Virus record (IMG/VR): IMGVR_UViG_3300010354_000047
Span: 1 to 64,000 of that record
Length of the DNA stretch: 64,000 bases
DNA from: a virus
Direction: 5' to 3' (one strand)
Both the position numbers and the translations under genes were made by a program. Shown here piece after piece: positions 1-64,000 of the stretch. The stretch's first letter is position 1; every line of letters starts with the position of its first letter. The notes beneath the pieces were generated by a model. That model was not told the DNA's origin. It did no database searches and saw only the letters and a list, made by a program, of their open reading frames with translations.

Positions 1-2
1 AA

Positions 3-380
3 TCTTTCAATATTAAAACAGCACCCATTGGAAAAACACTTCCAATGGGTACAGTAATTGAACGATATAATAATTGTGTTATTGTTGCGGCACCAGAAAG
101 CACCGTAGTCCGCTGCACTTGGTCTCAAGGATTTAAGCCTGTTTTCGATTCCCTTAAGAATTATGGGTTTATTCCGTCCCAATGGTATATCCCTACCGAA
201 GAAGAACTTCAACTTGCTTTAAAAAACTGCAGGCAAAGATTCTCCTCCCCCTGCTATTGGAGTAGTACGAAGATGAGTTCGGTGAAAGCATACCGCATTA
301 CCACCTATGATGGTAATGCATTTGGAGATGATATGAATTCGTATTGGTGGGCTCGCGCTTTCAGGCGTATTGTTTTTTGA
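3..380 (+). CDS. DUF1566/Lcl-like C-type-lectin-fold protein (5' end outside the window)
   Basis: Frame is open from position 3 (SFNIKTAPIGKTLPMG aligns with paralog 2). Motifs WYIPTEEEL, YWSST, terminal ARAFRR. Confidence 0.75.
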   Translation, partial: SFNIKTAPIGKTLPMGTVIERYNNCVIVAAPESTVVRCTWSQGFKPVFDSLKNYGFIPSQWYIPTEEELQLALKNCRQRFSSPCYWSSTKMSSVKAYRITTYDGNAFGDDMNSYWWARAFRRIVF

Positions 381-387
381 CCTTTGA
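360..387 (+). repeat. 28-nt exact direct repeat (second copy 855-882) spanning both paralog stop codons
   Basis: ttcaggcgtattgttttttgacctttga occurs identically at 360-387 and 855-882. Confidence 0.9.
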
Positions 388-413
388 GTTTTAATTTTTG
401 TACTTTACTAAAA

Positions 414-875
414 ATGAACCTCCAACAACTCAAGACTGAAATCGAGAAAACACAAGAACAACTTAAGAAACTTCAAGAGAAACTTGAATCATCCAAAGTC
501 ACGATTGAAAATGCTCAACCTGGAGACATTTTCTCAGACGGTTGTGTAGTTGTTGAACGCTATAAGGATTCCATCCTTATTGCTGCACCTAAAGAAACCG
601 AGGTTCGCTGTGAATGGACTCCTGAATTTGAGCCTGTCTTTACCTCGTTAAAAGAACATGGATTTATTCCATGTCAGTGGCACGTTCCTTCCCAAGAAGA
701 ACTGGAACTTGCCTATAAAAACTGTAGGCAAAGGTTTTCCTCCGCTTTCTACTGGAGTAGTACAGAGCGCAATAGTAGCCACGCATGGCCCGTGTTCTTT
801 AACCTTGGCATTTGCTGCTACAGCGGTAAGACGAGTACGTACTGTGTGCGTGCCTTCAGGCGTATTGTTTTTTGA
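414..875 (+). CDS. DUF1566/Lcl-like C-type-lectin-fold protein with N-terminal coiled coil; candidate DGR target
   Basis: WHVPSQEEL, YWSSTE...AW.V.F..G......K.....VRAFRR; ATG at 414. Confidence 0.8.
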   Translation: MNLQQLKTEIEKTQEQLKKLQEKLESSKVTIENAQPGDIFSDGCVVVERYKDSILIAAPKETEVRCEWTPEFEPVFTSLKEHGFIPCQWHVPSQEELELAYKNCRQRFSSAFYWSSTERNSSHAWPVFFNLGICCYSGKTSTYCVRAFRRIVF

Positions 876-905
876 CCTTTGATTTTGTAAGTTTTAATCT
901 AAATC

Positions 906-1520
906 GTGGACACTTCTTACTACCGCGCCCTGTGCGCTGAGCTGCTGGAAAAACACTACCTGGAGTGGCGGGCACGAGAGCGGATCAAGGCCGCCCTGGC
1001 CCAGCCGGAGCCGCCCGCCGATGGGGAGGTGGCGGAGTACGTGAGATGGCTGCGGTTCATAGCAACGAGCAAGCCACGCCTGTCAAATAATGGATATTCC
1101 CGGCTCGCCCGCGCCGCCGACCTCCTAGAACGCCTGGCCCAGCCGGAGGCGGAGGGGCCGACGGATGAGGAGCTGTTGGCCACCCAGGATCAAGCAGTGG
1201 CGTTATTCCCGCCTGTTCACCCTGAAGCGGAACCCCTGAGCGCCGTTGAGTACGCCAGGGAGCTGGAGATCCGCAAGGCCCGCGCCGCCCTCGCCCGCTG
1301 GGGCAATTCCGCGCCGCAACCCATTCCCCTCTCCGAGCGGCTGCCGGAGCCCAAGGATTGTAACGAAGGAATGTTTTGGGCTTGGAGTGGTGATGTATGG
1401 GAGCTAATACACATAGACAGCATGAATTGGGAGTTTTATAAGCATCACGGATTCACCCACTGGCTTCCTCATTGGGCGCTGCCCCTACCTGACGTAAACA
1501 CAAACATCGAACGACAATGA
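906..1520 (+). CDS. Hypothetical phage protein with DUF551-like C-terminus; GC-rich 5' part
   Basis: Repeated LAQPE motif, PIPLSERLP...THWLPHWALP. Confidence 0.6.
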   Translation: MDTSYYRALCAELLEKHYLEWRARERIKAALAQPEPPADGEVAEYVRWLRFIATSKPRLSNNGYSRLARAADLLERLAQPEAEGPTDEELLATQDQAVALFPPVHPEAEPLSAVEYARELEIRKARAALARWGNSAPQPIPLSERLPEPKDCNEGMFWAWSGDVWELIHIDSMNWEFYKHHGFTHWLPHWALPLPDVNTNIERQ

Positions 1521-2161
1521 TCGAAATATATCGTAATCTGTGTGAAGGCTTGGTGAAAGCCTGGGATACAACAATTGGTAAAGAGTACGATGATTTCGGT
1601 CGAGCAGCCGAGCACCTTGTTTCTCAAGCTCGCGAAGCTCTTGAATCTTCGGGTGAGGAAGCCTTTACTGCAAGGCGCATGAAAGCAGAAGACGGTTCAA
1701 CCCTGGGCTGGTACATTAATCACCCCGAATTCTACTGTGACATTGAACCGGAGGACGGAGTCTTAGCGGTTTATTTCCGAGACAAGATTACTGATCAGGA
1801 CGTATACGCGGAATTTTCGAAGGAAGACAAGTCTCAGCTTAGCGATGGCTATCACACATTTGAAGAACTGTACGAGCACAGGCACACACTTTGCTTGGCC
1901 CTGATGAAAGCGATGCCGCAGAATTGGTGGTTCAGTAGGAAACATGCGGATGGTGAACTTTGCTTCGGAAACGAAGACTGGTTTATTGTCGGAGCGGAAC
2001 TTCCGGGATTTGCCCCGAGTTCAATAGCGTACCATCTCCCGGCGAGATTGTGGGACTCCGTGAAAGCGACCGGAGCAAAGGAGCTTTCGGTTGGAAAACC
2101 GTGGGACGGACATACCCCGTCCGATGTAATTGACAGGTTGACAAAATGGATCAAACTTTGA
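1517..2161 (+). CDS. WDGH-domain protein
   Basis: SDGYHTFEELYEHR ... YHLP ... WDGHT..V..RL. Confidence 0.6.
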   Translation: MIEIYRNLCEGLVKAWDTTIGKEYDDFGRAAEHLVSQAREALESSGEEAFTARRMKAEDGSTLGWYINHPEFYCDIEPEDGVLAVYFRDKITDQDVYAEFSKEDKSQLSDGYHTFEELYEHRHTLCLALMKAMPQNWWFSRKHADGELCFGNEDWFIVGAELPGFAPSSIAYHLPARLWDSVKATGAKELSVGKPWDGHTPSDVIDRLTKWIKL

Positions 2162-2583
2162 CTCACTTAGAAGTTTCTGCATCTCCTAGATACTGGGAGG
2201 ATGCGTGCGTAAACGGGGAAGAAGACCTTCTCGGAAATCTAATACCTTGTAGAGTCGGGGATTTATGGAAGCCCCTGATTCGTATCAAAGATGGGCAAAT
2301 CGAAAACTGGGTGCAAGGTGTATCCGCCTACATTCACTACAAAGTGTGCGACGACGGAGAATACTGGCTCTCTGCTTTCTCTAACAGTCGATTCACCAAG
2401 TTGTTGAAGTGGCGAGGCTACTACGTTCCCGATGAATACTTGTGCCCTGGCGAAGAGGGTTTCGGAGACTACATTGTTCTGAATGTCGGTCCTGACGGTA
2501 AGATTGAAAACTGGGTGGAGCCCCGTTTCAATGCCTACGAATGGGTCTCAGTGGAAAATACAGAGGTTGAAAATGAAAATTGA
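2146..2583 (+). CDS. Hypothetical phage protein
   Basis: Coupled ORF; RYWEDA.VNG and HYKVCDDG motifs. Confidence 0.6.
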   Translation: MDQTLTHLEVSASPRYWEDACVNGEEDLLGNLIPCRVGDLWKPLIRIKDGQIENWVQGVSAYIHYKVCDDGEYWLSAFSNSRFTKLLKWRGYYVPDEYLCPGEEGFGDYIVLNVGPDGKIENWVEPRFNAYEWVSVENTEVENEN

Positions 2584-2887
2584 AATCCCAAACCGAATCA
2601 CTGCAAAAGAGGCTGCCATCAAGTGCTCCCAATCCAGCGATCTGCTAGCTCAGGGTGTTGATACAATAGAGCTAGCCAATTTCCTGACAATGTGCTATGG
2701 TGAGATAGCAGAAAGGGTGAAAAACCGTGACTTACAAGCTATCCTATACTTGGAAAGTTATGACGGCCTTCTGATGGGGGAAGCTATCAGGATTCTAAAG
2801 GAGGATGGATATGGAGTTGTGTTAACGAGTACACACTTTTGCAGGCTAATGATCTCCTGGCAGCATGAACTCTTGTCCTCAAACTGA
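2573..2887 (+). CDS. Hypothetical protein
   Basis: ATG overlaps the end of the previous gene. Confidence 0.5.
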   Translation: MKIEIPNRITAKEAAIKCSQSSDLLAQGVDTIELANFLTMCYGEIAERVKNRDLQAILYLESYDGLLMGEAIRILKEDGYGVVLTSTHFCRLMISWQHELLSSN

Positions 2888-2973
2888 ACAAACGTGGCCG
2901 CATCCTGACTATGAAGGGTCAAGCTGATAAGAAGGCTTCCACTCTGGCAAACTAACCTAACAACCACATTCTG

Positions 2974-3510
2974 ATGGCAATCACATACAAACCGCCTGCC
3001 CTGCCTGCCGACTTCGGCCAATCTCGCAGGTTTTCAGTTTTTCTGGCTGGCTCAATCGAAATGGGAGCTGCTCCAAACTGGCAAGCTGAACTAGAGAGCA
3101 ACCTTGCCGATCTTGACATTGACATTTTCAATCCTCGACGTGATGACTGGGATTCATCCTGGGTCCAAAGTGCGGACAACCCTCAATTCCGTGAACAAGT
3201 GGAGTGGGAACTTGACAGCCTGGCCGTAGCCAGTCTAATTGCGATGTATCTGGCTCCAGGGACCATGAGCCCGATTTCATTGTTAGAACTTGGGCTTCAT
3301 GCCGCCTCCAACCTATTCCTTACCCATAAGGGCGAACTTGGCCCATCTAAATTGATTGTTTGTTGCCCAGAAGGATTCCAACGTAAGGGAAATGTTGACA
3401 TCGTGTGTGAACGCTACGGTGTATATCAGGTTGATAACCTTGCTGCCCTTGAGAAAGTCGTACGCGCTCGGTACGATGGCTGGGGAGCCCTCCCTAGGGG
3501 GCTGTCTTAG
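2974..3510 (+). CDS. Nucleoside 2-deoxyribosyltransferase-like protein
   Basis: VFLAGSI, NPRR, QVEWE, SPISLLELGL, RKGNVDIVC. Confidence 0.85.
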   Translation: MAITYKPPALPADFGQSRRFSVFLAGSIEMGAAPNWQAELESNLADLDIDIFNPRRDDWDSSWVQSADNPQFREQVEWELDSLAVASLIAMYLAPGTMSPISLLELGLHAASNLFLTHKGELGPSKLIVCCPEGFQRKGNVDIVCERYGVYQVDNLAALEKVVRARYDGWGALPRGLS

Positions 3511-3516
3511 AGAACT

Positions 3517-3981
3517 ATGAACCGTAATTCGGGAAACCAGAGCCCAAGAGGAAACCCTATGGCCTATGACAAAAAGACCAAACTCACTCACCTTAAGCCC
3601 GTCAAAGAATACAAGGAGATCCACTTTGACTTTTGGGTATGGCAAACTATCGATGAACTGATAGAGAGATTCAAAGACTTTGAGGGGGAACTGAAAAAAT
3701 TCAAAGAGGTTGGGTGGGAAGGAGTTGAACTGGGCTACGATCATTCGAGAGGGACTGTAAAGAATCTTTACAGAACTCACTTTGTAGAAGACCAGGAGTA
3801 TAATGACAGGGTTTCTGCAGCCCTGCAAAACAAGCCAAACTGGGAGGACGCACCACAGGGTGCAAAGTCCCTGGGCATTGCCATTTGGGATTGTGACTAC
3901 AAGTACGAATGGGTGTGGTTTTACCACGAGGAACCCCACGACGCCATTTTTGTTGAGCACCGGCCCCAACCCTCAACTTAG
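3517..3981 (+). CDS. Hypothetical protein
   Basis: 154-aa ORF in operon orientation. Confidence 0.55.
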   Translation: MNRNSGNQSPRGNPMAYDKKTKLTHLKPVKEYKEIHFDFWVWQTIDELIERFKDFEGELKKFKEVGWEGVELGYDHSRGTVKNLYRTHFVEDQEYNDRVSAALQNKPNWEDAPQGAKSLGIAIWDCDYKYEWVWFYHEEPHDAIFVEHRPQPST

Positions 3982-4038
3982 CACGAGGGGGGCAATTGAC
4001 CCCCCAGTCAATCTCTTATATACTTACCGAAACCCCCA

Positions 4039-4340
4039 ATGACCACTAGTCCTGACTGGCTTGACCCAATTCGAGCACAGACAAAGAAATTGTCTGAACA
4101 AAATGCTGAGCGGAGACGGAGAACGGAAGAGCTTAGGGAGGAGGCAGAGGAGATTAGACAGGGAAATGCTGCTATAAAAAGAGAAACAGAAGCCATAGTA
4201 CAAGGAATAGTGGATAGGGCTAGATCGTGCAGATTGGCTCCCCGGGCAGACCCCCTAGATACGAAAGAAGCTGCCGAGTACCTGAAAATCACCTCATCGA
4301 ACACAATCCAGAACTGGCTTGAAGGGGGCGGTTTCCCGCC
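4039..4340 (+). pseudogene. Coiled-coil plus excisionase-type HTH fragment cut off at a promoter element (reads in frame into the HD gene)
   Basis: LDTKEAAEYLKITSSNTIQNWLEGGGFP ends exactly at the palindrome promoter 4326-4370. Confidence 0.45.
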
Positions 4341-4370
4341 CTTTACGTCTGGGGCAAAGTGCCCTATACT
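4326..4370 (+). promoter_or_regulatory. Palindrome-linked sigma70-type promoter
   Basis: GGGCGG-tttc-CCGCCC immediately followed by TTTACG-N17-TATACT. Confidence 0.75.
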
Positions 4371-4395
4371 AAAGTTACTGAGTCCTGGCTTCGAG

Positions 4396-4863
4396 ATGCA
4401 AAAAGGTGAACTACTTAACAAAATGTTGGTTCTGGCGACCAACGCCCACGCTGGTCAATATGACAAAGGTGGAAAGCCTTACATTTTGCATCCGTTGAAG
4501 GTGATGCACTACTTGAAGACGGAAGATGAAGAGCTTCAGTGCATTGCCCTGGGACACGACGTCATTGAAGATACCAAAGTAACTTACTCCGAATTGCGTG
4601 ATCTTGGGTTACCGAGCAGGGTAATAGAAGGCATCCGTGCTCTGACCAAGGTGCCAGGGGAAACCTACGACGAATACAAGCACCGTGTCTTCGCCAATGA
4701 AGATGCGATGCGAGTGAAGCTGTGCGATCTTCGGCACAACACCGACATTCGCCGCCTCAAAGGTGTGACTGAGAAGGACATTGCCCGGATTGCGAAGTAC
4801 CAAGTGTTTTACTTGGAGATTCAGTCCCGTTTGCAAGATACTAAATCGGAGTCAGGACTTTGA
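4396..4863 (+). CDS. Stand-alone RelA/SpoT-type HD hydrolase (Mesh1/small alarmone hydrolase-like)
   Basis: AHAGQYDKGGKPYILHP, HDVIEDT, VKLCDLRHN; ATG 4396 lies downstream of its own promoter. Confidence 0.8.
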   Translation: MQKGELLNKMLVLATNAHAGQYDKGGKPYILHPLKVMHYLKTEDEELQCIALGHDVIEDTKVTYSELRDLGLPSRVIEGIRALTKVPGETYDEYKHRVFANEDAMRVKLCDLRHNTDIRRLKGVTEKDIARIAKYQVFYLEIQSRLQDTKSESGL

Positions 4864-4873
4864 ATTAGCCAAC

Positions 4874-5212
4874 ATGTACCTCTCAATGACAGAACAGGAC
4901 TACGAAGAAGTTATCAAGGAAGCACGCATTGTTGTAGCCAAACGTCTTGGAATCTCAGTTGATCGAGAGCCGGTATGGTTTCTTCGCTCTGCAATTCGAT
5001 GCAGGGACTCTCTTGCAGCGGACTTGCTTGACAAGTTCATCGAGGTCTATACTGATTGGTGGAAAGCTTCCTGCTCGACTACTCAAGGAGAATCGGACTC
5101 GAAAGAAACTATAAAGAGGATTAAGTTGTTGATTGACAGGAGGGGCCTGATGCGTACCGCCTTAATGAGCTACTTGAATTCACTGTATCCCTCTCCTAGA
5201 CATGAACTCTGA
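4874..5212 (+). CDS. Hypothetical protein
   Basis: ORF in operon orientation. Confidence 0.5.
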   Translation: MYLSMTEQDYEEVIKEARIVVAKRLGISVDREPVWFLRSAIRCRDSLAADLLDKFIEVYTDWWKASCSTTQGESDSKETIKRIKLLIDRRGLMRTALMSYLNSLYPSPRHEL

Positions 5213-5615
5213 CACCCGCAACAACCTGAAGCACCCTCTGGAAATGCTCGTCAGGGTTTTGCTCTCAGGACGTACAGTCACCGAGCCCGAAGGATACGAA
5301 TACGGGATGGATGAGGACGGGCACATTCTCATCAAGGGACAACGGTTCTACCACGGCTCTGTACCGGCCATAGACCCGGAGGTAGTGTGGATGAGAGTCC
5401 CGTGCGATGTCTCAGAGCTGAAGCGCATAGCTGATCGGATTGGGCGGGATGCCCTCTGGATTAAAGGGTGCGAAGTTGTCCTTCAGCAAGAAAAGTCGAG
5501 GGTACTACGCGATAAGAACCAATGTCTAAGAAACCAGAGTGCTACAGCCCAGGTCGAACAAAGTCCTATGCCGAGATTGCGGAGAACGACTGCTTTACGT
5601 GCCCTGAACGAGTGA
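5202..5615 (+). CDS. Hypothetical protein
   Basis: ORF; long overlap with the next ORF makes the 3' end uncertain. Confidence 0.45.
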   Translation: MNSDTRNNLKHPLEMLVRVLLSGRTVTEPEGYEYGMDEDGHILIKGQRFYHGSVPAIDPEVVWMRVPCDVSELKRIADRIGRDALWIKGCEVVLQQEKSRVLRDKNQCLRNQSATAQVEQSPMPRLRRTTALRALNE

Positions 5616-6286
5616 CTTGCCTCGACTTTGTCAAGGACATGCAAGATGTGGCTGAGCGGCTAATTCCTGCTGAAGACACCTTACCATACTGGCTCCTGCC
5701 ATTCCGAAGAAAAATAGAGGCCCTTCGCCAGAAAAATGCTGCTACTCGAAGAGAGACTGAGAGGCTCCGACAGGAGAACGCTGCCCTTCGGAAGCTCCGA
5801 AAGGGGACTGATTCCCTTCGGCAGCTGCTAGAATGCCCCGACAAACTCCAACAAATCGTTGAAACCTCAATTATCGCGCCTACGGAAGAAAGTCCTGGAG
5901 AACATGTGCAAGATACTGATCGTATTAAGTATAAGTTTAAGGACGTAGGTATAGGGCTAAGGCCATGCCCCCACTGCGACAGCGCCAACCTTCGAGGCCC
6001 ACACTGCACCGAATACCACGGGGATACTTACGCTCCAACATGGTGGGTAGAGTGCGAAGAATGCCCCGCCAGCATGACTGTGTCCGGAGAGACCCCGGAA
6101 CCACTGATTGCCGCATGGAACCGCCGATCTCCCAGACAAAGTCCCGACCCAAAACTCCTGGAATCACTGGCAATAAGGTACCGCCATGACTTCGGACTGC
6201 TTGACACGCAAGTCCAGAAAGCTATACTGGGGAAAATGCGGCAGCTTTGGGAAGAGGTTGTTGGCCTCGGGTTTTACAAACCCTGA
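5522..6286 (+). CDS. Mosaic protein with coiled coil and Lar-like (restriction alleviation) Zn-finger
   Basis: LRPCPHC...VECEEC...IAAWNRR. Confidence 0.6.
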   Translation: MSKKPECYSPGRTKSYAEIAENDCFTCPERVTCLDFVKDMQDVAERLIPAEDTLPYWLLPFRRKIEALRQKNAATRRETERLRQENAALRKLRKGTDSLRQLLECPDKLQQIVETSIIAPTEESPGEHVQDTDRIKYKFKDVGIGLRPCPHCDSANLRGPHCTEYHGDTYAPTWWVECEECPASMTVSGETPEPLIAAWNRRSPRQSPDPKLLESLAIRYRHDFGLLDTQVQKAILGKMRQLWEEVVGLGFYKP

Positions 6287-6317
6287 CCCTCTGACACAAA
6301 TCAAACACACAGAAACT

Positions 6318-6720
6318 ATGCTAAGATCACAAACAGTACAAATGGTGGGCGTTTCAGATTGGGACCATTTCGTGAGCGAAACCTACGGAAAACCTTACAT
6401 GTTTCAGCAACAGGATGGCTGTAAAGGGAGGGGAGTAGAGTATATCACTGTTCCAAGTGAGTGGGACTATGATTTTGAAAATACGGTAATCCCGTTCAAG
6501 GTTAACGGAGATGAGATGGGTGTCTCTTTCGAAACCTGGCTAAACACTTCGCCGCAAGAAACTCTTCAACACTTTGAATCGGATTATGACCCCGAGTACT
6601 GCAACGATTTTTTTTTTTTGGGAAAGAAACTTCTATCCGAACGTCCAAATGATTGCTAACGACCTGCACGCTAAGGGGCTGCTTGAAGCTGGCGAGTATC
6701 TGATTGTGATTGACTGGTGA
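6318..6720 (+). pseudogene. Hypothetical gene frameshifted at a T12 tract
   Basis: After the T run at 6608-6619 the protein-like reading continues in another frame: WERNFYPNVQMIANDLHAKGLLEAGEYLIVIDW*. Confidence 0.7.
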
Positions 6721-8217
6721 TTGCATAGAAACATGAAAAACGATTCGGCTCACCTACCACTCTGGGAAGTTACGGATAACGCTGAAACTGATCTTCTGAA
6801 GGAAGAATTGGTAACTGGAGAACCGCACAGTGACGCTTCATTTGAGGCTGCTCGTATTCGCGCCATTCGCGACTGGTTACTTCCTGAAGAGACTAAACCT
6901 GATCAAATTGAGTACGGAAATTACGACCACTGGTTCTCAGACTATAGGGACTATAAGCAGAGGCAGCAACTGCGTTCTCTTTTAACTTCCGAGGCCGACC
7001 ATGCAGACCAGCACAATGATTGATAGTATACTTGAGAGAGTCAAAGTTGAGGACTTTGTAAAGTGCCGACCCCAGAGGGATTGGATCTGTGACTCTTGCG
7101 GAAAGTGCGGAGATAGGGATTGTTGCCCCGGTACACACACCCTGTACCGCATTCCCAGGTCCGACGACAGCCTTTGTTCCGATTGCCTGAAGAATTTGCA
7201 ATCTGTGACTGCCCAACTTAATTCATGACACTACCTCAAAGTGACTGACCAACACCCACTAGTTCCACCAGCAGAATTGCGGTGCCAATGGCAATCGCAA
7301 TCACCCCATAGAGTGATCAGCGTTGAACGTGAAGACTACATGATAGATCGTGCAGCACAGTGGGGTGCAGATCAGGAGCTCGAAGCTTGTTGCGAATGGC
7401 TTCACGACCCGGATCTCAATGTTGATACCTACAAACTCCGAGCCGCCCGCCGACCCAAGCCGCTGAGCTTAAAGAAGCAAGCACTGTCGGAAGTTGCCTC
7501 TGCCGTAGCAAGCGGTAGCATCACCCCCGAGCTTGGAGCAGTTATTCGCCTCGCCCTGGAGGACTTGCCGGAATGACTATCTTCTTCGTACTGTTTCTTT
7601 ACTTCGGTATTGTCGGTGGTATTAGCTTCCTTCTAGGGAGATGGAGTGCTGATACTGCGGTGAGGAAAACACAAATTAAACGACCAACCCTCAAGTCGTC
7701 CAATAACAGTCCCCAAAAAGACGCAGAAAACATTCGCCGAGACTGGGATAAAATCCTCGGAATTCAACGAAGCTCAAGAAAATGACAAGTAACCGCTTAA
7801 CTCGCGCTCAAGTTGAAGACTTTCTTTCGAAGCACAAGACTAAGGAAGCAGCTCTCGAAGTCCTTCAAGACGCTGGTATAGTAGACGAACAAGGCAATCT
7901 GACTCCACCCTACCGACCCTGCACTCCGGATAGAGAGAATGAAAGTGCCCCAGTCTAGACTCGGAGGGGATGTGAGAAGTAAAATCGTTCTCAACACTCC
8001 TTACACTTTTCGAAAAGTCTTTTACAACGGCGCTACGGGAAGGCAAGTAGCTATTGCCTCCTTCTACTCATACGAACCCGAAGAAGAAATGCCCCATTTC
8101 GTTGAGTGGAGCGACGTCAAAGTGTCTGTTCCCATCGAAGGAAGGGGGGCTGGTGTGTCGAGGTCAAGAGATTTAAGGATGCGGAAAAGATTGCATCCCG
8201 AGAGTGCACTTTCTTAG
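6721..8217 (+). other. Run of small hypothetical early genes (6721-7023, 7001-7228, 7241-7576, 7573-7785, 7939-8217)
   Basis: Tightly packed + strand ORFs. 7241 has the WGADQELEACCEWL motif typical of freshwater cyanophage proteins; 7573 has an N-terminal TM helix. Confidence 0.55.
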
Positions 8218-8285
8218 GGAAAGCTTACAACCGGCTTTTCACTATCCCCTCTGCCCTAATTAACGGGAAATTGTTCTGATTCTAA

Positions 8286-8294
8286 GGGTAAAAC
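8286..8294 (+). promoter_or_regulatory. GGGTAAAAC candidate late-promoter motif (representative of about 15 copies)
   Basis: Copies/variants start at 8286, 9691, 13820, 14467, 17077, 29389, 30842, 35298, 37324, 41727, 43376, 46702, 47323, 50869, 58348, 61768, all upstream of gene starts. Confidence 0.75.
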
Positions 8295-8320
8295 CTTCTA
8301 TATAGACTTAGTACCCTCCG

Positions 8321-8719
8321 ATGCAACACGGAAGTTTTGACCCCTTAGCCGTTCAGAAGTTTATGAAACTTATGGCAGAATCTGGGGAGACCGTAAACGA
8401 AATGTCTTTCTCAGAAGGCGCAGTGAACTTCTCTCGGACTGCGAAGAACGAGTCCCGAAACTTTGTTGCTGACATGAACGAGGTTCGAGGGGAGTATATC
8501 GAGAATTACGACTACACTCGGTGCGTTCGCCCCGACGGCACAGTGTATGGCAGTCGCGGAAAGTGTAAGAAGGGGGTGGAGCAGGCTAAATCGACCGATG
8601 AAGCCGCTGAGGAGAAAAAGAGAGACATGGAAGAGAACGACGCCCTTACAAAACTACAAGGAATGCTCCCGAAAGGTGAGAAGATTGTAATGCGGTCAGG
8701 AAAAGTTTTTGGAGAATAA
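8321..8719 (+). CDS. Small protein with shared YDYTRCVRPDG..YG..GKC..G tag
   Basis: Motif shared with ORFs 8731 and 9723. Confidence 0.75.
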   Translation: MQHGSFDPLAVQKFMKLMAESGETVNEMSFSEGAVNFSRTAKNESRNFVADMNEVRGEYIENYDYTRCVRPDGTVYGSRGKCKKGVEQAKSTDEAAEEKKRDMEENDALTKLQGMLPKGEKIVMRSGKVFGE

Positions 8720-8730
8720 GGAAAAGTCAC

Positions 8731-9366
8731 ATGACGAACAAAAGACTTTTTGACTTCACTCGTTGTGAGAGACCGGACGGATCTTCCTATGGTACTCGCG
8801 GAAAGTGTCGAAAAGGTGTGGAAGCTAAAAAGAGGGAGGATTTCCCTTATAAGGTTGCCGTCACTCAGGGCAGATTCAACATTCCTCACTCGGGGCACGC
8901 AAAACTAATCGCTCACATGCTTGAGAAAGCCCCAGTTGCCTACGTAGTCTTCGGGAAAGGTGAGAAAAATGTGAACAAGGACTTTCGAGCTCAGATGCTT
9001 CGAGCAGTTTTGAGAAAGGAGGGTGTGGATACATCTCGCGTCAAGTTCATACAGGGTTCACACGTCGCTTCGACTCTGAAAGGTCTCGCTGAGGGAGAGG
9101 GAAAGGAAAACGTCCTTTTCATGCTCGGGAAAGATCAGCAAAAGTTCATGGACTCTCTAGGAAAATCCACAGGAGTTAAGACAGGAGCTGTGCCAAGAAC
9201 GACTGAAGGAGCAAGCTCCTCCAGAATTCGAAAGTTGATCGACGAAGGTGATCTCGAATCCCTCTCAAAAGAGATGAACGGGGACCCTTACCTGATTCGA
9301 CTTGCTCAGATAGCTCGAAAACTCGAGAAAAACGAATTTTCAGAAAAGTTCAACAACCACGATTGA
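8731..9366 (+). CDS. Cytidylyltransferase-like (HxGH) nucleotidyltransferase with N-terminal RCxRPDG tag
   Basis: GRFNIPHSGH signature, LGKDQ, SSSRIR. Confidence 0.75.
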   Translation: MTNKRLFDFTRCERPDGSSYGTRGKCRKGVEAKKREDFPYKVAVTQGRFNIPHSGHAKLIAHMLEKAPVAYVVFGKGEKNVNKDFRAQMLRAVLRKEGVDTSRVKFIQGSHVASTLKGLAEGEGKENVLFMLGKDQQKFMDSLGKSTGVKTGAVPRTTEGASSSRIRKLIDEGDLESLSKEMNGDPYLIRLAQIARKLEKNEFSEKFNNHD

Positions 9367-9368
9367 CC

Positions 9369-9683
9369 ATGCTTTCACCTAACTATCGCCTCAAACTTGA
9401 AGGGATTTGCGAAAGGATTGCTCGACATCAGGAAGTGTCACTTGAAGAGATCATTTGGTGTGAGAAACTTGCAGCGGTAAATCGAAGCGCTGCGACTATC
9501 TTGAGACAAGCCCGCCGCCGCTCTGAAAACCCGGAGATGCGGGATGGCAGCCTTGACGATTTCCTGAACCAAATGGACATCGGAAACTTGGGATTTGAAG
9601 GAAGGGGTATCAAGGGGTTTCAAGATCCCGACGATGTGGCAGACTATTTCCGTAACGACCGCAGAAAAGATTGGAGAGACTGA
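9369..9683 (+). CDS. Conserved cyanophage hypothetical protein
   Basis: MLSPNYRLKLEGIC...WCEKL...LDDFLNQMDIG pattern. Confidence 0.7.
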   Translation: MLSPNYRLKLEGICERIARHQEVSLEEIIWCEKLAAVNRSAATILRQARRRSENPEMRDGSLDDFLNQMDIGNLGFEGRGIKGFQDPDDVADYFRNDRRKDWRD

Positions 9684-9722
9684 AGGTGAGGGGTAAGTTT
9701 GTTTAGCACAAGCTAACCCCTT

Positions 9723-11456
9723 ATGATCGGTAATTTCTCAAGCGAGTCCCTTGAAAGGTACAGAGACCTCTTAAGAGACCTAGTTGAACACGACTTCGGT
9801 GAGGCCTACGACTTCACTCGCTGCGTGAAACCGAGTGGAAAGGTATACGGGACTTCCGGCCGCTGCCGACTTGGAACAGAACAGGCGAAGCAGGAGGAGC
9901 CGAAAGTCGAGAGGCCAAGAGGAAGGTTGACAGCTACGAAGATCGCAAGCCTCACAGACAAACAACTGAAAGTGTTGTCTGAGCACCCTGAGATGCACAA
10001 GTATCAAAGGGAGAGGTTGAAGGCGGAAATCGAAAGAAGAAAGAAGGAAAACGAAGGGACAGAACCCAAAGCCACCAGGGCTCCGAGAAAGAAAAAAGAG
10101 GAGGCTCCTGCTGAGGTCAAGGCTCCCGAAGCCACCAGGACTCCGAGGAAGAAAAAAGAGGAGGGGAGCGACTCCCTTGAAGCTAAGGCCCAACCTAAGA
10201 AGAGAATAACGGATGAGAGGCTGAAGAAGACTTTCGATCAAGCTATAAGAAACCTTGAGAGAATTGATGCGAAGGAAAAAGAGCTAAGGGAAAGCGGTCT
10301 AGACTGGAAGGATCAAAAGGTCAAGGACGTTAACGCTCGAAAAATGAAAGCGATAGAAGTTGTTATCTTACTTCGACAAGCTTACTACGCCGTTAATCGA
10401 GAGGAATTCCTAAAGGCAGCAGGGGAGAGAAAGCGAATTATTGACCAGTCGGATCGAGTCTATCGTGAAGCGAAAGCCGAACTGGAAAAGAGTGGGTTAA
10501 ATCAATTCACTTTACCGAAAGACCATCCAATTAAGAAAAAGTTTGACGAAGCTGAACAAATTCGAGATAGGGCGAATGGAGAGCCGAAACAGAAGCTCTT
10601 TGCTGCGTATTTTGGAGAACCTCTGGAAGTTTCGAAACTTGTGTCAGACGGGGGTGGAAAGGTAGATCCATCGGTTCCTTCCGCCGTTCCTCGGGGAGGG
10701 GCAAGTCCCAAACTGAAAGAGTTTTTGGAAGGGTCTGAGGTTGTTATGGCCTTTAATCCGAGAGGATTTTCAAAATTTGTGAAAGAGGGAGAAGCTAAAA
10801 ATGGCTTCGAATCCGGAACTGGGGGGATCAAGGTCGGGAGAGCGAAGCCCTATCTGGAAGCAAGACGAAGAGGGGAGCAAAACGTTCTAGGCCTCCCCGA
10901 AGACACGGAGCCCAAAGGTCGCCCTGTGTACGCAGCGCTTGAGCACCCTGATAGATCGAAATCCCTTCAAGGGGGCTCCGGAATGCAAATGAGCAATTAT
11001 GGTGGGATCCAAGTTATTTTTGACAACTCGGTGAAAGATCGTTCTACTTTCACTCTTGGGGACTCTCTAGACTACGCCTCTGGACGAAAGATTATGGCGA
11101 GTCCGGTTCGAGATCCAGCAAACTCGAAAAGGTCGGAAGGAGAAGACAGAAAGGTCCAAGTGACTTTCTCGAAAGAGCCTACTCATTCTCAAAACATATT
11201 TGTGAACACCCCCTCCATCGACTTTGCTACCATGTCTCCCGCGTATGTTGAAGCGCAAATTCACGGGGGGTTGCGGTCAGCGGACATTAAAGAGGTGAGA
11301 TATTTTCGAGGGCACGAAATCCCCGCAGCGACCGTGCGCTTACTCCAGAAGCAAGGAGTTAAGATAACAGAACTACCACCCCAAATGAGGGACCTGAAAG
11401 TCTACCCTGACAACCCCAACTTTAAAGACATCACCGCAATTGAACCTGACCGATGA
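9723..11456 (+). CDS. RCxRPDG-tagged protein with charged linker and C-terminal DUF3626-like domain; candidate virion-delivered effector
   Basis: RPVYAAL...YG....F...VKDRSTFTLGDS...YVEAQIHGGL...DIKEV. Confidence 0.65.
   Translation: MIGNFSSESLERYRDLLRDLVEHDFGEAYDFTRCVKPSGKVYGTSGRCRLGTEQAKQEEPKVERPRGRLTATKIASLTDKQLKVLSEHPEMHKYQRERLKAEIERRKKENEGTEPKATRAPRKKKEEAPAEVKAPEATRTPRKKKEEGSDSLEAKAQPKKRITDERLKKTFDQAIRNLERIDAKEKELRESGLDWKDQKVKDVNARKMKAIEVVILLRQAYYAVNREEFLKAAGERKRIIDQSDRVYREAKAELEKSGLNQFTLPKDHPIKKKFDEAEQIRDRANGEPKQKLFAAYFGEPLEVSKLVSDGGGKVDPSVPSAVPRGGASPKLKEFLEGSEVVMAFNPRGFSKFVKEGEAKNGFESGTGGIKVGRAKPYLEARRRGEQNVLGLPEDTEPKGRPVYAALEHPDRSKSLQGGSGMQMSNYGGIQVIFDNSVKDRSTFTLGDSLDYASGRKIMASPVRDPANSKRSEGEDRKVQVTFSKEPTHSQNIFVNTPSIDFATMSPAYVEAQIHGGLRSADIKEVRYFRGHEIPAATVRLLQKQGVKITELPPQMRDLKVYPDNPNFKDITAIEPDR
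10070..10164 (+). repeat. Imperfect coding direct repeat, 60-nt period (ATRxPRKKKEE x2)
   Basis: agccaccagg(g/a)ctccgag(a/g)aagaaaaaagaggagg occurs twice. Confidence 0.8.
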
Positions 11457-11725
11457 AAGACTTTTACTATCTTGACGAGCCCGAGTCGATTTCCGGCTCA
11501 GATTTGCTAATCGTTGCAATCAAACGGGATGGCTCGCCTTATGCTCTCAGGAAAAGGGACCACTCTCGAGTGGAACTGTATGACCTGGAAAACTCCTTTT
11601 CCTTGATGCCCTATCTTACTAGACTGGCGGAGGCGGGCGAAGATGTACCCGACTACGGAAAAGTTCAAGAGGCGATTAAAGTTTTCAAGGAACGAGTGGC
11701 GAAAGCCTTGAAAGGGGCAATGTGA
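11453..11725 (+). CDS. Small hypothetical protein coupled to 9723 (candidate partner/immunity protein)
   Basis: ATGA overlap with the upstream stop. Confidence 0.6.
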   Translation: MKDFYYLDEPESISGSDLLIVAIKRDGSPYALRKRDHSRVELYDLENSFSLMPYLTRLAEAGEDVPDYGKVQEAIKVFKERVAKALKGAM

Positions 11726-11819
11726 ACGAGATTGTCGATTTCAACAGCCGGATTAGTAACCGAGTTTACCAACCTGGGCTGGCGCTATGCTTATGTCATG
11801 GTTGCGGGGTCCTCCCGCT

Positions 11820-11925
11820 TCCCTTGCCCAACCGAGGCTAGGCAAGTGAAATCCGCCTCTCATTCTGCCTTCACTTCAGGGTGTGAAGGGTTTCGTAACA
11901 CGACCTGTCCCTAGGGTCATTACTA
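11820..11925 (+). ncRNA. Structured psbA leader resembling the PhotoRC-II RNA motif
   Basis: ccgaggc...gcctctcat, ccttcac..agggtgtgaagg and gtaac..gacc..ggtc.ttac stems directly upstream of psbA. Confidence 0.6.
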
Positions 11926-11935
11926 ACTCTTTTTA

Positions 11936-13015
11936 ATGGCAACATCTGTTTTACAACGACCAAAGGCAAATACCTGGGAGTCGTTCTGTCAGTGGGTAAC
12001 TTCCACTAACAACCGGTTGTACGTCGGTTGGTTCGGTACGCTCATGATTCCGTGCCTTCTTGCGGCAACAATCTGCTTCATTGTGGCTTTTATTGCAGCG
12101 CCGCCCGTCGATATTGACGGAATACGTGAACCAGTTGCTGGTTCTCTCATGTACGGCAACAACATCATCTCTGGTGCCGTAGTACCAAGTTCAAATGCGA
12201 TTGGATTGCATTTTTATCCAATCTGGGAAGCTGCTTCCCTTGATGAGTGGCTCTACAATGGAGGCCCTTATCAATTAGTTGTTTTTCACTTCCTTATTGG
12301 CGTCTTCTGCTACATGGGTCGTGAATGGGAACTTTCATACCGTCTAGGTATGCGCCCTTGGATCATGGTTGCTTACTCGGCTCCTGTAGCCGCTGCAACT
12401 GCTGTGTTCCTGATCTATCCTTTCGGTCAAGGGTCATTTTCTGACGGAATGCCCCTCGGGATCAGTGGGACCTTCAACTATATGATTGTTTTCACTGCTG
12501 AGCACAACATTCTGATGCACCCCTTCCACATGCTGGGTGTGGCCGGTGTCTTCGGTGGTTCTTTGTTCTCTGCCATGCATGGAAGCCTCGTAACCAGTTC
12601 ACTGGTGCGTGAAACCACTGAGAATGAAAGCCAGAACTACGGTTACAAGTTCGGTCAAGAGGAAGAAACGTACAATATTGTTGCTGCTCATGGGTATTTC
12701 GGAAGACTAATCTTCCAGTACGCCAGCTTCAACAACTCCCGTTCGCTTCACTTCTTCCTTGCAGCTTGGCCTGTGGTTGGAATCTGGTTTGCTGCTCTTG
12801 GAGTTAGCTCCATGGCATTCAACCTGAATGGGTTTAATTTCAACTCCAGCATCATGGATTCGCAAGGTAGGGTGATACCTACCTGGGCAGACATCCTAAA
12901 TCGCGCTAATTTGGGAATCGAAGTTGTCCACGAAAGAAATGCCCATAATTTCCCACTGGACCTCGCTGCTACCACGTCAACCCAAGTTGCTTTAACTGCT
13001 CCTGTGGTTGGCTGA
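11936..13015 (+). CDS. psbA: Photosystem II reaction centre protein D1
   Basis: Full-length D1: [49 protein letters not shown]; Mn-cluster ligands intact. Confidence 0.99.
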
Positions 13016-13032
13016 TCCTGGTTTAAATCCTG

Positions 13033-13066
13033 ACCTCTGCGGTGAAATACTACCGTGGAGGTTTTT
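13033..13066 (+). terminator. Hairpin + T-tract after psbA that also sequesters the RBS of the next gene
   Basis: ACCTCTGCGGT-gaaatact-ACCGTGGAGGT followed by TTTT and ATG 13067. Confidence 0.75.
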
Positions 13067-13715
13067 ATGTCTAAGCGGCTGACGGTAGAACACTTTGAAA
13101 AGTTGTGCCAAGATCGGAACCACGTTCTGGTTTCTTTCGATGGGTACACAGGTATAAAGTCCGTGTTATCCTTCAAGTTCAACATTTGTGGGCATGAATG
13201 GTCGTCCAGTGCGGCATCTTACAAAAGTAGAAAAACTGGATGCTGGGGGTGCAAAAGAAAGCGATCTCGAACTTCACAAAACTCGTGTGTTCACAAAAGA
13301 GGGCAGGAGAAGGCTATCCATATTAAGATTAGGCAAACCTTCATGGAACAAAGGAATTAAAAGGTCAGTGCCAGGGGGAGGAAGCAAAGAATCCACCTGG
13401 CGTCCAACTCCAGAACAATGAATTCTCCCTGGCACTCTCTACCTCATTCGCTACCTTGATAAATCTGGAATACATTTCAAAATCGGAATCACAAGACGTC
13501 CCCTTTCTGAACGCTTCAAAGCTGGACAATTGATACCTATCCTTCACCTTCACTACGCCACCCTTGGCGAATGTTTCGATCTGGAACAAGCTATACTTAA
13601 GTGGGCAAGAGATAATAACTATCGCTATTCGTCTCCCACGACAACCGAGCTGATTCGCCCTGAAGCCTACAGCGAGGTCTCAAACCGGTTAAAATCCAAC
13701 ACTTTTATTCCCTGA
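13067..13715 (+). pseudogene. Degenerate free-standing homing endonuclease (Zn-ribbon + GIY-YIG/T5orf172-like)
   Basis: xxICGHEW...GCWGC, then a frameshift near 13260, in-frame TGA at 13419-13421, then LYLIRY...FKIGIT...ERF...LEQ...TELI. Confidence 0.75.
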
Positions 13716-13857
13716 GAAGGGAATAGTTTGATATCTTGGTAGATTAGTCAAAGCATAGCCAAATTGTGTTCATTACTTTCCGGTCCCCTCTTTCCTTGCG
13801 CCTACCCCCGAAAGGAAAGGGGTAAATAGACTTATAGGCTACATCTCGACACAATTT

Positions 13858-14472
13858 ATGGCCATTGATCTTAATGATAACGTTTCCATATTGGCCCCAA
13901 AGCCTACGGACACTCGTTATGGGCCGTATCCAAATACTGAAAGCGCACTTTTAGGTATCCCTTATATTTTCAGATATCTGGGACTGACGGTAGGGGTGGA
14001 AAACTTCGAAGGAGTGACGGACTTTTGGTTTAAAGAGGGGATTGAAGATGAAGATCTCGTCGTGAAAACGACGGGAGGGGGGTCCTTTGCCAATAGCAGA
14101 ATTATTCTCACAAAGTCCACAATCCCCGTGCAACATCTGGACACTGTGAACTTAGAGTTTAACGCTTTTAGGACATATTTGGTCGCGTCATTGGTCCTTA
14201 GCCACCCGTGTAGATTCAGGTCTTATGTAGATAACGAGTCAAGGGCCGACGATGCGGGACGAGGTTTAGGTACAGATCCGGTTGCTGGAATCGGATTGAT
14301 TCTTGAGGTGGTATCCGTAAGCGAGAATTATCGCCAGAAGGTAACCCCATTCGTTCCTGGAGGAAATTTAGACATTCCTGCAGGAAACACCATGTACTGC
14401 TCAGTCACAAATCGTTCCGGAGTAACCCGGCCAATCACAGTGGGAATCGAACTTCTCCAGCTCGAGGGGTAA
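13858..14472 (+). CDS. Putative virion structural/fibre-associated protein
   Basis: Late motif upstream; RYLGLTVG N-terminus, beta-rich C-terminus. Confidence 0.55.
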   Translation: MAIDLNDNVSILAPKPTDTRYGPYPNTESALLGIPYIFRYLGLTVGVENFEGVTDFWFKEGIEDEDLVVKTTGGGSFANSRIILTKSTIPVQHLDTVNLEFNAFRTYLVASLVLSHPCRFRSYVDNESRADDAGRGLGTDPVAGIGLILEVVSVSENYRQKVTPFVPGGNLDIPAGNTMYCSVTNRSGVTRPITVGIELLQLEG

Positions 14473-14505
14473 ACTTAGAAAGAAGAAACCTTTCGATAAG
14501 GAAAA

Positions 14506-16458
14506 ATGGCAATCACTCGAGAAACTATTACCAAAGATGCGGGATGGACATCCGCAGATGTGATCAACCAACTGGAAGAGGCTTTCGCTTTTGCCGGACT
14601 TCATGGAGGTCCTGTGACAGGTCTCGCTGGGGGCTATGGATACATTTCGGATCCGACGACATTCGGGGGAACGATAGGGTCCATGACGCAAGCGACGGCT
14701 TACCGCGATATTGAGCCAATTTCAACGAGTGGTTCGGGAGTTGGGGCAACCTTTAATGTCGAACGAAATTCGATAGGAAAAATTAACTTTATTCGTGTAA
14801 ATAGACCCGGAAAAGGGTATTCGGATCTTGATACAGTAACTCTGCACGCTGACTCAATTGGAGGGTTGGTAAATGGGGCCACAAATATAACTTTCCCGAT
14901 ATTCGTGGACTCAGTCGTCACCGGAGCAAATATATATGATTTCTCTTACACAGGGGTGTATATTTTAAGCGGAACTGACAGGCTGGGTTCATACAGCAAC
15001 GTCCCTGAGACAACTCCTCTAACGATCACAATAATGGAAGGAGATACTCTAAGAATATCCAATTCCATGTCTTCTGGTAGAACGATATATATTCTTCTAG
15101 AGAACGGAAAGTTCGGGGATAGTTCTTCAGCACCTTTATTTGCGATGGGCTATTCCGGGGGGTCTACCAGCACCACTCTAATTTGGGACACAAAGCCGGG
15201 ACAAGCAGGAACTTACTATCTTGCGGGAGCTAGTAGTGTTTCCAGCCTCAGTATGGCTCACAATATAGTGGTTCTTCCTGCGGATGGTACTCGAACATTT
15301 TCGCCAAAGAGCTACGGAAGTTCTTCCACATTTTTCGACAAACAGGCAAGCGGTCCTGGATCTCTTTTTCCTTGGGGTTGCCTTCGTACGGAAGTTCAAG
15401 AGAACAAAAAATACGGGTCTACTTATCGAACTTTTCAAGTAAGTAATCCCGGTAAGATTGAATTCTGCGTAGGTTCTAGTTTCATGCCCCGAAACGCTAT
15501 CAGGAATTCTTTTAGTTCGAGATTTAAAGGCTCAAGATACCTTGACTTGTCGCTGTATATCGACACCAATAATACGATCATGTTTGACGAGAATTTTCTA
15601 TATTCTTACAACACTGCCACCCCTCCGAGTTCGGGACAGATTTCTACATTTTCTCTAGCAACCCCAGGAGGCGGGAGTGGTGCTGGCGAGATAAACCGAA
15701 TTTCCAACTCTAATGCCGGAAACTCCTTCGCTCTTGATCTGAATGTATATCGCTCATCCGAAGATCCCAATTTCTCCGTTTTCTCATATAGGCAATCCAC
15801 CCTCTCTTCCACACATCTAACAGGAAATTCTTTCCTGACTTTCTTTCTTCATAACTTCACTAGCAGTATTTGGGACCTTGATTCTGTGTTTCTCGGAGGA
15901 GTTACTGTGATAGAAGCAGCAAGTGGAAACACCACTCAACCCCGTTTAATTTTTAGGACCTTTTGCGCAGGAGCCAAGGAGGATAATAGATACCCTTCTT
16001 GGAGATGTGCAGAAGCAGGTTACCTGAGTTCAGGGGATTCTACATCAACTGATAAATATTTACTTACATTAGGGGGGAGGAAAGAGACAATTTACTACGC
16101 AAACACCTATACGTCTAGAGATAATACGGGAACAACGGGGCAAAATGTAGGAATCTACTACAGGACAAACAGCTCAGCTAACCCTTTCAGAGACAGGGGT
16201 GTTGGGCTTTCGGACGATTCTAATTTTAATGCCATAATTCGGGGGATTCCTTTGAGTCTTCAACTCGTACCAGTTCCCTATTACCTTCCTGATGACTTTG
16301 TTATTCTTCAGTTTGAGAATTCAACACCTGCCCTAAACATCCAGCAAGGAGACCTTGTTATCGTAGAAGACGGAGTAGAAGAGTATGTGATTATCACAGG
16401 TTCCTACAACCAGACAGTCTCCACAATAGGAATTCTGTTTTGCGCTAGAGTCGTCTAA
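14506..16458 (+). CDS. Putative tail fibre/receptor-binding structural protein
   Basis: G/S/T-rich 650 aa, GSGVGATFNV...GKGY repeat type, more AT-rich than flanks. Confidence 0.6.
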   Translation: MAITRETITKDAGWTSADVINQLEEAFAFAGLHGGPVTGLAGGYGYISDPTTFGGTIGSMTQATAYRDIEPISTSGSGVGATFNVERNSIGKINFIRVNRPGKGYSDLDTVTLHADSIGGLVNGATNITFPIFVDSVVTGANIYDFSYTGVYILSGTDRLGSYSNVPETTPLTITIMEGDTLRISNSMSSGRTIYILLENGKFGDSSSAPLFAMGYSGGSTSTTLIWDTKPGQAGTYYLAGASSVSSLSMAHNIVVLPADGTRTFSPKSYGSSSTFFDKQASGPGSLFPWGCLRTEVQENKKYGSTYRTFQVSNPGKIEFCVGSSFMPRNAIRNSFSSRFKGSRYLDLSLYIDTNNTIMFDENFLYSYNTATPPSSGQISTFSLATPGGGSGAGEINRISNSNAGNSFALDLNVYRSSEDPNFSVFSYRQSTLSSTHLTGNSFLTFFLHNFTSSIWDLDSVFLGGVTVIEAASGNTTQPRLIFRTFCAGAKEDNRYPSWRCAEAGYLSSGDSTSTDKYLLTLGGRKETIYYANTYTSRDNTGTTGQNVGIYYRTNSSANPFRDRGVGLSDDSNFNAIIRGIPLSLQLVPVPYYLPDDFVILQFENSTPALNIQQGDLVIVEDGVEEYVIITGSYNQTVSTIGILFCARVV

Positions 16459-17030
16459 TGGAACTCAGAGACTTGTTCTTAACGGGAAGTTTTCAACACT
16501 CAAATCCCTCTGAGACTTCCTACTCTGAAGAGAACTTCCTTTTCACCTCCACAAACGGAACGATATCGCCCCTGGAAATATATCAGGAGTTCGAAAATAC
16601 AATAGATTCCTTAAACTCTAACTTAGCATTTTTAGTGAGGTTGATAGAGGGCTTCACGCTTAAACAAGTTCCTCGAGACCCGTTAAAAATATTCCCGAAT
16701 TTCACAGACAGGATTAGTCTGAACGATGAAGGTTTCACCTCTTTCAGCCAGTTGCCGTTCTTTTACGGCGTGACTGACTCAGATGGAACAAAACCCGCAG
16801 AAGAAATATATTTTCAATACGGGACACTTCAGTTCTCCCGCCCAATCGGTTTCGAAGACGCAGGAAAAAGAGGAAGGGGTCTCATTTACCCTCGAAAGAA
16901 AACTGGTTTTCGAGCGATTCCAAAGAGTTTAATTCCTACTCAGTTTGGACTCTTCTCTCCGGGTGGAATTCGACTCTCAACGAGGAAAAAGTTCTTTCAA
17001 GGCCTCATACACCCCATTAACCTTTTCTGA
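16458..17030 (+). CDS. Hypothetical protein (fibre-associated)
   Basis: TAATG coupling to the previous gene; duplicated GLI(Y/H)P motif. Confidence 0.55.
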   Translation: MELRDLFLTGSFQHSNPSETSYSEENFLFTSTNGTISPLEIYQEFENTIDSLNSNLAFLVRLIEGFTLKQVPRDPLKIFPNFTDRISLNDEGFTSFSQLPFFYGVTDSDGTKPAEEIYFQYGTLQFSRPIGFEDAGKRGRGLIYPRKKTGFRAIPKSLIPTQFGLFSPGGIRLSTRKKFFQGLIHPINLF

Positions 17031-17118
17031 GCCTTACACGGGCTATAAGCACTTTAGTTTTCCTCTCTGTTTCAAAGGGTCAAAAGTTTTTCGTAATCTC
17101 AACTTAAGAAGTAATCCA

Positions 17119-17472
17119 ATGATCGGCAGTTTCAACGAAAAAGCAACGAGCTTAATAGACTTGCTCAAGAAAGCCGACAAAGACTACTTGAGAGCCTTAA
17201 ACGAAAGGGCATTTGAACCCGACTCAGAAATAGCCCACGAGATAGAAGACATAAAGGGAGTTCATGCAGCAATGGGAAGAGACAAGTCCACAGAGGAAGA
17301 ATTTCAAAAGGTGAGGTTTGGTAGAGAGTGGCCTCAGGAGAAGTGGTATAAGCACAAAGGAATTCCGAAATGGCACCCAGTAGAGAAGAACACTCCCGGA
17401 ATTCAAAAACCTCAACTTTCTGATGTGAAGAAGTTCTTTCCAAAAGCTGATCTCCCACCAAACAAAAAATAG
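17119..17472 (+). CDS. Hypothetical late protein with MIGSF N-terminus
   Basis: N-terminus resembles 9723 (MIGNF) and 8321 (HGSF); late-motif variant at 17077. Confidence 0.6.
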   Translation: MIGSFNEKATSLIDLLKKADKDYLRALNERAFEPDSEIAHEIEDIKGVHAAMGRDKSTEEEFQKVRFGREWPQEKWYKHKGIPKWHPVEKNTPGIQKPQLSDVKKFFPKADLPPNKK

Positions 17473-17574
17473 CCCCTTAAATAGAGGGAAGGTGTCTGCT
17501 CGAAAAAAGCCCAGAGTGCGCTGGCTTTACCACTCTGTCACGTGCGCTATGGTCAGCCAGTTGTCTTAACCCTT

Positions 17575-18054
17575 ATGACAGATTGGGCCACCTTCTTCTC
17601 TTCGTGCACCGAAGAGGAACTCGGAGGGATTGCTCTCCTCCGTATGATCGAGTGCACAAATGGTTGTATTCAACATGCCTTTCGAGAGAATGATGCCCGA
17701 GCCCTTCCCGCAGAAGAAACTCGCACTGCGATGAAGTATTCGATGGGTCTTATGAAAGAGGTGAGTTTTCAACTCGGAACCGAAAAGTACATTTTTTCTG
17801 AGAAAACAGAGGAAGGCCTCCGAGAAATTCGAGAGCTATATGTAAAAGCTTTCAAGCAAGGGAATGAAGAAGCAATGGAAAACTTCTTCTCTTCCTCCTA
17901 CGCCTGCGTCGAAGCCCTTGGAGAGACTCGCATTCGGGATGCAGCAAAAACAGTCCGCCAACTCTTGACCGAGACTTTCCCCGAACACACAATCTCTTGG
18001 GGTGAGAACTACCTCCTAAACCTCCTCTCCCTGGCCGCCTCGAAGGGGCGGTAA
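17575..18054 (+). CDS. Hypothetical helical protein
   Basis: ORF preceded by TTTACC-N16-TATGGT. Confidence 0.6.
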   Translation: MTDWATFFSSCTEEELGGIALLRMIECTNGCIQHAFRENDARALPAEETRTAMKYSMGLMKEVSFQLGTEKYIFSEKTEEGLREIRELYVKAFKQGNEEAMENFFSSSYACVEALGETRIRDAAKTVRQLLTETFPEHTISWGENYLLNLLSLAASKGR

Positions 18055-18090
18055 CCCGCCCTTTCCCTATCGCCACGGGCAGGCTATAAT
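18046..18090 (+). promoter_or_regulatory. Palindrome-linked sigma70-type promoter
   Basis: GGGCGG-taac-CCGCCC, TTTCCC-N17-TATAAT. Confidence 0.75.
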
Positions 18091-18305
18091 AAGGTTACTG
18101 TCAGACCCGCCTTGCTTTTCGTCCTGGTCCTCTCCGCTTTTGCGACCCTACTCTTCCTCTTCCTTTATTTGTTGAGAGACTTCGAGAAGTCTCCCTATTT
18201 ACGTACGGAGTCGCTCTAGTCGCAATTTTCCTTCTGACCTACTAACTGGAACACTCAAAATTGAGTTCTTTTGGGAAACTTTTCAAACTGATTAAAACCT
18301 GAAAA

Positions 18306-19297
18306 ATGCCCAGACTCATTCCGCTCTCCTCAAAAGCAAAAAACCGTCTCTTAAACACAATGGACGGAAACCCTGTAGTTCGAATCGAACAGCGAGTTGG
18401 ATCAAAAGTTTTCGCGGTGTCCGAAAACGGAAAATACTGCACTTGGGTGAACTTAACAGCTGACCCAAACTGGGACATCACACTTGACTGAACCCTTATT
18501 ATCAGTGAAAATGACACAAAAAGCTATTCCGATCAAAGAGTTCATTCAACAAGCGGCAGAGTCTGCTTTCCATGAATACATGAGCGGAAGCGACTCGTTT
18601 CTCCGAGGCTACGAGTGGCCGGCGATCATCTACGGGGTTTCCTTGGATGAGCTGGTAAAACGAGTCAGAAACGAGATGGAAGCGCTTCTCGAGGACCATC
18701 GGAAGAAGGTCATAGAAGGGGGCGGTTAACCCTACCTGCGAGGCCGGTTTACCCCCTTTGCCTCGACTCCGAAACCAGCTATAGTGATAATATGGAAAGT
18801 TTCACCTGGTTCTGAGTTTTGAACCCCTTTTTCCCAATCGCCCAAGCCTTGGGCCTTCAAATTTTCGCGGGCGAAGAGCTGGTGCACGATGGAAACATCT
18901 ACACTGAAGTTCGCGGCACGGGTCTTTGGCTCGTCCAGTCCCCCTACCCGATGGGCGACTACCCGAACGCGGAGCGATACTACGTCAGCGATTCCGAAGG
19001 AACCCAAGTGAGCGCCACCCATTGGAATGCTGGTGACGCGGTTCATGACCTTCTTCGCCTCGACCCGGAACTTCTGTCTGCCCAAGCCTCTTCCCCTTTC
19101 ACTTCCTTATGAGCGCGATTACCGTTTTCAACGTCTTCTACAACTGCGGAGTTCTCGGAGCCACCGACGTTTTCGTTGGCGCCTACCCCTCTGAAACCGA
19201 GGCTGAAAAAGCCTGCGACGAGTGGGGCTGCGAAAATGACTGGGATCCGTACTTTTCCATCGTTTCCGCAACTTCACCCGGAGAATTCCTGGGCTGA
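18306..19297 (+). other. Small hypothetical genes (18306-18491, 18484-18729, 18819-19112, 19109-19297) with a degenerate promoter copy at 18742-18785
   Basis: Packed ORFs; TTTGCC-N17-TATAGT. Confidence 0.55.
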
Positions 19298-19324
19298 TTT
19301 TTACCTCTTTCTTTGGTGGCTGAC

Positions 19325-19864
19325 ATGAAAACCAGAACCGTCACGGAATACCTTCGAAATCGCCACCTTAATCTCAACCTTCACAAACCCATGGTGGATG
19401 AAGTTGAGAGGACAGCAACTTTCTATATGTGGACTTTCTCAGGGCAGCTGGGAGGTTACCATCAACATCGCCCAGATGCCCCTAAGAGACCTCAAAAGCT
19501 TGGTCCAAAGCTTGCTCGGTATTTTACTTACCGGAAGCTTCCCGTCCTGACTGTATGGGGACTGGAAACTTTTCATCTCTTCGACGGCCCTTTATTTGTT
19601 TGCGAAGGAGTCTTTGACGCCGCTCGACTGACAAATCGAGGTAGAGCAGCCGTTGCTGTCTGCTGCAACGATCCACCAAAAGACTTTCGAAACTGGCTCA
19701 CAATGCTGAGCCGACCAACAGTCGCTGTCTGCGACGACGACGCTGCAGGGAGAAAATTGGCGAAGTTCACAGACTTTTCTGAAACAGCTCCAGACGGTAA
19801 AGACCTCGGAGACGCTTCAGAAGAGTACGTAAACTTCCTTCTCGAACGCTATCCCTCTAACTAA
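19325..19864 (+). CDS. Stand-alone TOPRIM (primase-like) protein
   Basis: LFVCEGVFDA, VCDDDAAG, KDLGD; no Zn-binding or helicase domain. Confidence 0.8.
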   Translation: MKTRTVTEYLRNRHLNLNLHKPMVDEVERTATFYMWTFSGQLGGYHQHRPDAPKRPQKLGPKLARYFTYRKLPVLTVWGLETFHLFDGPLFVCEGVFDAARLTNRGRAAVAVCCNDPPKDFRNWLTMLSRPTVAVCDDDAAGRKLAKFTDFSETAPDGKDLGDASEEYVNFLLERYPSN

Positions 19865-19879
19865 CTAACCAACCAACGA

Positions 19880-20395
19880 ATGGCAACTCAAACAACGCAA
19901 CCTCAGGCAAAGTGGAAGTCCGGTCAGATGCTCCTCTCCGCAATTCGCCGAGAAAAAGGCGGTGCTTCAGGGGAGAATTTCAGGGACATTGCCTTTGACC
20001 TCCGAACCTTGGGGAAAGATCTGGTTCGCGAAGTGACCAACGGCCGAGCGGCAGACAAGTCCTCAGACGGAAGGTACGTGGACATTGTATCTGAAACGGG
20101 GGAAAAGTACCGAGTCATTACTCGAGTCCTCAGGGAGAGGGGGGACTATCTTTTTGCTCTAGTGAGTACTGAGGAAACCAACCCCATTAACTATGTGAAA
20201 GAGTCGGAAAAGCCTGACGCGTTCGTATTTGTCGTCGTTCATCCTCAGGCTGGAGAGATCGACATTTTCAACTTCCCTCTGGAAAAGCGGGATGAAAAGA
20301 AGATTCCCAATAAAACGTACAATGTTTACTGGTCTTCTCGAAAGCGAGACTACGGTAAAGTGAAGAAAAATCTCTGGTTCACCGTTAAAGAGTGA
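19880..20395 (+). CDS. Hypothetical protein, possibly degenerate PD-(D/E)xK fold
   Basis: LG..LV...YVDIVSETGEKYRVITR...PDAFVFVV pattern; weak. Confidence 0.45.
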   Translation: MATQTTQPQAKWKSGQMLLSAIRREKGGASGENFRDIAFDLRTLGKDLVREVTNGRAADKSSDGRYVDIVSETGEKYRVITRVLRERGDYLFALVSTEETNPINYVKESEKPDAFVFVVVHPQAGEIDIFNFPLEKRDEKKIPNKTYNVYWSSRKRDYGKVKKNLWFTVKE

Positions 20396-20401
20396 GCTTA
20401 A

Positions 20402-20426
20402 AGGGCACCCCCTTTTGGGGTGCTCT
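20402..20426 (+). terminator. GC-rich hairpin between 19880 and the oxygenase
   Basis: agggcacccc-ctttt-ggggtgctct. Confidence 0.55.
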
Positions 20427-20504
20427 ACATTTTGGTTCAAAGTTTACCAGGGACTCTCGGTGCTATGCTCCCCCACGGTAGACTACCACCCTAGGAGGCA
20501 AAAC

Positions 20505-21914
20505 ATGAGAGAAATCCACCTAAAAGACTTAATACCCTTTGATCAAAAGAGGATGGGAAGCGTCCCGTCCGAAAGCGACTATCACGAGCTTATCAATGAA
20601 GATTGCAACGTTTATCTTCCCGATGGCTCCCTAGCAGTTGCTTTTCGAAAGAACGCTTTGAAAACTGCTCAATCCATCCATCCGGGCTCAAAGGAATACG
20701 ATTACTGGCGCTGGGCCTGCCGTTCCCTTCTCTCCGACCAACGAGGGAACGCGGCTGGCTCAGAGATAACAACCAATGTAGAAATTCGCCTAACTGAAGG
20801 ACAAAAAGAGTTTTTCTCAAAAGCTGTCAAGGGGCAGGTTTCAACCTTGACCGACGCTCTCGAAATTGTAGCGAACGACACAAGAGTTTCAAGGTCAACA
20901 TACTACGTAGGAAAAGCTGAAGCAGATGGATTGGTAGATCTAGAAGAGGTTGAAAAGTGGGACTCTTTAGTCCGCCGCAAATCAACGCCATTTGATCTCC
21001 GCCAAGAAGCCATCTCAAAGAGGAATCAGGCAAAATTAGCCTGGTTTGAAAAGTGGCTGCGAGAAGTTTGGGACAAGGCAGAAAATCGAAAAGAAGCCGC
21101 AATCACGGCTAAAAAGCGCTACGTCACCAACCAACCGCGAGGGCAAAAGGTGTACTCCGCAGTTCTCGGAGTCATCACGAGATCCGGGAGAACTCCGTTC
21201 GCTCGCCTCACATCACCAACGATGGAAAAGTACGAGGAGTTTGAATCCTTCGCCCCTTTGTACAAAGAAGTTGACTCCTTAGTTAAAAGCCTGTTTCCAC
21301 GAGAGTGGGGTATTCTCAAAGATCGATACCATGGAGTGAAGGACGAGCGTTACTCACTATTTGGAACCGTTTTCTCGTCGATCACTTGCAACTGGAACTT
21401 TCCAACCTGCTGGCACCGAGACGGACAAAACGCGAAAGATGCCGTTGCCGCTCTCGTTTGCTTTGACCGAGGGGGATATGACGGTGTTGACTTTGTGATG
21501 GCCGAGCTCGGGCTCGCGTTTCACATGCGCCACGGTGATGTCTTGATCGGAGACAACCAAGGAATCACGCACGGGCAAACCCCCTTTGTCCCGAAAACCG
21601 ACGACGCAGAGAACCTGGTTCTCGTCTTCTACTCTCGCGACGCAATCACCACACTTGACTCGCTGGAGTGTGAAACTTGCAGGCGAGAATTCATGGACTA
21701 CCTTGTTCACAATCACCCCGAACTCGGAAACGGTGAAGCGAAGTGGAACGGAAGTGTCCCAGGAGTCTGGAACTCGAAATACTGGAACGACTACAAAGCC
21801 CTTCGATCAAAGGAAGGAATTTACGACTACACCGTTTGTTCTAACACCAATCTGTCCGGAAAACTGGACACCGGCGAAGTCGAGATTCGTCAGCCCCATC
21901 TACTTAAGAAGTGA
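20505..21914 (+). CDS. TET/JBP-like Fe(II) oxygenase
   Basis: RGNAAG, GTVFSSITCNWNF, HRD, GDVLIGD...HGQT, LVFYSR; AGGAGG RBS before ATG 20505. Confidence 0.85.
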   Translation: MREIHLKDLIPFDQKRMGSVPSESDYHELINEDCNVYLPDGSLAVAFRKNALKTAQSIHPGSKEYDYWRWACRSLLSDQRGNAAGSEITTNVEIRLTEGQKEFFSKAVKGQVSTLTDALEIVANDTRVSRSTYYVGKAEADGLVDLEEVEKWDSLVRRKSTPFDLRQEAISKRNQAKLAWFEKWLREVWDKAENRKEAAITAKKRYVTNQPRGQKVYSAVLGVITRSGRTPFARLTSPTMEKYEEFESFAPLYKEVDSLVKSLFPREWGILKDRYHGVKDERYSLFGTVFSSITCNWNFPTCWHRDGQNAKDAVAALVCFDRGGYDGVDFVMAELGLAFHMRHGDVLIGDNQGITHGQTPFVPKTDDAENLVLVFYSRDAITTLDSLECETCRREFMDYLVHNHPELGNGEAKWNGSVPGVWNSKYWNDYKALRSKEGIYDYTVCSNTNLSGKLDTGEVEIRQPHLLKK

Positions 21915-22777
21915 ATAGCTGTTTACCGCAAATGACAAAACAATCGTTCAAGGTCGTAGTCCCAACCTATGGCAGATCGGATGCAATCGGAAAGTACACA
22001 ATGAGTTATCTCCGAAAGACCGACGTGGATCTTTCCGAAGTCTACCTCTTTGTAGCAAGTGAAGAAGAGAAGGAAAAATACAAGGCTTCCAACCCGGATG
22101 TGAAAATTGTAGTCGGAGTGAAAGGTCTTCCTCAGCAAAGGAAGTTCATTTCTGAATACTTTGAGCCGGGAACTCGCATACTTTCCCTTGACGACGACGT
22201 TTCAGGTCTCCAAAGGCTGGTCCTTCTCGATAAACTGGAAGGCCCTCAGAAGCCCCTTGACCACCCTTGCAAACTCGAAACGGTGACCAACCTCGTAGAG
22301 TTTGTCGAGAAAGGCTGGAAGCTGGCTGAAGGTAGAGGAATTGAACTCTGGGGGGCTTACCAAGTCGCTAACAAAGGTTTTCTGCATCCAAAGGTGAAGA
22401 CAGGAGCCCTGTTTATCATGGGGCACTTCTTCTCCTTTCTCGCGGGAGACCCCGTCTTTAACGAGATCACGCAATACCCTTGCAAGGATGACGTTTTCTG
22501 GTCTGTGTGGCACCATGTGAACCGAAAAGGAACTCTTCGCTTTGACAATTACTGCGTAAAGTCAAAAGCCCACTCTGGCTCGGGCGGGACAAACGAAGAC
22601 ATGGAGCGAAAGTTGCAGATCAACAACGAAACTTGTGAGGCGATTTGCTCGAAATATCCTGAGATTGCGTCGATCAAAATGCGAAAGACGAAAGATCCCT
22701 GGCTAAGCAGGTACAAGGAAATTCGGCTCAAACCGATCACTTACGAGACTCTCGTTGTAACCGACGACTGTTACTGA
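21911..22777 (+). CDS. TET-associated (GREB1-like/TAGT) GT-A glycosyltransferase
   Basis: VPTYGRS, LDDDV, WG.Y..AN..F, KDD, LRFD, GSGG. Confidence 0.8.
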   Translation: MNSCLPQMTKQSFKVVVPTYGRSDAIGKYTMSYLRKTDVDLSEVYLFVASEEEKEKYKASNPDVKIVVGVKGLPQQRKFISEYFEPGTRILSLDDDVSGLQRLVLLDKLEGPQKPLDHPCKLETVTNLVEFVEKGWKLAEGRGIELWGAYQVANKGFLHPKVKTGALFIMGHFFSFLAGDPVFNEITQYPCKDDVFWSVWHHVNRKGTLRFDNYCVKSKAHSGSGGTNEDMERKLQINNETCEAICSKYPEIASIKMRKTKDPWLSRYKEIRLKPITYETLVVTDDCY

Positions 22778-22783
22778 TCGAAG

Positions 22784-22826
22784 GGGCGGATTTCCGCCCT
22801 TTACTTATCTTTGGGCGCGCTATGTC
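22784..22826 (+). promoter_or_regulatory. Palindrome-linked promoter variant
   Basis: GGGCGGA-t-TTCCGCCC then TTTACT; -10 element less canonical. Confidence 0.6.
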
Positions 22827-22847
22827 TTGTTCACACCACTTTCAACC

Positions 22848-23198
22848 ATGATTCCAGACCCAAAGAAAACAATTGTATTCGACGTTGATGATACCATTCT
22901 CACAACGGTCAATCGGGATTACGAAAACTCCCAACCACGGGGGGAGGTTATCCAAGGTATGAAGACCCTGAAAGAAAGAGGGTGGACGATCATCCTCCAT
23001 ACGGCTCGTGGAATGGGTCGATCAAATGGGGACATCGAGAGTGTGAGGGAAGAAGTTATCGATGAAATCGAAAAGTTTTGCGATAAATACGATGTGCCAT
23101 TCGACGAGATCCAGATCGGAAAGCCGTGGGCAGCCCTTTACGTCGACGATAAAGCACTCACTCCCGAACAGTTTTCAAAAGTAGTAGAGGCACTGTGA
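22848..23198 (+). CDS. HAD phosphatase (capsule-biosynthesis EcbF/BcbF-like)
   Basis: FDVDDTI, HTARGM, GKPW...YVDDKA. Confidence 0.85.
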   Translation: MIPDPKKTIVFDVDDTILTTVNRDYENSQPRGEVIQGMKTLKERGWTIILHTARGMGRSNGDIESVREEVIDEIEKFCDKYDVPFDEIQIGKPWAALYVDDKALTPEQFSKVVEAL

Positions 23199-23911
23199 AA
23201 AACGCTCTCATTTTGGCTGCTGGCCGCAGCTCAAGGTTCGGCCGAAACAAACTTGAGGAAAAGTTTGATGGGGAGACTCTCCCCTTTATCGCTGCAAAGT
23301 TTGCTCTTGAGAACGGCGCGAAAAACATCTACTTGACCCTGTCTCGCTCAGCGATCAAAACGGATGGAAAACGTGTATACCATCCCGTTCTCGAAGAGGT
23401 TTCCAGAATTTGTGACCCTGTTGTTCGCTTTCAGAGCGAGGAAACATACGGCCCTGGTGCCGCAATCACAACCTGGGCCGGAATTCTCGAAGAACCCTTC
23501 ACTGTTTTGTTCGGGGACAATCTTTACCTTGGGGAAATGCCAGATTGGATGACCCGAAATCTCTCTAGCTCTGACCAGCAAGACGTAATTTTTACAACTC
23601 GTCGAAGCCTTGTTAACCCTCGAAACTTGCAGTTGGCTGCCGTGGTTAACAACTACGTGATTGAAAAACCTCACGGGAGGCTTGAGGGGAATTTCTTCTG
23701 TGGTTTCGCTCGATTCCCACAGGGTTATCTGTCAAGGGTGGGAGACCTACGAAAGAGCGATCGAGGGGAAGTTGAGATCACTGACATGATCAACATGTCG
23801 GAGAACTGTCAATCTTGGGATATACAAAGGGACCTGGGTGTCATCTGGGCAGATCTCACTTACGAAGCCGATTGCGCAAGAATTCGGGAGCTTCTGTATG
23901 AAGGGAAGTAG
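23195..23911 (+). CDS. Sugar-phosphate nucleotidyltransferase (RmlA-like)
   Basis: ILAAGRSSRF, FGDN, EKP, SDRGEVEITD. Confidence 0.85.
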   Translation: MKNALILAAGRSSRFGRNKLEEKFDGETLPFIAAKFALENGAKNIYLTLSRSAIKTDGKRVYHPVLEEVSRICDPVVRFQSEETYGPGAAITTWAGILEEPFTVLFGDNLYLGEMPDWMTRNLSSSDQQDVIFTTRRSLVNPRNLQLAAVVNNYVIEKPHGRLEGNFFCGFARFPQGYLSRVGDLRKSDRGEVEITDMINMSENCQSWDIQRDLGVIWADLTYEADCARIRELLYEGK

Positions 23912-24644
23912 TGGCGCAACGCTCGATTTCTCTGGGGATTACATTCGGAAAAGCTGCAAGGACGCCATCGAACAGTGCGAGTGGTTTGATATTGCTGCGA
24001 AACTCCCCCTTGTGAACGGCATTCGTATCCCGCAAACCATTCTTGAAACGGGCTCAGACTATCAAATCGAGTTTGTAGAAGGAGTATCGGGAACGAAAGT
24101 GGATTCCACTCGTATTCTGGATAGTCTTGTAGATCAAGTTTTCTTGTGGTCAAAAGTCCCTTCGGTTCGGAAAGCGACTTGGAAGTCTTATATCCAGCGA
24201 CTGTACGACGAACATGTCTCCCTATGCGACAGTCAAATAGTTCGACGAGTTTTCGAAAAACTCGATGAAATTGATGGCTGTCCTTCGAGTTTCTCTCACG
24301 GAGATCTGACTCTCGAAAACGTCCTGGTCGAAAACAATGGTGGAATCGTGCTGATAGACCCCAATTTCAAAATGAATCTCTTTCAGTCCTATATCCTGGA
24401 CTTAGGAAAACTTCTTCAGTCCGTTCACAGTGACTACCACCGCCTCTTTGACTCCCATCCTGGGGGCGACCCTTCGGCTCTGTGCGCCCACCTGCGGCAG
24501 AGGCTGGGGCAAGGGCTATGGCGCCAGGCTCTGGTCGCTGAGATGTCGCACGTGGTCCGCTTGCGCAAGTATCGCCCCGCCTCCCAACACCCCATTGTGG
24601 ACGGGCTCTTGGAGAGGCTCCTGCAGGAATACCTTTACAGTTGA
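23898..24644 (+). CDS. APH/choline-kinase-like phosphotransferase
   Basis: HGDLTLENVL, LIDPN, DLGKLLQS. Confidence 0.8.
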   Translation: MKGSSGATLDFSGDYIRKSCKDAIEQCEWFDIAAKLPLVNGIRIPQTILETGSDYQIEFVEGVSGTKVDSTRILDSLVDQVFLWSKVPSVRKATWKSYIQRLYDEHVSLCDSQIVRRVFEKLDEIDGCPSSFSHGDLTLENVLVENNGGIVLIDPNFKMNLFQSYILDLGKLLQSVHSDYHRLFDSHPGGDPSALCAHLRQRLGQGLWRQALVAEMSHVVRLRKYRPASQHPIVDGLLERLLQEYLYS

Positions 24645-24674
24645 CCCAGGAGGCTATACTGATTATGAAAACTT

Positions 24675-25205
24675 TTGTACCCCATGAGCCCTTCACCCTC
24701 AAGAGTTGAGAAATTAGAAAAAGAGATAGCGCGACTACAGGAACAACTTAGAGCCGAAAAGCGAAAAAGCGAGTCCTTGTGGAATGACCTCTATGAGCAC
24801 TTCCTAAAAGAAGGAAATTCTGAGGAAAACTCAGGCTGGTGGGCTGACCAAATATCTCAGATTTTCTCTCGATGGGTGGTTAATCAAAGGACAAAACTGA
24901 GTGAAAGAATTTCCGAGTCGGGGGAACTGACGATGCCCCCTTATACGGATTGTTTGAACGATTTAGCCATGAGCCTTTCGCCCCCGGGATCCGAGCCACC
25001 GGAGTGGATCCCTTCTCTATCAGACTTTGAGGTAACTCGACAACACTCTTCAAAGCTGCCGATGGTTGTTCCAATGGATGAAGCTGAAGCCTTGAAACCT
25101 CGAAAGAGGACCATCAATGTTCCGAAACCAATTCCGGGGGCAGTTCCGCTCCCCCTTCCCCCTTTAACGGAGGAGGAGAAGGCAAGAGACAGAGCTGGAC
25201 GGTAA
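24675..25205 (+). CDS. Hypothetical protein
   Basis: Coiled-coil N-terminus; TTTACA...TATACT promoter-like element upstream. Confidence 0.55.
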   Translation: MYPMSPSPSRVEKLEKEIARLQEQLRAEKRKSESLWNDLYEHFLKEGNSEENSGWWADQISQIFSRWVVNQRTKLSERISESGELTMPPYTDCLNDLAMSLSPPGSEPPEWIPSLSDFEVTRQHSSKLPMVVPMDEAEALKPRKRTINVPKPIPGAVPLPLPPLTEEEKARDRAGR

Positions 25206-25241
25206 TCCGCCCTTTACGGGCTCTCCGCGCCCAGTTATACT
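25197..25241 (+). promoter_or_regulatory. Palindrome-linked sigma70-type promoter
   Basis: GGACGG-taat-CCGCCC, TTTACG-N17-TATACT. Confidence 0.75.
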
Positions 25242-25261
25242 TGGGTTAATTGGGAAAAGAC

Positions 25262-25897
25262 ATGAACATCAGGTTTATAGGAGACGTCCACAGAAAGTGG
25301 GATAAATACAAGAAGCTAATCAAAGGCTATGAACGCTCTCTACAAGTCGGGGACTTTGGTATTGGGTTCATCAACCCTCACACTGAGAAACCGTACAGCA
25401 ACCCTCCCTATGACCACATGTCTAAGGGGGAACACTTCTTCATTCGAGGAAACCATGACAATCCTGGCCAATGCTCTCGTCACCCGTATTGGGTGAAAGA
25501 TGGCGGCTCTGTGTTTGGCCGCGACGACATTTTCTGCGTTGGCGGTGCCGTCTCGATCGACAAACACCGTCGAACCGAAGGCTACGACTGGTGGCACAAT
25601 GAAGAGCTTTCTTACACAGAGCTCTGCAAAGTCATGGACATCTACGAGCTCGTCAAGCCGAAGATCGTCGTGAGCCACGAATGTCCCGATAGTGTTATTT
25701 CTCGTGTGTTACACGAACAGGGGATGTTTAAATACGACATCCCCTCAACCACTCGCAAGTGCTTTGACAATATGCTCGAGATTCACAAACCTGACTTGTG
25801 GATTCATGGCCACTGGCACTTCGACCACCACACTGTTCATAATGGCGTGGAGTTTATTGGCCTCGGCGAGCTTTCTCACCTCGACCTTGAAGTGTAG
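25262..25897 (+). CDS. Calcineurin-like metallophosphoesterase
   Basis: GDVH, GDFG, RGNHD, SHECP, HGHWH. Confidence 0.9.
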   Translation: MNIRFIGDVHRKWDKYKKLIKGYERSLQVGDFGIGFINPHTEKPYSNPPYDHMSKGEHFFIRGNHDNPGQCSRHPYWVKDGGSVFGRDDIFCVGGAVSIDKHRRTEGYDWWHNEELSYTELCKVMDIYELVKPKIVVSHECPDSVISRVLHEQGMFKYDIPSTTRKCFDNMLEIHKPDLWIHGHWHFDHHTVHNGVEFIGLGELSHLDLEV

Positions 25898-25926
25898 AGG
25901 GGTATACCCTGAGGTCTCAAATACAA

Positions 25927-26184
25927 ATGAGCACATCTTTTCTCATCTGGCTGACTATCGTCGGCTTTCTCTCTTACGTCCTTTACCGTGACCCGAATGT
26001 AACCGCTTACATCCTTCTTCAAAATCAAAACTTTTCAGCGAAACTTGGCCGTCTCAAGTACTTCATTACGAATAACCCCAATTTCTTCTGGGTTCGATGG
26101 AGAATTAGTAGAAACACAGACCGAGCCGCCCGCAATCTCGGTCGAGATCTCGGTGTCGACAAAAACAAAGACTGGCACGATTGA
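25927..26184 (+). CDS. Small membrane-anchored hypothetical protein
   Basis: N-terminal hydrophobic helix. Confidence 0.6.
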   Translation: MSTSFLIWLTIVGFLSYVLYRDPNVTAYILLQNQNFSAKLGRLKYFITNNPNFFWVRWRISRNTDRAARNLGRDLGVDKNKDWHD

Positions 26185-26205
26185 CTAACAAAAACAATTC
26201 TAACA

Positions 26206-26775
26206 ATGACAACAGTTATCAATCTATTCGGTGGCCCAGGTTGCGGGAAAAGCACAACCGCCGCGCTTCTCTTCGCCCAGATGAAACTCCAGGGATACCA
26301 TGTTGAGCTGGTTCGCGAGTATGTCAAGTATTGGGCTTGGAACGACCGTAAAGTTCGAGAGTGGGATCAACTTTACCTCCTTGGAAAGCAAAGTTCCTAC
26401 GAAAGTATGCTTTATGGAAAAGTCGACTACATCGTGACCGACAGCCCCATTCTTCTAGCCGGTATATTTCAGGAATATCGTTCAAACGGGGCGGATAAGT
26501 ATGTGAGTAAAGCGGCACAGAGTTTCATGGCCCATGCTGAGGCAACAGGGGTAACGTATAAGAACTTTTTGCTTCGGCGAAACAAACCTTACGACCCGCG
26601 AGGTCGCTGGGAAGATGAAAAGGAAGCCAGAAACCTCGACGATTACATCGAAGAGTATCTGACTCTGTACAGTGGTTTCCCTCCTCTTGAAATCTCGGGG
26701 CCAAATAACAAAAGAGATCTGGAGATAATGCAATCTTTAGGGGAAATGAAGGTTCGAGATGTTCCGTCGTACTGA
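26206..26775 (+). CDS. NadR/AAA_28-like P-loop kinase
   Basis: GGPGCGKST, VREYVK, VTDSP, GRW. Confidence 0.85.
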   Translation: MTTVINLFGGPGCGKSTTAALLFAQMKLQGYHVELVREYVKYWAWNDRKVREWDQLYLLGKQSSYESMLYGKVDYIVTDSPILLAGIFQEYRSNGADKYVSKAAQSFMAHAEATGVTYKNFLLRRNKPYDPRGRWEDEKEARNLDDYIEEYLTLYSGFPPLEISGPNNKRDLEIMQSLGEMKVRDVPSY

Positions 26776-26820
26776 GGGCGGTTTCCCGCCCTTTACCTAT
26801 CGTCTTCGGTGAGTTATGCT
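26776..26820 (+). promoter_or_regulatory. Palindrome-linked sigma70-type promoter
   Basis: GGGCGG-tttc-CCGCCC, TTTACC-N17-TATGCT. Confidence 0.75.
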
Positions 26821-26840
26821 TAACTCGTTGCTCCCTCTGA

Positions 26841-27110
26841 ATGACCGTCAACCCCGACTGGACCGCCCCCCCTGGTTACCTTGTTGAAGAGTGTCGCCGA
26901 GAGCGAAACATTTCACTTCACGACTTCGCCGGAGAGACCGGCCTTACAGTACCCGAAGTTCTTGAACTTGAAAGAGGAGAGAGGGGGATTGACCTCCTTC
27001 TGGCCGAAAGATTGGAATATGTCTTTGGAGTGCCTGAAAGCTTCTGGCTGACCCTTCAAAAGAACTTCGAAGTTGACATCAAAAAAGGACGTGCTTTTAC
27101 AAATGATTGA
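26841..27110 (+). CDS. HigA-like XRE HTH protein
   Basis: PPG.L.E...ER..S...FA...G......LE.VFG....FWL.LQ. Confidence 0.8.
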   Translation: MTVNPDWTAPPGYLVEECRRERNISLHDFAGETGLTVPEVLELERGERGIDLLLAERLEYVFGVPESFWLTLQKNFEVDIKKGRAFTND

Positions 27111-27366
27111 GCTTTATGTTTCCGAAAATAAAAGTTTTGACCCTGTGCGGTTTTACCGTAATCGGGTTAGGGTCTTTCTGAATCGAGACTACACATATGG
27201 CCTCTGGATTGACGAAGACCGGCTCTTTGACCTTCTAACCGAGGGTCAGATGAGGCAATATATTTTAGATCGGTCCCCTAAGGGAGCATATTTCTCCGTT
27301 ACTCGAGAAGTTGCGCAAGAAATTCTAAAAAGAGGGCACACCCCTTACGCAAAACAAAACCTGTGA
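27103..27366 (+). CDS. Hypothetical protein
   Basis: Coupled ORF. Confidence 0.55.
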   Translation: MIELYVSENKSFDPVRFYRNRVRVFLNRDYTYGLWIDEDRLFDLLTEGQMRQYILDRSPKGAYFSVTREVAQEILKRGHTPYAKQNL

Positions 27367-27369
27367 CAA

Positions 27370-29394
27370 ATGGAAACACCTACCAACCTCGTCACGCAGC
27401 TGAAGGAAGACTACCTCAGCTACTCCATGGCTGTTCTAGTCGGAAGGAGCATTCCCGATCTGTACGACGGGTTGAAACCTGCTCAGAGAAGAATTCTTCA
27501 AACGATGTTTGAGGAGGGATTTCTTCCAAACAAGCCCTACGTGAAGTGTGCCCGTACAACCGGTCTCACAAGCGCATTCTACCATCCCCATGGGACCTGT
27601 TACGGTTCCTTGATTAACATGGCTACGCCATGGAACAACAATGTTCCCTGGATAGATTGCCATGGAAACATCGGAAGTTCTGTAGATAATCCGGCAGCTG
27701 AGAGGTACGTTGAAAACAGACTCCGGATTTCGGCCATCGACCTTCTTATGAAGGATCGAGAAGTCTGGGAAACTCGGTCCAACTACGACGGAAGCCGCCA
27801 GGAAGCAGTTCGCTTTAATAGTGCTATTCCAACTGTTCTGTTGAACGGGGACTCCGGAATCGCTGTAGGTTTTGCTACTCGTTTGGCCCCACACGGACTT
27901 CGCTCGATTGTGGAGTCTGTGAAACTTTTGTGTAAAGACTCTCCCGATAGTAAAAAGTATTCGGATAATCTAACAAAAGCTCGGGAAATCCTCCTGCCAG
28001 ATTTTCCAACAGGAACCCAGATCATTCGCGATGAGCAACTTAATCTTTACTCTCAGACTGGTAGCGGGAACATTCGCTGTCGGGCAATTGTTGCTGAGGG
28101 TGTACAAAAACGGAGCGGTAAAGCAAAAGATAGATCCACTCTGGCCTTTACTCATCTCCCTCCCGGAGCTAACCCTGAAAAGCTGGGTGAGCAAATTCGA
28201 AACGAAGTAGAGAAGGAAAGGATCACAGGAGTAGCAGAAGTTAACGATCTCTCAGACCAAACAGGGGATTGCCTCGAGATTGTCGCAAAACCCGGAACAA
28301 ACATTGAGGATCTAAAGAAACAGCTCTACGCATACACAGACCTTGAGTTGAGATACTCGGCTAAGACACTTGTAATCGATGGCGTCCGACCGGTTGAACT
28401 CTCCCCGGTTCAAATCATTGAGAGGTGGATTCGTTGGCGCCTCTCTCGTCTTCAGAGCAAGTTTCTCCACGAGCTTTCCCTTCGAAATTCTCGCCTTCAT
28501 ATTGTAGAAGGTTTGCTAAAGGCCATCAACAAGATGGACGAGATTATCAAGAAAATTCGCTCATCCGAGAGCAAGAAGGAAGCGAAGGAAAACCTGATGG
28601 GCAAACCGTTCTTGTTTTCCAGCGAACAAGCGGAAGCCATTCTCGAAATGCGCCTCCGTCAACTCACAAACCTTGACCAAAGCGAACTCTCTGAAGAAGC
28701 TGAAAAACTCCGAAGTAGGGTCGAAGAGCTGGAAAAACTTTCCCAGGATAACAAGGAGGGGGAACAAGCCCGAAAGTCCTACCTTGTGACTGAGGTGACA
28801 GAGCTAGGCAAACGCCACGGAGAGGCCCGCAGGAGCCCCCTGGTGGAGCCCCCCGCAAGCGAGGCCAACCTGGCCCCAGGTGAGCGAAAGAGAGCCCCTG
28901 CAGCTCCGACAAAGCCCCGGTTTCTGAAGGTGGACCTTAAGAAAGGTGTGGTGGAACAAGCGAAAGGCCCTCGTGGAGCGTTGGTAGTTGAAGCAAAGGA
29001 GAAAATTATCCTTATGACTTCAGATGGAACTCTAAAGAAAGTTGCTGCCAACTTTAAGGGGACAATTTCCACGAGCTACTCCCCTGTCACTCTTGCTAAA
29101 AAAGAGTCAGATGTTTCCTCTCGAAAGTATCTCGCAGTCTTCTCCCTCGACGGGCAAATGAAAGCAGTCACCATTTCAGGTGAAGACCTTTGCCGAGCAA
29201 CGAGTAAAGGTAAAAGGTGGATACCCGAGGGAGCGACTCTGATCCATTTCGGTGAAAACAGTTACACAGTAGAATGGGTGTCCAAGCGAAAGAAACCTTT
29301 GAAACTGGACCTCTCCGTAAAACCTGGAAAACCCGGAGCGAAAGGAATCAAGATTGCAAATCTATCTGACGTCACTCTGACATTGGCCGGGTAA
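27370..29394 (+). CDS. gyrA: Type IIA topoisomerase subunit A (GyrA/ParC-like)
   Basis: DGLKPAQRRIL, YHPHG, AAERY (catalytic Tyr), GIAVGFAT, PDFPTG, QAEAILEMRL; short degenerate C-terminal domain. Confidence 0.9.
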   Translation: METPTNLVTQLKEDYLSYSMAVLVGRSIPDLYDGLKPAQRRILQTMFEEGFLPNKPYVKCARTTGLTSAFYHPHGTCYGSLINMATPWNNNVPWIDCHGNIGSSVDNPAAERYVENRLRISAIDLLMKDREVWETRSNYDGSRQEAVRFNSAIPTVLLNGDSGIAVGFATRLAPHGLRSIVESVKLLCKDSPDSKKYSDNLTKAREILLPDFPTGTQIIRDEQLNLYSQTGSGNIRCRAIVAEGVQKRSGKAKDRSTLAFTHLPPGANPEKLGEQIRNEVEKERITGVAEVNDLSDQTGDCLEIVAKPGTNIEDLKKQLYAYTDLELRYSAKTLVIDGVRPVELSPVQIIERWIRWRLSRLQSKFLHELSLRNSRLHIVEGLLKAINKMDEIIKKIRSSESKKEAKENLMGKPFLFSSEQAEAILEMRLRQLTNLDQSELSEEAEKLRSRVEELEKLSQDNKEGEQARKSYLVTEVTELGKRHGEARRSPLVEPPASEANLAPGERKRAPAAPTKPRFLKVDLKKGVVEQAKGPRGALVVEAKEKIILMTSDGTLKKVAANFKGTISTSYSPVTLAKKESDVSSRKYLAVFSLDGQMKAVTISGEDLCRATSKGKRWIPEGATLIHFGENSYTVEWVSKRKKPLKLDLSVKPGKPGAKGIKIANLSDVTLTLAG

Positions 29395-29446
29395 AATACT
29401 CTCGGGTGCCTTTACTCCCTGGGTCCCCGAGCTAACGTAACAACAG

Positions 29447-31197
29447 TTGAAGAGAACTATGGTCCTAGTTTACCCAGTCTCCCGGTTACTTGCGAATCCG
29501 AGGCTCTTTTATATCATTTCAAACTACCTGGGGGGACTACCCGACGCTGAAACCTTACGGGATGCCTTCTACGACCTTCTAGAAGCTGAAGTGTGCGATT
29601 ACCCGGACGATGATATCACTTTTCAGGCTCAAGAAGTTTGTTTCGAGGTGGAAAACGAAGGGTTATCCTGCACAATACAGTTTGATACAGGGTCTACCCT
29701 TAAGTTAGAAGCCGTAGGAGGAGACTTTTCCAGTCAGATATCTTCTGATCAAGAGTTCGCCACCGCTTCTGCAATCCACCGTCAACTTATATCCGCTATT
29801 GAAGAGTCTCATCCAGAACTCAAAGATGACATCTCTCTTGAGCACCCTCCAACTCCAGGAAATAGTTTCCTCAGTTCCAAGGATGGTGAGCGATTTGAGG
29901 GATGTTTTCATTTGCGTTCCGATCCGAATAGGAAGTACTCCTTCACAGTCCTCATACTGGATCCCGTACACGATAAGTTCGAAGCCAAAATCCGACCAAT
30001 CTAACCAACTTTAATCACCATGATGGACAACGTAGTGTATGCAACGGACAGTCTTCGCTCGTCCGTTTCATCACTAAAGAAAAAACTTTCAAACCTTCGA
30101 GTGATCATTGAACAATTTGATTCAGAAATATCCAAGATAGACACTAAGTTTGAAAAACTTCTGACTCAGGTAGAGATTTACAAGAACAAGAGCAACCGGG
30201 AGGCGCAGAGGGAAGTTCGTAGGCTGCAGTTAGAACTTAGCAACCTCAAGAAAACTCTGAAACAGATCTCCCCTCCCGAAGGTGACAAGGATTCAACCGA
30301 GATGGAAATTGCTTCAACGATGGCCATCTTTGAGTGCATTCTGAGGCACATGTGTGAAGGGGCAGATGACGTTCGCCTAATGAGTTATGCTTATCTTTTT
30401 CCAGCTGTTTTTGAAAGGGTTGTAAAAGGTGATGACCCTGCCTATCTTCTAGAGAAGATTCCTACTTCCGCTGGTGTTGTGATCAATCGGGGAAAACAGT
30501 ATGTGAAGTTCATTCGGGAAAGTTGCTCTACCCACGTCACGGACTCCGAAGCTTGGGAAGAGTATATTGAACCCCTGGTTGATTGGTGGAGGAATGATGC
30601 CCTCCCCCTCATCTATGGGTCCAGGGATGACCAGTGGGATTGCGACGTTCCATTGTCCCTTGTGGAAATGCTAATCTGGAGAGACGAACCAGCGGAGCGA
30701 CCAATCCACTTTTCTCCGGTCTTCGATGCCTATGAGATATACCGCTCCAATAAGGACTTCATCTATGAGACGAGCGGAGTTCGCGCTCTTGACCTGAAAA
30801 TGTTCACCTACTCCAGCTCAGACCAAGACGAGGAAGCCCAGGGGTAAGTTACAATACCGAAAGATACAAGTCTATGGTCCCTCGAACTGTTCAGATGGCA
30901 AAAGAAATTGCCACCCAAATCGGACCGGTGGAAGTTGCCGAATACGGTAACATCATTGCTGAGCCGTACGGCGGCTGGAGCAACATCTACTCAAACTACT
31001 TCTTAGGGTCTGCGGGTTACGCTCCACCGGACACCCTTGGCCGCCCAGTGATGTTCAGTTACTACGTGCACAGTTGGTACGAGGGACAACCACGTTGGGC
31101 CCAACCCCCCAAAAGGCGTTTCCTAGAGGGACGGAGCGCTATACTGTTTCCAGTCGGTGACAGCTTTACCCCTCCACCCCTCAACAGCCTTAACTAA
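29447..31197 (+). other. Three hypothetical genes (29447-30004, 30020-30847, 30874-31197)
   Basis: Long + strand ORFs; late motif upstream of the first and third. Confidence 0.65.
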
Positions 31198-31223
31198 CAA
31201 ACCGAAATTAAAAATTCAACGAC

Positions 31224-34154
31224 ATGCGAACCAACGAACTCGGATATCCTGTCCTTTCTGAAGACCTCCATAAAAGGGTGTTCGGCCGAGAGAAAATGTC
31301 CTCTATGAGTGCTCCTCAGCTTAACAAGGCTAAGAAGCTTCTCGGAAAGTTTGGTATTCCAGTACCTGTAGATCACCCTGAGAACCTGTATGATGGCCCC
31401 CTGCCACTGCCGGATCTTAAGGGTGATTCTTTGCAAGAACACTTTGAAAAGATCGCCGAGGAGCAAATCGGCAGGTATAAGGACCTTGCAGATTCCTTTG
31501 CTCGGTGTGATCTCCCGAAGATCCCTGGAAACGGCGACTTTATCTATCAACCGGGCTGGACCAGGTACGAGTGGGTAGACGACCACTTTGAAACTGGAAA
31601 AGTTCCTTATCCTCTCGAAGAAGCATTCACATACGACACAGAAACTTTCGTGGAAGGCGGAGCTTTCCCGATTATCGGAACTGCCCTGAGTGAGAAAGCT
31701 GCATACGTGTGGCTTGCTTCTGAGCTTATTGACCCGACGATTCCTCAGGAGGATTGGGACCAAGGTGAGCTGATTCCGATCGGGGAGGGGAGGTTCGTTG
31801 CTGGTCATAACATCAGCTACGACCGAGTGAGAGCTCAAGAAGGGTATTCCCTGGAAAGAAACAAACCCGAAAACTTTTACTTCGACACCCTTTCAGCGCA
31901 CATCGGAGTTTCAGGTCTGGCCGCCGGTCAGCGATGGCTTTACGTTCTGGCAGCGAAAGACCCTGAGGAACTGTCCGAAGAGGAGAAGAGAAAACTTCGA
32001 TACGCCCCGAAGTGGCTTGATGAAGGCGCTACAAACAGCCTTCTCCAGTGTTACAATTTTCACGTGTACGAAGTCAGGAAGTACTTCGGGGACGACAAGG
32101 TTCGACCCCTTGACCAAGGAGACAAGAAAGTTCGAGATATCTTTGTAGACGCTACTCACATCTCACAAATTACGGCGGTTCTGGAAAGCGCAGTAGATTA
32201 CGCCATGAAGGACGCATTCTACACTGCGGAACTCTTTCAAGCCCTCTGGTTTAAGTATCTGGATAGCACACCTTCGATGGTCGGCCTCTGCGGTCACTAC
32301 CACTTGAACGGAAGCGTAGTTCCTCTTGTGGATAACTGGGAGGAGTGGATCAAAGAGGCAGAAAGGGTTTATCACGGTATGAACGACGAGATGACAGAAC
32401 TCTGCCGGAAACTCGTCTGGCAGACTTATGAATCCTGGAAAGAAGTCTTGGAGAGTTGTGAAGACAAAGAGGAGGGGCTGGAGAAGGCTAACCTTTGGTC
32501 TCTAAAGGACCCCTGGACTAGTCAACTTAACTGGAACGTTAAGTCTCGAAAAGGTGTCTATGCCTGGATTCCTGAATGGATGCGTCCATTTATTCGCGAT
32601 CCGAATCGTCACATCGGAGTTCGCTCCGAATTGGCGCATTTGCTCCTGAAGTTGAAGTACGAAGGGTCTCCGATTATTCTCACTTCCGATAAAGGTTGGT
32701 GCTATCATGATGAGACTGGTGAGCTGGTGAAAATCCCTCACCCGAAGGGGAATGGCGCAAATGTTGGAGGAGTTTTGTCGAAAGACTTTGTTCAAGACAT
32801 GGAAGTCGGTCGCCTCAGCAGCGACCTCCCTGAAGCCAAAAGAGCTCTTGACATCGCCAATGCAACAAGTTACTGGACCTCAGTGCGAAGCAGGGTAATG
32901 AGTCGCATTTTCTTGAAGGTCAACAACCCGCAAGGAAGCGACGCTTTCGTAACTCTCCCCGAGATTCTTTGCCACGGGACCGTCACTCGTCGAACTGTAG
33001 AAAGTCTGATGGCAACTATGTGCTCTACAAAGTCTTGGCGAGTCGGCACCGAGCTCAAGACGAGAATCCAGGCCCCGGAAGGCTGGAAGATCGTTAGCGC
33101 GGACTACGACGGTCAAGAACTTCAGATTGCTTCGATCTACAGTGACCGGTGGGAAGGCGGTTTTGTTGGCTGTTCCCCGATGGGTTACAACGTTCTCTCC
33201 GGAGCAAAGGAGAACGGTACGGACCCGCACACAAGCCTCGCTCGGGCTATTCTCCCGGAGCTGTACAAGGGTCTTGTATGGGATAAAAAGCTCGGTGTTT
33301 GCTACTCCTCTACGGAGCGACCCCTCTCTGAAGAAGGCTGGGTCTTGTCAGCTGGAACATGGCTCAACCCTGTAGATAAGGACAGGGATAATCTCTTAAA
33401 GAAGGCTCGTGACCTTAGTAAGATTGTGGGTTTCGCAACCCTTTATGGGGGAAGCGTCCGAGCATTAAGCACACCGATTCGTCGAACTTTTCCTGAAAAG
33501 AACGCAAAAGAAGTCAAAGACTTCGCCTTAAGAGTTCTTTCTACAAAGAAAGGGGTTTTGAGCAACGGAATCTATGTCGATGGTTCTGACTCCGGGGCGT
33601 TCAACCTGATGGAAGAGATCTCGATGCGAACTAAAGTTCCCCAACTCCCTTGTCTTGGAACGAAGATCTCAACGGCGATGCGTCCGGCGGCAGTCGGTAC
33701 AGACTTCAAAACCGGGAGGACGAACTGGACGATTCAGGCCTCTGGGGCTGAAATCCTTTCAATCACCCTCACAGCTGTGGCCTGGTTGGCCCAGGAGTAC
33801 AAGATCCCTTACAGATTCATCATTAGCATCCATGACGAACTACACTTTATGACCCCTGAGAAGTATGCAGAGCAGTTCTCCGTCCTTTTTCAGATTGCCC
33901 ATCTTTACACTTGGGCTCGTTTTCAGAGTGCTGTAAGGATTCCGGAGTTGCCCCTGAGCCGAGCCTTCTTCTCCTCCGTTGCGATTGATGACCGCCTTCG
34001 CAAGTCCCCCAAGGAATGCACGGTAACTCCTTCAAACCCACAAGGTAAAACCGAACCAAACGGGGTAGAACACTCCATGCAAGATCTCAGCGAGATCGGT
34101 GCAATTGACCGTCTAAAAATTCGTTACAACGCTATTCAAAACAATCTGATTTAA
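31224..34154 (+). CDS. Family A DNA polymerase, mitochondrial Pol-gamma-like
   Basis: Exo DTET, GHNISYDR, DTLSAH; GTVTRR...RVGTELK...QAP; motif A ADYDGQEL; motif B R...K...F...YG; motif C ISIHDE; AFFSSVAID. Confidence 0.93.
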   Translation: MRTNELGYPVLSEDLHKRVFGREKMSSMSAPQLNKAKKLLGKFGIPVPVDHPENLYDGPLPLPDLKGDSLQEHFEKIAEEQIGRYKDLADSFARCDLPKIPGNGDFIYQPGWTRYEWVDDHFETGKVPYPLEEAFTYDTETFVEGGAFPIIGTALSEKAAYVWLASELIDPTIPQEDWDQGELIPIGEGRFVAGHNISYDRVRAQEGYSLERNKPENFYFDTLSAHIGVSGLAAGQRWLYVLAAKDPEELSEEEKRKLRYAPKWLDEGATNSLLQCYNFHVYEVRKYFGDDKVRPLDQGDKKVRDIFVDATHISQITAVLESAVDYAMKDAFYTAELFQALWFKYLDSTPSMVGLCGHYHLNGSVVPLVDNWEEWIKEAERVYHGMNDEMTELCRKLVWQTYESWKEVLESCEDKEEGLEKANLWSLKDPWTSQLNWNVKSRKGVYAWIPEWMRPFIRDPNRHIGVRSELAHLLLKLKYEGSPIILTSDKGWCYHDETGELVKIPHPKGNGANVGGVLSKDFVQDMEVGRLSSDLPEAKRALDIANATSYWTSVRSRVMSRIFLKVNNPQGSDAFVTLPEILCHGTVTRRTVESLMATMCSTKSWRVGTELKTRIQAPEGWKIVSADYDGQELQIASIYSDRWEGGFVGCSPMGYNVLSGAKENGTDPHTSLARAILPELYKGLVWDKKLGVCYSSTERPLSEEGWVLSAGTWLNPVDKDRDNLLKKARDLSKIVGFATLYGGSVRALSTPIRRTFPEKNAKEVKDFALRVLSTKKGVLSNGIYVDGSDSGAFNLMEEISMRTKVPQLPCLGTKISTAMRPAAVGTDFKTGRTNWTIQASGAEILSITLTAVAWLAQEYKIPYRFIISIHDELHFMTPEKYAEQFSVLFQIAHLYTWARFQSAVRIPELPLSRAFFSSVAIDDRLRKSPKECTVTPSNPQGKTEPNGVEHSMQDLSEIGAIDRLKIRYNAIQNNLI

Positions 34155-34158
34155 GAAC

Positions 34159-35314
34159 ATGAGAGTCACAAGAAAAGTTAAAAAGCCTCGGGTTCAAAGT
34201 GTAATCATCGAGGTTTGTAAGACGAAAGTTGGGGCGTATTGGTGGCCCATTCCTTTTGACAAAAAGGATCGCTTCATCCCCTCCTCTGTAGATTGTCTCT
34301 ACAGCCAAGAGTACTTCGAGAAAAAGGAGGCTGTTCAAATGATGCTATCTTTGTGAGCCCATGGATGAAACATTGCAGTTCTTGCAAGAGAGGGACTACT
34401 TCCATTCTTGGATCGAGAGTGAGAATACGACGGCAGAAGATCTCGAACGGTATGCGCAAACTGGAAAAGTCCCAGTAAAAAAGAGCACAAAACCACGAGA
34501 TTTCAACCTTCCTCCTCCTGGAACTTTCTTTGAGGGGAGCATATGGTTTCACCCTGTTTCCTATCAGAAGTTTGTGTACAAAGGAGGAGCTTGGGAGGCT
34601 GAACCAATCTCATTTTCCTCTGAAGACGTCCGCTTGGCGGCCAAAGAGAAAGGGATCCATTCCTATTACAACTCTGTGACTCACCAATTTGTCTTCTCTA
34701 ACTTTCTAAGGGGGGAGTCTTTAACTGTTCCTCTTGAAGTTATAAAGGATTTGAAACACCGAAGTGATCTTGACGATTTCCTTTCTAGCCTGTTTTCGAG
34801 TGAAATATGAACTGTTCAAAGTCCAACCCTCTTTCTTGGAGGTTTTGCCCGAGCTGCAAAGTTAGCCTGGTGTCGGCCGAGATGTCTGAAGCGCTTAAGC
34901 ACACTTGTGAACCCGGTGCATTTCACTCCCGTTTACTTGGGGGAAGGGACCCTGACACTGGAACCATCGAGTACTGGAAGTGCCCAGACTGCTCTGAAGT
35001 TTTTTCTACGCTCGACAAACCAGTTGTCCACACCCTTTCCGACGTCTTTCTCCCGAACTCTTAAAAGTTCTTCAGACGCAATTAGACTTAAGTGAGTGAA
35101 AATGCCATTCCCACTCCCTCTTGATCCCACTTTTCGCAAGGAAGTTATCGAGTCCTGGTTGCAGGATGTCGAGGACCGAATTGAAATGGGGGACCTTGAG
35201 GGAGCAAAAGTAAGCTGGCATTTCGCCCAGGGTATCTACATATCCCTTCCCCCAGGTTTCGGTGACGGGGAAATCGAGTCAAAGCTTATGGAGCTAAGGG
35301 TAAAGTTTGAGTAG
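34159..35314 (+). other. Small hypothetical genes (34159-34356, 34361-34810, 34807-35064 Zn-ribbon, 35096-35314)
   Basis: Packed ORFs; CPSC...CPDC in 34807. Confidence 0.6.
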
Positions 35315-35333
35315 CATTGCTACTACGAAAACT

Positions 35334-35660
35334 ATGCGTTCAGTGACAACTACCGAAAGCTCCGCTGACAACTCAGGAGCAAAACCAAGCAACTTGAAAA
35401 CTTTTACTGCGACTCTCTCTGATGGTCGAGAGATTACCATTCGTGAGATGACTGGCCGAGACTTAATCTACATGGAAGAAGAGCTCGGAAAGTACGGTGA
35501 TACGCGTCAGAGTTTTTACCTCGTTGAACGGCTAAATGTTGGCCCGGACAAGATTACATTTGATGAAATCGCAGACATGACCGCTAAGGACTTGAAGATC
35601 ATTTCCGATTTGGTCAAGAAAGCCAATGATGGAGAAGAGGACGAGAATAACCCAAAATAA
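35334..35660 (+). CDS. Tail assembly chaperone (gpG-like)
   Basis: ITIREMTGRDL...DEIADMTAKDL; ends in slippery C CCA AAA TAA. Confidence 0.75.
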   Translation: MRSVTTTESSADNSGAKPSNLKTFTATLSDGREITIREMTGRDLIYMEEELGKYGDTRQSFYLVERLNVGPDKITFDEIADMTAKDLKIISDLVKKANDGEEDENNPK

Positions 35661-36076
35661 CGGCTCAGGACCTTGAAGACTTTTCTTACCTAGTTACGGT
35701 GGGTGGGTCAATTTCGGTCCACCTTAGGGAGGTGAAGCCAAAGGACTTCTTCTTCTACAGAGTTCTAGAAGATCGCAAGGAATCCACTCTGAAACTGATG
35801 ATTCGGTTGATTCAAAACCAAGAGGTGTTGGACCAGCTAACCTCTAGTCAGTTTCGAGATCTTGCGAATTGGATAGCCGATAATCTTCTCAACGAGAGCG
35901 TAATGTCTCCTGAAAACTGGATGGAAGTCGCTTTCCATCTTAATAAACAGAGATGGGACTCCGCAATCGACTGGTTAGAGAATCAACCCATGAGCAAGAT
36001 TAAGTTGATGATGGAAATCAACAAAAAGACCGCTGAAGACACCCAAAAGGAAATGAAGTCTCGAAGGAGGAAGTGA
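35657..36076 (+). CDS. -1 frameshift extension of the chaperone (gpGT-like)
   Basis: The -1 frame is open from the slippery site (ITAQDLEDFSY...) to 36076 with no separate strong start. Confidence 0.75.
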   Translation: MTAQDLEDFSYLVTVGGSISVHLREVKPKDFFFYRVLEDRKESTLKLMIRLIQNQEVLDQLTSSQFRDLANWIADNLLNESVMSPENWMEVAFHLNKQRWDSAIDWLENQPMSKIKLMMEINKKTAEDTQKEMKSRRRK

Positions 36077-36486
36077 TGTTTAAATTCAAAGTCAAAACCA
36101 ACTTCGGGGTAAAACCGTTCAACCTAAACTGGTGGGAGCCTACCAAAACAGAATGGGCACCTGTTCTACTCGATAGTAATCGCCCATACTGGAAAAACCA
36201 AACGGAAGCTGATGGCCGGGCATGGAAACCTTTAAGTGCAAAATACCGAGCCTGGAAGAATGGTAGATATGGCCCTCTCCCAATCCTTCGCATATCTGGA
36301 AGGATGCAAGATACTGCGAAAGTTCGAGCGGACTTACGCAACGATCGCTTCTACGTAGAAACTACAAAGGTAGGCCCTTACCACCAATTCGGAACGAGTA
36401 AAATGGCCGCCAGACCCTGGATGGGAGTTCCAGACTCCTCCCTTTCAAAACTCGCATCTATAGCTTGGAAAAACATTCTAAAGTAA
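36073..36486 (+). CDS. Phage virion morphogenesis/tail completion protein
   Basis: DGRAWKPLS..Y, IL..SG.M, YHQFGT.KM.ARPWMG. Confidence 0.85.
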   Translation: MMFKFKVKTNFGVKPFNLNWWEPTKTEWAPVLLDSNRPYWKNQTEADGRAWKPLSAKYRAWKNGRYGPLPILRISGRMQDTAKVRADLRNDRFYVETTKVGPYHQFGTSKMAARPWMGVPDSSLSKLASIAWKNILK

Positions 36487-36487
36487 C

Positions 36488-36967
36488 ATGGCAAAACGCA
36501 AATCACAAGAAAACGACCCTCAGTTTGAAGAGGGAGTAGAAGGTATGACTCCTTCCTTCGAGTCCCCTGACGAGGACCCAGCCGCCGAGGCCACCCTTGA
36601 GGCTCCTGCAGAACTCCCTGAGGAGGGTTTCTCCACCGTGGCCACCCCTGAGGTCGCCGCCACCGGAACCGAACCAGAGGCTCCAGAGGTCCCTGCAGAG
36701 GATCCTCATGCCCCGGTCACAGGGGAGCTTCATGTTCCCACAACGGCAGGAGTGAAGGATCCTCAGTCAAAAGAAGAAATTGGGGCGGCTATTCAAGAAA
36801 AACTTTTGAACCGTGATACAAGTGGGGAACCTGGATCTGAAGTCAATCTTCAGCAACTGCGAAATGAAGTTAAGCAAGTTGCTGAAAAGCTAGGATTCCC
36901 CTTGTCTCGCGGAACCGAGGCTGGTGCAGCCCTTATGGCTCGTGCCCGTAAAAGAAACGCCCGGTAA
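36488..36967 (+). CDS. Acidic low-complexity hypothetical protein
   Basis: E/P/A-rich ORF. Confidence 0.6.
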   Translation: MAKRKSQENDPQFEEGVEGMTPSFESPDEDPAAEATLEAPAELPEEGFSTVATPEVAATGTEPEAPEVPAEDPHAPVTGELHVPTTAGVKDPQSKEEIGAAIQEKLLNRDTSGEPGSEVNLQQLRNEVKQVAEKLGFPLSRGTEAGAALMARARKRNAR

Positions 36968-37329
36968 TGAACACTTTAGTCTTTCAACCCGGAATGACTT
37001 GGAGGAAGCTCGGTTATGGGCTTTACTCCGACTCCATGGCTTATCGGGAAGTTTTGGACCAGAACCCTAAATGGAGCGTCACAGAACTTCCCCCAGTTGG
37101 TACTGTTCTCTCTTCTCAAACGACTCCTTCTCTTTCAGGAATCTCTCAACAATCTTCGGTGTTTGGAAGGCCTACCGGACTTTCCTCTCTTGAGTACTAT
37201 CCGTTTGAAAGTGAGGGAAGCTACTACTCGGCACTTTCAAGGTATAGTCGAAATTCTTTGGCAGAAGTTGAAAGATTAAACGGCTGGACAATGGATAGTT
37301 CAGCTGCTTCCGGAGTGAATGAGGGGTAA
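36967..37329 (+). CDS. Tail X/LysM-like baseplate protein
   Basis: G.TW..L...LY.D...YREVL..NP...LP.GTVL. Confidence 0.6.
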   Translation: MNTLVFQPGMTWRKLGYGLYSDSMAYREVLDQNPKWSVTELPPVGTVLSSQTTPSLSGISQQSSVFGRPTGLSSLEYYPFESEGSYYSALSRYSRNSLAEVERLNGWTMDSSAASGVNEG

Positions 37330-37428
37330 AACTTCCTTGCAAACACCTAAACCTTTGGCCCACGGGCACCACCGTCGGAGTTATCCTCGCCGGCACAAAG
37401 GTAAGGAAAAGGAGGAATTTTACCCCAA

Positions 37429-40400
37429 ATGGCAACTTTTTCATTCGGTACCGGAGTAGTCCCTGGAGCTCCTGGAACCTACATCAACGAAGTATCAGGC
37501 AATGTCTCCCTGGCAGGCATCGCCTCTTTTAACACAACCTACCTTCTTGTTGAAACTGAGGAAGACGTTCCAACTACGCGTTTTCCCTTCAATCGTCCTG
37601 TCCCCGTATCTTCCCTCGCAGACTATAAGGTTCTCGTTGGAGGAGTTCCTGAGTCTAGAATTCCCCTTCTGAGTTACAACTGCGTTAGCTCTTTCTTCTC
37701 GAATGCACAAGTCGGAGACCTTCGTGTTGTTCGCGTTGGCACTCCAAACCAGATTGTTGAAATCGAAATTATCCCTTCTGGTACCAAGTTCAACAACACG
37801 GGACTCCCCTCTTCTCTACAAGCTGGGGACATAGTTCATGTACAGTTGCTCCTCAACAACCTGAAACTCGTTTCAGGCGACGGAACCACTGGTTACACCG
37901 ATGATGGAGAATGGCTCGGAGTTCCTGTCACAATTCCCGTAGACTATATCTCGGGTGATGAAGTCAACAATCGTAAGATCTCCGCAGCGATTATTCAAGC
38001 GATCGCCACTGCAATCGAGACCAACCCGAGCGTCGCGAGTTCCGTTTATGTTCGAAGCTTTGGTCTTGTAAACGATCTGGACCCGACTTCAAACTCTCAG
38101 AACGGATACATCACTCTAGCCGCTACGACTTACGACGGAAACATTTCTGTCCTCCCTCAGCAACAAGAAGTCGGTGGCGCATACATCCTGATGCAAAATG
38201 CTTACGATATTGAGAATATCGTGGGTCTTTCAAACAATTTGGAAAGAGTCCCTCAGGACTACATCCAGTGCATCGATACTGCTTTTGATGGGCAAGTAAA
38301 CCAAGGGTACTTGATCGCACCAACCGCTTACGCCCAGTTTGACGCGGAAGGCAGAGAAAAGGTGGGTGCCGCTGCTGCTGCTCATTGTCAAAGCCCTGAC
38401 TTCAAATGGCTAGCTCTTGCAGATCCTGGCCCTTTCCTCGTCACAGACTTGAACAAGTACAAGGAATACACTCCTCACGAGCCTGCTGAAGATCTTGTAA
38501 CTGGTACCAAGTATTTGGTAGACAATGCCATCTACGAATGGACAGGAACTAGCGTTAATTACGACCGTCTAAAGCATCAGGGTCTTGTTCCTGGTTACGA
38601 TTCACAAGTTGCTGTTGAAACCTCTGTGGAAGCTGTAGCAGCAGACGAAAAAGTCGGACTTATTGACCTTGCCTCCTACGTTGTAAACTCGAACTCGCCA
38701 TTCGCAGAATTGGGTGTTTTCAATCTCGATTCTAATGTGACTTGGCCTGTTGACTACCAGATTCAGGAAGTTACCTTGAGTGCTAAGGGGGCTGATTTTT
38801 CTTCCTTCCCCGACACTGTATACTTTGTCGCTCCTCCGTACGACTCGGCTGTTTACGGCCCTTATCCTTCGGATGGAACCGACCAGTACGTATATATCGC
38901 TGAAACTGCTTCAGAAGCCGTTGCGATTCTGACCGAAGTTACAGCTCTTGGAGGAACTGCGAAAGCAATCGGAACCTCTACTCTTCCGACTGGGGCTCTC
39001 GATGTTGCCGCTCCTACAGGAAGTACGGCATCCGCGACTTACGTCACTCCACAATGGAATCTCCCTGTTGAGATCGAAGGTCAGTCCTCGAACCTGATTC
39101 GTAATCTCACTGGCGCTTCTGCCTACGTGAATACTCTTCACCTTCCTGGAACCCTTCAGGATCCAACGAACGAATATCGCTTGTCTTTTGTCAGCCGAAC
39201 TCTGTTTGATCCCTCCGTTGTTCTTTCCTCGAGCACAGAACCAGGATTCACAGGTGCGGCAGAATTTGCTGTAGTATCCCACAACTTGGTCGACGGGCAA
39301 AGAATCTTTTTCACTCAACCAATCAGTGGCAATGGGACAGCAATCTTTAAGGCAACTTCAAAGACCAACATTCAACCTTACTTTGTGAAGGTTATCAACA
39401 ACGATGCTTTCGTTCTCGCCACCTCAAGTTCGAATTATCTCTCCGGATCTTTCATTCCTTATCCGACTGGGATGGTTAGTATCTCCACTACACCAACTAT
39501 CCTATACAGCGCCATCAGCGGCGGAAACCTCACCTCGATCAATCTTTCTGAGTTGGGCACTGTTCCGTTCATTCGAGGAAGAAAATACGGAATGGCTACT
39601 GGAACTATTGCGAATGAAGCTGCTTCCTCAACTTCCTTCTCACCGAGTTCCGGAAACCCTGACATCTCGATCTACCTGAATTCAAGTTCTCTTGTTCTCG
39701 GTAAGGAAAGAATCTTCCCCTACGGAGAGACCACCCAGGCTAACTGGTTGCCCAAACTGGACTTGGTGAACCCAGGTTCAACAACTACGTCCGTTGAGAA
39801 CTTCCTTTGCACTCCAACCGTTAATCAGAGCTTTAGCACTGAGGCATACTTGGTTCCTGCAATCGAAGCCATCGATGGGGGTGAATACGATCCAACAGCG
39901 GGAACAGCAGGTGAGGTTATGAATCTGACCTCTTACACAACTGCGGTTGGACTTTCCGACCCAGAGGATAGCGCAAACGTTCAAGGTTATGTCACTGCAG
40001 GTCTCCTTACTGGAGTCTATTTTACCGTTGTTAACGGTTCGGGTTTTGCTCCGGATGGCACAACGGCTGTAGCAGAGGACGACAGAATTGCAGTTGTTAA
40101 CACGGGTTCAACGTTTGAATGGGTTGTTATTCCTCCCGCTGCTTCTGGTGGTGACATGAGCTCCGTTGCTCAAGTCTGCTATGGTTCCCAAGTCGAACTG
40201 ACTCTCACACAAGAGCAGACTCCCCCTGACAACCTCTGGAGATTCGAGACGATCACTTCTACCGAAATCATCGATGACGCACTTCGCGGAGTCGGATTCG
40301 GCGGAGAACCCCAAGCTAAGTTCATCGAAGCTGGTGTTGACAATGTGAACCGCCTCTACGAGGATAGCCAGCGCTACTTCAACGGATTCGGCTTCATTGC

Positions 40401-41064
40401 TTTCTACGGTCCTTACGTAGAGAATGCGTCAGGGCAGTTCATTCCTCCTTCCCCTTACGTGACTGGTGTTGCCACTCGCAGATATCGCGCAGAAGGCTTC
40501 CAGTTCCCACCGGCTGGAACGAAGTACCAACTCTCAGACGCTGTTGGAGTTCAAATCGGAATCAATTCCGCTCAGCAAAACCTGCTAAACCCGGACGGCT
40601 GCAACGCAGTGCGTTCCCTGCCCGGTTACCCAACCACGGCAGTGTTCATCTGGGGTGGTCGTACTCGGATCAACAAGGCAGTTGCAGAGCAAAGGAAGTT
40701 CCAATTTGTCAACACTCGCGTCATTCAGAACGTCGTATACGGTTCTCTGAGAAACGCTTTTGACAATCAGATCTTCTCTGTTGTCGACGGATTCGGAGTT
40801 GTCTTCAACCAGATCACTTCAATCGGTAACAGCGTTCTTAGCCAGCTTTATCTCGCGGGCGCTTTGTTCGGTCGTAGACCTTCAGATGCCTTCCAGATTA
40901 TCTGCGATGACCGAATCAACCAACCTGAGAACCTTGAGAACGGAATTGTTTACGTCAAAGTCTTTGACACTCCAGTTCCGACGCTTGAGCGTATCGAAGT
41001 TGACCTGATTCGTGTTTCGATTGGTCAAATGAACAAGGAGCTTGAGTCGCAAGGACTTAGCTGA
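37429..41064 (+). CDS. Tail sheath protein with large insertion
   Basis: PGTYINEV N-terminus; PPSPYVTG, PPAG, WGGRT, FVNTR, LFG....AFQIICD..IN, PVPTLERI C-terminus. Confidence 0.92.
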   Translation: MATFSFGTGVVPGAPGTYINEVSGNVSLAGIASFNTTYLLVETEEDVPTTRFPFNRPVPVSSLADYKVLVGGVPESRIPLLSYNCVSSFFSNAQVGDLRVVRVGTPNQIVEIEIIPSGTKFNNTGLPSSLQAGDIVHVQLLLNNLKLVSGDGTTGYTDDGEWLGVPVTIPVDYISGDEVNNRKISAAIIQAIATAIETNPSVASSVYVRSFGLVNDLDPTSNSQNGYITLAATTYDGNISVLPQQQEVGGAYILMQNAYDIENIVGLSNNLERVPQDYIQCIDTAFDGQVNQGYLIAPTAYAQFDAEGREKVGAAAAAHCQSPDFKWLALADPGPFLVTDLNKYKEYTPHEPAEDLVTGTKYLVDNAIYEWTGTSVNYDRLKHQGLVPGYDSQVAVETSVEAVAADEKVGLIDLASYVVNSNSPFAELGVFNLDSNVTWPVDYQIQEVTLSAKGADFSSFPDTVYFVAPPYDSAVYGPYPSDGTDQYVYIAETASEAVAILTEVTALGGTAKAIGTSTLPTGALDVAAPTGSTASATYVTPQWNLPVEIEGQSSNLIRNLTGASAYVNTLHLPGTLQDPTNEYRLSFVSRTLFDPSVVLSSSTEPGFTGAAEFAVVSHNLVDGQRIFFTQPISGNGTAIFKATSKTNIQPYFVKVINNDAFVLATSSSNYLSGSFIPYPTGMVSISTTPTILYSAISGGNLTSINLSELGTVPFIRGRKYGMATGTIANEAASSTSFSPSSGNPDISIYLNSSSLVLGKERIFPYGETTQANWLPKLDLVNPGSTTTSVENFLCTPTVNQSFSTEAYLVPAIEAIDGGEYDPTAGTAGEVMNLTSYTTAVGLSDPEDSANVQGYVTAGLLTGVYFTVVNGSGFAPDGTTAVAEDDRIAVVNTGSTFEWVVIPPAASGGDMSSVAQVCYGSQVELTLTQEQTPPDNLWRFETITSTEIIDDALRGVGFGGEPQAKFIEAGVDNVNRLYEDSQRYFNGFGFIAFYGPYVENASGQFIPPSPYVTGVATRRYRAEGFQFPPAGTKYQLSDAVGVQIGINSAQQNLLNPDGCNAVRSLPGYPTTAVFIWGGRTRINKAVAEQRKFQFVNTRVIQNVVYGSLRNAFDNQIFSVVDGFGVVFNQITSIGNSVLSQLYLAGALFGRRPSDAFQIICDDRINQPENLENGIVYVKVFDTPVPTLERIEVDLIRVSIGQMNKELESQGLS

Positions 41065-41076
41065 ATAAGGTGAATC

Positions 41077-41346
41077 ATGACAACCGAGATCAAACTACTT
41101 CTCCCTAACTCCCTCGTCGAGTCTTTGGCTCAAAAGGCGAAAAACCAGGGCGTCTCTCTCGAGGCGCTCTGCGCTTCCCTTCTTGAAGAAAAGAATGCTT
41201 TAACGGACCCGACAATTTATTCATCTTTAAGCAATCAAGATATAAAGCTCGAGATGAAAAAGATAATGAGCAGCGACTTAGGTAAAGAAGAGAAGAATCG
41301 ACGCATCAAAATTCTCGAACACCAAGTTTTACGGTTTATTCGATGA
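41077..41346 (+). CDS. Small ribbon-helix-helix-like protein
   Basis: IKLLLPNSL.E.L...A...GVSL..L. Confidence 0.55.
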   Translation: MTTEIKLLLPNSLVESLAQKAKNQGVSLEALCASLLEEKNALTDPTIYSSLSNQDIKLEMKKIMSSDLGKEEKNRRIKILEHQVLRFIR

Positions 41347-41720
41347 CAGCTCCTTATACACCTTCTCCATCTATTCGCGGATTGTCATACCCTCTTCGAA
41401 TTGAAAACGGCAATCTTGCGACCAGCAGCGATTACCAATCAAAGCAAGAAGAGATTCGAAGTGTGGTCGAAACGAGATTCTATGAGAGGGTTATGCGGGC
41501 TGACTATGGGGTAGGAGACCACACCCTTGAAGTGATAAACCCTGGGCAAATAAACTCAGAGTTTCAAAAGTCTATTCAGACTCATGTCGAAGGTTTAAGT
41601 TCTCTTGTTGTAAAAGGGGATTGGTTGACTGGAGGGGAAGAGGGAATATACCGTGTTTCGATCATCTACTCGGTTAACGGAATTCCTCAGCCTCCTCTCA
41701 ATTTCAGTCTCGCTAACTGA
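41343..41720 (+). CDS. Baseplate wedge protein, gp25/GPW-like
   Basis: GLSYPL, ETR..ERVMRADYG. Confidence 0.85.
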   Translation: MTAPYTPSPSIRGLSYPLRIENGNLATSSDYQSKQEEIRSVVETRFYERVMRADYGVGDHTLEVINPGQINSEFQKSIQTHVEGLSSLVVKGDWLTGGEEGIYRVSIIYSVNGIPQPPLNFSLAN

Positions 41721-41825
41721 GTACCAGGGTAAAACTTTCCATGACTGTGCTCCACTCTTTCAGTTTCGGAAACGATTTACTTTGGTAACATGAAACTATG
41801 TTTAAAAATGGCTGGGGAAAACTAA

Positions 41826-43394
41826 GTGGCACAAAGATTTAAGGTAGCACCTGTCCCCCAGGGAGAAGTTAGCCGTTATACTTCTAATCCATATGCCCTG
41901 AGCAGCATTTACATGTTTGGCTCCAGTTCCCCGTTTACGGGTTCTGGAAACAGCATTGTAAGACCGAGTGACGACCTTCTCATTCAGAAAGGCGGAAATA
42001 GAGCCCTCTCTGTATACCAAAGGTTGCTAAATGATGAGCAGGTTCAGAGCTGCTTCTCTAAATTAACCCAGGAGATCACTGCGAGACCCTGGTATGTTCA
42101 GGAATTTAGCGGAAAACCAGGAGACCTTGCGATTCGTGACTTTGTAGCTGAGACTCTTGAAGACTTGGGAATTGACGATCTATACAAAGGTTTGGCAGAG
42201 GCTTTAATCGTCGGCTACAGCGTTAGCGAGGTTATGTGGAAAAAGTCCAAGCGCGGAGTTATCCCCTACGACATTCGCATGAGGGACCAAAGAAGATTCA
42301 TCTTTCAGGAGTCTGAAGATTCTCAAACAGGTTTCACAATGCGCTGCCTAACCTTCAATCGCATGTTTGAGGGTATTGAGTTACCGGCGAGAAAGTTCAT
42401 TGTGAATCGCTACTGGACCCAACACAACGGGGACCCCTACGGAACGGCAATGGGAAGAATTCTGTACCCGTTGGTTAAGTTTCGCAGAAGAGCGCTTGAG
42501 TCTTACGTTTTGTACGGAGACCGTTACGCTACCCCGACAGTTGTTGCAACGGCGCCATTGAGTGCTTCAACAGCAGAAGTGGACTCCATTTACGAAAGAA
42601 TTACCAACTTATCCCAAGAGACGGGATTCATTTTGCCAGACGGATTCAAGCTCGACTTTATCAATCCTTCAGGAACCCCGGACGTTTTCAAGGGTTTAAT
42701 TGACTACCTAGATAAGGAAATCAGTTTACTTTTGTGCGGTGAAAATGAAGCCGGACAAGCTGAGTCCGGTTCTCGAGCTTCTTCCCAAGTCGCTAACGTA
42801 GTCCGAATTGTTAAAGCTTCAGAAATCTCCGAAGCTATTTCCCACCTACTTACGAGGACTCTGGTCCGTTGGATTGTCGATCTAAACTTTGGAATCGACG
42901 TGGCTGCTCCGACCTTGACTCGAGAATTCCGAATCGAAGAGTCTAACCTCACAGCTTCGGACCTGTCAATGCTCGATCAGTTGGGCTTCAAGCCGAGAAG
43001 AGAGTGGGTGGAGAGGCACTTCAGAATCGAACTCGAGAATGAAGTGGGATTTAACACCACAGAGGAAAGCCCTGAGGAAAACGAAAGCTACAATCCTGAG
43101 GAAGACCTTTACGCTTCCATTTTCGGAGATGAGGCCCCTTCAGAGGAGTTCCCGGAGGAAGAAGGTACTTCTTTGGAAGAAACTCCGGAGGAGTTTCCGG
43201 AAGAGCAAACCGCCGAGGAAGAAACTCCAGAGGGAGACGATGAAGATCTATTCGACTCCGTATTCGGTGATGTTGAAGATTCAGAGGAGGATGTTCCCGA
43301 GGTGGATGCTCCCGAGGAAGAGACCCCCGAAGTGGAGAACCCTGCAGAAAAAAGTGACGATAAGAAAGCCAGTAAGGGTAAAAATAAGTTATGA
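41826..43394 (+). CDS. Portal protein (Mu gp29/DUF935-like) with acidic tail
   Basis: GYSVSEVMW, PARKFI, DPYG..MGRILY, DRYATP. Confidence 0.88.
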   Translation: MAQRFKVAPVPQGEVSRYTSNPYALSSIYMFGSSSPFTGSGNSIVRPSDDLLIQKGGNRALSVYQRLLNDEQVQSCFSKLTQEITARPWYVQEFSGKPGDLAIRDFVAETLEDLGIDDLYKGLAEALIVGYSVSEVMWKKSKRGVIPYDIRMRDQRRFIFQESEDSQTGFTMRCLTFNRMFEGIELPARKFIVNRYWTQHNGDPYGTAMGRILYPLVKFRRRALESYVLYGDRYATPTVVATAPLSASTAEVDSIYERITNLSQETGFILPDGFKLDFINPSGTPDVFKGLIDYLDKEISLLLCGENEAGQAESGSRASSQVANVVRIVKASEISEAISHLLTRTLVRWIVDLNFGIDVAAPTLTREFRIEESNLTASDLSMLDQLGFKPRREWVERHFRIELENEVGFNTTEESPEENESYNPEEDLYASIFGDEAPSEEFPEEEGTSLEETPEEFPEEQTAEEETPEGDDEDLFDSVFGDVEDSEEDVPEVDAPEEETPEVENPAEKSDDKKASKGKNKL

Positions 43395-45979
43395 GTACTC
43401 CCAGTAACAAAGTGTTTACAAAACGTGTTCATATTTTTAAGGCAGGTCCTCAAATCTCTGCTCAAGGGGTAGAAAGAGAGTTCACTCCAGAAGACCTCCA
43501 ACAGGTTGTAGATTCTTACGACCCTAAAACCCACGAAGCTCCTTTAGTGATTGGGCATTCGGGGGATAATGATAGCGCACCATCTTTTGGATGGGTGAAG
43601 AAGTTTGTTCGGAAAGGTGAGGACCTTTACGCGGACGTCGATTTCACCGATGCAGCTAAAGATTTGGTGAAAGACGGCCACTACAGAAAAGTGTCTGTTT
43701 CATTTTATTCCCCTGAATCCCCTGTTAATCCTCATCAAGGCCACTGGAGTGCTCGTCACCTGGCCCTGTTAGGTGCTGCTCCACCCTCTGTAAAAGGTCT
43801 TGAAGCCTTCTCTTTCTCTGAGAAAGGAGTCTATGATTTTGCTACTACTTCTTCGATTGGTGAGATCTTTGACGAAGAACTCGGACCGACTCTTCTAATT
43901 GAGAGAAGCCCCTTAGAAATCTTGAAGGAAAAACTGCAAGAGGTCCGAGGGGACATGGACAACTCTCTCAAGGAACTAGAGGAAAACCAAGAAAATCAAT
44001 CCCAAGCAACTGCGGATGAAACAAGTCAACAATCAGCGGACGAAAAAACCGCACCCGAAAACCCTGCTCAACAATTTTCCGAAATGAAAAAGAAATTAGG
44101 GCGCGAAGGGGCCGAAGCCTCTGACTCCGCTCAGTCAATCGCAGACCTGGAAACTGAATTCCCAGAAGAAAAGTTTGAAGAAGGCGTCTCTCGCCGTGTG
44201 CGAAAGGGGGCCAACGGTCAAAAAGTTCAAGTCGTCGAACAAGTCTTCGAAGAAGACGATGAGATGTCTGAAGACCACAAAGAAATCCCCGAAGCCTTCA
44301 AAAAGAACATCGAAAAGATGAAGGCTAAAGCGAAAGGTGGACACAAAGCCGAAGCCGAAATGGAAGACGCAGACCACGGTGAACTTCCGCCAGCTCTTCG
44401 AAAGAACATGGAGAAGATGAAGGCAAAGAAGAAGATGCATGCGGAAGAGGAAGATGAGTCGGACGGAGAGTTCGCGGAAGTTTCCCACAAGACCGTGAGT
44501 AATCACAAACCTTCTTTCGGAAAGCATGCTCAAAAAGACGAAGAAGACCCAGCCGGACGTGGTAAAACTGGGCGTTCGACAAGCGACAGCTACGCTAATC
44601 GTCAGGCGGTTGGTGAGAGCGGAGAAGAAGATCGTGATACGATTGCCAAAAATGGCGAAGAAGACCTAGATCGTGTTCGAACTGCTAAAAGTGCTGAGGA
44701 AGACGCAGACCGCCTTAACACCGGTAAAGACTCCGAAGGTGACGACGACAGCGATGGCCGTTGGGCTGACCAGCCTGAAGGCAAGAGCCGCGCTCACAAC
44801 ATGGATCAATACGACGACGGAGAAGAAGGTCTTCCTCAAAGGAACAAACCCGGAGTCTCCGACGGAGATGAGCCAAGAGGTAGGGACGGAGGTCCAACTT
44901 CTTTCACGAGAAAGGTTGAAGAAGACCCTGATTCTGAGGACATTACGGTTCAACTCGAAAGCACAAAAGGAAACAAGGTTTCCCGAGTTCTTCACACGGC
45001 GTCTGGAGAAAAGAGGGCTCCTTTAAAGGGTGGCTCGATCTCCGACCATAGCGAAGAGTCTGACGGAGTCACAAGGAAGGCCAAAGAGGCAGCAATCTCT
45101 TCTGGTTCTGAGCCTCGCGGTCGGGATGATGGTCCAACCGAGTTCCCGGTTCGTTCCGAAGAAGACCCTGACGATATGGAACTGGCTGTCGATGTGGAAA
45201 GCATCGTTGACAATCCAAAAGTTCGAGTACTTCGCCAGAAGTCTGGAGATAAGGCGTCCGTTGACCACTCTGAAGAAGATATCTTAACCGATGACGACAT
45301 CGATGGGCTGATTGAGTCCATTCTTCAAGAGGTTTCCGAAGAAGACTTCGGTGAGAAAATGCCTTACACTAAGACGGGACTCGGTTCCACATATGGTTCC
45401 CGTAAGGCTAAACTCAAGTCCGAGGAAATGGATGAGGATGAGTACGAGGATGAAGAAGATGAGGAGGAGGATGAGGACGAAGAGTTCGCTGAAACTGAGT
45501 CCTTCTGCGGAACTGGTTCGATGGGCCAGTCTCGTTCCAAGGTCTATCCAGTGATGTTCGATGAGTTTCGCAAGCAACTCCACTCCCTTAAGAAGGAGAA
45601 TGAGAAACTCAGGAAGGAATACAAAGAGCACAAGGTTCGCAGCCGCAAAGAAAAAATTGCTGAGCAGGTGAACCAGTTGTATACCGAAGGTAAGATCACT
45701 GATGGTATTATTCCGCAAAGAGAGTTGCAGAACTACTGCGAAGGTCTCGAGTTCGGTACTCTCGAATTCTCCGAAGGGGAAACTCCTGCGTCCAAGCTGC
45801 TTCAACTCTTGGATCGCCTTCCGAACATGGTTTATTTCGGTGAAGTTGTTCAAGATGGCGTCTTTCAGGAAGATGACTTCGATCTAGATCCCCACACAAA
45901 AGCTCTCCGAATGGTTGAGAGCGGAGAGTGCTCAGACTACGTAGAAGCCATCAAACGCTGCATCGACTGGGGTTATTGA
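43391..45979 (+). CDS. Prohead protease/scaffold (Mu gpI-like); real start may be GTG 43412
   Basis: IFKAG, EAPLVIGH, FGWV, YRKVSVSFY, HLALLGAAPPSVKGL; long acidic scaffold. Confidence 0.88.
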   Translation: MSTPSNKVFTKRVHIFKAGPQISAQGVEREFTPEDLQQVVDSYDPKTHEAPLVIGHSGDNDSAPSFGWVKKFVRKGEDLYADVDFTDAAKDLVKDGHYRKVSVSFYSPESPVNPHQGHWSARHLALLGAAPPSVKGLEAFSFSEKGVYDFATTSSIGEIFDEELGPTLLIERSPLEILKEKLQEVRGDMDNSLKELEENQENQSQATADETSQQSADEKTAPENPAQQFSEMKKKLGREGAEASDSAQSIADLETEFPEEKFEEGVSRRVRKGANGQKVQVVEQVFEEDDEMSEDHKEIPEAFKKNIEKMKAKAKGGHKAEAEMEDADHGELPPALRKNMEKMKAKKKMHAEEEDESDGEFAEVSHKTVSNHKPSFGKHAQKDEEDPAGRGKTGRSTSDSYANRQAVGESGEEDRDTIAKNGEEDLDRVRTAKSAEEDADRLNTGKDSEGDDDSDGRWADQPEGKSRAHNMDQYDDGEEGLPQRNKPGVSDGDEPRGRDGGPTSFTRKVEEDPDSEDITVQLESTKGNKVSRVLHTASGEKRAPLKGGSISDHSEESDGVTRKAKEAAISSGSEPRGRDDGPTEFPVRSEEDPDDMELAVDVESIVDNPKVRVLRQKSGDKASVDHSEEDILTDDDIDGLIESILQEVSEEDFGEKMPYTKTGLGSTYGSRKAKLKSEEMDEDEYEDEEDEEEDEDEEFAETESFCGTGSMGQSRSKVYPVMFDEFRKQLHSLKKENEKLRKEYKEHKVRSRKEKIAEQVNQLYTEGKITDGIIPQRELQNYCEGLEFGTLEFSEGETPASKLLQLLDRLPNMVYFGEVVQDGVFQEDDFDLDPHTKALRMVESGECSDYVEAIKRCIDWGY

Positions 45980-46002
45980 GCGAGAACCCCTAGGGGAAGA
46001 TT

Positions 46003-46695
46003 ATGGACCTGCTAACTTTGGTAGGCCAAGTGACTAAAAAGAGAGGGGAATACTTCACTCAAGCGAAAAACTTGGCTCTGAAAGTAAAGACACTTGAAAA
46101 ACTCGAAGAGGTTATGAACTCTCGAGCGAAAACAATTGTGAAAGCCTTTCATGGTAAGGAAATTCGTTGGGAGGAGTATTTCCGATCTATAGTCGATGAG
46201 ACGATCACTTCTGCTCTCGCCTCAGTGTACCTTGGCGCAGGATCCTCTTCCCCTGAAAAAAAGCTCGAGCGAGCTTGGCCCGTGGTGACGGGAAAAATGC
46301 TTCCCCCACTTGTGGACTTTCTGAACCAGACAGAACAAGCCCTACAAAACGGGTCACTATTGGTCGGAGATACCACTGTGGAATTTCAAGAGCTTTTCGA
46401 GGAATCCCCTCAGGACTTTCTCGAGGGTTCTTTAATCTCTTGGCCAAGGGTTCTATCTCGTGTAGTTCGCTACCTTGCAAATCCCAGCTACTCTTTCTTT
46501 AGTCTCGGCGACTATTACGTTCGCCGAGAACAAGGCTACAAACAAATGAGGCGAGTTCCTGTTCAAGACAGGAGAACTTGCCCTGACTGCACTCGTTTTG
46601 GCAGATTGGGTTGGCAAACGATAGGAACTCTTCCGATGCCGGGCCAAGATTGCCGTTGCTACGATCAATGTCGCTGCCGAATCGAATATCGCTAG
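46003..46695 (+). CDS. Head morphogenesis (MuF-like) protein
   Basis: D.RTCPDC...LPMPG..C.C...CRCRIEY. Confidence 0.7.
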   Translation: MDLLTLVGQVTKKRGEYFTQAKNLALKVKTLEKLEEVMNSRAKTIVKAFHGKEIRWEEYFRSIVDETITSALASVYLGAGSSSPEKKLERAWPVVTGKMLPPLVDFLNQTEQALQNGSLLVGDTTVEFQELFEESPQDFLEGSLISWPRVLSRVVRYLANPSYSFFSLGDYYVRREQGYKQMRRVPVQDRRTCPDCTRFGRLGWQTIGTLPMPGQDCRCYDQCRCRIEYR

Positions 46696-46780
46696 TCCAC
46701 AGGGTAAAACCTTTCAACTTAACTCGGTAAAAAACAAGTCCGAGAGCAAACAACTTTTGAAGTCCTTCACACATACTAAC

Positions 46781-47254
46781 ATGTCCCTTAATATCGCACC
46801 CGTTTACGGTAAGCAGTTTATCCGCTACGCGGAAACCTGGGAAGCCGCAACCGACAACGAAGACGGTGATGTAGGAGTCGTTGAGATTCCTGAATTCGCC
46901 GTTGTTGCTTACGCAACCTACGCTGGCTCCAACAAAGTTTGCGCCCCTGGCGACCTCGATACTTTTGAAGGCGCTGTTGTTGGTGTAAACCAGGCTTACA
47001 TTCCGACCTCCTTGGCTCAGCCTTACACCGCTCGCCAAGCTTCCATTGCTACCAGCGGTTCCTTGATCGTTGAAGTCAGCGCCGATACCGTCGCTTCTTT
47101 CGCTCTCAACACACAACTCGCTGTTGGCCCGAACGGAAAGGCCCTCCCCGCCGCTGATGGTGGAATCGAGGTTACCGTTGACGGAACTACTCCTCTCATT
47201 CGTGAGATTGTTGAGATCGGTGGTCGCACCATCCTGATCGTTTCCTTCAACTGA
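46781..47254 (+). CDS. Head decoration/cement protein
   Basis: Small A/G/V-rich protein just upstream of MCP; G.L.VE...GKA. Confidence 0.65.
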   Translation: MSLNIAPVYGKQFIRYAETWEAATDNEDGDVGVVEIPEFAVVAYATYAGSNKVCAPGDLDTFEGAVVGVNQAYIPTSLAQPYTARQASIATSGSLIVEVSADTVASFALNTQLAVGPNGKALPAADGGIEVTVDGTTPLIREIVEIGGRTILIVSFN

Positions 47255-47278
47255 GCCTCTTCAGTTTTTCTCTCCCGA

Positions 47279-47304
47279 GAGCTTCGAAAGGGGCTCTTTT
47301 TTTT
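47279..47304 (+). terminator. Rho-independent terminator
   Basis: GAGCTTC-GAAA-GGGGCTC followed by T8. Confidence 0.8.
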
Positions 47305-47420
47305 GTGCGGCGGGGAAAAGTGGGGTATAACTTGGTAGCTTGCGAGTCGAATCTTTTCGAACGCAGGCCGAATTGCGAAAGCAATTCTTGAAGTCAACCT
47401 AGAAAAGGAAATCATTAATT

Positions 47421-50338
47421 ATGATGAATCTTCAACAAACCTACGCTGGCGTGGATTAAAAAGGTCCCTTTCTTCAGTAATGAAGATCGAAAACTGGGTG
47501 AATTGCTGAAACGCTGAGATGCCAATCAGCAGCCAAGTTTACTTCGGGTCCCTACCGTTAAGATAGGGTGAAGTAAAAAGGTTCAACGACTAGGAGATGA
47601 CTGACCCAAGAATAAATCTCCCACGAGTGCCCAGCTCCATGGATTATTTTCCTTCATTGAAGACCTTCTCCCGAACAGAAGATCGAAACCCGACTTTTAC
47701 TCGGAAAGACACCACATTATACCGAAATGTGTTGGGGGCTCCGATGAAGAAGAAAACCTCATTTACCTCACACCTTCAGAGCACCTGATCGCTCACCAGC
47801 TTCTGGTTAAAACCTTCCCGGAACATTCAAAGCTCAAATCCGCACTGTGGATTATGAGTCACAAGAACGGAAAAAGTTTAACCCCAAAGGAATACGAAGA
47901 ACTTAGGCTTTTATGCTCAGAAACCCTTTCCACTCGGAGAAAGGGGGGTACTTCTCAAGAGACGAAAGATAAGATTAGTAAGATTCACAAAGGTAAGACG
48001 ATTTCAAAAGAGCACAAATTGGCAAACAGCTCGGCTGTCAGAAATTATCTTTTGAATACACCGGAAGGGAGAAGCCAAGCCCAAAGAGGAGGAAAGACTA
48101 CTGGAAAACTCCCTTGGTGGAATAAAGACGGAATTACTAGACGATCTTACGAGTCACCAGGGGAAGGTCGGGTGAGGGGCAGAGGCAAGGGAATTAGCCC
48201 TGCAATGGCCGAAGCGGGATCAAAGAACAAAGGAAAAGTTTACTGGTCCCGAGTTAATTCTTCAGGTGAAATAGAGAGGAGGCGAAGTTTCTCCCCTCCT
48301 TCCGAAGAGTGGACTAGAGGTTATAATCCGGGATGATGATATAGTCTGAACTTTTCAGAATCCAATGAAAAGAGTTAAGGGATAAAAAGCCCTTAAGATA
48401 ACAATTTGCCTATCCTCACAACGCTAGCACAAGGTTTCATGCTCCCGTCTACAAACATCGCAAACTTTATTGCGCCTGTTGTAGACACTCCTACCCGTGC
48501 AGGACGTATTCTGCGCTTTGGTAAGGAACAATTCGCAATCAACGACTTCCGTCGTGCCTATGGAACCAACATTCCCTACGTTCAGAGCCGTTACGACTCT
48601 GAGCCCTACGCCCTCGAACAAGAGGTCGTGGCTTGGGAACTTCCAGAAGAAGTGATCGAGAACGCTGGGGAAGGTCCTGCACAAGTCGACCTCCGGGCGA
48701 TTGAAACAAGGAACGCAATGTCGAGAATCATGAACTCTTATGAGTATACTGTTTCTCAGGCCGTTAGCGTTACTGGTTCCTACAACCCCTATGAGCCCTG
48801 GAACACCGTTCCCGGTTCTCAAACTGGCCTCGGCTTCGAAACCTGGACAGATTTCAACACCGCCTATGCAGCCGCTTCCGGTCCTGCTGCGTGGTCCGCT
48901 CTTTCTTCGAACCCCATCGAAGACGTGAAGACCCTTAAGCGTTCCGTTGCTAACCAGATCGGTATTCGTCCGAACTCTGCCGTTCTTGGAACTGCAGTTT
49001 TTGACCTGTTGCTGACCAACCAGGCGATCCTTGAGCGTATCAAGTACACCAGCGCTGACAGCATCGACACTGACGTCATTGCTCGCTACTTCGGTCTCGA
49101 GCGTGGTGTTCGCGTTGCAGAAGGTCGTTACTTGGCACAAGACGGAACCCTCCAACCGGTATTCCCGGCTAACGGAATCCTCCTGTTCTACAGCCCGAGT
49201 GGTCCTTCTGATTCCATCATGCCTGCTGGTGGTGCTAACGCCGCAACTCCGGCTTTTGCCTACACGTATGTTAATAACATCGTTCCATTCAAGCGAGTTA
49301 GATGCGTGGTTTGACGGTAACGTCAAATTACCTGCCTGATCAGCAGGTCAATGGGGTGAATTGCTGGGACACCTGACGGTTTCAGAAATGAAATACAAGG
49401 TAATCAGCAGCCAAGTTTACTTCGTCGAATCAGGACTAAACTGATTGAAGTAAAAAGGTTCAACGACTAGACGATGAGTTTCGACAACAATAACTCGTCC
49501 ACGAGTGCCCCACTCCTTAAATGCTTTTACCGAAACAAGTACGAAAGATGCTACTGGGAACTAATCTCAGTAACACCTTCCGAGAAACCAAGAACCTTTA
49601 AAACTGAAGAGCACCACATAATCCCTAAGTGCTTAGGGGGACATCCTCGGGAAAAGAGCAACCTTAGCTACCCAACTCCGAGACAACATTTCGTTTTACA
49701 TCGATTGTTGAATAAGATGTTTCCAGATCACGAAGGACTTTTCTACGCTATATTCCGAATGAGCTGTTCGGGAAATAGCAGAGTTTACTCCCACTTAAAG
49801 TTGAACTATGTTCGATCAAGTGAGCATAACCAAAGAATCTCTGAATCTCTACGAGGACAGAGGTTGACGGAAACTCGGAAGAAAAAAAAATCCCGTGCTA
49901 GACTCGCCTCCCCAAATACCTTAAGCGGTGAAGATCACCCCAACTCTAACAAAGACTTAGAAAGTCGAAAAGAAGAGATAAGAAGTGTCTGGTTGGAAAA
50001 TGGCAAACCGGGAGACGTAAAACTAGGCCAATTTCTTGGCTTAGGAACAGGAAAGAAAGGTTACAGGTGTAAAACTCTTCAAAGGTTCATAAAAGAATTT
50101 AAGGATGAAGATATAGTCTGAACTCCGTAAAAATACGGAGAAGTGAAGGATAAAGAGCCTTCGCGTTAACAAATTTGATCAACTCACCGGAACACCCGCT
50201 GTCCGCCCTGAGTACTACATCCGTGAGCGTCGCGTTGTCCGCGCAGAAATCACTATCGAGCGTGTGATCAACCTGGTCGGCCTTGGTGCAACTGGTCTTA
50301 TCGGTTCTGGCGCTATGATCACCGACATCCTGTCCTGA
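47421..50338 (+). CDS. Major capsid protein, three exons: 47421-47456, 48409-49267, 50178-50338 (351 aa spliced)
   Basis: Joins restore MMNLQQTYAGVD|PILTTLAQG and PAFAYT-Y-QLTG...TDILS*; total 1056 nt in frame. Confidence 0.9.
47457..48408 (+). mobile_element. Group I intron 1 in MCP (probably IA type)
   Basis: 5' exon ends in U with P1 GGAU/GUCC; P AATTGCTGAAA, Q AATCAGCAGCC, R GTTCAACGACTA, S GATATAGTC; P3 ctgggtg/tgcccag; terminal G 48408. Confidence 0.92.
47639..48336 (+). pseudogene. Intron-encoded HNH endonuclease with start codon out of frame
   Basis: ERHHIIPKCVGGSDEEENLIYLTPSEHLIAH is in the frame of ORF 47854; ATG 47639 needs one extra nt at the T run 47647-47650; NUMOD3-like ETKDKIS. 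Confidence 0.75.
49268..50177 (+). mobile_element. Group I intron 2 in MCP
   Basis: P1 CACGUAU/AUGCGUG with U.G at the splice site; P AATTGCTGGGA, Q AATCAGCAGCC, R GTTCAACGACTA, S AAGATATAGTC; terminal G 50177. Confidence 0.92.
49474..50121 (+). CDS. Intron-encoded HNH homing endonuclease
   Basis: EEHHIIPKCLGG...NL...TPRQHFVLH; NUMOD3-like segments; GEDHPN. Confidence 0.85.
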   Translation: MSFDNNNSSTSAPLLKCFYRNKYERCYWELISVTPSEKPRTFKTEEHHIIPKCLGGHPREKSNLSYPTPRQHFVLHRLLNKMFPDHEGLFYAIFRMSCSGNSRVYSHLKLNYVRSSEHNQRISESLRGQRLTETRKKKKSRARLASPNTLSGEDHPNSNKDLESRKEEIRSVWLENGKPGDVKLGQFLGLGTGKKGYRCKTLQRFIKEFKDEDIV

Positions 50339-50365
50339 TCGGATAGGAACTAAGGAGGTGCTCAA

Positions 50366-50809
50366 ATGGCTATTCTCAGACCCATTACTAAGGCCCAGTA
50401 CGAAGTTTCTTTCGTCGCGCCAGATGGACCAACCCTGATTGCTACCTTCACGAAGTTCTCAGGAATCAAAGATTCCTCAGACAGCAGTGAATACGCCAAC
50501 GGAACTGGAAACCGTATTTACCATGTTGTCGGCCCAAGAAAAGCTGATAACATCACTCTTACTGCCCCCTACGATCCAACGATCTTCAAGCAGCTTGAGG
50601 TTTACTGGCTCCAGTACAATTGTCGTGAAATCACAGTTACCGTCACTCCAAAAGACTGCGTTGGAAACGGCTCCGCCCCTGCTGGTGGACAATACACATG
50701 CTACGGCTGTCAATTTGTCTCACTCAACACGGCTGAAGCCGACCGCGAAAGCGGCGACGTTCAAGAGATCGAAATCGAACTAACGGTTAACTCTTGGGAT
50801 CGTACCTGA
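50366..50809 (+). CDS. Tail tube protein
   Basis: FTKFSGI, ITLTAPYDP, DRESGDVQEIEIEL; AAGGAGG RBS. Confidence 0.75.
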   Translation: MAILRPITKAQYEVSFVAPDGPTLIATFTKFSGIKDSSDSSEYANGTGNRIYHVVGPRKADNITLTAPYDPTIFKQLEVYWLQYNCREITVTVTPKDCVGNGSAPAGGQYTCYGCQFVSLNTAEADRESGDVQEIEIELTVNSWDRT

Positions 50810-50831
50810 TTCAGTTTTTCATAGTTTTTTC

Positions 50832-50855
50832 GCCCCGACCCGTTCGGGGCTTTTT
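50832..50855 (+). terminator. Rho-independent terminator
   Basis: GCCCCGA-cccgt-TCGGGGC-TTTTT. Confidence 0.85.
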
Positions 50856-50906
50856 ATTACCAATCCAAGGGTAAAACTAGATGAATCACGGTTAGTACTC
50901 TTATAG

Positions 50907-51389
50907 ATGGCCAAGACTTTTTTCTCCCCGGGAGTGATAGTAACAAGCAAGTGGTTGAATGGTTCCCGGCAGATTTACTTTGACGGCCAAGACTTAGACT
51001 GGCACTATGATCCCTTGGGGCTCAAGTCCCTTGTGACAACAGGCCCGGACGGGCTTGATAATCGCTATATCACCCTCTCCACAAGTCAGCCAACGCTTTC
51101 TGGGTCAGGATCATTTATCACTGGCCAGCCGATTTCCGGGGGAAAAGTAGTTTCAGGGTATTGGAATTTCGGATTCGACCCGATTGAAAATCCTTTAGAG
51201 CCTCAAAACTTTGAGAATTCTCCGCGAAGTTATCTCACAAACTTAAAGTACGATGATGCCAACGGAGTCACGATTCCACCTCCGACCATCGCTGACAAGT
51301 TTGCCGCTCTGCAGGACTCTGACCTAATCACAAAGAAAGTTTTGTCAGACCAATTCCAGAATCTTGTAGTCGATAACGGGACCTACTGA
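50907..51389 (+). CDS. Putative baseplate/fibre-attachment protein
   Basis: MAKTFF..G.IVTS.WLN N-terminus typical of fibre anchors. Confidence 0.55.
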   Translation: MAKTFFSPGVIVTSKWLNGSRQIYFDGQDLDWHYDPLGLKSLVTTGPDGLDNRYITLSTSQPTLSGSGSFITGQPISGGKVVSGYWNFGFDPIENPLEPQNFENSPRSYLTNLKYDDANGVTIPPPTIADKFAALQDSDLITKKVLSDQFQNLVVDNGTY

Positions 51390-51400
51390 TAGAGTGAACC

Positions 51401-54229
51401 ATGGCCAGATACTCCCCGCTTCCCTCCGTACCCATTGACCCAAGAAATGAGGCTCAATTAGTTCAGGCAGCGGCACAAAAGGTTTACGAAGCTTCAAACC
51501 GGACGCTAAATGACTTCAGCGCTGGAAACCCTTTAGCCGTTCTTCTCGAGGGGCAGGCTTTCGCCCAGGGCGAATTCCTGTACTGGGCTAACCAGCTCCC
51601 TGAGAAAATTCTGATTGAGTGGATCGGGCCTTTCCTAGGCGCGATGCGAAGGCTCGGAACACCAGCTGCCACGCTCCTACAGGTTACAATCCCGCCATCA
51701 AAGACGGAAACAACTCTTCCAGCCGGGTCCATCTTCTCTACAAATTCGCAGTTAACCTCTGGAGAGAGTTACGAATTTGTCTCATCGGACGATCTGGTCA
51801 TTCCTGCGGGCGATAGCGTAGGGGAGGTTCCCGTTTACTCAAAGTATGTAGGAACCATCTACAACGTCCCCTCTAACACGATCACGGGATCGACAAACAT
51901 TGGGCTCACAAACTTTTCAGTCACAAACCCGCAGCCTGCTGTGGGAGGAAGTGACGTTGAAACGTTTCAGGAAGTTCAGGAAAGATTTTTCACCCTTCTC
52001 CGCCGAAGAAACCCCGTAAGCGAGAGTGACTGGCAAGACTTTTTCACGGACCTTTTTGGAGTCGGAACTCTAACCTCAGTTCAGCCAAATAGAACCAGCT
52101 TCTACGGTTACAACTACGACCTTGACTACCAGATTCCCAACGGTCAAGTCTCCTTTTTCGTCCTCGGCCCAAACGGGACCGAATTGACTGAGCAACAGTT
52201 AACAGCCGGTCAGAATGCCATCAACTACTCCCTCCCGATCGAAAACAGAGCGTACCTCTATCCGATCACTCTGAGCCAAGTTCAGTACAATCTGACCCTG
52301 GAAGTAGATGCCAATGGCAGCTTCGGAAGCAACTATCGTGAATCCTCCCTCAACTTTCGGGACAGGTTGTTCTCAGTCCTAACTCCCGGAAACGTCTTCC
52401 CAGCCGACGTCAATCCTACGGTAAGCGACATTGACGCGGCATTTTACTCCACTTTTGACTCAGCCACTCGATTTCGTGACCCGACGATTGAGGCCTCTGT
52501 TGCCTACAATACTCCGAGTCAACTCAGCCCGAACGCAGCAACTTACACAAACGTATACGACTTTGAGCCAACCGAATACCTTCTAACAGAGAGGGATTTG
52601 GTCGTAGACTACAACCCAAACCCAACCTTCTACCCTGTTGACTCAAGTTTCACTCCTTACTCCACAGACAAGTTTGATCAAACCGTTTACGGAAACCTCT
52701 CCCTGAAGCAAATCAAATTCCTAACGGCTGGTTCCTTTAATTTAGGGGACATCGTTTACTACGATGGGGCTGCGGATCTCGCTCAGCAAGGACTCCATGT
52801 GATACTGGAGAACCTAAACATCAGCTCTTCTTCGCAGATTCTTCCACTGATCGCAAGCGGTAGGATAAGTGGGGTGAAAACTTTCCAACCATGGGTAGTC
52901 GGTAATTCTTATGTGTATGAAACCGACGGGACTATCGACCCCGATATCATAGAGTACGATTACACTTCTGGAGAGTTCATACCAAACTCCCCACCCTCCG
53001 CTATTCCCTTGAACAGCAGACCAGGTGGATTCGCCTGGCTCGTGTCTCAGAATTTCACTCTGCAACCCGAAACAAACGACATTTCCGGAGCTCAGTTGAC
53101 TTCTGCCATCGGTTCTTCCGTAGTTCCCACAAGCCTCGAGACCGGGTCTTCCTACTCCGCAGGAACCTGGGTGTGTACACCGCAAGTCGGAAGTGGTCCG
53201 AGTCCTATAGTTGACCCTTTCTACAACTACGTGGACGTGGAACAAGGTGCTATCGTTAAGTACGCTTATGTAATCTCTTCTTTCACTTTTGCCCCGAACG
53301 AGCTAACGGTTAGCCAATACTTTGACGATCTTGTGACGTCAGGAACACTGCAAGAAGTTCAGCTGTTTGATGGGTCAAATGGGCTCCCTGTCTATAAGTA
53401 TAGAGCACGGTTTAAGGGGGGACAGTACCTCCTGTACAAGGAATCCTCTGGTTCCGCTCCAAAGTACTACATCGCCTCTTCGTTCTTCACCCCAAGCAGC
53501 ACAAACATCCGAGATCTTCTAGCTGATGGTTCGGTGTATGATCTGGCGCCAACCCCTGCCTTGTTTACACAACTTTTGACAGATCTCCAGAGCGAGGTGG
53601 TAACAAAGGATATACATAGAATGTTCACATTCTTCCTAGGGGATCGAACATTCTTCCGGGAAGGCTCTGACGTTCTCTCCTTCACAGCTACTTCTGCAGT
53701 CACACCTTTGTTCAACTTTGACGTTTACCTCAACAACGGTGTCTTCATCAAATCGGATCCCTCAGTAGACGGATTTGAAGAGAGTTCTGACTACATTCCT
53801 TACTACAGTCCGGAGTACGTTGAGACTGCTGAGGACACCATTCTGAGTGAAGACGGTCGCAACCTTTACAGAGTGATGAAAGCCTTCACTCCACAAAGTC
53901 TTGTAACGTCTTGGACAGGAATTGAAGAGGATAATACAGCTAGGTATGAGGAGTATCGAAGAAACCTGCTTCGGTTTGTTGTCAGCTATCGTTGCGAAGA
54001 ATCCGTTCTATCCCAGTATGGGACCGAGACTTCTTCAATTAAACTCGGATCGTGCCAGATTTCAGTGATTCCTAAGAACTATGGCAGGAGCCTTAATTCC
54101 TCTCCTACCATTGTGTATGTTTGGGAGAACACAGCGAACCTAGAGGAAGTCCCTCAACTTTCGTGGTACTCTGAGTCTACTTTCCCGTACACTCCTCCGG
54201 ACTATAAGAACGGAACACTCGCCCTATGA
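51401..54229 (+). CDS. Baseplate J-like protein with long C-terminal extension
   Basis: DPRNE, LNDFS...PL..LLEG, GGSDVET, RRNPVS..D. Confidence 0.85.
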   Translation: MARYSPLPSVPIDPRNEAQLVQAAAQKVYEASNRTLNDFSAGNPLAVLLEGQAFAQGEFLYWANQLPEKILIEWIGPFLGAMRRLGTPAATLLQVTIPPSKTETTLPAGSIFSTNSQLTSGESYEFVSSDDLVIPAGDSVGEVPVYSKYVGTIYNVPSNTITGSTNIGLTNFSVTNPQPAVGGSDVETFQEVQERFFTLLRRRNPVSESDWQDFFTDLFGVGTLTSVQPNRTSFYGYNYDLDYQIPNGQVSFFVLGPNGTELTEQQLTAGQNAINYSLPIENRAYLYPITLSQVQYNLTLEVDANGSFGSNYRESSLNFRDRLFSVLTPGNVFPADVNPTVSDIDAAFYSTFDSATRFRDPTIEASVAYNTPSQLSPNAATYTNVYDFEPTEYLLTERDLVVDYNPNPTFYPVDSSFTPYSTDKFDQTVYGNLSLKQIKFLTAGSFNLGDIVYYDGAADLAQQGLHVILENLNISSSSQILPLIASGRISGVKTFQPWVVGNSYVYETDGTIDPDIIEYDYTSGEFIPNSPPSAIPLNSRPGGFAWLVSQNFTLQPETNDISGAQLTSAIGSSVVPTSLETGSSYSAGTWVCTPQVGSGPSPIVDPFYNYVDVEQGAIVKYAYVISSFTFAPNELTVSQYFDDLVTSGTLQEVQLFDGSNGLPVYKYRARFKGGQYLLYKESSGSAPKYYIASSFFTPSSTNIRDLLADGSVYDLAPTPALFTQLLTDLQSEVVTKDIHRMFTFFLGDRTFFREGSDVLSFTATSAVTPLFNFDVYLNNGVFIKSDPSVDGFEESSDYIPYYSPEYVETAEDTILSEDGRNLYRVMKAFTPQSLVTSWTGIEEDNTARYEEYRRNLLRFVVSYRCEESVLSQYGTETSSIKLGSCQISVIPKNYGRSLNSSPTIVYVWENTANLEEVPQLSWYSESTFPYTPPDYKNGTLAL

Positions 54230-55500
54230 GCCAAATTCTGACCCCGCTTTCTAACGGAAGCGCCCAAATACAGACTTCTTCAACCTTTCAGCAAGGGGTC
54301 AATCTGTCTCCGCAGTATGTAGCTGTAAATAGGCTTTCACCACAACCGACCGAGTGGGATTCTTCAGGAAGGCCAATATACGACCGCCTTCCCTCCGCTT
54401 CAGAACGTTACAAGTTATTCTTCGGTTACGAAGATGATAGTTCATTCATATACTCCCCTCCGGGTTCTGCAAGCACTGGAGTAGGAACTTGTCAAGTCAC
54501 TGAATCCGGGGATAAAAAGTTTCTAGTTATTCAATCGGGGAAGCTTGTTTGGAAGTATGGCTCCCTTGACGTAAACTCTGTAATCATCGACTTACAGGCG
54601 ATGAACATGGTAAATACCAAATACCTTTTGGCTTACCAGCTGGTTTATGAAGACTCCCCTATCATCTCCCCGTATTCTGTCGAAGAATTTTCCTTGTCCG
54701 GTCAAGACCTTCTGGTCTCGAGTGGAACTGATTCAGTCACAGGCTGGCGTTACACTCCGAAGTTCGCTTTCACAGGAGATTCTAGAAGATCCTGGAGAAA
54801 CTACGACGGGTTCTTCTCCTCCTACTCAGGGGACGCTCACCTATCTTGGCAAAGCCCTTATTCCTCAAGTTACTCCCGAATCCTTCTGAGGTGCCCTCCC
54901 GGAACATCCATATCAGGGGCGGCAACTCTATACTACATGCTGTGTGACGAAGAGCTTGAAGAAAATCAGTACTGCACCTCCCCTCAATGGACTGAAGTCA
55001 CTTCCACAAGTGTGAAGAAAGACTCAATCGGTCAATATTTTGAGTTCTCACTGGCGACTCCGATAGCGCAGAGAGGTTGGAAGATTTCATGGGAGGATTC
55101 CAAAGTCTCTGTCTACGACATCCGAGTCTCCGGAACAATCACGCTAAAAAGAAAGCCTGCGACTGCCTTCACAACATATCAGTTAGTAGCATACCCTGAG
55201 AACTCGTTTCCAAAGCGAATCACAAACCTCGGCGGCGACGTGGTGGAAAGTTCCTTTTGCAAACTCGCTTCTGTGGACATAGACCAGTCCTTTCGAGTGC
55301 AAAGAATTCGTGATCTTCGGGAGACGGCCAATAATGAATATCAGCCGATCGCAGACTGGTTAACTTTACCATGGGACGACAACCTGAAAGAAATGTATGA
55401 GCAAGTCAAAGATTACTCGAGATTGTGGATGTCTCCTTCAGAGTGCCTATACCAAGAATACTTGGGACTACAAGAACAATCTATAACGGTGGAGGTCTAA
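54226..55500 (+). CDS. Putative baseplate structural protein
   Basis: Coupled to baseplate J; RPIYDRLP N-terminal motif. Confidence 0.55.
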   Translation: MSQILTPLSNGSAQIQTSSTFQQGVNLSPQYVAVNRLSPQPTEWDSSGRPIYDRLPSASERYKLFFGYEDDSSFIYSPPGSASTGVGTCQVTESGDKKFLVIQSGKLVWKYGSLDVNSVIIDLQAMNMVNTKYLLAYQLVYEDSPIISPYSVEEFSLSGQDLLVSSGTDSVTGWRYTPKFAFTGDSRRSWRNYDGFFSSYSGDAHLSWQSPYSSSYSRILLRCPPGTSISGAATLYYMLCDEELEENQYCTSPQWTEVTSTSVKKDSIGQYFEFSLATPIAQRGWKISWEDSKVSVYDIRVSGTITLKRKPATAFTTYQLVAYPENSFPKRITNLGGDVVESSFCKLASVDIDQSFRVQRIRDLRETANNEYQPIADWLTLPWDDNLKEMYEQVKDYSRLWMSPSECLYQEYLGLQEQSITVEV

Positions 55501-58353
55501 GTGCCGGAACTAAATTCTACTTTCAACGTAAAAGACTTTGAAAACTACGGAAGCACAGACCTTTACTTAACACCAGATCAGCTGGACACAGTTGCTCTAA
55601 CTGAGAGCCGTGTAAATTCCCAATTAGATTGGTTGGCTCAACTTTTGGGATGGAACGGTCCCAATTACTGGAATAATCTCGCATCATCCGTAACAGAAAA
55701 AAGAAGCCTTCAAACAGGCTCTTACGGTATTTACAACGGTTTCATCTTTCCCGAAATCGTAGAAGTACGAAACTGGGATAATAAAGTCGTTGTAAAAGCA
55801 GACCCACGTATCCAGGCTGGACAGACCTTTTTCCTAGGGGACGAGACTTACACCCTTCTGAGTCTGTCCTCAGAAAATGATCTATACTTCTTAGACTTCG
55901 GAACTTTTACGGAGCAGTTTGTAGAAGATATCAACTCCAATAATCAACTAAAAGTCCTAAGCCCCAATGCTCTACCTACCCCTTTCTCGAGAAAGTCCGC
56001 AGGGGTCTCAGGAGACTTTTCGTTCTTGTGTCAAGTTAGCGGAACCTCCTTAAGTCTTTATCCGTCATTCGACACGAACTTCCAGTTTCCTGTTCTGTTC
56101 AATACGCTTTTCAAAGGTTCTCGTTACTTCTTTGATAAACCGGTTTCTCTCCAGATAGGGCTCGATACCGTGAACCCGGAGTATGATTTCACTCGGGAAA
56201 GGTGGTATATTGATGTTCCACCCGTAACAAAGAATGATACAAACATTGAAGAAACTCTGACCTACGGTTTGTCGTCTTTACGAGTTCGATTGAAAGATTG
56301 GACAGACCCTTCTGACTGGGTTAATTCCAGCACTATTCAGAACTTCAAAGGAGTCTGGTCCAACAAAGGAGGGAAATTCCCGTTTCACTTTGTGTTTGAC
56401 GCCCTGAACCTTCATGGATTTGATGATGAAACATCTGTCTACCTTGGAGAGTTTGAAAGATCCATTTCCTTTGACTCCCTTCTGAATCACATTTACTATC
56501 AGATTGCGTCTACAGAGCCCGACTCGCCAAGCCCAGAGTTCGGAAGAGTTTGGTGGAACAGTCAGACAGGTAACTTCTCAGTGTTTGTAGGGGATTCCTT
56601 AAACTGCGGACCATGGGTGGAAATTGCCTATCCGTACAACCCTGAAGTCGGCCCCGCTCCGGACTACGTTTTTTCCGATGTTTCGAGCTTTCTAGCTTTC
56701 CCCGACGAGATTCCCTCAGGTTGTCTTGTAGACATTCTAGACGCTTCCGGTCTGAACCCCTCCCTTGGGATTGAGGGTCTTGTAGAACCTCTTTCAGGTC
56801 CATGCCGAGTTCAAATCTACAAGAGGGAGGACTCCCCTTACTGGACATTCTTCCTAATCATTTTCGATGATGAGCCTAGTTTTGACGCAAATGCGACTGT
56901 TCTCCCTGAGAAAGTAGTAATCAAGATTCTGGATTCGTTGGGTCTAACATCAAGTTCAGGAAATTATAGAGTCCAGAACCTTGGGGCTACCATAACAGGT
57001 CAGTACCCGTTGCTCCTGATGAAGGATGTTTATGCAGGAGCGTGGTACATTTCCCCTCCTTCTTATCTCCGTTACATCGGTGACACTCGTTTGTTCGAAA
57101 GTTCCCTTAATTTCGCAAACCCTGTGGGCGGAGAGCTGAATTGGGATTTTTCAGTTCCCGTACCAGAAAACCGCCTTGCGAGAATTTTTTACTACAGCAA
57201 TTGGCAACAAGACCCTTTGACTTCGGAGTGGGAACTTACGGGGGACTGGGTTGCTATAAATGATGAAAATTCCGTTCTTCCTGCACCGGTAACAATCGAC
57301 TTTGGTTCCATTCTTGTCTACTGCAACGACACCTTGCTTTCCCCCAATGATTCTTACCAGAATGAAGACTTTCAAATAAGTTACACGATCGATTCTGGAG
57401 ACGGACTTTTCACCTTTAAATACATTCCGATCTCTTACACAGGGGTCATAACTCTTCCAGTCATTACAATCTCTGACTCTCTAACAACCGTCTTCAGACA
57501 CGACATATCTGAGGTAGTTTTTAGTGGTCTGCAGTACTACATGTCCTCAAATGTTGAGAATTCGCAAAAGTTGTTAAGAGTGTGGAAGACAGAAGCCCTT
57601 CAAGTTACGGATTCCCTTTCGGAGTTGTCTTCCCTGAGATATCTTAACCCACTAGTTGCAGATCAAAATCAAGGCCCAGCAGATGACAACTGGGAAAGAT
57701 ACTTCCTACGTCTCCCCCCATCCTATCAAAGGAATGGGGCGGAGTGGCAAAAGGTGAACCTGGTTTGTCAGAATTTCGGCTACTGGGGATCCTCAACAAA
57801 CCCGGAGAAAATGTCCTGTTCTCAGTCCGATCTCGTTCCTGAAATATACGAAGAGGTACTGATTTACGGAAAACCTAAGGAACAACACACGTATCTTTAC
57901 AGTGAGCCATATCTCTACTCTGAGATTGCTTACTCCTACGATGCTTCCTCTCTTGACTTTGATAACTCTGATGTTCTTTCCGGTTTTGATCGGCCATATG
58001 ATGACTTTGACGAGGCAGAAATTCAGAACTATGAACCTTTGCACAATCGCAGAGCGGAATTGAGTCAACCTCTTTCCTCTCCGGACTATGGTAACTGGGT
58101 CGGTATGTACTTTAGGTCGGCAGCTTGTTTCGACCTCTCAGGTTTCCTTGTTAATGACATTGAAGCTGGTGTTCTTGAAGCAATGTCACCACCCGTTTGG
58201 GATGCGAGTATCTATAAGTTTCCTCCGATCTGTGGACCGAGTTCCTCAGATAATTTGGAGGATGTAAACCACTTCAAGGTGGGGTATGCCTTTTTCGCTG
58301 CAGACTTGTCCTCCGCTGGTGAAGCAGTTTTCGATCTAGTCTCGGCAGGGTAA
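55501..58353 (+). CDS. Putative baseplate/tail structural protein
   Basis: 950 aa; LDWLAQLLGW (tail protein I-like) near the N-terminus. Confidence 0.6.
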   Translation: MPELNSTFNVKDFENYGSTDLYLTPDQLDTVALTESRVNSQLDWLAQLLGWNGPNYWNNLASSVTEKRSLQTGSYGIYNGFIFPEIVEVRNWDNKVVVKADPRIQAGQTFFLGDETYTLLSLSSENDLYFLDFGTFTEQFVEDINSNNQLKVLSPNALPTPFSRKSAGVSGDFSFLCQVSGTSLSLYPSFDTNFQFPVLFNTLFKGSRYFFDKPVSLQIGLDTVNPEYDFTRERWYIDVPPVTKNDTNIEETLTYGLSSLRVRLKDWTDPSDWVNSSTIQNFKGVWSNKGGKFPFHFVFDALNLHGFDDETSVYLGEFERSISFDSLLNHIYYQIASTEPDSPSPEFGRVWWNSQTGNFSVFVGDSLNCGPWVEIAYPYNPEVGPAPDYVFSDVSSFLAFPDEIPSGCLVDILDASGLNPSLGIEGLVEPLSGPCRVQIYKREDSPYWTFFLIIFDDEPSFDANATVLPEKVVIKILDSLGLTSSSGNYRVQNLGATITGQYPLLLMKDVYAGAWYISPPSYLRYIGDTRLFESSLNFANPVGGELNWDFSVPVPENRLARIFYYSNWQQDPLTSEWELTGDWVAINDENSVLPAPVTIDFGSILVYCNDTLLSPNDSYQNEDFQISYTIDSGDGLFTFKYIPISYTGVITLPVITISDSLTTVFRHDISEVVFSGLQYYMSSNVENSQKLLRVWKTEALQVTDSLSELSSLRYLNPLVADQNQGPADDNWERYFLRLPPSYQRNGAEWQKVNLVCQNFGYWGSSTNPEKMSCSQSDLVPEIYEEVLIYGKPKEQHTYLYSEPYLYSEIAYSYDASSLDFDNSDVLSGFDRPYDDFDEAEIQNYEPLHNRRAELSQPLSSPDYGNWVGMYFRSAACFDLSGFLVNDIEAGVLEAMSPPVWDASIYKFPPICGPSSSDNLEDVNHFKVGYAFFAADLSSAGEAVFDLVSAG

Positions 58354-58376
58354 AACACTTTATACGAAAGTCAAGC

Positions 58377-58676
58377 ATGGCAACAAGAAAGAAAAAGCTG
58401 GACGCAGAGAGCCTCGCGCCGGAAGGGGATTGGACTTTTATCGAAACTTTCGAGGATATCGATGGAATCGAGCAAAGCCCGGAAGCAATGGAAGAGATAC
58501 CACTCGCGGATGTTTCGGTAGACGACACTGAGTCTGTAGAGGTTTCTTCGGAAATCGCTGAAGAAATCCTCCCGTTAGAGGATGAGTCAGAAGGTGAAGA
58601 AAAAGTTCAAAGAAGACCCAGAGTTGTCCCCCGAAGAAGCCCTAGAAGAACACTAAGATTCACTACCAAGTCCTGA
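58377..58676 (+). CDS. Acidic/basic small hypothetical protein
   Basis: Late motif upstream. Confidence 0.55.
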   Translation: MATRKKKLDAESLAPEGDWTFIETFEDIDGIEQSPEAMEEIPLADVSVDDTESVEVSSEIAEEILPLEDESEGEEKVQRRPRVVPRRSPRRTLRFTTKS

Positions 58677-58682
58677 TTCGAG

Positions 58683-59876
58683 ATGCCTCATAACCTTCGA
58701 AACGTTCCCTGGATAAAACAAACGGCTCAGATGATAAAAGCCCTTGAGAGCCAGGGTTTCAAGGGTCCTTCTGGTGGAACAGTTAGAGGGAAGATTGTGA
58801 GCGTGGAAGACCCGGAGGAGCGAGGGCGAGTCAAAGTTCTTTTTGATGCGCTGAATCCCCAAGACATTCCCGCTGTGGAGGGTGCGGGGGAATATTCCCT
58901 TTCCCGAAAAGGTGAAGCGAGCAACTACTCTCACTGGATAGACGTCTCTCCCCCATTCAAGGGAAGAATGCCAGAGTCTTTGGTAGGCAAAAGGGTGAAT
59001 ATCTCTCTAAGTAACGGGCAGTATCACTATGCTGTATTACAGGATGTTCTGTTTGACCCCCAAAATCTGACCGACGAGGCCCAAAAAGACTTTGATCTTC
59101 CTAACAACACTACGATGACACGCTTACCGGTCTATCCGGCCGGTAGTTTGCCACCTGCCTGCAAAGAAAATCACGGTTGCTCTGTGGTAGAGGAAGGAGG
59201 ACCGATGAACTCAGATTGGGTTTGCGTTTGCCTCAAAAGAGATGGAAAATACATATGGGTGCGCCACTCAGACTTGGCCCATGGCCACGCAGGAGGGAAC
59301 GACGTCACTTCCCAAGTAGACTCTTCAGGAAATCGCCCGAGTCCAGGACAAATGGCTGCCACTTATGACCACGTTTTTGTAACCAGTCACAGGGAGATGA
59401 AAAAAGAAGGGAGGACTGGATACAGCACCCGCCCCGCTGGAAACCCTTGGGGAGCTGATGCTGCCTGGGCTCCACCCCCTATGAGTGACATTAAGCCTCT
59501 CGAATTTAAAGATGGCCCCTTGTTTGACCAAAACGTAGCCCTATCTTTCGCTCGAAATTCAGGTTTCGTGAACGATATTCCCGGCGCATTCACTACAGCT
59601 TATGCCCCAGAAATCCTTGCCGCTGTTGAAACAGTTCCTGGGTCCAAATTTGCACTCAATGCGTTGAAGAAAGCTCAAGAAGCTCTTTCCCTATATGAAA
59701 AGCTTAAGAAGATCGTAGCGGATCCGACCACTTTTGTGAAAGAGACTGCCTTGAAATCTTTGCAGAACTATGCGCCGGGGGCTACCAAATTTGTCCTTTC
59801 CGCTCTGTCAAATCCCGCAGGGGCGATAAAAACCGTATTTGATCAACTTCCCAAGTTACCGAACCCCTTCAAATGA
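58683..59876 (+). CDS. Baseplate spike/hub protein (gpV/gp5 OB-fold)
   Basis: GKIVSVEDPEERGRVKV...SHW; HGH motif. Confidence 0.75.
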   Translation: MPHNLRNVPWIKQTAQMIKALESQGFKGPSGGTVRGKIVSVEDPEERGRVKVLFDALNPQDIPAVEGAGEYSLSRKGEASNYSHWIDVSPPFKGRMPESLVGKRVNISLSNGQYHYAVLQDVLFDPQNLTDEAQKDFDLPNNTTMTRLPVYPAGSLPPACKENHGCSVVEEGGPMNSDWVCVCLKRDGKYIWVRHSDLAHGHAGGNDVTSQVDSSGNRPSPGQMAATYDHVFVTSHREMKKEGRTGYSTRPAGNPWGADAAWAPPPMSDIKPLEFKDGPLFDQNVALSFARNSGFVNDIPGAFTTAYAPEILAAVETVPGSKFALNALKKAQEALSLYEKLKKIVADPTTFVKETALKSLQNYAPGATKFVLSALSNPAGAIKTVFDQLPKLPNPFK

Positions 59877-60675
59877 CTTTTACAGAAGACTATGATCCAG
59901 GGTTTGTCAACGCTCCGGGTTTTGGCCAAAGCGCGACAAATCCTCTTGCCCCAGTGTTCTACACTTCCCTCGGCGTCGTCGAAGATGTGTCTGTCTATGG
60001 TTCAATATATTCAGCAAACAACATTCAGGCAAATCTTTCTTTCACAATTGGAGGCTCGTCCCTCACGCAAGAATTGCTCAATGTGGCCGTTCCAAGCCTC
60101 TTTCGCGAACCCATTCAATCGGAGGAAACCGTAACGTGTCAAAAAGACATCAAAGTTCTTGACGTCACCGACACAAACAGGTTGATTGTGAATGGTGTTG
60201 AGTACCGTGAAGGCGTGATAGCCGGAAAAAACGGTAGTTTTCGTGTCTTAATGAAAATCTGATGGCAATCCGAAGACCTTCTGTTTATCGTGAACGAGAG
60301 TTCATATTCCAGGATTTCCTGTACCTGCAGGAGGACGACAGTCAATTGCGATACATCCTCGTAAAATGGGATGGAGCACCCTATGATTCCGTTTCCCAAA
60401 CATTCGATTACCCTACCCCTGAATTCAAGGGGGGAGACGTCGTAGCAAGACTAGAGTACATGGTTTCGGGTAAGTTAGTGATAATCGAAGATTGGTGGAT
60501 TAATTTTCGAGATGAGTGGCCCCTTCGGCTCGCAATTCAGTTTTTGGCAAACTGTTTGTATAGCCCTGGGCAAGGCTTTTCAATTCAAGTTCGAAGAGAA
60601 GCGTACCCCTTCTGGGTCTCTGAGAACTTTTTTCCTCTAACAAATGATCCAGAAGATTTCTTAATAGGTAAATAA
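59873..60675 (+). other. Two hypothetical genes (59873-60262, 60262-60675)
   Basis: Translationally coupled ORFs. Confidence 0.6.
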
Positions 60676-60677
60676 CG

Positions 60678-61757
60678 ATGGCCACTCCGAAGATTAAGGA
60701 AGCTACTCTAACAACACCCACTAACATTATCCTTTACTTTGACAGCCCTCTTGAATCAAAAATTAGCGTTCCTGTAAACAGTTTCACTGTCAACTACGGG
60801 CAGTTCGGAGTTCTGACCCTCATATACTCTTCAGATACAATGGTTAGTTTAGGGATCGATAGCTCCCTATCTCCTTGGGATGAAGTTTTTGTCTCATATG
60901 AACCCCCTTTAGATCTCAATGTCTGCATGCGAGGTCCAATCCCTCCCTCAGCCAACGACGTTGTTAAGAAGAGGAATGCTGTTCGAGCTTTTTACCGGTT
61001 TCCAGTTAGGAACACTCTAGCCCCCGATGAAACTTCTGACGGTTCACACAAGAATTCTAACCTGGGTCAAACAATCGGAGGGTATGGTTTTCCGTACCAA
61101 GATCGCTCCGGAACCCTTTCCCAATACAAATCGGACCCTAAAAGTGCTTCACCGGACGACTTTATTGTCGCGTATGGTTTAAAGGAGGCTATCCAGCTCA
61201 CAAACATTGATGATGCCAGCGCGACTACGGTCAATGTAGCAAAAATGCGAATGGCGATTGAAGACGCAAATGCGTTAATCGATTCATATATCGAACAGTC
61301 AGGGAAAGCGGGAAGGGTCTTAATAACAAGCAACCGCAGAAGAACTGCGCTCATAATCGCAAGGTACTACCTAGACAACGTCCGAAGAAGAGAAGACGTC
61401 TATAAAGATTACGTAGAAGCCCTGAAGCAACTAGATGCCGAGAGGGAAATGACTGCCATTCGCGCAGGTCATGGAGACTCAGCAATTGACACAAAGAGGG
61501 GAATTCTGAGAACATGGGGAATTCCTCAGAAATATAACAGCGTATCTGGAAAAGGGCTTAGCGGGTGGAACTCTGATACGGCTGGGGATCAAGCTCCAGA
61601 TTTCCGCCTGGGATTTGGAGCCACGGGCCAGAATGTATCGTATCCGAACTGGATATCCCCTAGAAACTTTGAGGATCTCGGTGGTGCCATACAGCATAAT
61701 GAGCCGAACGATGCAGGTGGTTACACTCGCGGCAGCTCCGACACAAACTTTCCTTAA
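60678..61757 (+). CDS. Head-tail adaptor (Mu gp36/DUF1320-like) with N-terminal SwmB/Ig-like domain
   Basis: YG..E.IQLT, AIEDANALIDSY, IARYYL, Y..AL..L. Confidence 0.75.
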   Translation: MATPKIKEATLTTPTNIILYFDSPLESKISVPVNSFTVNYGQFGVLTLIYSSDTMVSLGIDSSLSPWDEVFVSYEPPLDLNVCMRGPIPPSANDVVKKRNAVRAFYRFPVRNTLAPDETSDGSHKNSNLGQTIGGYGFPYQDRSGTLSQYKSDPKSASPDDFIVAYGLKEAIQLTNIDDASATTVNVAKMRMAIEDANALIDSYIEQSGKAGRVLITSNRRRTALIIARYYLDNVRRREDVYKDYVEALKQLDAEREMTAIRAGHGDSAIDTKRGILRTWGIPQKYNSVSGKGLSGWNSDTAGDQAPDFRLGFGATGQNVSYPNWISPRNFEDLGGAIQHNEPNDAGGYTRGSSDTNFP

Positions 61758-61815
61758 GTGCGCCAAGGGGTAGTTCAATGATCGAGTCTACTCTATTTAG
61801 TAACAGGAGAACAAA

Positions 61816-63039
61816 TTGAAACTAGACACCATAACTAGAATAGAGCAGTTTTTGTGTGATTCACTGATTGCTTCCCCACTAATTCCCTTGGGGGTCAACA
61901 TTCTTCGTCTTGCGGATGCTGTGGAGAAAGAAGGTGTTGTATCCCAAACGAATAACATTGTGGTCAGATTCGTCAACTCTACTTCTAACGTCAAGAATAG
62001 AGTACCATTTATTTACGAAGAAACCCTTAACTTTGAGTTAAACTTCTCTTGCCAAAATTACTTAACAAGCTCAGCTCACGATTTCGCCACTCAGCTCTTA
62101 ATGGGAGCTAAGATTACGATATCTGGAAGTGCCCCGTCAGGTGCGTATGTTCAGGTCTTGGAACCCTTTCGCTGTAGCTCCTCTAACTTCACAGGAATCA
62201 CAGAAGAGTCACAATACACCTACACCCAGAATTATGCCGTAACGATTGAGGAAGTTTTACCTTATATAGCCCTTGACCCTTGTGTTCAAAGGGGGGATTG
62301 TCGACAGATCTTCCCCGGTCAGAACGTTGCGACTACACTCCCTCTTGCCGGAGTTGTCGATGAAGCGACAGGGAGTATTTACATTCCTTGGTATCCTGGA
62401 ACGAATGAACTCGAAGCGGCTTTCACGGAGGCCCTTGGTGTTAGGTGGAGCAATGAAGTAACACAGTCTGGGGATTGGGTCTATGTCTGCGCTCCTGACG
62501 AAGTCTTCATTCAGGACCCGCTTAACCAACCCATTTACCTCTTGAGTAACAATAGCTACACAGAAGAAGGTTACCTAGTTGTTACAGTTTGGGATGCGAC
62601 AACAAAGGAGCCCATCAAGGAGGTTTTCTACGTTGACTCTGGAAAGAAGCTTGTTCGCTACGCGGTAGAGCTCTGGAGAAACACGGTGCTTGGGTCCTCC
62701 ACCGGGACGATTGATCCAGATAGTGTTCTTGATGCGACTTGGACGTCCGGTTTTACCGTCGGAGAATTTGCCGTTGTGAAGGGAGCAACCCAAACTTTAT
62801 ACTCTGATCCACTTGAGCCGAGCGGTAGGCAACAGACTCTAATGGGCGGGACTCTGATTGGGGTCAAGATGGACATTTTCATTCAAACCGCCAAGGGTCG
62901 TTTCTACTTTGTCGCTCAATCGCCCCAGGGTAAAGGTTGGTTGATACAGGACTCCTTTGAGTTGGCTTCAATCAACTCCCTCTGGAAACTCGGATGCTTA
63001 CCTTGCGAAGGCGGACCAAATCCCCCGAGACTGTGCTAA
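61816..63039 (+). CDS. Putative tail terminator/neck protein with C-terminal extension
   Basis: I..IEQ.L.D.L N-terminus and position after the gp36-like gene. Confidence 0.5.
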   Translation: MKLDTITRIEQFLCDSLIASPLIPLGVNILRLADAVEKEGVVSQTNNIVVRFVNSTSNVKNRVPFIYEETLNFELNFSCQNYLTSSAHDFATQLLMGAKITISGSAPSGAYVQVLEPFRCSSSNFTGITEESQYTYTQNYAVTIEEVLPYIALDPCVQRGDCRQIFPGQNVATTLPLAGVVDEATGSIYIPWYPGTNELEAAFTEALGVRWSNEVTQSGDWVYVCAPDEVFIQDPLNQPIYLLSNNSYTEEGYLVVTVWDATTKEPIKEVFYVDSGKKLVRYAVELWRNTVLGSSTGTIDPDSVLDATWTSGFTVGEFAVVKGATQTLYSDPLEPSGRQQTLMGGTLIGVKMDIFIQTAKGRFYFVAQSPQGKGWLIQDSFELASINSLWKLGCLPCEGGPNPPRLC

Positions 63040-63191
63040 TGAACACCCCACAAGAACTCTGGAAAAGATACTCACTCGCAGTTCAAGCCAATAATCTCGA
63101 ACTCGCGCAGTCAATCTTGAAAGAGATTCAAAAGTTTAAGTCCTACCCCGTTCGAACAACCGGGTGCGCCAAATGCAGAAAAACGCTATGA
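63039..63191 (+). CDS. Small hypothetical protein
   Basis: TAATG/ATGA coupling on both sides; CAKC. Confidence 0.55.
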   Translation: MNTPQELWKRYSLAVQANNLELAQSILKEIQKFKSYPVRTTGCAKCRKTL

Positions 63192-63481
63192 ACAACGCCA
63201 CAGAAAAGATCATTAAGCAAAAGGAGGCGCTGGCAACTCAGGCACTTCAGGTTGCGGAAGACGCTCTCGAACTCCTGAAAGATCAACTGGAAGAGTGTAG
63301 CACTCGAGATCTTGTCACTGTCTTCAATTCTGCCGTCAAGGCTCATCGGGAAATCACCTCGGATGTCTTGTCTTTGGCGGAGAGCGAGGCCAAAAGTGAG
63401 CAGGAACTTGCGAAAGAATATGACGGGAAGGTGGGGGAACTTCTCCTCAGGCTCCAGAACGGTGGCCCTAACGGCTTATGA
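63188..63481 (+). CDS. Hypothetical protein, possible terminase small subunit
   Basis: Helical, ATGA-coupled to terL. Confidence 0.45.
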   Translation: MNNATEKIIKQKEALATQALQVAEDALELLKDQLEECSTRDLVTVFNSAVKAHREITSDVLSLAESEAKSEQELAKEYDGKVGELLLRLQNGGPNGL

Positions 63482-64000
63482 ACTACAGAGAACCCTCAGT
63501 CACTCACGCTTCCCAGCTCGAAGAAAGGTCGAGATGGCGGCAGTACCAACGCGGACTGAGGGAACTTGAGCTACTCGAGGCTCCAAAATCAGTAATTCAA
63601 AACTATCGTTATCAGGCGGCTCGGGACTGCTTTCTCGCCTTTTGCGACATTATGAAGAACGGGGACTTGAAGGTTGCCCCTTTTCACGAAATTATTGCGA
63701 GTGCATTCGAGGACCTTTTTGATCGACGATACCGTCGTCTAATCGTTTCCTGCCCCCCGCGATCCGGAAAGTCAATGCTATCCAGTATGTTTCTGGCGTG
63801 GCTTATCGGAAAAGATGAGAAGACACAACATATTCTGGCCTCTTACGGTGCGTCCCTATCTCAGAAGTTTCACAGAGACGCCGTCATTATGATGAAGAGT
63901 CCGAACTATCGCCGGATATTTCCCGAGTTTTCGGGGTTCAACAAGGACTCTAAATACGACTTAACTGGTGGTGGTTATATTCTTTCCACCTCTGTTGGTG
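63478..64000 (+). CDS. terL: Terminase large subunit (runs off the window; missing from the ORF track)
   Basis: Translated by hand: MNYREP...RRLIVSCPPRSGKS...ASYG...LS..F...RIFP...GGY..TSVG. Confidence 0.9.
   Translation, partial: MNYREPSVTHASQLEERSRWRQYQRGLRELELLEAPKSVIQNYRYQAARDCFLAFCDIMKNGDLKVAPFHEIIASAFEDLFDRRYRRLIVSCPPRSGKSMLSSMFLAWLIGKDEKTQHILASYGASLSQKFHRDAVIMMKSPNYRRIFPEFSGFNKDSKYDLTGGGYILSTSVG

Follow-up and report, generated by a model that had tools for sequence, protein, structure and literature searches.

A cyanophage gene cluster for proposed thymine oxidation and glycosylation with a phage-encoded sugar donor

A TET/JBP-family dioxygenase encoded beside a DNA glycosyltransferase (GT) raises the question of which base is modified, with which sugar, and whether the phage makes the sugar donor itself. 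Such a cluster occurs in the window analysed here, a 64,000-nucleotide stretch of the IMG/VR virus record IMGVR_UViG_3300010354_000047 (136,373 bp; 61% complete by CheckV, so that genes may sit in the missing part). A sequence-only reading had proposed a self-contained hypermodification cluster that acts, perhaps on thymine, with an unusual sugar or polyol. We consider it moderately probable, from gene families and gene neighbourhoods, that this cyanophage oxidises thymine, synthesises its own NDP-sugar and glycosylates the resulting hydroxymethyluracil. With the same moderate confidence, we regard the virus as a cyanomyovirus carrying a post-replicative thymine hypermodification module, whose proposed product is glycosyl-5-hydroxymethyluracil (glycosyl-5hmU). 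This base would probably shield phage DNA from host nucleases. The enzyme types have recently been described in other phages; their arrangement here is new.

A conserved block of five genes

The cluster (20505-24644, + strand) consists of five closely packed genes for a TET/JBP dioxygenase, a TET-associated GT (TAGT), a HAD phosphatase, a nucleotidyltransferase (NT) and an APH-like kinase (Table 1). Each of the five ORFs was found on the + strand at the position given by the sequence-only reading, and ORFs, Pfam matches and overlaps agree that the cluster of overlapping genes is real. The oxygenase and GT genes overlap by 4 nt (21911-21914), the HAD and NT genes by 4 nt (23195-23198), and the NT and kinase genes by 14 nt (23898-23911), while a 70-nt gap between the GT and HAD genes contains a hairpin (22781-22802) that may mark a transcript boundary or act as an attenuator. 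The oxygenase start had been assigned correctly, as the ATG at 20505 follows an AGGAGG ribosome binding site downstream of the hairpin at 20402-20426. The HAD gene most likely starts at ATG 22848, in an ORF open from TTG 22827, and the kinase gene most likely at ATG 23898, its relatives being about 248 aa long. The GT gene has an alternative ATG 7 codons in.

Table 1. Features of the cluster and its flanking and internal hairpins
Feature	Coordinates	Strand	Basis
Terminator-like hairpin	20402..20426	+	10-pair stem, 7 GC pairs, then T-rich tail; between upstream gene 19880-20395 and cluster
TET/JBP-family Fe(II)/2-oxoglutarate 5-methylpyrimidine dioxygenase (putative), 469 aa	20505..21914	+	Pfam Tet_JBP, phrog_24024
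TAGT (TET-associated, GT-A type) DNA glycosyltransferase (putative), 288 aa	21911..22777	+	Pfam TAGT, motifs
Hairpin between GT and HAD genes	22781..22802	+	9 pairs, 6 GC, T-rich tail
HAD-IIIA phosphatase (putative), about 116 aa	22848..23198	+	TIGR01689, phrog_1238, DVDDT motif
Sugar-1-phosphate nucleotidyltransferase (putative), RmlA/GlmU/MurU class, 238 aa	23195..23911	+	Pfam NTP_transf_3, PDB profile matches
APH/choline-kinase-like small-molecule kinase (putative), 248 aa	23898..24644	+	Pfam APH below cut-off, conserved kinase motifs

At 35-72% identity, the five-gene block is also conserved in a cultured phage, Synechococcus phage S-CBWM1 (gp8-gp12), and in IMG/VR contigs. Several of these contigs are independent and, like S-CBWM1, have the genes in the same order, so that their arrangement is not a matter of chance. 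The complete genome of S-CBWM1 also argues against relevant genes hiding in the missing part of the window's record.

Thymine as the favoured acceptor

The oxygenase matches Pfam Tet_JBP (59 bits, cut-off 34.9; 4.5e-16) and phrog_24024 (1.9e-44). Its C-terminal catalytic domain, in which H304, D306 and H356 are invariant across 33 sequences, follows a conserved but unassigned N-terminal domain of about 230 aa. With this domain the protein reaches about 470 aa, whereas the ParB-linked TETs in the surveyed loci have 281-293 aa; ParB_N had no match among the ORFs scanned in the window's genome. Neither a J-binding domain nor an SNF2 domain was found, and the label 'SNF2 DNA repair protein' on S-CBWM1 gp8 seems to have been transferred from JBP2. 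A quick maximum-likelihood tree places the enzyme within a 5-row trio-linked clade (SH-aLRT 98), nested in a 12-row clade (SH-aLRT 96) whose other members are six rows linked to amino-acid:DNA transferases (AADT) and one linked to TAGT.

Enzyme family and gene context together suggest a putative thymine dioxygenase, which would use Fe(II), 2-oxoglutarate and O2 to hydroxylate thymine at its 5-methyl group in the phage DNA, yielding 5-hydroxymethyluracil. The sequence-only reading had seen no C5-methyltransferase in the window and had called for a genome search; a six-frame search with PF00145 found none in the whole record, window included. PF00145 was likewise found in none of the eight records that combine TET, TAGT and the HAD-NT-kinase trio, among them S-CBWM1, whose circular genome is complete, and a 277-kb record with a completeness rating of 98%, nor in three oxygenase-only isolate genomes (DLP6, Cr30 and C48C1) or the sole ParB-TET record searched; the same search did detect a methylase in the single thymidylate-synthase-type record. 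A Pfam scan of 158 ORFs likewise turned up no methyltransferases of any family.

AADTs and P-loop DNA kinases are thymidine-hypermodification enzymes. Local HMMs applied within 8 kb of long-form oxygenase relatives at 78 viral loci detected AADT in 44, P-loop kinase-3 in 34 and TAGT in 15, no partner gene in 13, and a C5-methyltransferase in none; a Pfam check of 11 sampled loci gave ADDT in seven and DNA_methylase in none. The trio and TAGT also lie downstream of short ParB-associated TETs (loci L030 and L031), a type described as oxidising T experimentally, while some ParB-less clade C1 enzymes are described in the same paper as inactive in E. coli on both T and 5mC (O'Toole 2026, PMC13229309). 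ThyX and dCMP deaminase are encoded in the window's genome, and the phage therefore makes dTMP. Thymine is the likely substrate, as the sequence-only reading had suggested, with base J in view, should no methyltransferase exist elsewhere, given that the oxygenase family is linked mostly to thymidine-hypermodification enzymes.

A candidate donor pathway and its alternatives

Judged by homology and neighbourhood, the trio is a donor-sugar activation pathway. The HAD protein, which carries a DVDDT motif, matches Pfam Hydrolase (26.6 bits, cut-off 26.4), phrog_1238 (2.4e-23) and, below that model's cut-off, TIGR01689 (2e-25), and tblastn finds matches to it in 389 phage records. By sequence similarity it is a homologue of the phosphatase presumed to be AfhF in phage HY126, from the UDP-arabinose route (34% identity, E 1e-14, to the ORF at the AfhF position), and it is a putative sugar-bisphosphate phosphatase. 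The NT matches Pfam NTP_transf_3 (30.1 bits, cut-off 27) and carries the motifs LILAAGxSxRF, GPG, LFGDN, EKPH and EITD; the 23 PDB sequences that its profile matches at E<=0.01 are all sugar-1-phosphate nucleotidyltransferases (best 2ggo, 2.4e-12), and it resembles AfhE weakly (hhalign probability 10%). The kinase scores just under the Pfam APH cut-off (21.9 bits against 23.2; 1.7e-4), some of its relatives having precomputed APH or Choline_kinase matches. Its motifs GxSGA, K18, HGDLTLEN and IDPN vary little or not at all across 35 relatives, and 117 database clusters match it at E<=2e-34. It aligns with the C-terminal half of a HAD::kinase fusion (hhalign probability 99.9%) and of the presumed HY126 AfhE (38%, E 3.4e-4), and is a putative anomeric sugar-phosphate kinase.

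Within the close kinase family, 20 loci could be assessed, and at every one of them the trio adjoins a DNA GT gene (TAGT or T4-alpha-GT-like AGT), an adjacency that spans two unrelated GT folds and three routes to a hydroxymethyl base, and a TET/JBP gene lies alongside at 16 of them. The trio thus does co-occur with the oxygenase, a point on which the sequence-only reading had staked its interpretation. At three loci (L032-L034), the HAD is fused to the kinase and the NT gives way to a PF01467 transferase. Homology with two published phage routes suggests that the three enzymes would convert a host sugar phosphate to a nucleotide sugar: the kinase would phosphorylate the anomeric position to give a sugar bisphosphate, the HAD phosphatase would strip the distal phosphate, and the RmlA-like NT would join the resulting sugar-1-phosphate with an NTP to form the NDP-sugar. 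A sugar isomerase (SIS, PF01380) is encoded by HY126 and was found in none of nine cyanophage-type records; a host sugar phosphate must therefore feed the pathway, and its entry substrate would be unlike that of the arabinose route or host-dependent. The donor trio is present as claimed, but 'self-contained' was too strong a term for a cluster that encodes no sugar-phosphate isomerase.

The GT matches Pfam TAGT (50.4 bits, cut-off 27.5; 3.6e-13), is 57% identical to S-CBWM1 gp9 and shows the motifs GR22, DDD93-95 and KDDVF around D194. The TAGT family includes the kinetoplastid base-J glucosyltransferase, and this GT-A enzyme would move the sugar onto the hydroxymethyl group to give a base-J-like glycosyl-5hmU.

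Two alternatives concern the acceptor. The oxygenase might act on 5-methylcytosine, with glycosyl-5hmC as the product. Clade A and B phage TETs are described as oxidising 5mC from an adjacent C5-methyltransferase (Burke 2021, PMC8256090); here the methylation would come from the host or from a methylase in the missing 39% of the genome. The incompleteness of the record favours this idea, as do CMD1 and TET2 among the oxygenase's PDB profile matches, although only at E 0.27-1.4; it is nevertheless quite unlikely given the missing PF00145 in S-CBWM1 and the 98%-complete relative, the contrast at the 78 loci between AADT and C5-methyltransferase genes, and the scanned ORFs' lack of methyltransferases. 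The APH-like kinase might instead resemble the P-loop 5hmU DNA kinases in adding phosphate to 5hmU within DNA; the base would thereby be activated, and NT and HAD would process the phosphorylated base in place of a free sugar. We consider this highly improbable. In its favour, DNA kinases and AADTs are the usual partners of the oxygenase family, and L030 and L031 contain amidoligase and GATase genes alongside the trio; but the known DNA kinases are P-loop proteins (PF18751), neither PF18751 nor AADT was found in the window's genome, the NT bears sugar-1-phosphate NT motifs, and free-sugar activation by such a trio has direct precedents.

Two further alternatives concern the donor. An unlikely one is that kinase and NT act like LicA and LicC to make a CDP-alcohol or NDP-polyol (of choline, ethanolamine, glycerol or inositol type), so that the 'GT' would transfer a phospho-alcohol or polyol. 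Choline kinase is the kinase's best PDB profile match (E 0.027), some of its relatives have Choline_kinase matches and are named 'thiamine kinase-like' by JGI, the NT matches NTP_transf_3, a family that includes LicC, and sister clusters carry an inositol-1-phosphate synthase. These sister clusters, however, are AADT-type and not trio-type, the PDB matches of the NT profile are confined to sugar-1-phosphate enzymes, with EKP and ExTD-type motifs in the NT, and the module includes a HAD homologous to sugar-bisphosphate phosphatases that is sometimes fused to the kinase; the published HAD::APH case is described as yielding heptose (Pyle 2023, 10.1101/2023.12.21.572611). The evidence thus favours the sugar of the earlier 'sugar/polyol' proposal and makes the polyol less likely. 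Use of the trio for a non-DNA glycan, in virion protein glycosylation or host envelope remodelling, would make its position next to the DNA-modification pair incidental. This is very unlikely in view of the adjacent DNA GT gene at 20 of 20 loci and the lack of a second GT among the ORFs scanned in the window's genome, even though the HAD's top NCBIfam model is named 'capsule biosynthesis phosphatase', a hairpin separates it from the GT gene, and Prochlorococcus phage P-SSM5 has a HAD homologue in a heptose-type cluster without an annotated DNA GT.

Relation to known systems

Thymine oxidation followed by glycosylation would share the two-step logic of kinetoplastid base J and its pair of protein families, TET/JBP oxygenase and GT-A DNA glycosyltransferase; in base J a thymidine hydroxylase (JBP1/2) is paired with the glucosyltransferase JGT. 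Base J draws on the cell's UDP-glucose, whereas this phage would bring its own three-enzyme donor pathway, so that its sugar may not be glucose. The GR, DDD and KDDVF motifs of the window GT compare with the R...DDD...EDY/F motifs described for phage GT-A DNA GTs, which are said there to resemble T. cruzi JGT (Pyle 2023, 10.1101/2023.12.21.572611). By its description, the cluster also resembles the phage thymine dioxygenases of 5mYOX clades C1/C2, TET/JBP enzymes that lack a neighbouring C5-methyltransferase and lie among hypermodification genes, including GTs and, according to the legend of Fig. 9, APH and HAD domains (O'Toole et al. 2026, PNAS, PMC13229309).

The UDP-arabinofuranose route of phages HY126, RB69 and DLP3 (API, AfhE and AfhF; Lee et al. 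2026, NAR, PMC13326640), as that paper describes it, likewise uses an APH-like kinase, a HAD phosphatase and a MurU/RmlA-like NT to activate a sugar phosphate via a 1,n-bisphosphate for a DNA GT, and the window's gene order, NT then kinase, is also the order of the domains in AfhE, a bifunctional protein. The window NT and kinase are, however, separate genes only remotely similar to AfhE, and the cluster is without an arabinose-5-phosphate isomerase; the arabinose route's GTs are described as GT-B, whereas the window GT is GT-A, and its acceptor as 5-hydroxycytosine, which a ThyA homologue makes before replication.

In view of these two papers and a 2023 preprint, the idea of a possibly new base is less new than the sequence-only reading had assumed. 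The preprint describes 'contig 53', in which a HAD::APH fusion, a cytidylyltransferase and a GT-B were all needed in E. coli for heptosyl- and diheptosyl-5hmC (Pyle et al. 2023 bioRxiv 10.1101/2023.12.21.572611). Compared with that description, the window's HAD and kinase are separate, its transferase is RmlA-like and not PF01467, its GT is GT-A, and its base is probably hmU rather than hmC. The architecture of contig 53 does match, by description, that of L032-L034, where the C-terminal half of the fusion belongs to the window kinase family and the N-terminal half shares 42-48% identity with the window HAD.

A conserved five-gene module in cyanophage-type genomes

We infer, for each of its steps, a route by which the cluster probably takes thymine in DNA to glycosyl-5hmU with a donor made by the phage itself. 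The TET/JBP oxygenase would oxidise thymine in DNA to 5hmU; the APH-like kinase would turn a sugar phosphate into a bisphosphate, which the HAD phosphatase would convert to the sugar-1-phosphate; the nucleotidyltransferase (NT) would convert this to an NDP-sugar; and the TAGT glycosyltransferase (GT) would move the sugar onto 5hmU to give glycosyl-5hmU. As judged by alignment, catalytic motifs are intact in all five proteins.

The start at 20505 and the gene overlaps claimed in the sequence-only reading held up. The oxygenase gene begins with an ATG preceded by AGGAGG, downstream of a strong hairpin, and the oxygenase and GT genes overlap by 4 nt, HAD and NT by 4 nt, and NT and kinase by 14 nt given a kinase ATG at 23898, from which the kinase has 248 aa, a length typical of its relatives. 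The 70-nt gap 5′ of the HAD gene contains a second hairpin. Terminator-like hairpins are over-represented in window 19000-27500 (23 versus 9.8 +/- 2.8 in shuffles), and the two strongest of that region bracket the oxygenase-GT pair. The two ORFs flanking the cluster matched nothing credible in a relaxed Pfam search (E up to 5), were rejected as ParB-like by BLASTP, and were left outside the module because they are common to one group of relatives only.

Features of the record and of related genomes, with positions (G000, whole 136,373-bp record)
Record	Feature	Position	Remark
window	nucleoside 2-deoxyribosyltransferase-like protein	2974-3510	PF15891, 8.2e-31
window	cytidylyltransferase-like/NMN-adenylyltransferase-like ORF	8731-9366	
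window	psbA	11936-13015	Photo_RC 2.9e-90
window	flanking ORF	19880-20395	
window	hairpin upstream of oxygenase	20402-20426	
window	five-gene cluster (+ strand)	20505-24644	oxygenase start 20505
window	hairpin 5′ of HAD gene	22781-22802	
window	flanking ORF	24675-25205	
window	AAA_28 P-loop ORF	26206-26775	PHROG label 'thymidylate kinase'
window	family-A DNA polymerase	31224-34154	exonuclease domain of mitochondrial polymerase-gamma type (PF18136, 5.9e-58)
G000, beyond window	weak APH, ABC1 or protein-kinase matches	77796-79121, 120325-121068, 121733-122509	
S-CBWM1 (MG450654)	gp8	3729-5165	labelled 'putative SNF2 DNA repair protein'
L021 (277-kb contig, 98% complete)	tandem-oxygenase locus	67-4960	
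Prochlorococcus phage P-SSM5 (L095)	HAD homologue in heptose-type cluster	94734-105060	
Caulobacter phage Cr30 (L012)	oxygenase locus	5791-12264	annotated inositol-1-phosphate synthase 4 kb past oxygenase
L101 (IMG/VR)	oxygenase locus, AADT type	7794-11717	
L105 (IMG/VR)	oxygenase locus, AADT type	2288-6360	
L106 (IMG/VR)	oxygenase locus, AADT type	7959-11846	
L124 (IMG/VR)	oxygenase locus, AADT type	4-6523	oxidoreductase and TAGT in addition

The window takes up the initial 64 kb of the 136,373-bp record (CheckV completeness 61%), which comes, to judge from its genes, from a cyanophage-type myovirus that resembles the S-CBWM1 kind and not the classical T4-like cyanophages. Besides psbA and the DNA polymerase, the window carries a Mu-like portal gene and T4-like tail-tube and baseplate genes, and beyond it lie genes for large terminase, PhoH, ThyX, dCMP deaminase, MazG and ribonucleotide reductase. 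One sequencing run, probably that of the source sample, covers the sequence in full and three hold small shares; none of the runs listed is an RNA run or a long-read library.

With megablast, the cluster had no match in the phage collection. At the protein level, the same five genes occur in the same order in S-CBWM1, a cultured Synechococcus phage with a complete, circular genome of 139,069 bp, in which gp8, gp9, gp10, gp11 and gp12 are 35, 57, 41, 48 and 46% identical to the window proteins, respectively. There gp10 is labelled 'capsule biosynthesis phosphatase', gp11 'glucose-1-phosphate thymidylyltransferase', and gp9 and gp12 hypothetical. The same block is found, at 57-83% identity, in three IMG/VR contigs retrieved with the oxygenase, a fourth contig stopping within the oxygenase gene, and the genes on either side of the block vary.

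A scan with the kinase alignment returned 154 relatives, from which 80 loci were kept, some of them sharing contigs with earlier loci; 21 had a full-length relative with at least 31% identity, and 20 were assessed after leaving out one whose sequence starts within the NT gene. Another 59 matches (L035-L093), distant or partial, were set aside as another family, the two examined (L036, L050) lying in other contexts. All 20 loci have an adjacent DNA-glycosyltransferase gene and 16 of them a TET/JBP gene, and the adjacency of the trio (HAD, NT and kinase) to a DNA GT is independent of the GT fold and of the source of the hydroxymethyl base. In the fusion-type loci, the HAD::kinase protein is a genuine fusion: in the 362-aa protein of L033, residues 114-358 belong to the kinase family (probability 99.9%) and the N-terminus matches HAD.

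Gene arrangements at loci found with the kinase and oxygenase alignments
Query	Loci	Arrangement
kinase	7/20	contiguous five-gene block, S-CBWM1 included
kinase	7/20	TAGT-HAD-NT-kinase; 1-2 TET paralogues 2-4 kb upstream, with exonuclease-like and ATP-grasp genes between
kinase	2/20	ParB-TET-HAD-NT-kinase-TAGT
kinase	1/20	T4 alpha-glucosyltransferase-like GT, then HAD-NT-kinase, adjoining psbA; 8.3-kb contig without TET
kinase	3/20	thymidylate-synthase-like, dUTPase or dCMP deaminase, HAD::kinase fusion, PF01467 cytidylyltransferase-like, alpha-GT-like GT; C5-MT follows in 2/3
oxygenase	25/78	AADT + P-loop kinase-3 + GATase
oxygenase	10/78	AADT + GATase
oxygenase	7/78	AADT + kinase-3 + inositol-1-phosphate synthase
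oxygenase	1/78	AADT + inositol synthase
oxygenase	1/78	TAGT + AADT + kinase-3 + inositol synthase
oxygenase	12/78	TAGT + HAD + NT + kinase
oxygenase	2/78	TAGT only (contig ends)
oxygenase	6/78	GATase only
oxygenase	1/78	kinase-3 only
oxygenase	13/78	nothing

L021 and its relatives L022-L026 and L028 have a tandem pair of long-form TET/JBP paralogues (49% identity between the two), then genes for an Rv2179c-like exonuclease and an R2K ATP-grasp protein, then TAGT-HAD-NT-kinase; some relatives (L111) have a GATase gene where the trio would be.

A proposed phage-encoded route to the sugar donor

The HAD protein is a small HAD-IIIA phosphatase (Pfam Hydrolase, 26.6 bits, cut-off 26.4) with the catalytic motif DVDDT. 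The NT matched NTP_transf_3 (30.1 bits, cut-off 27) and carries the motifs LILAAGxSxRF, GPG, LFGDN, EKPH and EITD, in agreement with the G-x-G-x-R, EKP and ExTD types. The kinase scored slightly under the cut-off of Pfam APH (21.9 bits against 23.2) and possesses GxSGA, K18, HGDLTLEN and IDPN; its matches in the PDB, by single sequence and by profile, were insignificant. Its family comprises 117 database clusters at E<=2e-34 and is found almost only in viruses, its ESM Atlas neighbours being 63-100% viral; the Atlas grouped it with viral APH-like clusters only.

Two published donor routes bear on this trio. In Pyle 2023 (bioRxiv 10.1101/2023.12.21.572611), the products of 'contig 53' are a bifunctional HAD-like/APH-like enzyme, a GT-B and a cytidylyltransferase, and E. 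coli required each of the three to form heptosyl- and diheptosyl-5hmC; the fusion-type loci (L032-L034) have this architecture, as far as that description goes. In the UDP-arabinofuranose route of phage HY126, an isomerase (API) supplies arabinose-5-phosphate, the C-terminal kinase domain of AfhE forms the 1,5-bisphosphate, the HAD phosphatase AfhF takes off the 5-phosphate, and AfhE, through its N-terminal MurU/LicC-like domain, then yields the UDP-sugar (Lee 2026, PMC13326640). The window HAD had tblastn matches in 389 phage records, most of them from T-even-like phages that infect enterobacteria or Acinetobacter, with HY126 and Shewanella phage Thanatos-1 in the set, and was 34% identical over 113 aa (E 1e-14) to a 128-aa HY126 ORF, recorded as 'hypothetical', that adjoins a 562-aa ORF; from their size and position these two are presumably AfhF and AfhE. 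The kinase profile matched residues 219-434 of the 562-aa ORF weakly (probability 38%, E 3.4e-4) with catalytic motifs in register, and the NT aligned with it weakly and over the N-terminal motif only (probability 10%). The order of NT and kinase is that of the AfhE domains, which are fused in HY126; NT and kinase here are separate, adjacent genes. A further difference is the arabinose-5-phosphate isomerase: HY126 was positive for SIS isomerase PF01380, whereas none of nine cyanophage-type records (G000, S-CBWM1 and seven related) was. Since the isomerase is missing, the pathway would have to take its starting sugar phosphate from the host's own metabolism.

Other roles for the trio can be weighed against a sugar donor for DNA. 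Its dedication to a non-DNA glycan would suit the HAD match to TIGR01689, 'capsule biosynthesis phosphatase' (2e-25, under the model's cut-off); with a DNA GT adjacent at every assessed locus, we regard this as improbable. To a CDP-alcohol donor we give little chance: the 23 PDB sequences that the NT profile matched at E<=0.01 are without exception sugar-1-phosphate nucleotidyltransferases of the RmlA/GlmU/MurU class (best, ST0452, 2.4e-12, and B. anthracis RmlA, 3.4e-12). Direct action of the kinase on DNA, in the manner of the P-loop DNA kinases, is likewise hard to credit. The sugar donor is the reading that we favour. We tentatively propose, as a possibility short of an even chance, that the cyanophage lineage including S-CBWM1 makes a new natural base, 5hmU whose sugar is not glucose but a pentose or heptose; sugar phosphates of the Calvin cycle or the pentose-phosphate pathway would supply it, and the phage would activate it without an isomerase. 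If true, this would be the first virus-made base J analogue with a dedicated donor pathway.

In P-SSM5, a HAD homologue (38% identity) lies in a cluster whose annotated genes include heptose kinase/adenylyltransferase, ADP-heptose synthase, heptose epimerase and carbamoyltransferase, with no DNA glycosyltransferase annotated nearby; the adjoining 'ADP-heptose synthase' was rejected as a kinase relative, being unrelated to that family.

The oxygenase, the glycosyltransferase and their probable target base

Residues 264-408 of the 499-aa oxygenase ORF matched PF12851 (Tet_JBP) with 59 bits (cut-off 34.9), and the iron-binding HxD...H triad (H304, D306, H356) is invariant across 33 aligned family members. 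Searches of the PDB by single sequence and profile gave insignificant matches only (CMD1 and TET2 at E 0.27-1.4), and for the N-terminal domain nothing credible was found in relaxed Pfam (E up to 5) and nothing in the ESM Atlas. S-CBWM1 gp8 and its DLP6 and Cr30 relatives are labelled as SNF2 repair proteins; gp8 is a TET/JBP oxygenase devoid of an SNF2 domain, and the label looks like a carry-over from kinetoplastid JBP2. The TAGT family, to which the GT belongs (50.4 bits, cut-off 27.5), is said to have been defined by Iyer and colleagues in 2013 (NAR). The GT has GR22, DDD93-95 and KDDVF, in which D194 is invariant; these are its counterparts of the R...DDD...EDY/F motifs given in Pyle 2023 for T. 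cruzi JGT and the GT-A DNA glycosyltransferases of phages, except that the last is KDD(V)F and not EDY/F.

Were the substrate 5mC, a C5-methyltransferase could be expected. In a six-frame search of 13 records, PF00145 was absent from all eight with TET, TAGT and trio, including complete S-CBWM1 and the 277-kb record rated 98% complete, from three isolate genomes with the oxygenase only (Stenotrophomonas phage DLP6, Caulobacter phage Cr30, phage C48C1) and from one ParB-TET contig; the sole match, a positive control, was in a record of another type, with a thymidylate-synthase-like gene and without TET. No methyltransferase of any Pfam family was found among 158 ORFs of this genome (78 plus-strand window ORFs and 80 from the rest, out of 174 greedily called). 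The oxygenase-alignment scan of viral contigs gave 245 relatives, kept as 78 distinct loci, in which partner genes were scored by local profile HMMs on six-frame ORFs within 8 kb (E<=1e-5); none had a C5-MT by an HMM built from just two sequences. Association with enzymes that consume 5hmU was frequent (AADT, amino-acid:DNA transferase, in 44/78; P-loop kinase-3 in 34/78). For 11 sampled loci with 119 listed ORFs, a Pfam check of 91 ORFs found ADDT (PF18724) in seven, Ploopntkinase3 (PF18751) in five and DNA_methylase in none. AADTs and P-loop DNA kinases reportedly act on 5hmU in DNA. They are known thymidine-hypermodification machinery (O'Toole 2026, PMC13229309), and 5mYOX contigs with a methyltransferase are a minority, 6% in that study and ~20-30% in Pyle 2023. 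Oxidation of 5mC here seems to us decidedly unlikely.

Thymine, the substrate that we favour, agrees also with phylogeny. In a quick IQ-TREE tree of 69 oxygenases (ORFs <380 aa and identical copies left out), the window enzyme falls in a five-row clade, all trio-linked (SH-aLRT 98), within a 12-row clade (SH-aLRT 96) whose remaining members are six AADT-linked enzymes and one TAGT-linked; because these sister enzymes are AADT-linked, the nearest oxygenases outside glycosylation clusters appear to feed thymidine pathways. In L030 and L031, TAGT and the trio stand directly behind short TETs (281-293 aa), preceded by a ParB_N protein, amidoligase and GATase; thymine oxidation has been shown for this ParB-dependent type, and among clade C1 oxygenases that lack ParB some had no activity in E. 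coli (O'Toole 2026, PMC13229309). This genome has no AADT, kinase-3, GATase or inositol synthase, so that glycosylation is the only recognisable use of a hydroxymethyl group in it.

The closest oxygenase relatives outside trio clusters (L101, L105, L106 and L124; 58-59% identity) are followed by AADT, a myo-inositol-1-phosphate-synthase-like gene and often P-loop kinase-3. The gene content of such AADT and inositol-synthase clusters suggests an inositol- or cyclitol-derived thymidine hypermodification.

Relation to published pathways and other genes of the record

For each of the five enzyme types, recent phage literature offers a characterised or predicted counterpart. APH (O'Toole 2026, PMC13229309, and Pyle 2023) and HAD (O'Toole 2026, Fig. 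9 legend) are among the domains that co-occur with 5mYOX and GT genes, and experimental proof of post-replicative thymine oxidation by phages came as late as 2026 (O'Toole 2026, PMC13229309). The main texts searched held no report of a long-form oxygenase combined with a GT-A and split HAD, RmlA-like NT and APH genes without an isomerase, none of the cluster in cyanophages including S-CBWM1, and none of a measured glycosyl-hmU from a phage. The cluster would unite the thymine-oxygenase type of phages with a transferase resembling JGT and a sugar-activation route that is complete. One oxygenase lineage alternates between glycosylation and amino-acid-transfer pathways, and a single kinase-phosphatase pair recurs alongside various transferases and GT folds; the two observations illustrate how hypermodification pathways are put together from modules. 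Because a cultured carrier exists, S-CBWM1 on Synechococcus sp. CBW1002, the prediction is directly testable there, and the presence of a base-J-like nucleotide in viruses that infect abundant phototrophs of marine and estuarine waters can be checked. Hypermodified thymine would influence how these phages are restricted, targeted by CRISPR and sequenced.

Proteins resembling nucleoside 2-deoxyribosyltransferase can hydrolyse dNMPs, and the one encoded near the start of the window might shape the nucleotide pool. The NMN-adenylyltransferase-like and AAA_28 ORFs look together like a NadR-type pair for NAD salvage that has been split; the AAA_28 ORF was rejected as a P-loop kinase-3 by the local HMM. 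Beyond the window, the weak matches to APH, ABC1 or protein kinases indicate that the record has several kinase-like genes besides the cluster kinase.

What the first reader, a model, noticed from the sequence alone, without database searches (positions are those of the whole stretch)
47421..50338. Major capsid gene split by two sister group I introns
Seen: the ORF track misses both ends of the MCP; two introns (952 and 910 nt) with exact U|...G| boundaries restore a 351-aa protein. The ribozyme cores share long identical blocks (AATCAGCAGCCAAGTTTACTTCG, GAAGTAAAAAGGTTCAACGACTAG, GATATAGTCTGAACT) but have different P1 guides and different HNH ORFs in P8. Known: phage group I introns mostly occupy DNA-metabolism genes; structural-gene cases are fewer. 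Inference: one ribozyme lineage retargeted within the same gene, making the most abundant virion protein depend on double self-splicing.
Basis: partly seen in the sequence, partly recalled or inferred. Interest (0 to 1): 0.8.

Follow-up and report, generated by a model that had tools for sequence, protein, structure and literature searches.

The report
Cyanophage capsid gene with two introns
The main shell-protein gene of this uncultured freshwater cyanophage really is interrupted by two mobile self-splicing (group I) introns, a good new example of a known kind of selfish element in a phage lineage whose capsid gene is an intron hot spot.

Summary
Observation confirmed. Removing 47457-48408 (952 nt) and 49268-50177 (910 nt) gives a 1056-nt frame. 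Its 351-aa product aligns end to end, with no gap at either junction, to the uninterrupted capsid protein of Synechococcus phage S-CBWM1 (67% identity). Both junction peptides are contiguous in 78 and 80 of 80 related metagenomic alleles.

Both inserts match Rfam group I (61.4 bits, and 45.3 bits at E 1e-9). Both have a U before the 5' cut, a terminal G, and every core helix. The fold has strong covariation in 55 relatives.

A lake metatranscriptome contig joins 47456 directly to 48409 with no mismatch, so intron 1 is spliced in nature. Splicing of intron 2 was not seen.

Interpretation partly supported. The two introns belong to one family but are not exclusive sisters. Each has closer relatives at the same site in other phages.

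The HNH gene of intron 2 is intact; that of intron 1 is frameshifted.

In relatives the same family occupies at least 15 sites of this gene, up to 13 in one record.

Capsid-gene introns are already in print (LittleE, Tuc2009, crAss-like phages). This scan had already noted this hot-spot lineage on other DNA.

Verdict: new member of a known kind.

The parts
47421..47456 (+). Capsid gene exon 1 (12 codons, ends in U)
   Evidence: Aligns to residues 1-12 of S-CBWM1 gp175. An RNA contig runs from 47358 to 47456 and then jumps to 48409.
47457..48408 (+). Group I intron 1 (952 nt), at site 36 of the coding sequence. Starts with an in-frame TAA and ends in G.
   Evidence: Rfam RF00028 45.3 bits, E 1.2e-9, below the gathering score. 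Helices found (and by hand): P1 47453-56/47464-67, P2 47471-76/47481-86, P3 47494-500/47628-34, P4 47504-09/47526-31, P6a 47538-45/47570-77, P7 47588-92/48342-46, P7.1 47593-98/47616-21, P8 47641-47/48323-29, P9 48351-57/48366-72, P9.1 48375-81/48390-96. P5 is only about 2 pairs. The RNA joint 47456>48409 was seen once.
47597..48336 (+). Intron 1 HNH homing-endonuclease gene, frameshifted. ATG 47597 opens one frame. The HNH frame (open 47605-48336) has no ATG, GTG or TTG before 47854.
   Evidence: Site-36 relatives start with GTG at the same place and stay in one frame. The frames swap at the T-run 47647-47650. phrog_655 homing endonuclease E 2.9e-41. A second DNA run has one more T there, at depth 4.6 only.
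48409..49267 (+). Capsid gene exon 2 (286 codons plus 1 base, ends in U)
   Evidence: Pfam Phage_cap_E E 6e-9, 35.8 bits, over its cut-off. phrog_1005 major head protein E 3.5e-42. Alignment.
49268..50177 (+). Group I intron 2 (910 nt), at site 895 of the coding sequence (inside codon 299). Ends in G.
   Evidence: Rfam RF00028 61.4 bits, over gathering score 50. Helices (and by hand): P1 49263-67/49304-08, P3 49352-58/49506-12, P4 49362-67/49404-09, P5 49372-74/49398-400, P5a 49379-84/49389-94 (GAAA loop), P6a 49416-23/49447-54, P6b 49428-33/49441-46, P7 49465-69/50114-18, P7.1 49470-72+49476-80/49492-99, P8 49514-22/50097-105, P9 50123-29/50134-40, P9.1 50143-49/50158-64. A possible 3-bp P10 pairs 49301-03 with 50178-80. 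No RNA joint was seen.
49474..50121 (+). Intron 2 HNH homing-endonuclease gene, intact (215 aa). The ATG lies in the bulge of P7.1 and the stop TGA lies inside the 3' strand of P7.
   Evidence: phrog_655 E 1.1e-30. Full-length relatives at 61-76% identity sit in six site-895 introns of other contigs. No Pfam or NCBIfam family at E<=0.01.
50178..50338 (+). Capsid gene exon 3 (52 codons plus 2 bases completing codon 299, then the stop)
   Evidence: Aligns to the C-terminus of S-CBWM1 gp175 through the last residue.

Best explanation
The window comes from an uncultured cyanophage of the S-CBWM1 type: it carries psbA and has the same capsid and tail-tube gene order. Its only major capsid gene has been invaded at two sites by mobile group I introns of one widespread family.

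How it works. Steps 1-2 are inferred from anatomy, and the joint itself was shown once for intron 1.
1. On the late pre-mRNA each intron folds into the P3-P9 core.
2. The last exon U pairs with a G of the intron's own guide in P1. A free guanosine attacks there, and the freed exon end then attacks behind the terminal G. The exons are joined and the 351-aa frame is restored.
3. In-frame stops at or just inside each intron (TAA as the first intron codon of intron 1; TGA after 15 codons in intron 2) keep ribosomes out of the cores. This step is inferred.

Spread is inferred from the family. Each intron carries an HNH nuclease whose C-terminal part is specific for its site. In mixed infections this nuclease would cut or nick intron-less capsid alleles, so that repair copies the intron in.

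Intron 2 is still equipped for this. The nuclease gene of intron 1 is broken by a frameshift, so intron 1 is probably immobile on its own, a usual late stage of the homing cycle.

The introns are selfish passengers and not a built-in control. The closest 80 relatives make the same protein without introns at these two sites.
For: Junctions:
- The spliced product is colinear with S-CBWM1 gp175.
- The junction peptides are contiguous in 78/80 and 80/80 related loci.

Ribozymes:
- Rfam hits.
- All helices are located in both introns.
- The family fold was recovered by RNAalifold on 55 distinct ORF-less relatives, with 34 of 46 pairs compensated.
- 97.8% of cells are paired against 33-45% when partners are slid, and 0 of 500 shuffles reach the observed values.
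- The mini-introns of relatives score 80-101 bits with Rfam.

Splicing:
- Record 17 of RNA run X3 is 151 nt with 0 mismatches. It covers 47358-47456 and then 48409-48460, skipping exactly 952 nt.
- DNA runs X1 and X2 carry the intron-bearing form across three or four of the four borders, and none carries the joined form.

Mobility:
- Both ORFs match phrog_655 homing endonuclease.
- Nuclease lineages are site-specific.
- ORF-bearing and ORF-less forms occur at the same sites in relatives.
- Intron-bearing alleles have exon bases that fit P1 (GTGGAT, CACGT), where the intron-less consensus has GTAGAT and CACCT.

Cyanophage identity: uninterrupted psbA at 12017-12919, and synteny with S-CBWM1.
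Against: - Intron 1 is below Rfam's gathering score and its P5 is reduced to about two pairs.
- The only RNA evidence is one low-depth contig (2.9) from an environmental library. That library could hold DNA, and the contig could come from an unseen strain with identical exons and no intron.
- No joint was seen for intron 2. RNA contigs lie inside its 5' part (49285-49614), which may be precursor, excised intron, nuclease mRNA or DNA.
- Nuclease activity, target sites and homing are inferred only. Neither ORF reaches a Pfam HNH model at E<=0.01. The best solved-structure hit is a pyocin DNase at E 0.65.
- The frameshift in the intron 1 ORF rests on one assembly, although it is at depth about 15 in its probable source run.
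Confidence: 0.88

Rival explanations
1. Within-genome duplication. One intron copied itself from one site of this capsid gene to the other in this phage, changing its guide. This would make the two true sisters.
For: The two share the same core, the same P6a stem (9+8 bases) and three identical blocks.
Against: Each intron, together with its nuclease, has closer relatives at its own site in other contigs than in the other window intron. Most of each shared block is the invariant family core, and the P6a variant also occurs in other introns. Introns of one contig at different sites are barely more alike than those of different contigs, 63.5% against 61%.
Confidence: 0.07
2. Adaptive control. 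The two introns are kept because splicing times or throttles capsid production, or because the nucleases serve the phage in competition with co-infecting relatives.
For: The capsid gene is a hot spot in this lineage. Marker exclusion by intron nucleases in co-infection is described for SPO1 (passage of PMC12908238).
Against: 73 of the 80 closest alleles are unbroken from residue 1, and none of the 80 is interrupted at these two sites. Intron number varies from 0 to 13 among relatives. ORF-less and frameshifted forms are common, as expected of selfish elements in decay. No test of fitness was possible.
Confidence: 0.1
3. Intron 2 (or both introns) is a dead insertion. The gene is broken in this genome, which would be a defective or mis-assembled record.
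For: No RNA joint was found for intron 2. The record is called linear and 61% complete.
Against: Intron 2 has the better ribozyme score and an intact nuclease gene, and all three exons are free of stops or shifts. The intron-bearing arrangement is held by contigs of two DNA runs from different studies, across three of four borders in X2 and all four in X1. Site-895 introns recur in 16 intervals of other contigs, each with an open capsid frame.
Confidence: 0.04

Closest known systems
Group I-type intron in the major capsid gene of mycobacteriophage LittleE (Pope et al. 2013, PMC3706429; passages read). The same paper cites a capsid-gene intron in lactococcal phage Tuc2009.
   Same: A mobile intron with a U|...G| border inside the most highly expressed virion gene. 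It carries a homing-endonuclease gene, is absent from close relatives, and was shown to be spliced.
   Different: LittleE has a single intron. Its endonuclease is LAGLIDADG-like and on the opposite strand, and its host group differs. Here there are two introns of one family with same-strand HNH genes that overlap the ribozyme core.
Capsid genes of crAss-like phages, Delta and Zeta groups (Yutin et al. 2021, PMC7886860; passages read)
   Same: Group I introns sit in the MCP gene. One Zeta-group MCP is split into five fragments, so several introns in one capsid gene are in print.
   Different: Those were recognised by endonuclease domains, not by ribozyme models. They come from gut phages of Bacteroidetes, with no RNA evidence in the passages read. 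Their supplementary figures and tables could not be opened.
Staphylococcus phage Twort orf142: three group I introns in one gene (Landthaler and Shub 1999; seen only as a reference-list entry, content recalled)
   Same: Several related group I introns in one phage gene.
   Different: A different phage and gene. Relatedness to this family was not tested.
Nicking HNH intron endonucleases I-HmuI, I-BasI and I-PfoP3I (the last from cyanophage Pf-WMP3). Seen as reference-list entries and a review passage of PMC12908238.
   Same: HNH-type nuclease encoded inside a phage group I intron. The presumed gene-conversion homing is the same.
   Different: Those sit in DNA-polymerase genes. Sequence relationship to the window's proteins was not tested, and whether these nick or cut both strands is unknown.
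psbA intron with a homing endonuclease in S-CBWM1 (passage of PMC8557907)
   Same: The nearest cultured relative of this phage also carries group I introns.
   Different: The gene is different, and the two Rfam hits in S-CBWM1 lack this family's core motifs. In the window's genome psbA is uninterrupted.
Earlier findings of this scan on the same capsid lineage (e1-5714319, e1-5381985, e1-5381997, e1-6012428, e1-6111019)
   Same: The same capsid family and the same kind of introns. Those notes report 0-13 introns per gene and micro-exons down to 5 bases, which my own mapping reproduced.
   Different: The window's allele is a light case: two introns, at sites 36 and 895. No locus that I examined has that combination.

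Membership tests
Group I intron (Rfam RF00028) | Conserved core fold P3-P9 scored by the covariance model | tested here: met
   Intron 2 scores 61.4 bits against gathering score 50. Intron 1 scores 45.3 bits, E 1.2e-9, below gathering. However, all core helices are present and it belongs to a family whose fold has covariation.
Group I intron (Rfam RF00028) | The last exon base is U, paired with G of an internal guide (P1) | tested here: met
   GGAU 47453-56 pairs with GUCC 47464-67. CACGU 49263-67 pairs with GCGUG 49304-08. Same-site relatives keep these guides.
Group I intron (Rfam RF00028) | Terminal G of the intron | tested here: met
   G at 48408 and at 50177. 181 of 189 intron intervals in relatives also allow U|...G|.
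Group I intron (Rfam RF00028) | Exons joined exactly at the predicted borders in RNA | tested here: inconclusive
   Intron 1: one RNA contig joins 47456 to 48409, and the joined form is absent from two DNA runs. Intron 2: no contig covers the junction.
Group I intron (Rfam RF00028) | Self-splicing with guanosine and Mg, without protein | not testable with these tools
   Needs in vitro transcription and splicing.
Subgroup IA of group I introns | Extra hairpin(s) P7.1/P7.2 between P7 and P3' (definition recalled) | tested here: inconclusive
   A hairpin at that place is present in both introns and covaries in all 3 pairs counted. No subgroup-specific models were available.
HNH homing endonuclease | HNH (beta-beta-alpha-metal) nuclease motif | tested here: inconclusive
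   HH...N...H...H is visible in both. phrog_655 gives E 1e-30 and 3e-41, and phrog_12434 'HNH endonuclease' gives E 4e-5 and 7e-14. But there is no Pfam family at E<=0.01 apart from a sub-threshold NUMOD3, only a sub-cut-off IscB HNH-region hit, and a PDB best hit of E 0.65.
HNH homing endonuclease | Intact reading frame | tested here: met
   Met for intron 2 (215 aa). Not met for intron 1, where the start frame and the HNH frame differ.
HNH homing endonuclease | Cuts or nicks the intron-less allele at the insertion site | not testable with these tools
   Needs protein and a target DNA.
HK97-type major capsid protein (Pfam Phage_cap_E, PHROG 1005) | Family profile match and colinearity with an annotated capsid protein | tested here: met
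   PF03864 35.8 bits, over cut-off 22.9. phrog_1005 E 3.5e-42. 67% identity over the full length to S-CBWM1 'major capsid protein'.

The most novel reading that the evidence does not exclude
The window shows a light allele (2 introns) of a lineage-wide colonisation that I could not find in print. One modular group I family has taken at least 15 sites of a 1056-nt capsid gene, 13 of them within the first 356 bases. One record has up to 13 ribozymes in the gene, with exons as short as 5 bases.

Site-specific P1-P2 'guide' modules and site-specific nuclease tails sit on a shared catalytic core. This amounts to natural retargeting of one ribozyme and one nuclease scaffold many times over. The tight clustering may arise because ORF-less introns hitch-hike in the co-conversion tracts of neighbours that still have a nuclease.
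Probability: 0.55. Interest if true: 0.75.

Novelty: new member of a known kind. Interest (0 to 1): 0.45.

Why it matters
For annotation: gene callers cut this capsid gene to a 302-aa fragment. Capsid genes are widely used as phage marker genes, so such introns distort gene calls, clustering and primer-based surveys.

For biology: it is a clean case, with environmental RNA support for one junction, of a virion gene that must be spliced twice for the phage to make any shell at all. It catches the two introns at different stages of the homing cycle, one nuclease intact and one frameshifted.

Its wider value lies in the lineage. The many same-gene sites, each with its own guide and nuclease tail on a shared core, form a natural series for studying how ribozymes and homing nucleases change target. 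They also allow a test of whether neighbouring introns spread together.

Tried and rejected
- Inteins were rejected. The inserts have stops in the capsid frame at or just after each border and they fold as ribozymes.
- Free-standing nuclease genes between split capsid genes were rejected, because of the ribozyme cores and the RNA joint.
- Assembly artefact was rejected (two DNA runs of different studies hold the exon-intron borders).
Both introns read TTTACT, 16 bases, then TAAGAT or TAAACT. That is only 8 of 12 matches, and the scan (threshold 9 of 12) does not list it. It found 4 other sites against 2.4 expected. The lead is not supported and not excluded.
- A crude own-versus-foreign test of P1 complementarity over the first 70 intron bases hardly discriminates: mean 5.07 pairs for an intron's own exon against 4.14 for other exons. 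I rely on the positions of the guides and on within-site covariation at sites 281 and 303 instead.
- MAFFT of the two whole introns misaligned their 3' ends. The 3' blocks were read.
- My first junction mapping from tblastn pieces missed micro-exons. It was replaced by a nucleotide-level spliced alignment. That alignment still mis-sets some borders by 1-3 bases and is unreliable around CDS bases 261-283.
- RNA cover: in runs X3 and X5 nothing lies on 47508-48339. Nothing bridges 49034-49284 or 49615-50205. Missing cover is not evidence either way.
- Literature: four full-text searches found no description of introns in the capsid gene of S-CBWM1-type cyanophages, and no phage gene with more than four introns. 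The crAss (PMC7886860) and Jug phage (PMC12880540) supplements may list intron counts that I could not see.
- Not done: subgroup classification of the ribozymes, a formal tree (the introns are mosaic), a homology search of the nucleases in the large protein collections, and structure prediction.
Full report
THE GENE AND ITS JUNCTIONS

The mechanical ORF list has only a 302-aa frame at 48406..49314 where a capsid gene is expected. Its translation matches Pfam Phage_cap_E (E 6e-9, over the cut-off) and PHROG 1005 'major head protein' (E 3.5e-42).

A distant DNA search of GenBank phages matched the capsid gene of Synechococcus phage S-CBWM1. The match came in two pieces: 1911 window bases lie on 971 bases of that record, starting exactly at 48409.

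I joined 47421-47456, 48409-49267 and 50178-50338 in a script. This gives 1056 nt and 351 aa with a single terminal stop. The product aligns from first to last residue with S-CBWM1 gp175 (236/351 identical). The only gaps, 10 positions in two places, lie far from both junctions.

I then looked at the 80 best relatives of exon 2 in IMG/VR, out of 248 found (86-92% aa identity).
- 73 give one unbroken match from residue 1.
- 5 start at residue 4. Four of these lie on contigs that I later found to carry an intron after codon 3; the fifth (L011) was not looked at further.
- 2 are cut by a contig end.
- GVDPILT is contiguous in 78 of 80, and AF[AS]YTYQLT in 80 of 80.

THE INSERTS ARE GROUP I INTRONS

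Rfam's model matches 49280-50140 at 61.4 bits (gathering score 50). It matches 47433-48372 at 45.3 bits (E 1.2e-9, below gathering), in both cases with a long insertion in the P8 loop. No other group I match exists in the 136-kb record.

Both exons end in U and both introns end in G. I could place P1 through P9.1 in both introns (with corrections by hand; coordinates are in 'parts').

The two differ in several ways.
- Intron 1 has a short P1 loop and almost no P5.
- Intron 2 has a 36-base P1 loop, an extra P2.1, and a P5a with a GAAA loop.
- They differ by compensated changes in P3, P6b, P7.1, P8, P9 and P9.1.

Both carry a hairpin between P7 and P3'. As I recall, this marks subgroup IA, but I had no subgroup models.

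SUPPORT FOR THE FOLD FROM RELATIVES

A pattern made of two conserved core blocks found 95 copies on 71 IMG/VR stretches. I aligned 55 distinct ORF-less family members of 215-369 nt. Three further sequences with doubtful borders or odd length were left out, out of 58 listed.

RNAalifold on that alignment recovers P3, P4, P6, P6a, P7.1, P8, P9 and P9.1. 34 of 46 predicted pairs are kept through changes on both sides.

With P7 added as a pseudoknot (51 pairs), 97.8% of cells pair. This compares with 33-45% when partners are slid by 1-3 columns, and none of 500 shuffles reaches any observed measure. P7 and most of P4 never vary, so they say nothing either way. The structure was predicted on the same alignment, which favours it somewhat.

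Rfam scores the mini-introns of two related records at 80-101 bits.

RNA EVIDENCE

The index found seven runs holding part of the stretch, and I laid four.
- In metatranscriptome run X3, one 151-nt contig (depth 2.9, no mismatch) covers 47358-47456 and continues at 48409-48460. The joint 'skips 952, TA..TG' is exactly intron 1.
- DNA run X1, probably the source and so not independent, is continuous through both introns at depth about 15.
- DNA run X2, from another study, holds contigs across 47456/57, 48408/09 and 49267/68.
- Neither DNA run holds the joined form.

So intron 1 is removed at the predicted bases in nature. Three caveats apply: it is one low-depth contig, RNA libraries can hold DNA, and a strain with identical exons and no intron cannot be excluded. 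For intron 2 no contig reaches either junction. X3 contigs lie on 49285-49455 and 49461-49614, inside the intron, and they cannot be interpreted.

THE NUCLEASE GENES

Intron 2 encodes an intact 215-aa protein (49474-50121). Its ATG lies in the bulge of P7.1 and its stop lies in the 3' strand of P7.

In intron 1 the frame with the HH...N...H...H motif is open from 47605 to 48336 but has no ATG, GTG or TTG before 47854. The ATG at 47597, at the place homologous to the intron 2 start, opens another frame that stops at 47788. Five site-36 introns of other contigs start with GVG-type GTG at that same place and stay in one frame. Comparison puts the shift at the T-run 47647-47650. Run X2 has one more T there, but at depth 4.6 and alongside other small indels, so this is only a hint.

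Both proteins match phrog_655 'homing endonuclease' (E 1e-30 and 3e-41). Neither reaches a Pfam or NCBIfam HNH model, and the best solved structure is a pyocin DNase at E 0.65. The two proteins share 29 of 56 residues around the motif and nothing else.

ARE THEY SISTERS?

No, not as an exclusive pair.
- Intron 2 matches site-895 introns of other contigs over its whole length (76% nt over 921 nt in L145). Its protein matches six of them at 61-76% over 212-215 aa. A seventh (L109) matches at only 36%.
- Intron 1 matches five site-36 introns at 80% over its first 182 nt, and its protein matches theirs at 44% over 227 aa.
- The two window introns match each other at 76% over 118 nt plus 22 nt.
- Parts of each core are closer still to introns at other sites: 85% to site-41 introns for intron 1, and 88% to a site-281 intron for intron 2. 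This fits the mosaic of interchangeable P5, P6 and P7.1 modules visible in the alignment.
- Two of the three 'identical blocks' are the family-wide core plus one shared P6a stem.

THE LINEAGE

I aligned the window's spliced CDS to 50 IMG/VR loci that hold both the core pattern and the capsid gene, using a spliced aligner of my own.
- 49 loci have at least one intron, giving 189 intron intervals.
- Almost every interval holds exactly one set of ribozyme motifs.
- 181 of 189 allow U|...G| borders, some at the cost of 1-3 mismatches.
- Well-supported sites lie after CDS bases 9, 36, 41, 75, 93, 150, 160, 192, 273, 281, 303, 318, 356, 895 and 927.
- The window's introns are at sites 36 and 895.
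- 68 of the 95 pattern copies lie in capsid genes.
- Eight sites have both ORF-bearing (about 800-1020 nt) and ORF-less (about 260-370 nt) forms.
- Sites 36 and 41 can be filled together, leaving a 5-base exon.

One record with terminal repeats (G001) has 13 ribozyme cores in a 5.78-kb gene whose joined exons give an open 351-aa frame. Another (L109) has nine in a complete gene.

Short-read assemblies could chain alleles across longer identical exons, so the count per molecule needs long reads. Neighbours separated by 5-38-base exons must be truly adjacent.

Each site has its own guide near the intron's 5' end, with exon and guide co-variation at sites 281 and 303. Intron-less alleles are only 76-81% identical to the window's exons. 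They differ in the P1-forming exon bases at both sites.

WHAT IS KNOWN

Capsid-gene introns are in print for mycobacteriophage LittleE (spliced, with an endonuclease) and for Tuc2009, which that paper cites (passages). In crAss-like phages one MCP is in five fragments (passages). Jug phages carry about 18 group I introns per genome (passages). S-CBWM1 itself has a psbA intron (passage), of another ribozyme family.

This scan had already noted the same capsid lineage on other DNA, with 0-13 introns and RNA support at other sites. I saw these notes only after my own mapping, which agrees with them.

VERDICT

The window's case is a new member of a known kind. The lineage-wide hot spot is the more remarkable thing, but it lies outside this window and the scan already holds it.

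Noticed in passing
L187 (G001:C1:71000-79000, minus strand); also L109, L089, L115, L093, L112: In related IMG/VR records the same capsid gene holds 9 to 13 group I ribozyme cores. Exons are as short as 5, 8-10 and 9 bases. The joined exons of G001 give an open 351-aa frame. Per-molecule counts rest on short-read assemblies.
   Followed up: partly
L089, L091, L109, L113, L115 (intron after CDS base 93, 277 nt): Five loci carry a 277-nt family intron whose only frame-preserving borders leave no terminal G; it ends ...TATATT(A). It also lacks the usual 3' tail. It may be defective or may use a border I could not find. Unexplained.
   Followed up: partly
L188 (G001:C1:18500-23000, minus strand): A second gene of that record is split by three group I introns of another family: Rfam scores 58-83 bits and none of this family's core motifs is present. 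The gene is the homologue of the window genome's uninterrupted 680-aa frame at 108086-110125 of G000.
   Followed up: partly
L087, L088, L094, L097, L105, L107, L108, L110, L114, L118, L120, L122, L125, L126, L128, L133, L136, L140, L142, L153, L154: The exact core pattern of this intron family also occurs on contigs with no protein similarity to the window's genome. Two of them are labelled as giant-virus MAGs (L118, L153). The family is therefore much wider than this phage group.
   Followed up: no
window 50096-50173: The 3' core of intron 2 matches unannotated stretches of six Clostridium perfringens phage records (78-80% over about 80 nt). These are probably unannotated group I introns.
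   Followed up: no
window 47531-47635 and 49409-49511: Both introns give sub-threshold matches (21 and 25 bits against gathering score 44) to Rfam RF02421, a candidate Burkholderia sRNA, over the P6-P7.1 region. That family may itself resemble a piece of a group I core.
   Followed up: no
window 47277-47298: A terminator-like hairpin with a T-run lies between the upstream virion gene (46757-47254) and the capsid gene. The spliced RNA contig begins at 47358, so the capsid gene may have its own transcript start in between.
   Followed up: no
window 12017-12919: An uninterrupted psbA (362-aa open frame, Photo_RC 303 bits). The cultured relative S-CBWM1, in contrast, is reported to have a psbA intron.
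   Followed up: partly
window 47608-48304: DNA run X2, from another study and year, holds a variant of intron 1 with 27 substitutions and five small indels at depth 3-5. This suggests a diverging or decaying nuclease gene in the population, but the depth is too low to trust single differences.
   Followed up: no
L156 (around 8138, minus strand): In one relative a family intron with an HNH frame appears to sit in or before the gene upstream of the capsid gene, the homologue of window 46757-47254.
   Followed up: no
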